A DNA stretch of 64,000 nucleotides from Paragordius varius (lineage: Eukaryota; Animalia; Nematomorpha), in the NCBI GenBank assembly GCA_964247055.1, contig OZ176050.1, positions 12,276,001-12,340,000 on the forward strand, in the 5' to 3' direction. Of this stretch, positions 1 through 64,000 are shown one piece after another. The position numbers and the translations under genes are program-made. Each line of letters opens with the position of its first letter. The first letter of the stretch is position 1. The notes under the pieces are model-generated. The model was not told the DNA's origin. It saw only the letters and a list, made by a program, of their open reading frames with translations, and ran no database searches.

Positions 1-319
1 CCCCAACAATAGCATCGCCCTTTTTCAAATTAGGCCTCCAATTGCCCACCCCGTGTAAAAAATGGTTTTATTTTAAAGGAATATCACAAAAATCTAGTCT
101 TTGAAATTTTCCGGAAAACGTGTTAGACCATTTGATTTCATATATGATTTATTTTTACTTTATAACAATTGCGCCGAACATAGTTGGCTCGCTTTTTTTA
201 TTTAGTCCCTTTTTTACCCGCTTGCCCCGTAAAATGCCATTTTTTTCAAAAAAATTAAGTCCACAAAAATAATTTATTGAATCTATTTTTTTCTTGGGGG
301 AGTGCGAGTAAAAATTCAA

Positions 320-1390
320 TAAGAATTCCAAGTATTCCTGTTAAAAGGCAAATATTTTAGTCCACCGTTTATTTGATGATAGCTGCTGGGTAAGGAGATA
401 CCCGCTAAAAAATGACCCGTCATATCGAAATAGCGTGCCTTTGGGGTTACGTCCTGATAAATGCGCCACCATAAAATGATTTTTTAGTTTTGAGGCAAAT
501 TTTTAAAAACTAATGAGAGCATATGGAATTAATCATGATTTCAGGTATTCTCCGTAAAAAGGCAAAAATATTAATCAAGTGCTTTTTTGCATCAGCCTCT
601 GGGTAGGAATCTACCCGCCAACAACTGGGCCACCATATCGATAATGACTTTGGAGGCAAATTTTGGAAAACTTATCAGGCCAAATGATTTTAATAAGGGC
701 TTGAAATATTACCCCTAAAAAGGCAAAAATTTAAGTGGAGGAATTTTATTAAATTAGCCGTTAATTAGGCCCTTGCCCTGAAAATGCGCTATCATAGAAT
801 GACTTTTTGGTTTTGAGGCAATTCTTCAAAAATCCCAATATAGAATCAATTATGATTCCAGGTATTACCCGAATTAAGGCAAAAATTTTAATCGAGTTTT
901 TTTTCGCCCGGGGACCCGCGTAAAGCGCGCCATATCTATACAGCATGTCTTTATTTCAGAAAACCTATGAGACTGATAGGAACATATGGAATCCATGATG
1001 ATTCCAGATATTACCCATATAAAGGCAAAAATTTTGCCCATGCTTTTTTATACCTGCCCTTGGGTAAGGACCTACCAGCCAAAAACTGCGATACTATATA
1101 GAAATGCTTAGTTTGAAGCTAATTAAATTTATGAAGCCATATGAGCTCATTCAAAGCATGAAATATTACCCGTAACTAGATAAAGTCAGTGTTTTTTTAG
1201 CCGTTAATTTAGGGCCTAACGATTATTTAGTGTTGAGGTATTTTGTCGAATAACCGATGAGACGATGGTATCAAAGATGATTCCAAATATTTGCCCTATA
1301 AAGGCAAAGAATTTAACTCTGCGCTTTTCCCCTATAAGTCTATGGGTAGGGGTCTACCGGTTTAAAACTGAGACGCCATACATTTATCTA
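320..1390. repeat. Degenerate tandem array, unit roughly 120-215 bp (mostly ~150 bp)
   Basis: Motif ATGATTCCAGGTATTACCC..AAAGGCAAAAATTT recurs with its GGC core at ~347, 561, 722, 878, 1024, (~1180), 1303; a second motif GGGTA(A/G)G..CTACC recurs at ~389, 601, 1062, 1344. Confidence 0.6.
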
Positions 1391-2474
1391 GTAAAAATAT
1401 AAATTATTAATTTTCGTGTAAAATGATTCACTCGCTGCCAATAAAAATATAATAAATAGAAATTGCTCTTTATATTAGTAGGAAAGATAATTGAAAAAAC
1501 AGTAATTAACATTATAATGGTAATCTATTAACCTTCATTAACTTTGTGAGGGGTGTCCAACACAAATGGCTTCGGGGCTCAAAAAAATCGGCACCCATTC
1601 AAAAATAACATGGGATTTAATATTATTACAAACATAAGACTTTAAAAAATTCCCCGAATATAGGCATATATTCAAATAATTGATAGTTAATCTGTTAAGC
1701 GATAAAATGATTATTAATAAAAAAACACATAGTACTTTAATCGAATCGCTAAGGATAAAATTCGGTCCATTTTTATATTTAACGGTAATGTATTAATTAA
1801 CGCTTTATCCAAAATTAGTTTTTTTTAAACTTAAGCAAAACATTAAAACATAAAAAATAATATTTAATGGATATTAATTCAACTATTTCGTTTTAACTAA
1901 GATTTCATACAGCATAATTTTGCCATAGTAATTCATTTGATACTTATTAAGATTTACGCTCTCTGCACAAGAAGTCGTGGCGCGCTATCTTAAATAGATA
2001 CTTCTAAAAATGTTTGATACGGTCCATTTAATTAAGAAAGCAAAGCAGAACACAAATACAAGTGTAATGATGACACATGGGCAAAGAAGACGATGACTCA
2101 ACTTTTTAAAGTGATATGTATATACATTAGTAGAAACAAAACATAAAAAGTACCTTTCTATTAAAACCATTTACTAAATATTCACGTTTCTATTCCTTAT
2201 TCGCTACCCAAAGGCTAAAAAATAGTGTGCGTTTTTGTTAACTAAACTTAAAAGTTTAGGAATTTCGATTAAACATAAAAAATAAACATATTCAGAATAT
2301 ACGTCCTTATAAAGGGTATATTAGTTGTGAGTAATCGAAGACAATCGGATGGATCTACTCTATATATTGATGATGTCATGAAGAATTCATGGTCAACCTA
2401 ATATTCCAAACAATTTTCATTTTACAGTTTAAGCAGATTACATTCTTTTGTTATATTATAAAAATCAAATGTAC

Positions 2475-4391
2475 CTGTGTATAATGTGTAACATCGTCAC
2501 TGTTTTGATTGTGGTCACCATACCTAAACAATATTGTTATTGCAATTAATTTTAATTTTTGCATAAATAATTATATATATTAAAAAGAAATTTTATTTAT
2601 ATATGATGCGACACAGACAAATAAAATATAAATAATTTCAAAATTAATGAATTACCTGAAAATATATTTTTCTTTATTCCAAGCATCAAAAACCTGCTCC
2701 CATGAGACAGGACCTCCGTTAGATCTCAAAATATTTTGTCCGCCATTGTCAAAATCTGTATAAAATTAAGTCATTTTTTCTGCCAAGAAATTTAAAATAA
2801 ATTAAAATAAAATGGAGTTATTTAAAACAGTTATCGCAGCTTTTACCCGATGTCCTTCTTTCGGCTTGTGTATCATGATGGTAATGACATGTTTCGACAT
2901 TTTGATTAGCTCTGGCTGCTCCTTCCGAATACCAATTCTAGAGTATGAGGTTTAAATTTCTTTTGAATATTTTTGATATTTGGTTTTTGGTTAGAATAAC
3001 TCTTTAAATTGTTTTTTTAACCGAATCTCCACAAAATTATTTATGGATTTCATAAAAATAACTTCTTCTATGACTCGTGAGCTCATACCTAATGACAATG
3101 CCATGATAGAGCATTATTGGAATTTATATCTCATCAGATAGACTTTATTGTCAAATCAGAGGATGTTTCAATATTATTACAGGCAAACATCTCTTTTTGT
3201 GAAAAAACCCAAAAATGCATCATTTATGTGTTAACTCTCATCGGTCAAAATAAGAAAAAAAAATTTCACCAATATAAAGTAAATACAGAAAAATCGCTTG
3301 TTTTCACGCCAAACCACGAGCGCGCAATTATTATATAATTATAAAAATATTCGTTTTATCCGAATATTTGATTCTAAAATATTTGATGTATAATTTACTC
3401 ATTTTTAAGTAGTAAGTATTTATATAAGCGCTTTAAATTGTCCATAAAATAATCATTGGACAGATTATGTTTATAAAAATTCAAAGAAAAAAACTTTTAA
3501 TACTAATATAATACCATGCAACAAACAATACAAAAACAGGTAAAAATTATTGAAAACAGTAACGGCACAAAAAATATTAGCTTCCAATGTGTGAAATGCG
3601 CATAATCACTTGCTCGTTTTAAATTCCAAAATAGTATTATCTGAATAAGAATTGGTTTACCTGCTATATTTTTATGTAAAAATTTTGAAAAAACGAATTT
3701 TTGCGTAGCTAAAAAAATGGCACAATATTGAAGAGGTTTTTAAGTTATTTCTTAGACTGAACTAGCGTAAAGCATTTTTGAATATCAAAACACACTTTTT
3801 AAAATTTAGCGCACATTTTGGTATTAATTTATTCATTTAAATAACTTATATGGAAAAATAATGCCCTTTGCATCTTTCTAAAATTTATCTTATTTTTTAG
3901 AAATGTTCGATTGTGGCATTTAGCTTTTTTAAAATATTTACCGTAATGTGCTTGAAATAGTTTTGATTAGATTAGGGAAAAACTATCGTAAATGTTTTTT
4001 AAAAAAACTGCCTGCGCTTCATACCAATGTTTTGGGCAATCGAATAAAATTGATCAATCAATTCTTGAACAGAGGGCGAAAGAAATAATTGGTTTAATAT
4101 ATTTTTACAGAATAAATTAACATAATTTATAATAGATTTAAGTAAGTCTTACCATTTTTAACATCATTTTAGCCTTTACACTGGATCGTTCTTTATTATG
4201 TAAATCCAAAATTATATTTTGATCTCGAAACGATGGAATAGTGCCATTGATTTGATCCACTAAAACACACAAAACCATGTAAAATAATATGAATTGAAGG
4301 TGGTCATGGTGAAAATAATTTTTTTACCCAATAAATGGTATTCAAAGAACCAGAGAAGGATAATATAATAGGATGACTTAATTGGATACAT
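2475..4391 (-). CDS. CAP/SCP/TAPS-domain (CRISP/venom-allergen-like) secreted protein; 3' exon(s) not resolved
   Basis: Exons 4328-4391 (tentative signal peptide MYPIKSSYYIILLWFF), 4153-4259 (DQNIILDLHNKERSSVKAKMMLKM), 2847-2937 (NWYSEGAARANQNVETCHYHHDTQAERRTS), 2656-2755 (GGQNILRSNGGPVSWEQVFDAWNKEK), 2475-2523 (DVTHYTQ), joined in frame by GT-AG introns. HN..RS, GQN, W..E and HYTQ are CAP motifs. Confidence 0.75.
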
Positions 4392-5070
4392 AATAAAATA
4401 TGTGTATTAGTTAAAAAATATTTGGTACCAAAAAATTGTTTTTAATCCCTTTAACCTTGGTCAATTTTAAAGGGGTTATCCAAATATATAAGGTCAGATT
4501 TGTTTACTATTCGATATAAATTTAAACAAAAAAAACCTCAAATCGTGATGGGGTATAATAGCTAAAACTAATACACCTCTTTTATACAAACACTATCTCT
4601 ATTATATCCAATTTTATTGTGAGGGGCCTGTCGCTAATGTTAATTTAATAGAAGTTGCCTAATTAAAAGCCATTTTGAAATATAATTTCAACCCCAAACC
4701 TTGTTTAAATATTGACATATACAAATGTTATGGGTCAAACAATCAAAATTATACTTAATTATGTAGTGCGTGCTGTTTAAAGTTTAAAAAATATGATAAT
4801 TGCTATCCGATAAAACCAGAAAACGAGTTTATAATTTAGATAACGAATGAGAAATGTAAAAAACTTATATTAATGACATTAATAGATGAAAGGATATTTT
4901 ATTACCAAAAAAGCGGGTGATACATATTTACCAGATTTAAAACTCTTTTAATTTTCAAGTTTGATCAATAAAAATTCATAATAAATCCATACTTTGCATC
5001 AATAACCCAAAGATAATTTTTTAAACAATAATTCAATAAACTAAACAATTTATTATTTTTTTCCATGTAA

Positions 5071-11435
<6,365 letters not shown>

Positions 11436-14400
11436 ATGAACCAATTTCAAATTTTGGTGATTTTATCAAGTAAATTTTTTCGCTATTAATTTATTAGGTT
11501 TTTTGTCTATATCAATATATTTATGCGGATTTTTGCAAATTAAATATTCATTATCCAATAAATCAACTCCACTTAATCCAATTGTACATGGGACCAAAAA
11601 AACCAAGATTATTTTATTCATTATAGATGCTCTGCGATTTGATTACTTTTTCCCTGATGATGCTGATTCGAAACATTTTTATCATAATAATTTTCCCTTA
11701 TTAAATCAAATATATCAACAAAGTAGGGATGGACAAATTTTATTTTATAAATTTTTGGCTGATCCCCCTACGACTACGGGCCAGAGAATTAAAGCACTTA
11801 CATCTGGTACAATTCCAACCTTTTTTGAACTAAAAAATAGTTTTAATAGCGAAACTATGATTGAAGATAATTTGTTACATCAACTTAGCAGCATTGGAAA
11901 ACGCATTATATTTTTGGGAGATGATACATGGCTATCATTATACTCCAATGAAACGTTTTATGAAGTATATAAAACATTTTAGCATAATTCGAGTTTTTTA
12001 TATTATATTTTTTTAATATTATTACTAAAAGGAATTATATTTACTTTGGTTTTAATGTCTCAGACTGGATTATTGGACAGTAAAATTATTAGGATTTTAT
12101 CTGGAAAATAGTATTAAAATAATTTAAAATGGTTCAACTGCATATTCCTATGTATTCACAACTGCTGTATTTAACGCCACTGCGATCTATAACCGTATAT
12201 TACCATAAACTTTTTAAACCATTGGCCTGCGAAGATTTATAATATTTACATTTAGCATTTTATTTATCATTAATTCTACATCTGTACTTTGCATTTTGTG
12301 ATTGAAAAATAATTTAACATATTTTCTTTCTTTATAAAATGGGTCTATACATAAGCGAGGCCTGTCTAATCAACTTTTTACCCTTATCTTCTAAAATATA
12401 TATATACAGTGGCGTATGGAGTAAAACAATATTAGTCTATAGAAGAATAAAAAAATGTTTTTTTAGAAAAACAAAGGGATATTATAGATATGTGTACTGA
12501 CAACTAGGATTGTTTTTTTAAAAAAAAACTTTTTTTTATTCTTTTATGGACTACTATTGTTTTACTCCATACGCTACTGTAAATTTATTGTCCCTTCTAC
12601 TCTTTATAGGCATATCCCTTTCCATCTTTCATTGTCAAAGATTTACACACTGTAGATGATGGGATAATTAAACACATTTTCTCATTTTTACCAAGTGCTG
12701 ATAATAATGATACAAATAATCGTAATGATAATAATCGTGCCAATATAATATTTAACGAAGAAAAAAAAGTTTTAGATTGGGATTTATTGATAGCCCATTT
12801 TTTGGGTGTTGATCATTGTGGACATTGGTTGGGTATAAATCATCCAGCTATGCGGAAAAAGTTGAGGCAAATGGATATACTTTTACAGTAACTATTTGGA
12901 ATTTTTTTTAAAATTGTTTTTTGTAAGAAATTTCAAATCGCGTTACATGTGTGTGAATAGTTTTATTATAAATGACCTTTTGTACGGTTATATTAATGAA
13001 ATTCATACAAGTGTTTCGAACAAAATTTTTTTTTGATATTTTGGCAGAAATAGTTAGAAGCTATTTGGATGGTTAAATAAAATTAAAATATAATTATTGC
13101 CTCCTATTAATATTTGTAATCATTGAATTCCTTTTAATATTTATCAAAATGACATTTGGAACATCAGTTAAATCGCTTGAAAAGGGTTTTTATATTATTA
13201 AAAAAACATTTTTCCATATATTCCAAATTTTTATTTTAGCGAAATCATAAGGAAATTAGACAATGATACCATTTTGCTGGTATTTGGCGATCACGGGGCC
13301 ACCTCATCAGGTGATCATGGCGGAGAATCTAAACTTGAAATCGAATCTTTCTTATTTGCTTATTCTAACGTGCCAAGATTTATGACTCAACCAAAATTTG
13401 TAGGCATTTAACCTGAATTTATATCTTATGAATTTTTCCAGATTTAACATGAATTATTATCGAGCTTTTGAATTTTTTTGAGAAATTTTTAGCGATGTAT
13501 TACAACAACAATTAATAAGGTACATGTTTTGACGGGTCAAAGAATTAAAACTAAGCAGTCGTTGTAACTAAATTCCAATAAATTTAGCCGTTTAAAATGG
13601 TTAGTAATATCAAGTTTTTTCCGAGATTTACATATTATTCCATTATAATTTATTTAAAACCATTGTTTTTAAATAATATAATATACTACGTGTCAATATA
13701 TGTTTGAAATTGACTGTTATTGTGGATAAGCGATTAAATTGTTTAATTATCACATAGATTTTTTGAATGTATTTTTTGTTTTTCTTGCCTTATTGTACAT
13801 TAGGTAACTACTTGACAAAAATTATGTGTATATTTTCGGTGCTAAAGATTTAATAATTACTTCCTTAAACAATATACAAATGCATTTATTGAGTTTTGAT
13901 TTGTCGTTTTAGATGAATAGTCAGGATAGCCGAATTTCAAGCATTTGGCAAATAGATCTTGTCCCAACCATATCTGCCCTCTTTTCCATTCCGATTCCAT
14001 TTTCAAATTTTGGTCGAATTATTCCAGATTTCTTATTAACTTCGCCATCTAATGTCAATAATTCATTGACTGACGCCAAAGTGACTGATAAACTTTATCA
14101 TTTCGTTTTGGAGAATTGGAATCAAGTATTTTTTTAATAACACTCGACAAAAAATTTTGAATTTTGTAATCGCGATTAATTAATTTAAATGTTTTAAAAA
14201 TCCGAAATTTGACCCCACATGATTTTGAAAAAATTAACAGTTTGTAATTTTCAAAAAAATCCAAGAATCGGGTACTTGATCAAATATTTTATGAGATATC
14301 GAGATATTGATAATATGAAACTCTTAATCTATAAATCCTTTGGAAGGGGAAAATAGTGTATAAAGGTGTTATTATATTTGAATATATTTATACACGTTTG

Positions 14401-17400
14401 TGATGAGCTCGCAAAAAAACAAAAAATTTGAATATGGTTATTTCAAATCAACTATTTTAATGAAATTTTTTATAAATTATATATTTATATTTATAAGATA
14501 TAATTTTGTATGCTTTATTTAATGATATATTTATATTTAATATCTTTATATGTAATAAAATATTTGATCAAGTCTCCGATTTGATTTTTTTAGATAAATT
14601 CTCTTTAGGTCAAAAAGGTTCAATTTCGGATTTAGAACATTTAAATCAGTTAAAATTTAAGTTTTTAGAATTGTCAGTTAAAAAAGCTAAAATTTTTTGT
14701 CTAGTATATTTATAATAATTTTTATGGAACTTCATTTAATATTAGCCTTTGTCATTTCATCGCAAATAAATTTCTGAAAATTATTTATCTAATTGGCCAA
14801 TTTTTTTTCATATATGTAATTTTTTATTTATAAATACACATATAATATGAGGTAGAACAAATATGGCAACTTCAAGGGTTAGAAACAAAATTAGACTCCG
14901 TTGAAAAACTTGAATTAAATCGAAACAGGAACGCCTTAAAGGATATGTCAGAACTAATAGTCAGTTTTCATCATTTAAATGGTATGCTTTACTTAACTAC
15001 AAGCCATTTAATATTTATTAAAAAAAAATTTATAATATAACCCTTTTTAAAATACATTCATAAGCCTATGCTTAGAATTAAAACTATTTAAAGTGTTTAT
15101 TATTTAAGAATCGGTTGTAAGAAAATTTTAAGTCGTTTTTCTATTTTTAAGACGGTATGTTATTGCACCTCTAATAAAAATTACCTTTTTTTTAAAAATC
15201 TATCAATTACATTGATTTCGATTCTTTAAATATTATATATTTTCATACCACAGATTTAACCAATCTGACCGATTATCAAAACAAATTCATAGATTTAGCT
15301 TTGGATCATATTGCAAACATACAACGATTAGCTAGAAAATATTGGGTCTCATTTTACTATCCCTTTATGTATATCGGTTTATTTGGCTTATGTTTTGCTT
15401 TCATAACGTATACATTGGAATATCTACACTGTTTTTTATATAACCCCAAATTTAATACCTATAAACGGGAATGTGGTAGGGAGAATAGCTTTTTCCCAAT
15501 AATATTTATACCCATATTAATTACTTTGTTTATAACTTTGAAACTATTATTTCCTTCCTGGACCTTTGCAATCTCTACTCTTGTGATACTTGATTTCATT
15601 TGCATTTACCTTTTATTCAAGCACATACTTAAAATATTAAAAGAATTTACATTAACCTTACATTTTCACCCACCATTAACTTGCAAAAATATGGATATTC
15701 TTACGGAAGATTTTGAGATTAAGCCAGATTTTGACAATGAAAACCTAAAATACGGCCCGAAAAATGATTTTTTACTACACTATTACAGCAGGGCAAAAAA
15801 TGGTTATGGAAAAATTTCATTTTTCATACCCATAATTCTTTTGCTAATTTTATGTTCAGTTCCAAGCATTGCTTTATTCTCAAACAGTTACATTGAACGG
15901 GAAGATTGCATGTCAAAGTTTGTAATTGTGAGCCTAACAATTGGATTAGCTATTATATCCATTTATCCATCACTGATGATATTTGATAAAAATCTACCTC
16001 TTCAAAATGTAAAATTTTGCAGTAAAACTCAAAGATTTTTTCCTTTTAGCTTGTTTAAACAATGGTTAAAAAAGCGGCAAGATGTTAGAAAAATTATACT
16101 TATAACCTTCGCTCTATGCCTTTGTATTCGTTTTAGTTTATATACAGGGCCCGCGGTCGCCCAAAAACAAAATATGCAAGGTGCAAATAACTTGAGCGTA
16201 CGAATTCCGCCTAAAATTGGTAATTGGATAACATTCAAAAGTAATTTAGACTTAATTTATAATCAATGGTCCATGATTGAAAATAAACTCAATTCATATG
16301 AGCCAAAATTGCATTTATGGAGTACACGATGTAGATCTCAAGCTTTGGAAGCTGGAACTTGTGCTAAAAACTCTAATAGTGATGAAATTATTAAATACTT
16401 TAACAATAACACTAATTTAAATTTCACCTTATTAGTTTTTGTGGCGATTCGACATATAGTTGCTGTAATTTTATCAATTTCCCTACCTTCTTGGTGGATG
16501 TTAGTTAAGTTATTTGGGAGTAATACTCTGTTTTGCAAAAAAACAATTATTTTAATGGTCTCTGGTTTATGCTTGATATATAACTTGGGCACCGATATAG
16601 TTACGAATCATAGTTTTGATTCAAAATACGCATTTATATCTTTGTTCATCCATTTAACCCTATATGTTTTACAAAGACTTGTCATTTTAATATCAGTCTC
16701 TACGATTGGAACTGCCTTAATATCAAAAATTTTGGATATATTCCAAAGATTATGTGGGAGTCAATGTTGTAGCACACTAATTATTAACAATAAACGTAAG
16801 GATATTTTAAATGTCACAATTTTCTTTGCGATATATTTGCATTTATTATGGTTGATGGGACCAATATTGACTGAACAATGGTTCCAATACATTTTCTACA
16901 CTTATGTTTTATGCGCATATGTATATCACATTCAAACCATTCTGCCTCTAATGCTCCAACACAATAGCAACACAAATATCTGTGCCTGTAAGTATTTTAT
17001 ATAATATTATTTTTATATTTGCTACTTTGTATTATTTCTTAGAATATTCTGCTGGGTTTTATTAATAATTTTTTATCAATTTATATAATATACGTAAAAA
17101 ACTGTCAGCCCCGAGCAAGCGAATGTTAAACTTTTTACAAGTCTGATATATATGTCCTTACCCTTTGAAAAGAACAAAAAAGGTTTTAAACTGTATTTAT
17201 TATTATTATATAATTTTTTTCGTATTCTCCTTATCGTAATCGTAAAATGCTTTGATATATTTTTCTTATTACAACAATATTAATCCTAAAAATACACTTA
17301 AAAATCTCATTTACCATATAGTTTACATTGTTATTGGCGCCCTATGGTTGAGTTTGGGCAATTGGGGTTTTTTCCTCACACAACATCAGACTGAAATCTC

Positions 17401-18044
17401 AGCTATTCCTTGGCGTGTCGCATTTACAAACATTTTAACGGAATCAGAAATCTCCAAAAAATATCACCTTAATGACCATACTATTCTTACTACACTTTTT
17501 AATAAAAATATCACGTTTTCTCATGTAAAAAAATTGTTGGCGCCTTTTGGAGAACCCTGGAAACTGGTTTCTGCTTATAACATTGTCTCTCATACGTTTT
17601 CGGCTCAGGTTGGGAAATTTGTTAAACTTATTTTTTATGTCCGTCTTTTAGTTCAAAAAGTTTATAAATTCTGCTATAAAAAATGGCTTTTTAATTCTAA
17701 TACCGTTTTGATATTAACTTATTATTTTTTTTAGATTATGTCCCTTTTGATAGGAGTTCATATCCAAGTTCCTAATGTTTTACCAAATATGAAATCTCAT
17801 ATAATTAATTCAATCCTCTTTTTTATGTTGTGTAAGGTACTAATAGATATTCATATTTTTAAATTTAATGATTAATTTTATACAAATTATAATATTTTTA
17901 CCTTTTTTGTAGATACTTATGTGTACCGTGTGCGTTTTTGTTCAACGGCGACATCTCATGCTATGGGCCATATTTTTCCCCAGATTCATATATGCCTTGT
18001 GGGAATATGCTATATTATCTCTTCTTTATTTGACTTTTTCATGA
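11436..18044 (+). CDS. PIGO: GPI ethanolamine phosphate transferase 3 (PIG-O/GPI13 family)
   Basis: Exons 11436-11469, 11498-11964, 12610-12887, 13240-13399, 13913-14125, 14852-14981, 15254-16987, ~17321-17608 (acceptor uncertain), 17735-17836, 17913-18044. Motifs [67 protein letters not shown], multi-TM C-half and C-terminal [15 protein letters not shown]. Confidence 0.9.
11470..11497 (+). other. PIGO intron 1: 28-nt micro-intron
   Basis: GTAAAT...TTATTAG; removal joins ATG 11436 in frame to the long exon, giving the N-terminal TM helix [24 protein letters not shown] expected of PIG-O. Confidence 0.8.
12407..12579. mobile_element. MITE (CAGT(A/G)GCGTATG TIR family), PIGO intron 2
   Basis: TIRs CAGTGGCGTATGGAGTAAAA / TTTACTCCATACGCTACTG, TA on both flanks; related to 23914-24095. 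Confidence 0.8.
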
Positions 18045-18485
18045 TTTATATGCGCCCAGATTATAATAAATTTATTATATTATATTTTCTGGCATGTGAA
18101 CGTTAAGTTTTAAAGTCCGAAAAGGGCTGGAAAAAATAAATTTTTGATTAGCATATATTGTTTTAACATCTTACACCTAGATTCATTTATAAACGTCATT
18201 TTGGATTTAAAACCAACAGTTTTTTGACTTACTTTCCTTTTATTTTCGATATTATAAATATAATATTCTGGAGTCAAAATTTTGAACCCATAAAAACTTT
18301 TATCGTTATTAGATAACGTATTAATTATAGCCAAATTAACTTTTTATTAGTATTTAAAACTGAAAAACTAATGATTTTAACATTTATATTGTTTTGCAAT
18401 ACATCTGTGTGTTTAGTTGCGGTAAATTTTAAAATATTTTTAAACATTAAACAAGTATTCTAGAACAATCACATATGCTTAAAAT

Positions 18486-21400
18486 ATGATGGCTAAAAAT
18501 GGTTTTTTGCCGATCGCATTCACTGAGAGTAAACGTCGATGTTTGGCCCAGATTTGTTTTTGGATTTGCACGAAAATTATTTTATCATCCCTAATTAGCA
18601 TAGGGATGACTTTATATTTCTGGTCCCTATTGGCTAGAAACCCTACACTTAAATTTTTATTCTGGCGGAATAATAGCTTAGTTATTTCTCTCCTTGTGGT
18701 ACACACTATAGTTGTGGTGTTTGAAATTGGTTTAACTTTTTATTATATTATGTGGGAAAACAATTTATTCTTAATATTTTTTCACCTATAGCGAAATGTA
18801 AAGCCCTAATAGATATAAGAGCATATCCATTTAAAAGGCTCACGTGGTCCACATTCATGTGTTCAATGATAATTTTTAATTGGGCTCTAACATATGCGTT
18901 AATTGGTGTTGGCAGGTTAGATTTTTCGCAATATATATTTGCAGGTTTTTAACATGTTTGTAAAAATAAATTTTCAATTATTTAGAGTTTTTAAGTATTT
19001 TTTAATATATGTATAATCTAAAAAAAATGAGTTATGCATCCAAGAGATACGAAACAGCGTTTTTTTTGAAACAAGATACCATTCCGTCTTTTAAGTATTG
19101 TTTTTAAAAGAACTCTATCGCTGGTTAATTAAGTTAATATTATTTTGAAAATAATTGTTGATATTTTAAACTGTTTTTGTGATCTGAAATCAAATCATCA
19201 AATATAAATATCTTCCAAACACCGTTTGCGTCGTTATGGGTTGCCGGACTATTAAATAAAAAAATCGAGATCATACATTCTCATTATAAATAAAATGAAT
19301 AGTAAATAACTTACAAATTAATATGGTAAAACATTTGTAATGTTATAATTTTTGAATGTATAAATTTTTTACGTAAATTAATCCCTTTAAAAACAGGCGT
19401 TAGAGCAATAAAACGCTGCATTATCCTACACCCATAGGATTAAAATCAAATCATCATATTTCGATTTAGGTCAGCATGTCAAATTTAATAATCAATAACT
19501 GGGTATTTTCCCTATGTTACATAAATACTTGGATTTTAGGCTTTCTTGCTCAATTTTTTTCGATTAGTTCAACAAAGCTATTTTTTTTATTAGAGCCATT
19601 TTTTTCGGTACGAATGAGGGAAATAAAAATTGGACAACACGCGTTTTATTAAAATGTTGCTTAGTAATAATTTTTCTTCGTATCCGCTCTTAAGTGACGC
19701 TAAACTAAGCCCTTATTTTGGAAAAACTCTATTCTGCGCAAATATAAAAGAAATAGGGATGGCCATTAATTTATTAAATTTTTGTAAAAGTTTTCCAGAA
19801 CATTGCTAAGCCTTATACATATTTATAATTGGAGCTAAATATCCAAAAAATATTTACGCTTTTTGTAATGAGTTTGGTAATTTGAAATTTATTATAAAGT
19901 AATTACTTTTAATAACAGATATTTTTTCATTGATTTAATAATTTTTTTTAAAATATATTTTTCATTAAAACTATTTATACAACATTTACAGTAAAAATTA
20001 GAATTATACGGACAAAACGCAAAAATATAAAGACAAATATTTTTTTCTAAAATACAACCATATTTTTTGAATTTTGATTTTTTAAAATATAACTGTTTTA
20101 AATGCAACTATACAATAGAAATTTGAATTGGTAGCACAATCAATTGTGTAGTTTATGATTGTAATTAAATATTTTATATAGCATAAATTAAGGTTTTAAA
20201 TAGTCTGAAATATTTGTCTTTATATTTTTACGTTTTGTCCGTATAATTTCAGTATTTACTGTATTAAATTTATTTCATTTCTTTAGTTTAAGTATGTTCA
20301 TCAAAAAGCGGTTGGATAACGGGGCCTTAAGAGGGTTTTTACAAAATGCAATCATAAACTACAAATCTGATATAAACAATACGGTTATGATCAATAAAAT
20401 TCAAATGGGTATGTGTGTCGTATAAATTTTAATATTTTAGCGTATAAACTTTGTATCCTTTGTATTATCAAAAATTTATTTTTTTCGTTAAATGGGTATA
20501 AATTTTTCTTAAAGAATGGAAAAAACAAGAGCTCTATGGTTTTAACACATCATATTCATCAACAAAGTATAAAAACTACCATAGAGCTCTTGTTTTTTCT
20601 ATTCTTTAAAAATATTTATACCCATTAACGAAAAAAATAAATTTTTGATAAAATAAAGGATACATGATTGTATAATAACAATTGGAAAAATATTCTTCAA
20701 CAACATATAGATTATAAATGTTGTGGTATTGATGGTTATCAAGATTGGTTCAATGTTAGTTGGCTTGATTCAAATGACCCGGAAATTAAAGCCCATATTG
20801 TCCAAGAACTTTATTCAAGGTATGAATAAGATGTGTCTCTAGATCAGATGGGCCGCATTTACAAAATATATGGGAGTTGATAAATATTTTATTACATTTC
20901 AAACATAAGACTGTAAAAATTACCATTTATTTTAACAATTTTTGCTAGTATATTACCAAAATTCGGTACGAATTATATATAAAATTTGTTTAAGAATACA
21001 ACTTTACCTATGCAGTGAAAATTGAAATTATAAGGACAAAACGTGAAAATATAAAGACAAATATATTTTTTAAAATAACAACCCCATACTTTTTATTGGT
21101 ATCACAATAAATTATGTATTTTACTATTTTATTTAAATGTTTTTTATAGGATAAGTCGTTTAAAAAAGTATGGTTGTCTTTTGGAAAAAAATTGTCTTTA
21201 TATTTTTCCATTTCATCCGTATAATTTCCATTTTATTTAAATATTGTATTTGAAATTTCTCGCTGGCTGCAAAAGGATGGCCGCATGTTGGCTTCGTGAT
21301 CTAGTGTTTATAATTTTTTAGTTAAAAATAAAAAGTAAGAAGTAAGAATTTGAAAAAACTTTGCAATTATATATTTTGTCCATAGTATAGGGGTAAATGG

Positions 21401-22066
21401 TATAAGCCCCAAGCTTGAACAAATCGAGAAATTGTCAGATCACGTCCCATGGAGTTGTTGTAACATTTATGCTGTAAGACCATGCATACATTTTGGAATA
21501 AAACAGAATTCTGTCCATTTCAACTATGATTATAAGCATACTCACTTGGATACTCTTGATGGATTCGATAACATTCTTAATGAAAAAAATAATGCTAGAA
21601 AACTTAAGGCTTCTGGTTTAACAATCTATACGAGGGGCTGTGCGCAAATTTTGAAAAAAACTTTTAGCGAATATCTACTCCATTATTTTGCCATATCAAG
21701 TTGGATCTTTAGCTGCGTAGAGGTGGGATATATAATTCCTTAATTTTAAATACAAAATTATTCGACATACTTATTTTGCTGTAAATTACGCTTTTGTATT
21801 GCTAAAATTGTAATTATTCATCTAAATAATTTATTGGGATTTTTATGTAAAATAATTATTGATTAAATGTGTTCTTAATTATTTTTAAGACAATAGCTAT
21901 TATCGGATTCATGTATTTACATTCATCAATTGTTCGCACAATATTACAAGAAGATTTAATGGCACCGAGCTTTGGATGTTTGTTGGGTGGTAAAGAAACA
22001 TCGATTTTTCAAATACGTTTGACCAATAGTAATTTTCTTTTTAAATTCATATTTAGGCCATATTAA
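18486..22066 (+). CDS. PRPH2-like: Peripherin-2/ROM1 (RDS)-like tetraspanin; C-terminus uncertain
   Basis: Exons 18486-18729, 18792-18915, 20287-20408, 20711-20819, 21386-21722, 21890-~22066. LPIAFTESKRRCLAQ resembles the peripherin N-terminus (KFDQKKRVKLAQ); EC2 loop has YKCCGIDGYQDWF, VPWSCCNIYAVRPCIH...NSVHFNYDY and RGC; four hydrophobic segments. Confidence 0.8.
19989..20261. mobile_element. ~270-bp Tc1/mariner-type MITE (CAGTAAA...TACGGACAAAACG TIR)
   Basis: Long imperfect TIRs, TA on both flanks; in tetraspanin intron 2. Confidence 0.85.
20465..20651. repeat. Near-perfect inverted repeat (arms ~75 bp, loop 37 nt) in tetraspanin intron 3
   Basis: 20465-20540 pairs with 20578-20651 (e.g. 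AAAAACAAGAGCTCTATGGT / ACCATAGAGCTCTTGTTTTT). Confidence 0.9.
21013..21246. mobile_element. Degenerate copy of the ~270-bp CAGTAAA MITE
   Basis: CAGTGAAAATTGAAATTATAAGGACAAAACG start and TCCGTATAATTTC near the end; ends approximate. Confidence 0.65.
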
Positions 22067-22189
22067 TAATTTCAATTGGATAAGGTATTAAAAATCTAAC
22101 AACCATTTAATAAATTATATTGATATAATTTTGGCAGCATATATTAAAGAATATTATTCCGAAAGCCACACGGTTGTGTGTTTACGTAT

Positions 22190-23256
22190 AGAAGCTTTTT
22201 TATTTATACGGGGCACAAAATGAGATTTTAAACCAGGAACCTCCGCGGGCATCATTTTTAACTCAAAAAAATTGGCATGAAATATAAATATGGGCACTCA
22301 TAAATAATTTATTAGATTTCACAACATAAGACTGCAAAATGCAAAACGCAATAGAATAATTTTTTTGTAGTTCTTGCCAGTTGGATAGATTTATTTATTA
22401 AAAAATCTATCGAAATATCAATTTTGCTAAGATTTTTGCAAATTCTGAATTTCCAATTTTTTTGCGGACCGCACACAATCTCCGCGTGTTGGACACCCCT
22501 GCCTTAAACAGTGGTACTCAAACCGAGGCCCTAAAAGTGTTTTTTTATAGCCCTATTATATATAAAAAAATTTTCACATATTGATTTTGAGTATAAATAT
22601 CTGCAAATGTGCCACACAACTATGAAATTTTATGGATATTATAGGATGCGCGGCTTTTGTGACTAGATAATATTTTTTGAGGCCCTATTTTTCGGTAAGT
22701 ATAACTGCTCAAACATACTTTAAATAAATTAAAATATGATAATAATATTGTTTTACTTTAATAGGATTTTAAATATGACAAAACATTAGGGTTTAAAAAG
22801 CCGAAAAAACTAACATAAACTTTGTGATGCTTTGATATAGAGCAGGGGTCAACTTATTTTTCCCGCGGACTACGTTTTTGGGAGAAAATTTCAGGCGGGC
22901 ACGTGTGAACATTAATTATTAAAAGATTTATTTAACACTTTCAACACAAATGATGCATATATATATATATATATGCATATATATACAGGTTGCGGTGACT
23001 AGCGTAGGCCATTTTAAAATATATATTACAAACAAGGCTTGGAACCCGAGCCTATATTTAAAACCGATTCAAAACGAGTTTTAAAATTTTAATTGGTCGG
23101 TTCCTGTTCTTAAATTTTTTTTCGGTTTAACCGGTTTACTCAAAATTGGAACATTTAACACGGTTATATAAATTTAAAAACTCTGGTTCTCATCATGGAA
23201 CAACGGCTCAATCAAAAAAACCGGAAGAACCGGTTCTGTTCTGGTTCCAAGTCCTG
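22190..23256. mobile_element. Cluster of adjacent hAT-type MITE fragments
   Basis: Terminal motifs GTGTTGGACACCCCTG (ends 22501), CAGTGGTACTC...AGTATAACTG (22509-22707), CAGGGGTC (~22844), CAAGGCTTGGAACC...GGTTCCAAGTCCTG (23033-23256). Boundaries approximate. Confidence 0.6.
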
Positions 23257-23913
23257 ATATATTACGAAAAATAATTTTTTTCTGAGTGGTTATAAATAAT
23301 GTTGATTCAAAAGACCTTTGGTTACCACAATCAGCACAAATACTAAAACATTTAGATTATTGAATTTACAATGATGGGGAAAGGCATCTTTTTATTGATT
23401 CCATAATATTTCTTTTGTATTCCTAATTTTCAAACAGTGCTTCAGAAGCTTTAATAATAACTTCTTTCCAAATTTCTCCGTCTTATTTAAATAAGAATCT
23501 CATATTTTATTAAAATTTCCGATATTTTGCAAGTTGCCATTTTTTCTTTTTTTGCTGTATATCACAATACAGTGTATATGAGCATTCAGTTGCTCTTTCA
23601 ATAATTTGCTTCCTCATTTGCCAATATCTGAATTTTTGATTGTTCATCTTAAGCGTAGTAAAAAGTATTTGGTTATTTTTTTAGGGAAAGTCAAGATGAA
23701 GTTGCATAACAAACAACATTTATCATTATTCATTATAAAAAATAAACTTCTTCCCTTTCATTATAACGATATAGCCTGGCATTTTTCTGGCTTGAATTTT
23801 TAAGCATAGTATAATATAAATTTATGAGATACCTCCATCTGTTTTTTCGTTATATTTAAACTATTTCCAAGAAAATGTTTTTAATAAAATAATTAAATTT
23901 TTGTTAACAAGTA

Positions 23914-24095
23914 AAGTAGCGTATGCAGTAAAAGATTGTTAGTGCAAAATAATCTTAATGAACACAAAACAGGGGGATATTATGGATATGTTTATAAATA
24001 GGACTGAGTGATAATTAATATATGAAAATTGTCCCCCTGTTTTGTGTTCATTAAGATTATTTTGCACTAACAATCTTTTACTGCATACGCTACTG
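23914..24095. mobile_element. 182-bp MITE with perfect 63-bp inverted repeats (young)
   Basis: 23915-23977 is the exact reverse complement of 24032-24094; TA on both flanks. Confidence 0.9.
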
Positions 24096-24732
24096 TAAAT
24101 TTTTTCGAACACAAAAATAAATTATAATTTTGTGGAGAAAAATATCTATGCAAAAATATTTTTTACATTTTTTTTTAAAAAACTTTTAGACGGTTACTTT
24201 TTGAAATCTCGCGGTCACGAAGTCGACCATTTGAACACCCTGATATTGAGCAATAACCACGAAGGTGAAAATATTGTGCTTATATACTCGCTATCTAAAA
24301 TAAAAAGACCATTTGAACTGTGACACACTTTTGTGATATATAATTTTACGAGTTTTTCTTTTTAATGGGATTTAAATCTGTATGTAAATGACAAATTTTG
24401 TGATAAATAGTTTTATCCAAACTAAACACAAAACTAAAGCAGGCTTAAGGTATGCAAAGTTTTGTTTTGATAACTCTCCTAAAAACGAGTTGATTTTAGT
24501 TTTTACAGTGAAGGAAATTCGCTTTTAATAACAAAAAAAACAAATGTAAAATCAATGTTTTTAACCGTGGTTTTTTCTATTATTTGTATAGTGAAGAAAA
24601 TGCAAAAGTATTACGAAGAAAATCGAAACAAAATTCCTTCCACCGAATGGGAATACAACTATAAGCGTTGGTGTGAATTGTTAAAGATCGAACAGGAATA
24701 CAATGAATCTTTATCGCAAACTACTAAAATTA

Positions 24733-25007
24733 CAGTAAAAATTAATATCATGCAGTTAAAACATAATAATATGCGGACAAGTATTTTTTCGAAAGACAAC
24801 TACACTTTTTTATACCTTAATTTAATAAAATATTTAATTAACATTGTGAGATATATAATTAATTGTGTTACCTATATATATGCTGTTTCATACTTTGCAA
24901 TATTAAACAAGGTATGTCTATATAAAAAATCAAGTTAAAAATCTAAAGCGGTCTTTTGAATAAAATATTTGTCTTTGTAACGTGTTGTCCGTATTATAGC
25001 ATTACTT
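24733..25007. mobile_element. Old copy of the ~270-bp CAGTAAA MITE
   Basis: TA-CAGTAAAAATT start, TGCGGACAA and TTGTCCGTAT internal TIR motifs; right end approximate. Confidence 0.5.
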
Positions 25008-25026
25008 TAAGAGTGTCCTTTAATAC

Positions 25027-25651
25027 TTCATGGTCCTTGAACATAAGTTGCTTGAACACTTCAAGTGGGTCCTTGAACACTTCAAGTTGGTCCTTGAACA
25101 TTTCAAGTTGGTCTTTGAACATTTCAAGTTGGTCCTTTGACTTTTTTGTTTTTACCTTTTATCAATCAAATCGTAAATCATTCATTTATTTTATCGTTTT
25201 GACCTATCTTCGATAATTTATCAAATATTTTAAATCAATATCAACTTTTAATCATTAAGAAACCCTATATCTTTATTAATTTTAAAATTATTTTGGATAT
25301 TTATAGGATTATAACACTTAATTAAAAAATATATAAGTTGTCTGGGTTATTATTTACAATTTTTCATGGAAAACATTTAAAAGTTAATAATTTTTTTAAA
25401 TTGGAAAAAATACAACAAAAAAGTGGTTTTTATATAGAAATTTTTATAATGAAAAAATATGTAGTAATTAGGAAATTACGTTAAAAAATAATAAAATAAA
25501 AAAATACATGCAAAAATCATGGTTAAATCAAACTTTAAAAAATTTAAGGACCAACATGAAATGTTTAAGGACCAACTTGAAGTGTTCAAGGACCAACTTG
25601 AGGTGTTCAAGGACCAACTTGAAATGTTCAAGGATCAAATTGAAGTGTTAA
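25027..25651. repeat. Two 21-bp tandem arrays in inverted orientation (unit AAGGACCAACTTGAAGTGTTC)
   Basis: About 5 units at 25027-25137 on the minus strand and 5 units at 25546-25651 on the plus strand; each reads as KDQLE(V/M)F heptads. Confidence 0.9.
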
Positions 25652-26303
25652 AGAGATTCTTGACAAATGGTATATCAATTTTTACTGTATATCACCAACA
25701 AATTAGACTGCTGAAGAAGACGAGCCATTATTAAATATTGAATGAACTATAACAAAATTTTGAAGACTTATTTTCTTATTAATTGGAACTATAAATAAAT
25801 ATACAATATATTATTTAAAGGAAATTTATTAAAAAGATTTGGACCACTTTTTGTATTTTCTCTATTCCGCATTCAATCGAAATGTAAAGAGTTTTTTTGG
25901 ATTGAACAGTTATATAAACAAACAGATCGAAAATCGTTTAATAGGAGTAGGGATGTGCGAATTGATACACCTATTAATAACAACAATATTTTGTTAAATT
26001 GATTGGTAATCAGAATTATCATTTGAAGCAGTAAATGCGAGATTCTGTATTGTTTTCGAACCTTTTTTTTTCAAAAATTTACGAATTATATCCGTAAAAG
26101 ATAGAAATTTATACATACATTTATTTTATACCGTAACTCAACTCATCACCAGGCATAGAAAATGTATATATACCACAATTAACATAATTTAATGTCATAT
26201 ACAAGTAGTTTATTATTTAAAACAACTAATAATGTAATTCCTTTGATTTTTAAAAAAAAGTTATAAAAATTAAACATTATGTGTATGTATATATTAAGGA
26301 GGC

Positions 26304-29300
26304 TCACGACACTGCCGTCCTAATATTAGCAGCTAAAACATTCTCAGTTAATCCGTTATTATTAGTCCCTGGTAAAATTAATTTTTCTTTCTGTATATTT
26401 GGATTTATCCATTTATTTCTTGTTGAGGAAGGTGGTATGGGATGATAGCCTGTTTTTCTAATACTATTAGAAAGATTGTAGGACTGCGGTGCAAAATATT
26501 TCGTTTTATTATTCACAAGGCTATAATTTGAGACTTGGTGCATGTTAGTTGATGATGAGGTAATAATATTATTAGAAGTAACGTTTGACTGAGATGATAA
26601 AAAAGTTTTATTTGCCAATAATGGTTGAGGATTATTGACAACGATTCTATTGGGTCCAGTGTGACGGAAAGAACAGCCAACACGTACACAACCCTGACCA
26701 AATTTACATTCCTATGAAAGATGTTATATATTAAAAATTGAATTTTTACCATAATTTGGGCATTTATAAAAACTCATTTATTCAAAAACTCTTTCTTATG
26801 CATTAATGGCATCTTGACTGATTGATAAAAAAATTGGTAAAAATGTTGAAAGCAATGATTTTATGTAATCTAAGTAGGTTAATGAAATTTAATTTTGATA
26901 AGATAACAAATTAAATACCGGAGGATGCATATAAGGACACGTAAGATTGTGACAAACTCCGCCAAATCGACAAGGGACTGTGGATAATGGACCTAAAACA
27001 CATAACAATTTTTAAAATCAAAAACATAAATCTTTCCTATTTATCCTTCAAAAAAAATGTAATTTTTTATTAAAATCATTTCAAACAACCTTTAACCATG
27101 CCAGAATTGGGAGCGGTATTTTTAACCGAATTATCTAGCATAGGCTTGTTGTTATTATGTAAGGGTTGGTTGATACTATCCAATTTAGTATTGGCAAGTT
27201 CTCTCCGTATACTGGCATGAGTAAATGGGCAATCTTTTTTAGTACAATGTGCATCAAATCGACAATTGGGATGGATGAAAAGACATTTGTCACCAAAAGC
27301 ACAATTCGGGAAATTTCTGACCAAAATTTAACATTGTTAGTATTTTATAAAGTACAATTAAATGAAAAAATATAACTGATGAGAGAAATTATATTGATTA
27401 CCAAACACAATCTATAAAACAATAAGTGTAATAAAATAACCGCCTTATATATATATATATATTTACTACTAAATATATGAATGCCAAGATAAATTCAATA
27501 TTTGCATTAGTAAAAATATCATTATTTTTATTAAGATGTAACAATATAATGATTTAATTAAACACAAACTATTCCAACTCTCATAAATTAGATAAATGTA
27601 CTTTAGTGAAAAGACACAAAATAAAAAAGTTTTCTAAATTTTAGGACTTACTTGCATGGTTGAGTAGGGTGATGAAAGATACAGGCATCCCCATTTTTGC
27701 AGATTGGCCAAAATTTGCACCGTTCTTTAACATTGTCGTTTTCAGAAAGTTCCATGCTTTCACCATCTCTATAATTATTGTTATTATTGACGGTTTCAAT
27801 GTTAATTTTATCATTGTCATTATTTATGATAATTTTCCGATTTGTCGTGTTTATGGCGGAAACTCCAAAGCGTTGATATTCATTAGATATAACTTTGTCG
27901 TCTATAAAAAAAATTAATATATCTCGAAAAATTTCATGGGTTTCAACTAAAATTTCAATTAAATTTATGTTTTCACACTATATTTTTTGATAAGAATTGG
28001 TTTAAATAAAACATATGTGAAACCTTGTAAATGTCTATTTCCGAGTCTATGGGAAAGGTTTGAGAGACTAAGATTTTGATTGCCATAATCACCTTTTATT
28101 TTACCATTATTATTGTTATTGAGCGTTACAGTAAATTCAATCGGCTTACCATCGTAATGTATGGTTGGGTCAGTTAGGTCTTCCATGTAAGCTTCAGGAA
28201 TTTTGTAAACGCATTTTTTGGACAACATTTTTTCCGTCTCATAATCAAAAACAACTTTTTCTTGCGGTGATTTGGAATGTAGTATTGTGTTCTTTTGTTC
28301 ATTAGTATTTGATGTTAAATGATTCTTTACGAAAAAAATCCAAATTTATTAAATTGGATAAAATGGTTTAATATGAGGGCAAAAAAGATGAGTTGAAGAA
28401 TAAAGTTATAAATATATTGTGAAAAATATTGAAAATAAAGATATTTCATAAAGATTACCTCAAAATTCGTCGGCATATGTTGTTGACTCAAAATATTCGA
28501 CGTATTCTTATCCTGGATTTCTTGCCTATTATTTATAAAAGATTTGCCAATGAATTATGTAATAATGTTTAGTAAATAATAAAGTTAAAATCAAATCTCA
28601 AAACCCAAAAGAACAAATTCCATAAATTGTTATAAAAAGGTTTATTCGGTTTAAAATTTGTTTATTTGTAATTTTAGCGAATGTAAATCCCTTTTCAATA
28701 AACTAACTAAAATATAATTAAAGTAATTTTTAAATTGAACCCGCATATATTAAAGATCTGTTTATTATGTATTGCAATATTTAAAATAATGTAATAATAT
28801 TTTCGTGATATTTATAGACAATCTTAGAGAGAATATATAAATATACTCGTTGTTAGGGGTTGAAAATTTTTTGCGTCTATTCCTAATTTCTTCCAATGTT
28901 AATGGAACAGTTGGACGTAATAATGAGGAATCGCTACCTAAAATTAATGGTCAAAAAAATTGGTATTAAATATAAAATAATACAGTAAAAATGAAATTTT
29001 ACGGACAAAACGTAAAAATATAAAGTCAAATATTTTTTTCCTAAAAAACAACCATGTTTTTTGAATCTTGATTTTTTCAAATATAACTCATTGTTTTAAA
29101 TAAATTGGTAACACAATCAATTATGTATTTTACAATTGTAATCGAACGATTATTATAGGATGAATTAAGGTTTATATATATATATATATATGTATATAAT
29201 TGTCTTTATATTTTCACATTTTTTCCGTGTAATTTCAATTTTTACTGTAATATAATGACCATTATGAAACAAATGTGAAATTATAATTACAAACCAATTT

Positions 29301-32300
29301 TTCTCATATAAAAACCTTTTTAACCGTATATAGAAATATAAGCCTGATAATCATTTATGTGCCAAGTTGAGGTTAACATTTTTAACGAGCAAAAAATTAG
29401 TATTTCTTTGTACAAAATAACAATATATTTTAAACACAAGCTAAATTTATGTATAGACAACCCTATGAAATAATAGATTGCATAAATTTGAGGAAAACAG
29501 ATCTCTTTATTTACACTTATTTAAAAATAATATTAAACATAAAATTAAATTAAAATATCACGATTGATATGACAAAAATAAAAATAATCTGTAAATGATA
29601 AATAAACCTTCATAATTTAATGGTTTTTGTGAGTGTTGCAGTTGCTTAGATGGTGATAATTGATGATAAGAAACTGTTTTGTGGGCATGATCCCCCTTTA
29701 ATTGTGCCCTAAGGTCCAAATCTTTCATAGCTTTTCGAAACAATTGTGATGTGGGCCTAGCGCTTTTTCTACGCATATGAAAAAAATATATATGCTAACT
29801 TTGTAAATTATGACAACATTTAATAATGGTGGTTTTGGCACAAAGTTTTATCAAATCGAAAATGAAAATAGCTTATGCATAATTGTATTGCAATTATATT
29901 TATAATCACTAATAGTAACAAGCTTAATGTAATTGTATAGCCATTTTAATAAACCACTGAAAAAATTCAAACATATGTCTATTTTATGAAACCCTAAAGT
30001 TCATGGAACATTAATATGTAAGATAGGAGTCGGAACTGTTATGCATGCCAAAATTTGAAACCTCAAAACAACAATTTTTTATCCTCACTGTCAGCCTGGG
30101 CAAACGCGAGTTTTAAATGAACCCATTTATACTATTAAATAACTACTTGAAATAAATAAGGCAAAGAGACTTCAAATTATATATTTATTTATGAATATGC
30201 TTTGCACTAAAGCTTATATGTTAAATTTGAGTTATTGTATCTAACGAAACAACATCAGTAAATTAGAAAATATGAAACCAAAATAAGAACCATATAATTA
30301 AAAAACAATGGAACAAGAGCTAAAAAAATTTAGCGACAAAAATATTTCAAATCCGGTACCAATTCGATATGTAAACCATAAGAAAAACAAAAATGATTAG
30401 TATTTAGGCATAAGGGATGAGACAATGAGTATTATATTTAAATTTTAAAGTAAATACTTCAACTTTTACCATATTAATCAAATATCTCTTTCCTAAAATT
30501 TATATGCTTTTATAACTTAGATAATAGAAAAATTAGGTAATCTGAATTAAACCATATAGAACAGATTAAACTGCATAATTTTTTATTATATGTTAACCAA
30601 CACATAAACCATTTTTTTAATATGTTTTACTGAAGTCAAAATTAAAAATAAAAGATGCGGATTAGAGAAACAATTGGGAACCAAAAAATATAAACCTATC
30701 TTAGTTTATCTACACCTTCGATACCAAAAACCCGCTGTGATGATAATAAAATACACTTACTTGTCATTTTTGATCATAGGGTCGGCAACTTTGATAGAAG
30801 ATTCAATTCTTTTAACTCCTCCGTCAATTTTGGCTGTTTCGCTAGGAACGTTTAAAGGTTTTTCTTGCAAGATTTTTGGGATTTCCTTTAATAGCTGTTG
30901 ATTTCGTGGTTGATCAATTGGTTTAGTTTGTACTAATGATTCATTTAAATCTTCGGGCTGTATACAAATTATTTTACATATATATAAAATCACAGACACC
31001 ATATGATATAAAATGTGAAAGTATATTGGTGGAAAAATACGGAATTGATTAAAAAAACTTACATAATTTCCATTTGTATTAGCAATATTCTGAAAAAAAT
31101 CGGTTTTATGCCTTAAACACAATCATATTGTACAAAAAAATAAAAAAAAGCCTATTTTCAAAAAATATGAAAAATGATGGGTCAATTTACAAAAACGAGT
31201 CCGTTGTTCAACTATAATCCTGTCATAAAGAGTTTTTAAAATAAAAAATTAGCTCATGCTGATCATCATACACACTTTAATTTTATCATCTATTCAAAAA
31301 AATTGTATCATAATTTTCAATATTGAAAATTGGAAAAAACTGAATATCAATTGAATTTGATTAAAATAAATCTTTATTTGATTCATTTTATTTTTTGGTC
31401 TAGTGCACATCAAAAGCCAGTATTACCGCGAATTAAGGTAATTATGGGGGGACGGAGACCACTTGAACAATTTTCAACAAAAAATCTCGAAAAAAGTGCA
31501 AAATTAACACTATAAAAATATGGTATACCTCATGATTTACATCTATGGCATCAATATGTAAATCTGTTTCTTCCTGTTTTGTTTTAGGCTCTTCCAAAAC
31601 AGTTTCATGACGTTTTTCGTCTTGCTTAACAGTCACAACAACATTGTCAACTTTATGTTCTAATTGATTAGTAGAGGTGGTATGTCCTTCTTTCACCATT
31701 ATATAATCTTTCGTATTTTCTGCAATAATAGCTTCATCTAATTCATCATAATTCACTTGATTGGGGGTAGGGGGAGATCTAGTCTTTGAATGACTCGTTG
31801 AAGAATATCTACGTTTTCGTTTTTTAGTATCATCCAGTGAAGGTGATCTTTTTTCATCAACGTTTTTATTGGAATGCAATGTTTTACGATTATATTCTCT
31901 TTTGGGTGATTTCTGTTGGTAATGTTTTTTGGCCGTTCGAGAAGACGAGGTAGTAGTGTCTTTGTAGTGATAACTATTATATTAAATCAATAAATATTTG
32001 AGCTGAAATATCAAACATTTAAAAATAGCTAAAACTTACAATAAACACACACAATGGATTCGATATAAACAAAGTATGACAAGAATGAAAATATTGACAA
32101 TTTGTGGTAAAATTAAATTATACATATAGAATTGACAACTTATAAGACAAATATTTTTTGAAAGACCGCTGTAACTTTTTTCATATTTTAGAAACTAATT
32201 GGTAACACATTTAGTTATATTTAACAATTTAATTAAATAAGGTTTAAAATAATGGTTGTCTTTTGATAAAATGTATTTATCTTTATGTTTTTACATTTTC

Positions 32301-34965
32301 TTTATATAATTTCCATTTTAAATGTATTTCATAAAATTCAATAATTTGGTAAAAATTTTAAAATGCAATTTTAATTGACTAAAAGTTGTCCCTACACATT
32401 TTTGCACAAAAATTAGCCTTGCACTAACTATATCACATGCTGTGCAAATTTGTAAAAACCACTAATGCTGAGATCCGTTAAAAGTCAATGTAATTATTAA
32501 TTTGAATATCATGATGAGTTGTAAGAATATAAAACAATGTTTGTTCGACCCTTAAGATCAAAAAAGTTAAAAAAAACAAAAATGAGTATAAAAAGGAAAC
32601 GTACAGTTACCTATATATATATACTCAAAATATGCATCATACACATATAAAAATCGCAACAAAAATATGAAATATTACAAATTAAACATCTATAAATATA
32701 TCTAGAAGTGATTTAACAAAAGAATATAATTTGATAAACAGTAAAAATTATACAAACAAAATGAAACTTTAAGACAATTATTTTTAACAAAAGTACTATT
32801 TAACCTTGATCTTATTTAAGTAAAACTCATAATTTTGGGTGAAAAATGAATAATACAATAAGTTAACACACTCAGTTTAATTATAAATTGCAATTAAATA
32901 GTGTATGGAAAAAATTAAGGTTTGAAAAAGTATGGTTGCAGTTTTTTCAAATTTTACTTTTTACATTTCGCATGTTTAATTTGAATTTATAAACTGAAAT
33001 TTACCTTCTGTCTTCGTCCTTTTTAACACGTTTATTACTATTGTATTGATGGTGCTGATGACTAGTATCATCATTTAAAGGACTGTCCCTTTCAGATCTT
33101 TTGCGTCTACTAAGACTATGATAATCGGAATTATGCGCCTCCTTAGATGAAACGCCATGATGATGCCTTGGTGGAGTTGGGGATAATTGACGTTTTTCAC
33201 GATGAGAAGAATCCTTGTATCAAAATAATTTTTATGAAAAAAAGCTGATATTTTAAAAAAGGATAGTTCAATAAATATAATAAATAAAAACAAATTATTT
33301 TGGAAATCACATTCTCAGATCAAAAACATAAAAATGCGAATTACACTAGACAACAAATTTTAACTTTTTTTAACTGCCATTCTTGTAAATTTAAAATTTA
33401 TTTCATTAAAGTACATAATTTGTATATCTGAAAAGAAAAATGGTCTGGCATGAAAGAATTTTTTTATATTAGAGTTTATCGATAATTTTTGGCCCCGATT
33501 TAACATTAAACTCGAAATTTCAAAAATTAAAAGTTTTAAATATGAAGCCATGTATTATATATCATTCGAAAGAGCTCAAAAAATTGCATCTTTTAAATGG
33601 TAGTAAGTCATTTAAATCAATCGGATGTAAAAGTTTTTGGATTTAAATGGTGGAAATTTTCAATCCTTAAATAAGTCAAGAATTTTCACAGACAAACTTT
33701 TGAAAATCATATAAATTATTTCAATATAATTATTAGGGTTATATTAATATTTAATTTAAAAAAAATGTTTGAAAAAGCTTTTGGTTCGCTTTTTTAATAA
33801 AAATTATTATTATCATAAATATTTTGCCTAGTGGATACTAACATGCATAGTTATAACTGTAAATTTATTACATAATGGCTATAAAAGATCAAAAATACCT
33901 TAAACTTTGTTATTATCTTTAAAATTTCGAAACTATCAGCCTCGTAAAGAAAAGAAATTAATATTGATGAGATGGTAATTTTTAAAAAACAAAAAACTTA
34001 AAAATGGCTGTTTTGAGTGACATAAAAGCAATAAAAACATATTTTAATCAAAAAAAACTTTCTTGTGTTATTTTTTTTGGACATTCATCACCATCTAAAC
34101 AAAGTTTCAGCTATTTTCATCCATTAGTTTCAAAAATATAATAATTAAAAAAGGTGCTTTCGCTTCGCGCGTTTGTCGCTCTTTGTGTCCAATATTAACT
34201 GTCGATGTAATACATATTAGTATGCATTTTAAAGAGTTTTTATTACTCTTTCGAATGATATATTACAAATGGGCATTACTTGTATATTTTCAAAGAAAAA
34301 CATTTTTTAGTAAAATTTTGATAAAGAGGGCGCATAATCAAAAAATCAAACTATACAAAATTCTTCCATCGGGTTATAATTTTTATTTCGAATTTACTGT
34401 TAGAATGATACTAAATATCAGAAAATGCAAAAAACTCGAGTGGCAGAAAAATTTGTTGTCCAGTGTTATTATTTAATTAATTTAATAAATTGGGATTACA
34501 CTTAGATGTTTTCTTAAAAAAAGATGATTTGAAAAAATGTGCAAATAAATTAAAGTATTTATACTTTATCAGGTTGGTATTTATCATGTTCTTCACGCTT
34601 TTTCTCATCAATTTTTTTCGCAAGTGATTCTTTCAAAACATCTAAATTTTAAAAATTATTTATACCATGCGTTCCATTAACAATTTTCTCACAAGTTTTA
34701 AATAACCTAAAAATTAAAAATGGAATATACCATTTAACAAATGCTTCCGCCGAGTCCCCCAAAAACAAATTAAGATCTTCTATCATTTGTTTAGCATTTT
34801 TCTTATTTATCAACAAAACCGTTATATAATCAATAAGCTCCTCGTCTAAAATAAAATATTTAAATACCAACATATACGTCCATTTCTGTTAACTTTCCTT
34901 TGATTAGTTTCTAAAATATAAATTAAAAAATAAACTCTTATAAGGGGCAAGAAATTTTTGTCCAT
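26304..34965 (-). CDS. ZC3H14: ZC3H14/Nab2 poly(A)-binding CCCH zinc-finger protein with N-terminal PWI-like domain
   Basis: 5' exons 34936-34965, 34868-34910, 34731-34845, 34666-34706, 34565-34641 give MDKNFLPLIRKLIKGKLTEMDVYVDEELIDYITVLLINKKNAKQMIEDLNLFLGDSAEAFVKWLFK, matching the ZC3H14 N-terminus; low-complexity exons at 33005-33213, 31529-31973, 30761-30957, 29608-29768 and ~28020-28940; CCCH fingers ERCKFWPICKNGDACIFHHP, FPNCAFGDKCLFIHPNCRFDAHCTKKDCPFTH, PCRFGGVCHNLTCPYMHP, CKFGQGCVRVGCSFRH; stop at 26304. Confidence 0.92.
28983..29247. mobile_element. ~265-bp CAGTAAA MITE in a ZC3H14 intron
   Basis: TA-CAGTAAAAATGAAATTTTACGGACAAAACG ... TTTTTACTG-TA. Confidence 0.85.
33344..34465. mobile_element. 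1.12-kb non-autonomous CAC...GTG DNA transposon, copy A (ZC3H14 intron 5)
   Basis: TIR CACTAGACAACAAATTT / AAATTTGTTGTCCAGTG; TTA on both flanks; colinear with copy B. Confidence 0.9.
34642..34935 (-). other. ZC3H14 introns 1-4: micro-introns of 25 (34911-34935), 22 (34846-34867), 24 (34707-34730) and 24 nt (34642-34665)
   Basis: All GT-AG; removal restores the conserved IKGKL...YVDEEL...W L N-terminus. Intron 3 could also be read through in frame. Confidence 0.85.
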
Positions 34966-36608
34966 CTCTAACCGAGTGATCAAACGTTAATTTATACAAC
35001 TGACGCAATAATAATTTTTAAATTATTTTAATTAAACATATTTTATGAATAGATCTTGATTTGTACCCAATTGATTGCCTAATGTATAAATATTTAACGT
35101 AATGTAACCGGTGACACTAAATATTAAAAACGCACTGACTAGATTACTTGGGATATGAGAAAATGTTATAAAAAAATGCTAAAATAATTTGAGAACTAAT
35201 TGCTTATATAATGCAAAAATTTTAGTGTGAATTTATGATTTTTTTATATTACAAACAGTAAACATATTTTTAAGTTCCGCTGAAAGTGCAATGGCAAAAC
35301 GTACGGATATATCTTTACATTTCAATATTCATTTAACATCATCTGAATCTAGATCCGATGCAAAGGCTTTTAAAGAGCCTTTTTACTATGAACAAATTTA
35401 TATTTTTTTACAAAATATTTAATAAGTTTGTTAAGATGTAGCTTTTTATTATTTTAATAGTCGATGAATTTTAAATAATTTTTGTAGGTATTTATTTACC
35501 AATATTAAATTTATAGGCTAATCATTTAGAAGCAATAATCCTATGCGCTATTATTTTTATTGAACCGTGGTTAAAAAAATTAAAATTCCTAACTCGCAAT
35601 AATTTTTCATGCAAAAATATAAGTTGTATGAAAATTACTACTTGACTTCTGCTAAATCAACAGGAACAGGGTTCTGAAATTAAAATGTTTTTGTTACTCT
35701 TTTTTAACTCCACCCTGGTTGTATATGGCCCAGACCGTTTTAATTTTAAAAATAAACCACCGGTTTTATCCTCCGCGAATCCGGCCTGTTGTTTACCTAT
35801 CGTTGTGCAAAATTGCCCTAAAATTTGTAAAAATGGAACATAAGGTTTATACAAGTCTAACTTGTGACCCGCACAAGCAGTTTTCAGCGACTTTGTTTTA
35901 AGATTTACAGTTTTAATGTTTAAAATCTTATATAATTATAAATGCTCATGTATAAATCGAATGCGGCCAGATTTTTTACAATATTGCTGCCTGGGAAGTC
36001 ATTTGTACAACCTTGTAAAAATCAAAAAAACAATATATTTTTGCGAATTCGAAGGGAGTAAAACCCTATGCAGTCTTATCATTCAATAATGCAGCTTTAA
36101 ATTCTAACTTATTAAATATGAATAATATAAAACAGTCTATCATATGGGTCAAATATAACATGTATCCTTTGGTCTGCGTCCATAAATTGGATTTAATAAA
36201 CATCCATATTTTGGATTCTAGACTTTTAAAAGGTGTGTAAGTGTTATTATTTTTCAAATATTTGTCCAAATGTATTGTATTTAAATGGAATAAGGCTTTA
36301 TATTTGATAAATGGCTTTAGATGCAAAAATGTTCTCCATAAAATAAACTAATAGTGATTCCAAGGTTTTTTAATTCTGCGATAATCGAAAATCAGCATTT
36401 TTCATGGAATAAAAAAATTTTTCTGCATATAATATTTTATTCCTTAGTAGTCTTCATATTTATCTGAAAATTTTGCTTAAATATCAAAGCCTTATGATTT
36501 TGTAATACAGAAAGATTGCATTTTGTTAAAATTCATAAAAACAGAAAATCATTATAAAAGAGAAGAGTTTAGCGCTAATATATTTTTACATATATATATT
36601 ATATAGGG

Positions 36609-38322
36609 CAGTGGTACTCACCAAAAAAATCTAACGGGCCAAATAAAATATATTTATTTTTCAAGGGCCATTAACCTAATAATGCAAATCCATAGCTATT
36701 TGACACATATGGACATATTTATAATAAATCAGAACAATGAATTTATTGCGGACCGCATGTAAATCCAGCTAAAAACTCATTTTGAACCATTTAGTTTAAA
36801 AATTAAAATATTTTGATAACTATATTTATTTAAATATTTATCAATAATTTTTGACAAATATGCCTCCGCCTCATTACAAGCCAATCTTAATAGGTCGTTC
36901 ATATAATCATCGGTTTAGCGATTTCTGTATGTATTCTTGACATGCTTCTTTTTTGAATATGCCGTTTTACACGTGTAAGTGGAGGGAATAACAATTAGGA
37001 TGACTTGAGCACATTTTTTTATATTTTCATATTTAGGAACATCCTGCCAAAACTCTACATATCTTTCTTCTCGATTATCCTGAATATAGCCTCCAAATTA
37101 GAATAATTTTTTAAATCTACGAATTATTTAATGATATGCGCCTGATCAAAACCGAAATGCTCTATTTGCATAATATTGAATATCCATAAGCTCTGGATTT
37201 TCAACGAGTTTTAAGCAATTTTAATATTTCTTAATTCTTGAAATCTGAATTTCATCTCATTAAAATGTTAGATGATTGTCTATTATTAAATTAATCATCG
37301 CTGTAAATTCCATATTTTCTTTACTATCGATTTAAGTGTTGGAAAATATAGGAGTGTTTTATTTATAAAATCTTGTTTATCTATTAATTTTTATTCAAAA
37401 GCAAATATTTGATCAGCAAATTGGGTTAATATTTTGTTCCCATGGAGACTTGTATTAAAAAAACTAAGTTTGTAAGTAATGTCGCAAAGGTTGGGTAATA
37501 AACCCATGTCACTATTAATTTCCTCGTCACACTTTCTGTTATCTTTTATAAATAATAGAATTTCATGTCTTAAAACAAAAAATCTATTTATTTTTTGCTA
37601 GCCATCTCACAACGGTGTACAAAAGAATATCATCAACTGTGGATATCTTTGAAGGTTTTTAAATTTACGGTGGTTATACTCTGTCACGGATGTGGTTAGC
37701 TTTATCTTTCGTTTCTTTTCTCATGTTTTTCTGGTATTTTATGAAAATGATGGATTGTAAATGTTTTTATTTAAACGACAAAGAATTTTTCTTCCCATTC
37801 TTTTTAAGGTGCGATTTTCATGGGATAATTTACGTTTTTAGCATTAGATGTCATTCTTTTTTAATGTTTAAATACTATGTGTTTTTTTAAAAAATTAGGA
37901 ATATAATTTTAATTATGCATTGAAAAACAGGTCGACATTTAATGAGTTGACTTTAAAAATATTTTATGGGAATGAGTTATAAAAAATGATGCAGGATAGC
38001 ATTAGAATATGTATATGCAAGTTTGGGTGAAAGGCTGCTTAAGGAATTTAATAATTCAAAATAGAAAAGAAAATACAGCAGAAACAACGTGTGCCAAAAT
38101 TTTGAAATCATTTTAATTCAGGAACTTTTTCTACATTTCAAATTGGGTAGATAAATATACCATAAAATCTAAAGCAAATAAATTAAAATTTAAATAGGCG
38201 AAAATTCGTTTGTCTATATTGAAAATTCATCGATAAAAAATAAAATTAATTTGGTCATAGGGCAATTTTAAAGCACTCTTGGGGCCGCATGCGGCCCGCG
38301 GGCCGCGGTTTGAATATCACTG
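36609..38322 (-). mobile_element. hAT (Buster/SPIN/Charlie-like) element with decayed transposase
   Basis: TIRs CAGTGGTACTCA / TGAATATCACTG; exact 8-bp TSD ATATAGGG (36601-36608, 38323-38330); minus-strand relics YTVVRWLAK (cf. HTEVRWLS) and LCDITYKL...NTSLHG near 37400-37620, with stops and frameshifts. Confidence 0.85.
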
Positions 38323-39661
38323 ATATAGGGTATTAACACTTGGATTCAACACATTCATTTTAGTCCTTCGATTCGAATTGGGGTAGTTGGATACCCCAGG
38401 CCTTTGTAAAGCAAACAATTTATTAAAAACTTATTGTTTTTAAGTTCTATCGCTTATTTATATTTATTAATGCCTAATTAACTAATTACAACAGGATATT
38501 TACATTTTAATTCAATTTCTACATGCTTCAGACAATCGATTTAATATCTATTATTTATGTTTAGCATCGCCATACAGAAAGAAAATATCTTTAAATGTAA
38601 GTTTTTGTAATTTATAGGCTTATAAAGACATATACCTGAATATTATGTAAGATATTGGGCAATTATTGAATTTCGAGAAGCAACTATAAAATTAGTCTTA
38701 TAAATTTTGTAAAGAGATTTGCTTAAATAGAAAACATTCCACGTACTTTCTGAAGTAAATTTCACATTTAGGTTAATATAAAATAGTATTAATATCATGA
38801 AAGAAACAGAATCATATGCACCAAGATGGCAGGTCATCAAATTTATATAATTTATCTTCTAGAATAGTTATACCGAATAATCTTATATTTGATGCTTTAT
38901 ATCTAATTATGTATTTTTATTTATTCTACGATCTCAGAATAAATCAAAACTTGCTTTTTGCCGTCTAGAAGTAAACCGTTTTTTATTAGATCAGTCAAAC
39001 TTACCGCGGCCCCGGCACCTCTATTTTAATGCCAATTATTAGATTATTTTTTTGTGATTGTTAAAAAAATATTGCTAATTTCTCATTTTTAATTAATAGG
39101 TATTTCGTTAAATTTGATCCAAATATTTTATTTCCTAAAGCGATCTTGTTGTTTTGTCTCAGCTTGCATCAAGGCACATAAAAATAAAAATTATTTTAAA
39201 ACATATAAAGGTATGACGTTAGATTGGCCTGTTATGATAATCAGATTTGTCAAAATTGGTTAATACTAATTGTTATATGTTATTCTCAATATATGTAATT
39301 TATCGACATTATATTGTGGCCATAGATAAAATATATTGTATTCGGCCCGTTAATTTTGGTGAGTATTTAGAGTTGTTCGATGGATAATCACAACGGATTC
39401 CGATTTAGCATGGATCGATAAATATAGTATAATAAAATCTTATTTCCAAATAATTTATTTAGATTATTTTCATAGTTTGTGCAAACAATTTAAGAGGATC
39501 GCAATAAATGATTGTTTTTCTGTTGACATGCTTGGCAAAATATTACAGATTTTTTGTGAACAGATCTTCGACGCAAATAGCACCTTGTAGAATATATAAG
39601 TATATATATCTTTTTGGCACATTAATTTTATTGCAAACCGTTATAAAGCCTAAAAAGATTA

Positions 39662-40782
39662 CACTAGACAACAAATTTTAACTATTTTTAACTGCCATTC
39701 TTGTAAATTTAAAATTTATTTCATTAAAGTACATAATTAGTATATCTGAAAAGAAAATTGGTCTAGCATTCAAGAATTTTTTTATATTAGAGTTTATCAA
39801 TAATTTCTGGCCCCGATTTAACATTAAACTCGAAATTTTGAAAATTAAAAGTTTTAGATATGAAGCCATGTATTTTATATCATTCGAAAGAGCGCAAAAA
39901 ACTGCATCTTTTAAATGGTACCTAATTCATTTAAATCAATCGGATGTAAAAGTTATTTGGATTTAAATGGTCGAAATTTTCAATCCTTAAATAAGTCAAG
40001 AATTTTCACAGACAAACTTTTGAAAATCATATAAATTATTTCAATATAATTATTGGGTTTATATTAATATTTAATTTAAAAAAAATGTTTGAAAAAGCTT
40101 TTGGTTCGCTTTTTTAATAAAAATTATTATTATCATAAATATTTTACCTAGCGGATACGAAAATGCATAGTTATAACTGTAAATTTATTACATAATGGCC
40201 ATAAAAGATGAAAAATACTTTAAACTTTGTTTTTATCTTTAAAATTTCCAAATTATCAGCCTCTTAAAGAAAATAAATGATTATTGATGAGATGGTAATT
40301 TTTAAAAAACAAAAAATTTAAAAATGGCTGTTTTGAAGGACATAAAAGCAATAAAAAATGATTTAATCAAAAAAACTTTCTGTGTTATCTTTTATGGACA
40401 TTCATCACCATCTAATCAAAGTTTGAGCTATTTTCATCCATTAGTTTTAAAAATATAATAATTAAAAAAATGCTCTCGCTTCGCGCCTTTGTCGCTCTTT
40501 GTGTCCAATATTAACTGTCGATGAAATACATATTAGTATGCATTTTATAGAGTTTTTATTACTCTTTCATATGATATATTACAAATGGGCATTACTTGTA
40601 TATTTTCAATGAAAAACATTTTTTCGTAAAATTTTGATAAAGAGAGCACATAATCAAAAAAATCAAATTATACAAAATTCTTACATTGATTTGTAATTAT
40701 TATTTCAGATTTACTGTTAAAATGACACTAAATATCAGAAAATGCAAAAAACTCGAGTGGCAGAAAAATTTGTTGTCCAGTG
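39662..40782. mobile_element. 1.12-kb non-autonomous CAC...GTG DNA transposon, copy B
   Basis: Same TIRs and TTA flanks as copy A; direct orientation; roughly 90% identical by eye. Confidence 0.9.
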
Positions 40783-42265
40783 TTATTTAAGTGACCATGT
40801 ATAATTTGCGCAAGCCCATAGCAATCAAGATACCTAAAATTGTATATAGATAATATACCTAAAAAGGCATCAAATTCTTCTATGTTCAAATTACCATAGT
40901 TTTCCGAATTTCATTAATTTTTTACGTAATAAATTATGATAGAATTAAATGTTATAACTGGGTCCTGGATAATAATTGATTTGAGCCCGGGGATAAAACG
41001 AATTAAATTGGATTGCTAGATTTTCCATTATATCGAAATCTAAATAAAATATTTTTATACCTGACTTCGAAGATGAGGAGTCATCCACATTATAATCTCT
41101 ACTATGCTTCGTAACGAAAATTACTTTCAATGATATGTTTACAGGAGGTGGGATGCAATCTTTAAAAATATTATGTATTCTGAAATAATTCTAGCGCCAA
41201 CCAATTCGAGATGAGAATTTTTTTAAAACCTTAATTTCATTAAGTTATTTTGGTTTAATTATATAATTTTTATAAGGATAGAAGCATAAATTTAAATTAG
41301 CGTAATTCTATTGGGTAGTTTTTTTAAAATACTAATTTGAAAAAGGTCTGAAGTATTTGGATACCCCATAAAACCGTGAATTTCATTTATTTTGTAAAAG
41401 GATTCAAAATAAACACTCAACGCATTATTTATAACCAAGTAGCACAATGAGACTTGCAAGTAGAAACCTCGATGTAATTTGACTCTTACAAAAATATATG
41501 ATAAACTTAAGACCCTATAATTTTTAATCTCAGCGTCATAATAAATATAAAATATAACGAGGATATTTTTGTAAAGACTAACAATATTTTAAAAGCCAAT
41601 TCTGAAACCATGGACGTTTCACTTTTTCAATTCACCTTTGTTTTTCCAACATTTTGGAAGCAACTCAATTTTAATATACAGCTCGATATCGCCTTTTTAA
41701 AATCTTCCCAAAACCATTACAGTATGGGTTCCAAATTTTCAACCTATTAGCCCTAGTATTAATATATTTACTTATCAAATTATCAACAATCATATAAAAC
41801 CTCGAAAATATTTATTTATGCTATGCTTTTTATAAAAATAGGAGACATTTTACATTTGGTGGTTGTTTTCTAAGAGGCCGTTCCAAACAGTTATATAACT
41901 ACAAGATTTTTCCGAAATCTTACATTTAACAACTGGATATTTTAAACGATTTATTTTAATAATAAACGTAAGATATTCTGCATAAAACTAAAATGTATTC
42001 ATCAATATGAATATTTGATATTGAAGTAAATGAGGTTGAGATATTGGTATATTAAAATAAAAACTTTCGCCATATTCTAAAAGGGAAATATATCAATGAA
42101 AAATATTTAGAATATTAAATTATAAAAACTAGCAAGCTAGTTTACATAGTTAATGTATTTATATTGTGAAATGAATGAAACGAATATAATCATGAGTAAA
42201 TGTAAAATGCGTAATAAATTTACAAAATAAACATTATAAAATGATAAACATGTGTGATAAAAATT

Positions 42266-45200
42266 CTATGCAAAATACATTCTAGATAAAGTTTGGGGGT
42301 TAATAGAAATATCCCGATTAATTTTATCCAAATTTATGTTTTGAGCCGATGATGATCCACTCACTGATGCACCATCCCTAAAAAGATAAATTAAAATGTA
42401 TTGTTTATAAATAGAAATGAAAAACAATTTTTTTTATTATAAATGCTCTTTCAAACATTCAATTCCGACATTTTTAGAAACAAAAAATATTTTAAATAAA
42501 AAAAATGTAGATGATAAACTAAGAATATATGAATATTACATATTTTCCTTTGTAAAAAACATTTTTTTCGAAATAACATTAAATTCCCAGAAAATTAAAT
42601 AAATAATCATATGCATCGTTATTTTAATTGTATTTGAGATAAAAAATTAAAATATAAAGAATTTCAAACGGAAATCAAAGTAAAAGTGTGGTTTGTGACA
42701 AAAAAGATGTGTTTTAAAAAAATTATAAAAAATAAAATTTGCAAACTAAAGTAGTAGAAATTTAAATATTTTGTTTGTCATTTAGATAAGAAAAAATGTG
42801 GTTGGTTAAGAAGTGTAACAATTAATACTAAAATAAGTCCTAGAATTTTCTTTGTATCAATATAAATTATTTATTTTTAAGAAAAATAAAAATCCTTGAT
42901 AATATTATTGAATATATATAATTGTAAAATATCTCGGTGTATTCTTATAAAAGGACATCTTTTAGAACATTTTGATGCAAACACATCAAAATTAAAGTAA
43001 ATTTATTAATAAAAGCATCTAACTTTATCAAATTAAAACAAGATAATTAAAAAATAAAAATATATTAGAAAAGAATAATATGTAATCAAAGATACCACCA
43101 AGATTATTCTTTTATTTTTTCCCTAGATTACAAAAGTTAAATAAATAAATATCGTTTTTCATTGAAAGCAAATTTCTTTATATATTTTTGAATCAATAAA
43201 TTATTAATTTTAAATCAATCCAAAAAAAAGAATAATAAAATTTTTACGAAGAATGCATCTCCTCAGCCAAATGGTGTCGGGCCCTAAAAGCCACATGATG
43301 TGCATAATAAGCCGGAGCGGGGATACTTACAGTCCGATTGCAACGAACATAAGAGTGACACAGAGCATATGTTAGTGCTTGAAATTCATCGGCAGAAAGC
43401 TTATTATCATCCCAAAGCAAGTGGTAATGCGTTGGTCGAGATGTACCCTATACACGATATAAAAAGAGTATATTATATTTTAGTTAAAAACAACATTTTT
43501 AGTTTCGTTTGGATGGAAAAATGTTGCATTTGGTTTATGTTAAAAAGGTGTTACATTTGAGTCAAAAATGGTTTAGATGAAGCAAAGTATTCAAAAATCC
43601 ATCTGTCAGTCTCACTGAGTTGTATGAAAATACAATACCCCACACTTTATTGCTGGCTTTGTTCACCAATTGGCACAATACAGTACCGTATGGATAAAAA
43701 ACAACAATAAATATGTGTAAAATTAAACATTTCATGTGAAATATTAAAGTATGAATGTGTAGTCAAAAGAGAAAATTTGCCAATTAATATATATATAATA
43801 GACCTTAATCTTAGTTACCATAAATAAAATAAAAAGAGCAAATTTAAGAAAATCATATCTCTTACTTGAATCCCTGCATGACTACATAGGAAAAAGTCAT
43901 TTTCAATCGGATGTACGATACCCTTATCGACTATCGTTCCAGGGGGTACGTTCCCACTTTTTCCACACTATGTTATATGCATATAAATAGTATAAAAATT
44001 ATTAATTAATGAAAAGAACATAAAATATTAACTTGTTCTAAAACAAAAAACCGTCATTTTTTATCAAATAATAAGCATTTGCAAAATATGTTTCTTTTTT
44101 TATAGCTGTAAAATATCAAGTAAAAGCTGTTATATACCTCAACCACATATTAAATAAATTCAAAATCATAAAAAAATAAAAAACAATAATAGCTTGTTTG
44201 GAAAAACGACAATTTTCTTCTATATAAAAATCTTTTTGTTTACTCTGCTCTCGAATTTCGATTCAGATAAAAAGTTAGTAACCTTTAAAATTATGTCTCA
44301 AAAAATCAAAGAAAAACTATAAATAACCATAATATTTCAAAATACCAAACCAAGTTGATAACTATAAAATCTGTTTCAAAACAAAAACAGAAAAACATAC
44401 CTGATCCCTTGAATCAGTACAAAACAATCGAGTATGATGTCTTTTTTGGACGACGGCAAAAGTTATGAGCGGTTGATATCCTGCTTCGATTTTCGTACAG
44501 GCAGCCTGTATAGCAGCAACTTCGTATTGCAACACCTAAATATTGATTTTATAAATATGTGTGTGGGAAATTATTTATAGTTAGAGAGTATATAAAAAAT
44601 AAAAATATCGGGGTTTTTACCAATCGCTACTTTTGGCTTATTTATAATGCCTCAGAAACTAAACTGATTCCTTTATATAAAATTGCTCATTTACAGTAAA
44701 AAATTAAAATTATACAGACATAATGTATAAAAGACATATATATATTTTTAAAAACAAGCAAACTTTCTTAAAACTTAATTTTTAATTACTTTTTTATAAT
44801 ATATAATTTATTATGTTTTCAATTTACATCTCTTCTATTTCAACCTTTGCAATTTCAAACAATGACAAAAAATGTCTTTGTGTTTGTCTGTATTGCTTGA
44901 GAAAAAAAGAAATATATGCATTCTCATACGTTTTCCGAAAAATTGTTTTAAGGAGATATATATAAACATCTATTATTATTACACAGTGTGCAAAATTAGA
45001 ATTTTTTTCTCAGGATATCATACCTAGCTTAATATGACCGTTGTGACATATACATCTCAAAAATATAAGGATAATAAAATTGTAAATGAAGAAAACTTTT
45101 TTTCCACTTTTTCCATATATGGTTATATTCGGAAAAAAACAATTTATTTGAATCCTTGATCAAAAATTATAAAACTTATATATAATATTAAATAATATTG

Positions 45201-48200
45201 AATAAATATTATTTGCAAATTTTGGCGCAATATGAATTGATAAATTTAAAATAAACCTCAAATTAGTAAATCCAAATAATTTTGGCCTTTTATATTCATA
45301 TAAAAAACTCGATGAAAATTAATATAATATGTGCTAAAATTTAAGTTTAACTTTATTTGTTAATAATAATACCATTTATATATATAATAATAATTACATA
45401 TACACAAAATATAAATGGACAAGATTTTAACATAAATAATAATCTTTTAATATAAATGTCTTGGTGATATGATTTTATATGAGAAATCCAGGTGTATCAA
45501 GAATAAAACAGAATGAAATTGTCAAGTTAGATAAAAGGTTTAACCCTGATATTGATTGTATATAATATAATAATTTTAGGTAACAGAAACATTTTTATTT
45601 TTTACATATAAAAAAAAACTTTTAAGCCCAATGAATGTTGCAATCATATATATATATATATAAATCATAATAAAAAAATATTACAGTTACATGTTTTAAT
45701 GGCTTTTTAGGTGCATTCTAAAAATTGGAAATGTGAAATTAAAAAATTCAAATTATGCCCATTTTTTCTTAAATTATTTTTTAAAACGGCAGTTTATGGC
45801 TATAAAAAGACTTAAACTTTAATCATTTTTAGTAAAACTGGGCCACTAAAAGCGTATTTATAACCCTGAATTAAAGATATACTCTTTATAGTATAAATAT
45901 CTGCAAGTATGTTGCACAGTTCTTGAGAGAAGATATTTTTGCAGCTGTAAATCTTTTGTTGAGTGGCAATGCTTTATATATGCTTATATTTGAAATTATT
46001 AAAAAGTGTGGATATACATTTTATGATAAACTATTTTAATCAGGTATTTTATGTTATTAACATTTTGGCAAAAAAGACTTTCTCATTCTCAAGAATTTTT
46101 TCAATGAGTTGGATCTCATATGCCGCCTAAGTAGGATAGCCTGTTACCGATGATCCAAGAGGAGAATGGATAATCTACGAGAAACCAATGAAACCTTGGC
46201 AGAACTCAACATTAAAACTAAAAATATCAGAGTTTTATTTACTTAGTTTCAAAAAGGATGATCTCGTTTCTAAAACTTTCATCGAAAAATATAATTTTAG
46301 ATTGAAAAGAGTGAATATATGATATGTATAGCAAAAATATGTTTATTACACAAAGAACAATGTAAATTATAAATTATAGGAAGAATATAGGTAATTAACA
46401 TTATAGAAGGTAATTTACATGCACACCGTGATTTGCATAAAAATATAAATTTAACAAATTCGAATAAATAACAGGTATATTGTATCATAATGGTTGATCT
46501 AGACAATAATGCCAAAGATAATCATCATATGACTGAGGCTTTTGTTTCTATACAAATCTTCAATTTTTTGCAAGGTCTGATAAACTCTTTCACTAATCGG
46601 ATCGGTGAGTTTACTTACCGAGTGGAAATTCGTCTATGTGCTGATCCACTATATATAGGAGCGACATATTTACACCTAATATGAAATTTATCCAGTTGGT
46701 AAAAACTACTAACAAGATCTGATGCCAATTCCCTGCAGTTCTCACTTTTGTAATGATAGAGGAAGTTATCATTAAATAACTTGTATGCCCAAGCAATCAT
46801 CGCTTTAACCCCTATCAAATTAGAGAATTCTTCATCTGCCAAGAGTTGGTCGATTTGGGGACCAGTCAAGCACCCATTTGATAATTTAGATTTGGACATT
46901 TTGAATTTACCAAAATAATGGTCAAATGCTAAATCACCATCCATATCCAAATTTATCAAAAAGGTTCTTGCCACCCTTAATTTTATGTGTAGAAGAGGGA
47001 CCACTAATCTATCCACATCGACATGGTTTCATTTCTATCCCATACTCTTCAATTACATAAACCAATCTTGAGAATATATCCCCAGGATCACTGAAGTGCA
47101 TTTCAATATCCCGGTTATTGAAATGGCACCACGGGCATGAAAAGGTAGGATAACCCGATTTTAGTCCTCTTAAAATTGACAGAAACTATCATCATCAAAA
47201 GGTTAAATAATACTTTGAAATCACCAATTATGGTTATCATACCCTATCAATCGCAACATTTCTGAATACAATTCTTAGCTTTCCCGCTCATTTGGCTGCT
47301 TCCCCTTCTATGCAACCGTAGCAGTAATACTTTATTTTCCCATGCCTACACCTTCAAAAATGGGATACGCTATTGTTGTGATATACTTTTTTAATCTAGC
47401 AGACAAAAAAAATATTCAGGAAGATTGGAACCTTTTCATGGATGCGAATTAGGTTTTTCATATATTTGTATTTCTTTAATAATTAATATAAAACTGATTG
47501 CTATGTAGCTTCAAAGTTGTCTTGCTTCATGATATGGCGATTTCCAAACCCTTGATTATTGCATGGAAAGGAAAGCAGCCAAATGAGCGGGAAAGCTATG
47601 AATTGTATTCAGAAATGTTGCGCCTGATAGGGTATGATAACCAATGGTTTCAAAATAATATGATGATAGTTTCTGTCAATTTTAAGAGGACTGAAATCGG
47701 GTTATCCTACCTTTTGATGCCCGTAATGCCATTTCAAAAACAGGGATATTGAAATGCATTTCAGTCTGCCTGGGGATATATACCCAAGATTGGTTGATGT
47801 GATTGGAGAGTATGGGATAGAAATAAAACCATTTGTCGATATGGATAAATTAGTGGTCCCTCCTCTTCACATAAAATTGGGGCTGGCAAGAACCTTTTTG
47901 ATTAATTTGGATATGGATGTTGGTTTAGCATTTGACCATTATCTTGGTAAATTCAAAATCTCCAAATTAAATTATCAAATGGGTGCTTGACTGGTCCCCA
48001 AATCGACCAACTATTGGAACATGAAGAATTTTATAATTTGATGGGGGTTAAAGAGAGGATTGCTTGGGAGGCATACATGTTATTTAATAATAACTTCCTC
48101 TATCATTACAAAAGTGAGAAGTACAGAGAGTTTGCATCAATCAGATCTCGTTAGTAGTTTTCAGCAACTGTGTAAATTTGAAGTCATAATAAATCAATAT

Positions 48201-51200
48201 ATTATGATTTAACACCATTAACTATTAGGTATAAATATGTCGCTCAAACTACACATAGTTGATCAGCACATAGACAAATTTCGACTCAGTAAACTCACCG
48301 ATCAGACTGGTGAAATGGTTCATCAGACCTTGCAAAAAATTGAAGATTTGTATGGGAAAAAAAACCACAGTCATATGATTGGTGAGTATCTTTTGCATTA
48401 TCGCCTAGATCAATTATTATGATACAATATACCTGTTAATTATTCAAATTTGATAGATTCATATTTCCATGCAAATCCCGTTGTGCATGATTATATGCAC
48501 TTGTATATTTATAATGTAAATTACCTTCATTCATATATTCTTCCTATAATTAATAATATACATTCTGTTCGTTGTGTAATAAATATATTTTTGCTAAGGA
48601 TATCATATATTCACACTTTTCAATCTAAAATTATGTTTTTCGATGAATGTTTTAGAAACGAGATCACCTTTTTGAAACTTTGTGAATAAAATTCTTCCAT
48701 AGATTTCCATTTTTAGTTTTAATGTTAAGTTCTGCCAAAGTTCCATTGGTTTCTCGTAGATTATCCATTCTCTTCTTGGGTCATCGGTAACAAACTATCC
48801 TACTTAGGCGACATATAAAATCCAACTCATTAGAAAAGTTCTTGAGATTGAGAAAGTCTTTTTTGCCAATATATTAATGACCTAAAATACCTGAAAATTT
48901 ATCATGAAATGTATATCACACTTTTTAATAGATTCACATATAAGCATTTAAAGCATTGCTACTCAACAAAAGATGTAAAGGGCTGCAAAAATATCTTTCA
49001 CGAACCGTGCAACATATTATAACTATAAAAACTTACAGAGATTTATACTATAAATAGTATATCTTGTAATTGAGGGCTATAAATACGCTTTTAGTGGCGC
49101 AGTTTTACTAAAAATGATTAAAGTTTAATTCTTTCCATAGCCATAAACTGTCTTTTCAAAAAATAATCCAAGAAAATAATAGGGCATAATTTAATTTATT
49201 TAATTTAACATTTCTAATTTGTGAAATGCACCTAAAAAGCCATTAAAACATGTAACTGTAATAAATAATTCAGTATTATGATTAGTGTATAAATATATGA
49301 TTTCAATATTCATTGGGCTTGAAAGTTTTCTTATATGTAAATAAAAATGTTTCAGTTACTTAAAATTATTATAAATTATGATACTATCAGTATCATAATT
49401 AAACCTTTTATTTATTTTAAAAATTTCATTCTGCTTTATTATTGATACACCTGGATTTCTCATATGAATTACATATGACTAAAATCATATCACTAGAACA
49501 TTTATATTAAAAATTTTAATTTAGTAATATTAAAAATTTTAAAAATTTATAACTTTGTGTTTATATAATTTTTATTACATATAAGTGGTATTAATATTAA
49601 TAAATAAAGTTAAACTTAAATTTGGGCGAATATTCTATTAATTTTTATCGAGTAATTTTTATGTTACTAATATAAAGGGCTAAATTTAGTTGGATTTACT
49701 TAATTGAGGTTTATTAAAAATCTATCCTTTGATATTGAGCCAAAATTTTCAAAAAATATTTAATTATTATTATTTATATATAAAAGTTTTATAATTTTTG
49801 ATCATGGATTATGCAAATAAATTGATTTTTTCCGAATATAACCATATATGGAAAACAATTTTTTTATCCTTTTATTTTTGAGATGCATATATGTCACAAC
49901 ATTCATATTAAGCTAGGTGTGATATCTTGAAAAAATTTGTTGCACACTGTGTTATAGTTTTCCAGATTATGCTTTTATATTTAATAACGTACATTTCAAA
50001 CACATTAATTAATTATCTTTCAAAAAAGTAGCTCAAGTGTTAGACGCCTTTGTAAAATAAACTTGAATGATCACAACCACACATTTTATTATGAAAAATT
50101 GCTTTAAACTTCCGAATTCACATTTTTTAAAACTATTCTACACTCATTTAACACTAAGTTTTCAAATATTCCATATACTACAGTATGCACATTTATTTTT
50201 GGCAAATTGGCAACACAATAGCGTCTGGGTAAAAACAACAAATGGTTAAGGTTCAGAGTCTTGTTTGACAGCATTAAATTTGTTTGTTTGTTAAATTATA
50301 AACAAAAATTGCTTTATATCATACGTTACTGTTTGCCAATCGACCAACATATATATATTTTATAATCCCGCCCGCATAAATATAAATAAATAAATAAGTA
50401 AGCAAAAGCAAGTAAGATACCTGTAAAAATTGTCCCTCACTCACACCATCCCGATAAAAGATAATTTTGGTCGGTTTAGCTCCATTGTTTTGATGATAGA
50501 AACGGCGTAATAGTAATGTAATCATTTCAGACAAATTCTCGATAATTTCAACTCGGTGACCTTGGGCCTTAACGCACGCCATATATTTTTGTGGGTAATG
50601 ATCCATGCTCCCAACCACCTACATATTAATTAAAGGATGATGGCGCATTTCTATAGTTGCATAAGTAAGCAACCAGTGATACTCAAACCGCATGCGACCC
50701 TAAAAGAAGTGCTTTTTTATGACCTGCGACCCTAAATTTTTGATTTAATACTAATTTGGTGCATAAATATCTGCAAATGTGTCAAACAACAATAAAATTT
50801 TATCGGTTTTATGGCCCTTGAGACAGGAAAAAAAATTTTTTTGGAACTTTAAAAAAATTTTTGTAAAACAAGATATTTCAAATAAATGATGAATGGAACT
50901 GTACATATTAGTGTCTACTTATAAACAATTTTTAATTACCTAAATAGATTGATGTTAGTCATAAATAAATTGTGCGATTGATTGATAATTTAAGTTACAA
51001 AAAACTCAAACAATCAAGGATTAATATATTAATCAAAATATAAAAACCAAAAAATCAATAAACGTTTAAAAAGTTAATTTTATACAACACATAAACAACA
51101 GGTATTTAAAAAAGGTGGTAAACTTTCGTCAATCGTATTGGTTCGAATTAGTTAATAAATTCAATTTGTCTGGGGAAAAAATAAAGACTTTTTAAGTTTT

Positions 51201-54200
51201 GTAATAATTCTAAGCTAATTAAATGGACATTGACCGACTTTTATAATAAATTAATAATGAGTAAGTAATCTGTAACATACAAAAAACAGTAAATTATTAT
51301 AACAAAACGTAAAAATTTGACTTTTTTCAATTACAAAATCACATTTTATTTATAATCATGAATTTCTTAACCTTTGTTTTAACAGAGATATAAATTGCAG
51401 ATACTCGCTTTTTATCAAAATTGTCATATAATATAATTAGAAAATATATTAGTAGCTTTTACCTAAAACATCAGAAGAATATCATTTATAACGAAAATGG
51501 GGTCCAATCATGAAAAGATCAATTGTAAATTATAAGAAAAACAAATATAGTTTTCTTTATAAATCAATATTTAGTTTTAATCATAGATAACAAACCGCAG
51601 CAATAGAAGGCATCTTATTATCACCAGGCATGGGATGAGTAACATCCGCCCCCAAAACTATAACGGGTTCCTTGAACAGGGCCATTTTCATTGGGTAAAT
51701 TACGTTATCATTTATTCCATCACATTTAGCATTAATCTGAATATTGCAGAGGAGAAATAATTATAATAAAATATTAACCGCTTAGAAATTAATCAAGCCT
51801 ATATTACAAATAAATAAAAACATCATTTATGTAAAAAGGAAAAAACTCTAAAATATATCAATCGAATTTTAGAAATGACTCTGTTTATTTATTGCATAAA
51901 TATATCACCAAATTAGACATATAACGTAATAATTCAATTTAATAATGGGAAAATATAGGCCATATGTAAAATATTATAAGCATTGCTAAGATATTAGATC
52001 AGACCATACTAAATGTACAAATCTACATTCAAAACATATATCATTACCAATTTAATGGAATATTATGGGAATTTTATAACCCTATATTACGTATATGCTG
52101 CCTTTAAAATCCAAATTTATATGGAGACTCGTAAACCAAGTCCCAAAACGTTAAAACAGACAGAATAAAAAAATTAGGGTAAACACACCAGTAAATAACC
52201 CCAGTTGTTTTTAACTATTCTCTACTAAAACAATATATTGAAAAACAGTCAGTCACGCGAAAAAAAGTTACCCCCAAAGACAGCCGAATAATAAAGTACG
52301 CACATATAAATTTGAATATCGGATACATACCATTAAGCAGAAATTAACAAGGGCCGGACTGCTCCTCGATTTGGTTTGATTAAACCGCTTTCTTAATCAT
52401 ACAAAGTATTTTATAAACTTATTCCAAAATCAAATCTCATTATACCCTTTAAAATGCACCAGTACTAAGTTCTAAAAAGTTGTATCTCTTGATTCCACCA
52501 ATGTAACAAGAATATATTTATCTAGGGTCAAAGTCAAGCGAAAATTTATATTACCTTTAGGCACAAATTAACCAGTAGGGCTGGACTACTCCTTTGAACA
52601 TTTTTGCTTTGGATACATTGGGTCATGAAACCGTAAACGACATCACCAAGCCGTTTTATGCGCGGGTACAGAGGTGAAGTCCTCCCTCCCCCCATCCCCG
52701 GCAAGATAACTATAACGAGTTGTAAGGCACCTTTCTCGGGTTCCACCCGTTTCTTGAGATGATCAAACAGTTCGTCTAAATCACGTTCATTAGCGTACGT
52801 GCGAAACGTTGGGATCGGATTTAAATGTAAATTCATGGATGCACCTAAGCATATGAAACAAAATTGTTGTTATAATTTGTGTAATTGTTATCGATAATAA
52901 AAGTTAAAAATTAAAAATCTAATTATATTTTATATACGCATTCATTCGAGATTAATCGAAAACACATTAGGCATTATTGTATAATGCGAATTTCCCTCAC
53001 TATTTGGCTATGAAACATGATAAACAGATAAAAAGTAAACCACAACATTTGAATTCAAAAATAAGAGAGCGAAAAAAGATTTATCTATTATTGACAATAT
53101 ATATGGCCAATAAAGCTTAAACCCTTTTTTCAAAAAAAAAGTTTTTCAAATTTATTTTTTCCGTTAATAATTAATATACAATATGCACATTTATGCTGGA
53201 GGATTCACATCATAGTTGGTCAATTAACAACTTGGTAATTTATGAAAAAAACAACTAAAAACAATATTTACCTATCTTATATTATATGGACAAAATTAAT
53301 TTTATAACATACGCTACTATATTACAAATCAATCAACCATAATGAGGAATAAGCAAACATAAAGTGTATACTGTAAAACAAACTCGTTTTTTAGTAAATA
53401 TCTAAAATATTTAACCTGTATTACAGAGACCCTTAAAGAAGGCACTCAATGCTTGATCATTACAACGGTTCATGGATTCGAGGATGAGTAAGGCCCAACG
53501 ATCGATTTGAGCTCCGCGCAAAAACTTTTCACCTTGTCTCATGTCCCACACACCGCGGCTAGGTATGATAGTTTTTTCCCTTTGTTTCTATAGCAAAATT
53601 TATTATTTAACTATTAGTTTTGATAAACTTAAATTTGAATAAATTATATGAATACAATAGTAAAAAGCCAATTGTATATTTATTTCATAAAGACAAAAAG
53701 CATAAAAAGTAATATATATATATATATATATATATTTAAAACTATATCATCAAACCTTAAAAAAATTAATTTATAACCAAATAAACAAGTTAATCCTTTT
53801 GAGGTCAATTTAAATGTTTTGATCAAATGTTGAATGGTTTTAAAAATTAATACTGCAATTTAAATTAATGTTAGTTTATTCCGATTCTTTTTTTTTTCTT
53901 ATTTAAAAGTAGCTACATTTTCAATACCAACTATTATTATTTAATCCACATATATACCATTTAGAGTTCACCCTTGAACAATATAAATTCACCCTAAAAT
54001 AATTTATGTGTTTTTTAAAGTTGAATTTATATTTTTTTAACTTCTTAATCAAATTTTTCAAATTAATATAATACTGAAAAAATAAAAAACTATGCCATAA
54101 AAATATATTTCATATTAATAATGAGTTATATTAGCCAAACACATCATTTATTTTTAGGGTAAATTTGAATTATTAAAGGGTGAATTTGAATTGTAAATGG

Positions 54201-57200
54201 TATATATATAATTTAAGTTAATGCGTGCAAAAAGAAACATTATACATTATCCTGAATTAAGAAACACAATGTACTGTATTGTTATATAATTACCACATCA
54301 CTGGCATAACAAATCTTAGGTGCTTCCAAAACACGGCCTTGTAATTCAATCAATTTATCATCGACACTAATGCCAAAAGCTTTCATCACTGGGTCTTGAT
54401 TAAATTTTGCATCATGAATCTATAAAAATGAAATGAAATGGAAAAGAATTCCATGTTAGATAGCCAGCCAATTAATAAAAAACCATATCTAATAAAACTT
54501 TTTCGCATAGTATATTGCAACAAGGATTGAATCTAGCCACAGGTTATCAATTAAAAAAAACCTGTTAAAGTGTACGTGCTTATTATGAGATAATTTTAAA
54601 ATAATATATCAAATATTTTAAACTTGTGAAATCTATACTAAAACTTTAAAAATCAATGGGAACCGACTTTACACTTCGTAAACTGTTTAGTTTGCTGCAA
54701 CAATATATTTAGCATCAATGGTTATTAAAAACAATTATCAGCGTCAGACAGGCTATTATTTTTTAATTAGTAGAATACCCAACTCTTACTACAAAATAAA
54801 CTTTTTATAAAACTAAAGATTTAAAAATATTTTATCAACAACTATTATAAATTTTACCTTTCCCATAATTGAGCGTTCACGTTCAGGAGCCGGTATAGCC
54901 GTGTGCTAAATACAAAAAAACAGTAAAAGTATTGCATATTTTATAAAAAAAAAAGGTTAAAAATCAAAAATTAAAACTTAATAAAGGCTAAAATATGTTT
55001 AAAATAAATACCCGTATCATATTGGCAACCATTGTATCTGTCACTCGATTTTTCTTTTGTCCAGCTTTAAGCTCACAAACCTATGAAATAATAAGTATAT
55101 AAATATTTCAATTTAAAAAAGCCAATAGTTTTTTAATAAATTTAAAAAAATTGATTAATACAAAATAATTTAATTAATATACCTCAAAAGGCAAATAAAC
55201 TTGTTTTTGTAAACTACCGACTCTCAAGCAAGGCAAATTGGGATATCTATATATGCCAAAAAACACATATATTAATACATATAAAGTCACCGAATAAAAA
55301 AATTTATGCAAAAATTTTTAGTACGATAAAATCTCCACAATCTGATTAAATAAAAATATATTGAAATAAATTAATTATCAATAAATCTTTTTTAGTGGGT
55401 AATTTAATTTTTTTAAAAAACGAAAAAAATATCAGTATTATGAGCAAAAAACCAATAAAAAATTATTACATAAATACTCAGCACAAAAAAATTCAATTCT
55501 AAGTTATTTAAAAATGAAATTATAATAATAAATTATATTACTGTAAGCTTTTATTGTATTGCAACTTGAAATATTCGGCAACAGAAACCTTCGTTTCTTT
55601 TCCATCGCGTGACATGGTAAACCTAAAACCAAAAAATAAAAAAAATTATAAAAAAAGGACTTTAATTTAAAAAGTTAATAAATATTTGTAACTATAATTT
55701 GCATTAGATTAATTGCGATAAACAATTTTTATTACAATAAAAATCAAAAATGATAAATGATTTACATTTGTTGGGCCGCTGAAAGATTTGATATTTCTCG
55801 TATAACATAAGTCCTTTGTATATGACCTTGATGTGTAACTCTAACTTTAAGGTCTAGCGAAATAAGGAATATAGAAAACCATTAATTAAACAAAAATTAT
55901 ATATTTATTGATGAATTTAATCAACTTTTTAATATACCATTAAAAGTTTATATTACAGTTAAACTCTTTTATTGGCAAAAAGATAAAACATACAAAAATA
56001 CAAAATTTTATCAAGAAAACGCCATAAAAATGCAAAAAATTATCTAAATAATACCCAAATTTTAAGCGTTTTAAACATAACTGGGAAAAAAATAATTAAA
56101 AAGTTTAGTTAACACAAGAGGAGAAAAATGGATTATATCATAATAATATAATAATATGGCACATAAAAGTAGTTTAACTATATATATTTTTATCTTTATT
56201 TTATAATCCCGAGTAAAAAGGCAATTGATATTAAAAAATTATGTGAAACAATACTTTTCAATTCTTTCTGCAACATAGATTTTTGATGCGGACTTAAACT
56301 ATTGATTTGACGTAGATTCAAAAATTCTTGAGCAAAATTAACGATTGAGATTTGCTTGTAAAAAGCGGTAGCAGCCACTGAATAGGAGAAGATAAAATAA
56401 ATATATTATTTGTTAAACACTAAATATTCGCATCAAAAAAATAATTGATAAAAAAAATAAATATTTTATATGGTAATAGATAGCAACCATACTGCTAAAT
56501 ATATATAATTAATAATATGTGCAATTCCAGTCTTTTTGAAAAATTGGATTAGGATATTAAGGACATTTAAAGATCCTTTTAATTTCATATTTAAAAATTT
56601 AAGTTAAAAAATAAAAAGAATCATTTTTAATGAGTTATAAGCCAACAATTGTGAGATTTATCCTCACAATTATTCCTCGTAATTTAAACAAAAACATGAT
56701 AATAAACCAATTATTCGGTATAAAAAAACAAAAAATATATATTACAATCAATATTTAAAGTCATTTTCCATTGGGTGGGTCTAGCGCTCTGAAAACGACC
56801 CATCCATAATTCACATCCTTCAAACAGATTTGGCGGGTTCGTTGGATAAGGATATAGCGAACGACCAACAGGGACATATCTAAATTCAAGATATATGTAA
56901 ATCAAATTGTGGGTGCAAAAAAAAATTGTCTTTTTGTAATAAAAAAATGTTTTTACATTTTGTGCAGTTATATATTTTGGTCGACAAAATAATTGCAATA
57001 TCTCATATCTTACCATATTATATGGATAAAAAGCTGGTTAGATAGTTACATATAAATATATATATATATATATATATAACGCTAGAGTTTTCAAGTAATA
57101 TATATTCATGATAGCTAAAATCATAAAAGTAATGCAATCTCTAAGATACTTTTATATAATAAAAAAGGTAATCCAAATAAAAAAATACTATGAATAATAA

Positions 57201-59299
57201 TAAAGAATTAGTTGTAAATTTTGTATATTCTAGTTTGTTAATAAGACATATAAATTTAGAACAAACTACTGTTTTATACCACATTAATATGCATTTTTTA
57301 TGCAAAAACCTCAAAAATACGTATGCTTTAGATTTAGAGCTAAATAAACACTATGATAAACTGATATTATTCTTAATAAAATATTATCATAGGTAGCGAG
57401 AGAAATATATTCATAACTAGGAAAAGAGTCCAAGTTAGTTTAATTAAAATAAAAAAACCTTAGAGAAGGTGTATGCTTCATAATAACATCAATGGCTTGC
57501 ACAGGGTCCTGCGATATTTCAGACAAACGCCCCGACCAAAATTCTTCCAATTGAAACATGTTAACTTCGGCGGCAAATTGAATCTTAACCTTATAATCGA
57601 TTTTACGATCTTCAAAAGGAAACGTGCCATTCAAGATTAGCTAAATAAAAAAATAAATGGAAAAAAATAATTTAAGAAAGAAAATGTTTGTCATATACTA
57701 AAGACAAAATTCAGGTATTTCAAAGGATAATGTGAAAAAACTCAGTATAATATATTTCCTCCTATTTTATGTTTTCCCAAATAAAAATTGAAGGCCAGAT
57801 ATAAAAATATAACTGGTTATATAATTTGTTTTGAAAATTTAATTAATATAAAATATAATTGTTTTTACTTGTTAATTAATTTGCGTATAAAAATTTCAGG
57901 ATGAATGAGTCGTGCCTAATAAAAAAATTAATAAATTTAATATTAATTTCACAACTGTAAATTGCTATTGTGAGTTTAGTAGTAAAAAAAAATATATATT
58001 ATATAAAATATGTTATGGTGTGCTTTAAACATTCAATTTTCTTAACTTTTTTTAAATTGACATTTATTTATAAAATCCAAAAATTACATCTTCGCCACGA
58101 TTGATGGGTAAAGGACGAACAGTGTAAAAGTTTTTGCTTCCATCAAAAGCGGCACAATTGTTTTTAAAGTAGGTATCCTTGCTTTGATCTTTAATGTACT
58201 CAAACAAAATTCTAAATCATCCAAAATAAAATAGAAAACATTGTTTAGTTAATAGTATTTATTATTTACCTTTCTGCAAATCATAATATTAAATTATATC
58301 TAAATTTGTGTTAATATTGTCTCAAAAATAAATTTCACATTCGCCTAAAATTTAAATATTATTAAGATAAAAATATCAAATAATATTCAAATAAGGGATA
58401 GGGGTAAAAAATTTACATAATGAATTTTACAAGCACATAATCTTTCTAACAAATCACGTAAGTTAAAAAAGGCTTAAATTTTTAATTTGGCTATTGAATG
58501 ATTTAATGACGTAGAATTTAAATTTAAGTAAATGAAGCGTACATTTAAAAAATTTAGATAATATATACAAACATATCCCAAGTTAAAAAAGACTAAATAA
58601 AATTTAAATATAAAAATGTAACCTATTGATTGATTTTGGCAATTTATTTGGTGTTATATCAATATCATAATGATAGAGGTTATTAAGTGCTACATTTATT
58701 TTAACGTGATTGGCTCGGAGTGAGATGGGACGTCCAACAGAACCATACCCTACACGCTTCGGTGGTCTCATTCCAGTATTAACCTATGAGGAATAATTAA
58801 TACGTTTTACTTTAAAAGTAGGACGTGCGGGTACAACCATTTTATTCTCATTTCCATTTGGGGCACCACCGTTTCCATTTTTTCCAGAATTTTCTTGAAC
58901 CATTTTGGAAGTATTAACCTAATCATAGAAAACAAATTATGATACCTTTTTGGGCGGTTTAGTTTTAGTGCTTTCTTTTGAAACAATTGGTTTGGGTATG
59001 TCTATAGTTAAATTCTTTAAAGAATCTTCCAATATATCAAGATTAAATTCTGTAGCAACTTCTTTAACAACAACTGTTTTTTCCTCAACTTTAGGTTCTT
59101 TTAATGGTTTAGACTTTTGTTGAAAAGTAGGGAAAGCTTCTTGAGTTACAGACTTCGGCGATGTTTGAGGCGCTTTTGAGGTGATTTGCTGTTTTTTGGG
59201 TTCTTTTTTTTGTTCAGATATTTGAGTTACAACAGGTTTGGCACTTTTATTTTCTGTTAAGTCGAGTTCTCGAAGAGGTTTTTTATTCTTTTTGCCCAT
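42266..59299 (-). CDS. AGO: Argonaute (AGO clade), 21 exons, ~1003 aa, predicted slicer (DEDH)
   Basis: Exons 58946-59299, 58811-58918, 58623-58783, 58088-58211, 57459-57640, 56746-56879, 56255-56377, 55766-55853, 55542-55622, 55183-55246, 55012-55080, 54858-54905, 54294-54419, 53416-53587, 52555-52844, 51596-51736, 50421-50618, 44401-44535, 43866-43967, 43248-43447, 42266-42377 sum to 3012 nt in one frame. N domain ([10 protein letters not shown]), PAZ (YPNLPCL..G...VYLPFEVC), MID (YPRIK..TQC..CLK), PIWI ([46 protein letters not shown]), ends MYFA. Confidence 0.95.
46480..47315 (-). pseudogene. Chapaev3-like transposase relic, left arm
   Basis: Broken frames [54 protein letters not shown]; these match remembered Chapaev3 motifs GDLKV, Cxx[25 protein letters not shown]. 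Confidence 0.75.
47498..48422 (+). pseudogene. Chapaev3-like transposase relic, right arm
   Basis: ORFs SFKVVLLHD...ESYE...[37 protein letters not shown]...[11 protein letters not shown] (cf. SDE.GERFHQ); frameshifted and 5'-truncated. Confidence 0.78.
58784..58945 (-). other. AGO introns 1 and 2: two 27-nt micro-introns (58919-58945, 58784-58810) flanking a 108-nt exon
   Basis: Both GT-AG, phase 0, each with in-frame stop(s); both acceptors are followed by GTTAATACT. Confidence 0.7.
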
Positions 59300-59761
59300 C
59301 CATAGCTATAATTTGAAAGAGGGTACAAACACAACAAATAACTAATTGAAAATCCAAATATATAAAATCTTTTGCCTATTTTTCTGTTTTAATCAAATAT
59401 TATTTATTTTATCATACATGATATATAATTTTTGGGCATTATAAATATTAAACAAAGCCATATAGATATTAAAAGTATATTTTAGTAAAGTATATATCGA
59501 ATAATATTGACCTAAGCGTTGATGATATACATGCCAAAATTATCAGTATATGCTTTTGGCTTTAGGGCTTTAGAGAGATTAATTTATAATCTGTTGGGTG
59601 GTTTTATACCCATATTAAAATTTGAATATATTTATAAAAATTTTTAGCATAACGTCAAAATATAAACTACTATTTTGGCTTTTGGGCGTATGATAAAAAA
59701 GATTTTTTAATATGTTAAAATATCCTAATCTTAAGGGTAGCAGCTTTTTTTAATTTTTTAA

Positions 59762-61430
59762 CACTTAAATACAACACATTCATTTCAGACCTTGGATTCA
59801 AAATGGGGTAGTTGGATACCCCAAATTAAATAATTCAAAAAATATGAAATGATTTGAAACCATGCCAAAAATTTGCACATTCATAACATTAATGGAAATA
59901 TATAAAAAATTTAATTCAAAAATACTTAATATTACTTTGATTTAGGTAAAACCGGAAGCTAAAAATTTAGCCATGACATTTGTTCAATAGCTAAACTTAA
60001 AAATAATACAAAATAAACACTTTTTGTGTTTCTATCAATGTTAGATGTGATTTAAATGAAAAATTCGCTTTTATTTTAGCTTTTAACACTTCGATTCAAA
60101 TTGCGGTTTCTAAATACCCTAGACTAAATTTAAGTTTAAATTTTTACAAAACTACTGAAAGAAACGGTCCTAATTTAAATTTATGCTTCTATCCTAAAAT
60201 ATATTATATAAATAAGCCGAAATATTTGTTTTGAAAAAAAGTTTCAATTAAACTATTTTGATGCCATTTTTATTTTACAATTTTTTTTTCAAAATATCGT
60301 GTTTATTTGACTTTAAAGCTAAAATGAAAGCTAAATTTTTATTAAAATCACATCTAACATTGATAAAAAAAATTAAAATGGTTTATTTTTTATAATTTTT
60401 TAAATTGGGCGGGTGATAAAAAAATTTTTTTGACTTGACTTGCAAGTTTATTCAACTGGCTTGCTTTCATGTGCTGAAAAAAATTTAACATTACACGACT
60501 TAAGTCAAGCAAGAAAATTTGATAAGGTGGTGATAAAAAATCATATGATCAACTTAAAGATTTTGCAAGTATGGTGTAGGGCAGACTTGACAGATTTAAA
60601 AATATGGATAAAATTATTTTGGAAACTATTTATGTATAAAATTTAGGTTTTATATGTACAAACCTTTGTTAATGCTATAAAATGTTATTTATAAATTTTG
60701 GCTAATTAATCTATTCATTGGGTGATGCAAAAAAGGATAAATTTATAGAAAAACTCTACTAATATTTAACATGGCATATAAAAATATTAAATATATCAAT
60801 TACGTGACCGCAAAAAAATTGGATTCTCAAAAATTTCTTAAAAATACTAATTAAATATTCTTGTAAAATTAATTTTCGTTTATTTAAAGCAAAAGATTAC
60901 TTCACAATTAACACTTCGATTCAAATTGGGGTATCTAAATACCCCAGACTAAGTTTAAATTAATATTTTTAAAAAACTACTGAAGGAAACGGTCCCAATT
61001 TAAATTTATGCTTCTTAAAAATTTTATAAATATGCCAAAATACCTATTTTGTTTTGAGAAAAAAGTTCCATCTCAAACTACTACGACGCCATTTTTATTT
61101 TACAAAATTTTTGCAAAATATCGTCTTCATCAAATTTTAAGGGTAAAACTAAAGCTAATTTTTTATGTAAATTACATCTAACATCGATAGAGAAAAAGCG
61201 GTTTATTTTGTATTATTTTTCAATTTTACCATTGCACACATGTCAGGTGAACTAAATTTTTACCTTTCGGTTTTAGCTTTAAATAACTAATATTAAGTAT
61301 TTGAATAAAGTTTTTTATATATTTCGGTTTATTATCATATAAGTGCAAAATTTTGCCATGGTTTCGATTCCTTCCATACTTTTTAAAGTATTTGATTTTA
61401 AAAAGAAAATGAGTGTGTTGTATCCAAGTG
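59762..61430. mobile_element. 1.67-kb CAC...GTG element with TTAA flanks upstream of AGO
   Basis: Start CACTTAAATACAACACATTCATT matches reverse complement of the end (CACTTGGATACAACACACTCATT); TTAA on both flanks; internal ~330-bp direct repeat (~60085-60400 vs ~60910-61230); another left end at 38337. Confidence 0.7.
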
Positions 61431-63883
61431 TTAACCAATCTAAAGATTTATTTCATCATAATATTATTTAGAATGTAATGTTGATAAATTAATTAAAAAT
61501 AATAATATGTTATATGGTATTAACATCTTCACATTATATTTGCAAATGGACTCCAAACAAAATGAGTAGGGTGGTAAAATAATGAAAAGTGTTTTAAGGG
61601 GCGAATGGTTTCATCAATCAAATTATTACCTGGCTCAATATTTAGAAAACTCTATTATATTAAATAAGATACGTGCCAGTGAGTTTGAAAAACTTCAATA
61701 AAGGCATATTGTATTAATTGTTTATCTTTTTGTGCTTTATTTCATAAATTTTGGCTGAAAAGGATCAAAATAATTTCCGTAAAATTCGAATGGGGTGGCA
61801 AAAAAATGTTACTTTCATAAGCAAAAGATTTGACTTAAGTGTATTTTTTTATCACCGATCTTCAAGTGTACACTTGCTGGCTTAAATAAACTTGCTCAAC
61901 TTGCCACGCTTGGCTTACAATTCAAGTGCGACTTTTTTATCATCTCACCCTTTATCTATTCATAAACCAGAAGGAATTTTTAGAATGTGCGGACTAGCTA
62001 AATATTAATATAATGCAAAATAAATCACTTTTTTCCGTTATTAATGTTAATGTGATTTTAGTAAAAAAAATTGAATATAGCGTTTGACTAAAAACCCGAT
62101 ATATATCAAAGATGTAGTAAATAAAAATGACCTCGTAGTTGTTTGAATTGGAACTATTTTTCAACACTATTTTGGGTATATTGGAAATAAAATTTTCATT
62201 AGGATAAAGGTGTAATCCAATTCTTTCAGTAGTTTTAATAATATCAATTTAAACATTTGGTCTCGGGTGTAGTCATCCTAATTTGAATTGATTGTTTAGC
62301 TCTTAAAATTGATGGCGATGGAAGTGAAAAAAAAGTAAAAAAATTCTAAAATAAGATAACTAGATTTTAACCAAAACAACTTTAAAAACGATGATTTTAA
62401 TACTTTAAGCTCTAGGATATAAAACTACCCCAAGATGTCATCGCCTACAAAAAAAGGTATTTAAGTGAAAAGAAAGTTATTTGCGCTTTTTTGGTAATTG
62501 CTTGGTATCGGAGAAATGGCAAAATCAGCCCACATTTTATCAAATTAATTTTTGAAAGCTATTTATAATAGATTATTAAATTATATCCTAATTATATTTA
62601 TAAAGCAAAAAAATATATTAAAATTAAAATTATAGATGTAGGCTTTATAACTAGTTTTTGGACCTTTATTTTTCTATAATAAACCCAAAAATGCCGATAA
62701 TAAAATTTTTAATATATCCTGAATTATGACATCAAAAGGGAAAATTATTAAAAATGCAAACTGTTCTTCAAAATTTTAATTTTGGCTAAATTTTGTTGAT
62801 GCATACTACAAGGTATTCTTAAGATGGTATAAATATAAGGTATAAACGGAAAAAATTGTTTTACTATAACTTATCTATAAAATACGATGCTGTACTTGCC
62901 TTTCATCTCGGAATTTCGAAAGGTTTGCTTTGATAAAATTTAAATTTATGAGCTCCTTTTACATTAAAATTACCAAAAGAATTATGAGAATCCTGGTATA
63001 ATTTACTATCAGGAAATAAATAATTTAAGATATTTTTATCTCTCCCGATTTTGTTCACTGTCTAATGACTGTCATTACTGTATTTGTCTAAATGTGATCA
63101 AACACCCATAAAATCAAATACCAAGTTATCGAAAAAAAAAATGTATTTTAGTGCATGCATCAATGTTGCGTAAAAGCTATCTTAAAGTCCTTACAAAGTT
63201 TAAATATTTGATAAACAGTCCGGGTGATATTAGTGATCTTAATTTTTATCGAACGCCACAAATGGGCCATATAAAGAAGTGTAATAAATTTTTGTAAATT
63301 GTTCAATTTCAACAACACTATATTGTAAATATATAAAAGTCCATCAGAATTTTCGGAGCTATTACATTGGGATAATTATACTCTAGAATTTATTGCTATG
63401 TCACTACTGTTTATATAGTTGTTTTAATTAAAATATAATTATCAAACACTGTATTAGATAAAATTATTTTTACAGTTACTTCTACAACAAGGGTGTCTAA
63501 CAGCGGCTCTCTGAGATAATGTTTTAGCCCGCGAAATATTGGGAAAAGCTCCAATATATACAAAATACCATAAATTGCAAAAATATTTACAAAATTCAAA
63601 TAAAATTATTATTTCAACGATTTTCTATATATTTTTTGTAAATTTTTTTAATGAACTTACGAACATTGGTTAATTTAATAGTAATTATTATTGCTCGTAT
63701 ATTAATTTGCAATTTTATGTTAAAATCTAACATAATATTTTTCCCAAATATTTTTTTAATGCCGCCCGTTGACTTTTTTAAGGTAAATGGCGGCCCGCAA
63801 AGCCATTTGTATTGGAGATTCCTGTACTAGAGCTTAAAAATCAAAACTTTAAAACCCGATTGAAATAAACAGCTGATTTCAAC

Positions 63884-63919
<36 letters not shown>

Positions 63920-64000
63920 CAAATATTTACTGCTATCATGTAATATAGAAGCTTTCACTTAGATTTTTAAGCCTAATATACATTAATTTTTCTGATGGAC

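Follow-up and report, generated by a model that had tools for sequence, protein, structure and literature searches.

Several described systems bear on long inverted repeats that are built from transposon sequence or lie in genes of the RNAi machinery. Mu killer of maize, an inverted partial duplication of MuDR (PMC3440606), gives a hairpin RNA of several kilobases, and its silencing of MuDR, with siRNAs, has been shown genetically. Drosophila and mouse hpRNA loci, endo-siRNA loci and the repeats of LIRBase (PMC8728187) are long imperfect inverted repeats; the hpRNA loci are defined by producing Dicer-dependent small RNAs and, in flies, by having specific target genes. Hairpins that serve as RNAi substrates also lie in introns of core RNAi genes, namely miR838 in intron 14 of Arabidopsis DCL1 and miR1047 in Physcomitrella DCL1, and their processing costs host transcripts according to the summary in PMC4429486. 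Among transposons, Chapaev3 elements are defined by a 3-bp TWA target duplication, terminal inverted repeats starting with CAC and transposases of 485-561 aa (PMC3014272), and an N-terminal Chapa zinc-finger domain is common to Chapaev3 and RAG1 (PMC4411706).

The element described here, in an intron of an Argonaute gene of Paragordius varius, can be set against each of these. It has the architecture of Mu killer, an inverted partial transposase duplication with a duplicated terminal repeat, and a hairpin RNA of several kilobases is predicted from it. Unlike Mu killer, which belongs to the Mutator superfamily, it is of Transib/Chapaev type, its host is an animal, its hairpin is part of a spliced intron and its arms are 12% diverged; it is known from its sequence and predicted fold. 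With the hpRNA loci and LIRBase repeats it shares imperfect arms over 400 nt and a predicted hairpin RNA, but nothing beyond its own transposon family is evident as a target. Like the DCL1 hairpins, it places a predicted fold in the intron of a core RNAi gene. Those hairpins, as summarised in the same source, are short miRNA precursors hosted by the cutting enzyme, whereas here a 5-kb transposon palindrome sits in the gene for the effector AGO, not in that for a nuclease. The published description of Chapaev3, rather than any named Repbase sequence, is matched by its TTA duplication, its CAC ends and the approximately 560-aa, RAG1/Transib-fold relatives of its coding remnant; a mirror-image pair of 3' halves without a 5' end departs from that description. 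We consider the element most likely to descend from a cut-and-paste transposon of Chapaev3 type (Transib/RAG1 superfamily) and to be an old palindromic derivative of it, dead and non-autonomous, Mu-killer-like in form and passively carried.

All coordinates are positions in the analysed window, a 64,000-nt stretch of P. varius assembly GCA_964247055.1 (contig OZ176050.1, 12,276,001-12,340,000, forward strand). The host is an AGO-clade Argonaute gene of many exons on the minus strand, spanning approximately 42269-59305 and ending in SRMYFA before the stop codon. Its coding blocks run through ArgoN, ArgoL1, ArgoL2, ArgoMid and Piwi, which is the full AGO domain set. The exon upstream of the intron (50421-50618, minus strand) corresponds to human AGO2 residues 614-678 and to positions 101-165 of the Pfam Piwi profile. 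It matches AGO2 chains at E 8e-17 and carries the catalytic Glu (GHRVEII) and Asp (YRDG), equivalent to E637 and D669. The downstream exon (44401-44535, minus strand) corresponds to AGO2 679-723, with its alignment starting at residue 679/680. Between them lies a GT-AG intron of 5885 nt (44536-50420, minus strand; GT at 50420, AG at 44536), assigned from the splice-site letters and from flanking exons that are contiguous on human AGO2. It falls between the codons for Q678 and V679 and interrupts the Piwi profile at positions 165/166, and the reading frame is uninterrupted across it. With its seamless frame and complete set of domains, the host gene is intact. The spacing of the other coding blocks leaves no gap above about 1 kb, which agrees with the earlier note in making this the largest intron of the gene, placed directly after the exon with the catalytic YRDG Asp.

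Proteins homologous to the AGO exon ORF reach at most 57% identity, and thus offer no close relative for a comparison of orthologous introns; a search for contigs encoding this ORF found none on record. Rfam (gathering thresholds) and tRNA scans of 40000-62000 gave no match. A sigma-70 promoter/terminator scan returned 61 predictions against 48.7 ± 7.4 in shuffles, a bacterial model and thus a meaningless comparison for a eukaryote.

The element occupies 44982-49951 (4970 bp) and is delimited by the arm alignment and by its termini, CACAGTGTGCAA, which are identical at 12 of 12 nt in inverted orientation and resemble the RSS heptamer. A TTA flanks it on both sides (44979-44981 and 49952-49954), as expected of the 3-bp TWA duplication; any 3-nt flank match has a chance of about 0.027 at the local composition, and the TTA match is weak by itself. 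The intron DNA outside the inverted repeat measures 446 and 469 nt. The inverted arms do span most of the intron, as had been claimed, but "almost filled" overstates the element proper, which makes up 84% of it. The left arm (44982-47315, 2334 nt, minus strand) and the right arm (47559-49951, 2393 nt, plus strand) are each the 3' half of a transposon, and they enclose a spacer of 243 nt (47316-47558, plus strand), the size given previously. Weak tblastn matches cover the spacer region, with residues 224-305 of the relative P0031 at 47348-47653, residues 165-236 of P0054 at 47366-47641, and P0092 from residue 269 at 47423. The spacer is thus probably transposase coding sequence as well, from further upstream in the right-hand copy. 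The element consists of two transposon 3' halves joined head to head; its outer ends therefore have the CAC terminus in common, and the two transposase remnants are read toward the outside. An intron of about 915 nt already existed in the PIWI-coding part of the gene when the element inserted there as one unit, with its TTA duplication.

The left remnant (46502-47243, minus strand) matches residues ~317-475 of relatives of ~560 aa, and its later part is disrupted by 4 inserted nt that include a stop and by damage to an internal intron. The right remnant (47634-48422, plus strand) matches residues ~306-557, retains a 57-nt GT-AG intron (48172-48228, plus strand) and is broken by a frameshifting 4-nt insertion and stops. 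The arms keep the C-terminal ~45% of the transposase; the N-terminal ~55% and the 5' end of the transposon are missing. With a partial transposase and independent frameshifts and stops in each arm, the element reads as non-autonomous.

For a 137-aa arm-encoded fragment, a search found 159 relatives at E ≤ 1e-3, the full-length ones being about 560 aa long. One of these, P0002, is 39% identical to the fragment over 110 aa and gave a structure model with a pLDDT of 87.9. The best 49 Foldseek matches of this model in the PDB are all RAG1, HzTransib or BbRAGL (E about 1e-8, down to 1.9e-8; TM about 0.47-0.50). The transposase family is therefore predicted to fold like RAG1/Transib, as judged on this relative rather than on the element's own remnant. 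In addition, positions 6-101 of a profile of 22 relatives match an N-terminal RAG1 fragment (21wb_A) at E 0.015. In the N-terminal region of the relatives, which is deleted in both arms, Pfam gave zf-AD matches below threshold only, and a Pfam search of the arm-encoded pieces matched no family. The decayed Chapaev3-like transposase that the earlier note saw in each arm is upheld by the tblastn remnants, the TTA and CAC ends and the fold of the relative.

The arms form 21 collinear inverted-repeat blocks (45005-47315 and 47559-49935), and a single gapped BLAST alignment (44977-47315 against 49956-47559) is 81.2% identical over 2482 columns. Globally aligned, the left arm and the reverse complement of the right match in 1982 columns and mismatch in 269, and a further 225 gap columns fall into 37 indel events. 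Identity is 88.0% when gaps are ignored and 80.0% when they are counted, in line with the 80-90% previously estimated by eye. Identity per 200-column block ranges from 81 to 93%, and the largest gapless blocks, up to 186 nt, are 90-93% complementary. The K2P divergence is 0.13. In the AGO-sense RNA, transition differences between the arms would leave 70 G:U and 61 A:C oppositions (p = 0.48), with no wobble-sparing excess, and a test of the arms for strand-biased mutation found no bias. The arms are old, and their decay looks neutral, with no sign of constraint on pairing. The divergence, the 37 indels and the 70:61 ratio lean against a selected function.

In sequencing run X1, 697 contigs fall on the window, with depth by far the highest on the terminal ~300 nt of the element. 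The element's family is therefore repeated in the genome. Its internal part seems low-copy: contig depth there sums to some 4-16 times the depth of single-copy pieces, although this figure is not a copy number. In a second sample with the same species label, a contig bridges the right end of the element (49888-49996) with 8 differences, which suggests that the insertion is common to diverged lineages and possibly old. Among the 15 joints listed of 31, none skips about 4970 nt as an empty-site allele would.

A long imperfect hairpin, as the earlier note anticipated, is predicted when the AGO-sense intron RNA is folded (MFE -2872 kcal/mol, 2153 inter-arm pairs). The fold has 33 helices of at least 19 bp, the longest reaching 65 bp with G:U pairs included, and the arms share 17 perfect Watson-Crick runs of at least 21 nt, the longest being 45 nt. 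The predicted hairpin would be a credible Dicer substrate, a point against passive carriage. Its intronic position implies that the element would be co-transcribed by read-through from the AGO promoter; the presumed RNA run X8 has 0 records on the window.

In the reading that we favor, the element would be transcribed only within the AGO pre-mRNA and spliced out as part of the intron, its RNA folding on itself into an imperfect duplex of about 2.2 kb. Because this folding would return the splice sites to about 0.9 kb apart, the large insert may be better tolerated. The palindrome may go back to a broken or hairpin-capped element that was repaired or replicated incorrectly. Fold-back priming is one possible route; in another, a hairpin end would have been replicated and the center then deleted down to the 243-nt spacer. 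The decay of the arms and the base rates of such repeats suggest that the element is carried passively. By-product siRNAs would be compatible with this evidence; any such siRNAs would resemble those of Mu killer in maize rather than the output of an Argonaute-tied device.

The alternative that survives best, which we still regard as rather unlikely, is that the element works as a Mu killer does: a hairpin made from the AGO promoter would be diced to siRNAs against the Chapaev3 transposase mRNA, and the insertion would be kept or tolerated for this silencing. The location in AGO would then be incidental, and any germline-expressed host gene would do. The predicted duplex is long, and the AGO-sense RNA contains transposase sequence in both sense and antisense. 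An intronic inverted repeat of ~5 kb at soybean CHS gives siRNAs, as cited in PMC8728187. However, the arms are 12% diverged, with many indels and no bias that preserves pairing. A hairpin lying wholly within an intron would need nuclear dicing or escape from lariat turnover.

Less probable still is an origin from two independent head-to-head insertions of one family, each later truncated at its 5' end, instead of one palindromic unit. The 12% difference between the arms would suit such an origin, and the many X1 contigs that match the window at 95-99% indicate that one arm may have nearer relatives among other genomic copies than in its partner arm. On the other hand, the TTA duplication flanks the whole unit rather than each arm, and both truncation points would need to fall within the 243 nt of the spacer.

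We give very little credence to the self-arming or autoregulatory RNAi locus proposed earlier, in which guide output would be coupled to AGO transcription and hairpin cleavage would lower AGO mRNA. The hairpin does lie within the PIWI-coding part of AGO, and a precedent exists in the loss of transcripts to intronic hairpin processing at DCL1/miR838 and PpDCL1/miR1047, as summarised in PMC4429486. Against this stand the seemingly neutral decay of the element and the abundance of such repeats. For 77 invertebrate genomes, LIRBase lists 297,317 inverted repeats whose arms exceed 400 nt (PMC8728187), thousands per genome. Since long inverted repeats are this common in invertebrates, some are expected in RNAi genes, and first readers of a sequence flag RNAi-gene locations selectively. 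The wider notion that transposon hairpins in core RNAi genes are retained as built-in siRNA sources, tying guide supply to the machinery or throttling it, seems scarcely more probable.

Least credible is an assembly artefact, a mis-join of a repeated family whose short-read contigs break at the arm ends, since exact X1 short-read contigs cover pieces of both arms, the 12% of differing sites make the arms distinguishable copies, and a 334-nt X1 contig (47248-47581) crosses the junctions of the spacer with both arms with 1 difference, X1 being possibly the assembly's own sample and not independent.

As the passively carried palindrome that we favor, the element offers a well-resolved case of a RAG1-like (Chapaev3) transposon, with RSS-like CACAGTG ends, in palindromic form, and it is useful for repeat annotation of the P. 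varius genome. If the AGO intron does yield hairpin siRNAs, animals would have their own counterpart of Mu killer, built into an RNAi gene itself. Contig joints that appeared to connect opposite strands were considered as the centers of other palindromes and rejected, because the joined positions are mirror-equivalent; the contigs are thus ordinary copies of the family that resemble one arm over part of their length and the other arm over the following part.

The inserted element is hosted by an Argonaute gene of the AGO clade on the minus strand (approximately 42269–59305), in which the coding blocks follow the order ArgoN, ArgoL1, ArgoL2, ArgoMid and Piwi and the final exon ends in MYFA. Its intron at 44536–50420 is bounded by GT and AG. 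The exon upstream of this intron aligns with residues 614–678 of human AGO2 and contains the equivalents of E637 and D669, while the downstream exon (44401–44535) resumes at residue 679/680. Since the flanking exons are continuous on human AGO2, the PIWI domain is seamless after splicing. With the D669 equivalent in the upstream exon, the intron follows the exon of the catalytic Asp, as the earlier note described, and it is by far the largest intron of the AGO gene. Subtraction of the inserted element leaves ~915 nt, which is within the size range of the other AGO introns.

A repeat search of the window identified 21 collinear inverted blocks that pair 45005–47315 with 47559–49935, with a gap of exactly 243 nt between the innermost pair, and 44977–47315 was aligned to 49956–47559 in a single gapped BLAST alignment. 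These results confirm the two inverted arms and the 243-nt spacer reported from the sequence alone, and show a genuine inverted repeat that greatly exceeds chance expectation. An identical 12-mer, CACAGTGTGCAA, is located at 44982 and, inverted, at 49940–49951, where arm homology begins sharply, and TTA lies directly outside both ends. Based on this sharp onset and the flanking TTA, we define the element as 44982–49951 (4970 bp), comprising a left arm of 2334 nt (44982–47315, minus), the spacer (47316–47558) and a right arm of 2393 nt (47559–49951, plus). Identity between the arms is 88.0% over aligned columns, or 80.0% with gap columns included, and they differ by 37 indel events and a K2P distance of 0.13.

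The longest open frame encoded by the arms (137 aa; 47028–46618, minus) has no match in Pfam. A library of 1.84 billion proteins contains 159 relatives of this frame, which are ~560 aa at full length. In tblastn, each arm retains only residues ~306–557 of these relatives, both remnants read outward from the palindrome center, and the spacer shows weak similarity, in the right-arm orientation, to more upstream residues of the relatives. The outward C-terminal remnants and the spacer match indicate that the element consists of two 3′ halves of one transposon that meet head to head; the right copy is ~243 nt longer than the left. Each remnant has its own frameshifts and stops. One supposed frameshift in the right remnant was rejected, as the transposase gene has a 57-nt GT-AG intron there (48172–48228, plus), the excision of which joins a single frame. 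In the left arm, 16 nt of this intron are left (46676–46691, minus) after a 41-nt deletion, and its GT is mutated to AT. Some other supposed frameshifts in the transposase remnants of this genome may also be introns.

The predicted structure of P0002, a full-length relative, has a pLDDT of 87.9, and its best 49 PDB matches are all RAG1, Helicoverpa Transib or amphioxus RAG-like chains (E-values down to 1.9e-8). The family profile gives a marginal match (E = 0.015) to the N-terminal zinc region of RAG1, and atlas feature neighbors carry RAG1_RNase_H (score 0.82), which we treat as a lead only. Chapaev and Chapaev3 are clades within the Transib superfamily according to Kapitonov and Koonin (PMC4411706), and Novick et al. 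defined Chapaev3 by a 3-bp TWA duplication, terminal inverted repeats starting with CAC, and transposases of 485–561 aa (PMC3014272). With its TTA duplication, CACAGTGTGCAA ends and ~560-aa relatives, the element agrees with this definition in every testable feature. Together with the PDB matches of P0002, this agreement supports the proposal of a Chapaev3-like transposase. No Pfam model exists for the core of this family (P0001–P0150; RAG1-fold proteins of ~560 aa); its consensus includes conserved motifs such as SDEHGERFHQ and one starting with CFLC, and 9 of 22 members show sub-threshold zf-AD matches at the N-terminus.

Exact contigs from the DNA sequencing run X1 lie on both arms and run across the spacer (47248–47581). 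Nothing obvious therefore points to a mis-assembly of the palindrome, though the assembly may itself derive from the X1 sample. The element family is repeated, and 697 X1 contigs match the stretch. The summed X1 depth, which is not copy number, reaches tens of thousands over the terminal ~300 nt versus ~200–500 for single-copy pieces, and is a few-fold over single copy in the internal parts. Many X1 and X5 contigs start or stop at 46182–46225 in the left arm, and depth in the bin 46080–46279 is ~4 times that of the corresponding mirror bin on the right, as if the left arm contained a short high-copy segment. Contigs of X5 (sample S3, same species label) are ~7% different, and the listed pieces match the locus (44480–50479) at ~90–94%. 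The species label may cover diverged lineages or cryptic species. One X5 contig (49888–49996) extends from the element across its right boundary into flanking DNA, and no empty-site joint is among the joints listed in the mapped DNA runs. The X5 bridge hints that the insertion is common to diverged lineages and is no rare young allele.

The palindromic element in the AGO intron is confirmed and its Chapaev3-like family supported. We consider it probable that the element is a palindromic derivative of Chapaev3, dead and non-autonomous, which entered an ordinary AGO intron in one insertion and now travels with the gene and is removed by splicing. Its termini and target duplication show that it was inserted as one unit. 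The palindrome may have formed by fold-back priming or by replication of a hairpin-capped break, and a stabilizing central asymmetry would have arisen afterward. RAG1/Transib enzymes make hairpin ends, according to the titles of the matched PDB entries, but a tendency of the host's own repair is no less likely as the source of the palindrome. Self-folding of the insert may account for its tolerance within the intron.

The earlier note proposed a self-arming or autoregulatory RNAi locus, with the intron hairpin as an siRNA source. None of the runs listed for the stretch is recorded as RNA, and of the four runs compared with it, the presumed RNA run gave no match. The long imperfect hairpin itself is predicted by RNAfold, which gives −2872 kcal/mol and 2153 inter-arm pairs for the whole AGO-sense intron. 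The predicted fold contains 33 uninterrupted helices of at least 19 bp (the longest 65 bp including G:U), and when Watson-Crick pairs alone are counted, the longest run is 45 nt and 17 runs are at least 21 nt long. In layout, the element resembles Mu killer, in which part of a transposase gene is duplicated in inverted orientation and transcribed from an adjacent gene (PMC3440606), and the DCL1/miR838 intronic hairpin, a parallel for the autoregulatory version (PMC4429486). The 131 inter-arm transitions would yield 70 G:U and 61 A:C on AGO-sense RNA, with no bias toward preserved pairing (p = 0.48). The substitution spectrum between the arms is symmetric, and divergence is distributed along them (81–93% identity per block). 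Tests for selection on the hairpin, based on such comparisons within the palindrome, are negative. The candidate RNAi function seems unlikely on the evidence so far. Long inverted repeats are also abundant: LIRBase lists 297,317 with arms >400 nt across 77 invertebrate genomes (PMC8728187), and the window contains four smaller hairpin-type repeats (23884–24125, 25051–25653, 12398–12588 and 59999–60399; arms 74–112 nt, 78–90% complementary). Such an insertion in some RNAi gene is therefore in itself unsurprising.

The four smaller repeats look like MITEs, and one of them precedes the first AGO coding block by 0.7–1.1 kb. The intron DNA left of the element and outside the inverted repeat (44680–44980) has a summed X1 contig depth of 13,600 versus a few hundred for single copy, and has weak look-alikes in the window at 24693–24910, 29101–29242 and 20002–20263; it is probably a separate repeat family within the AGO intron.
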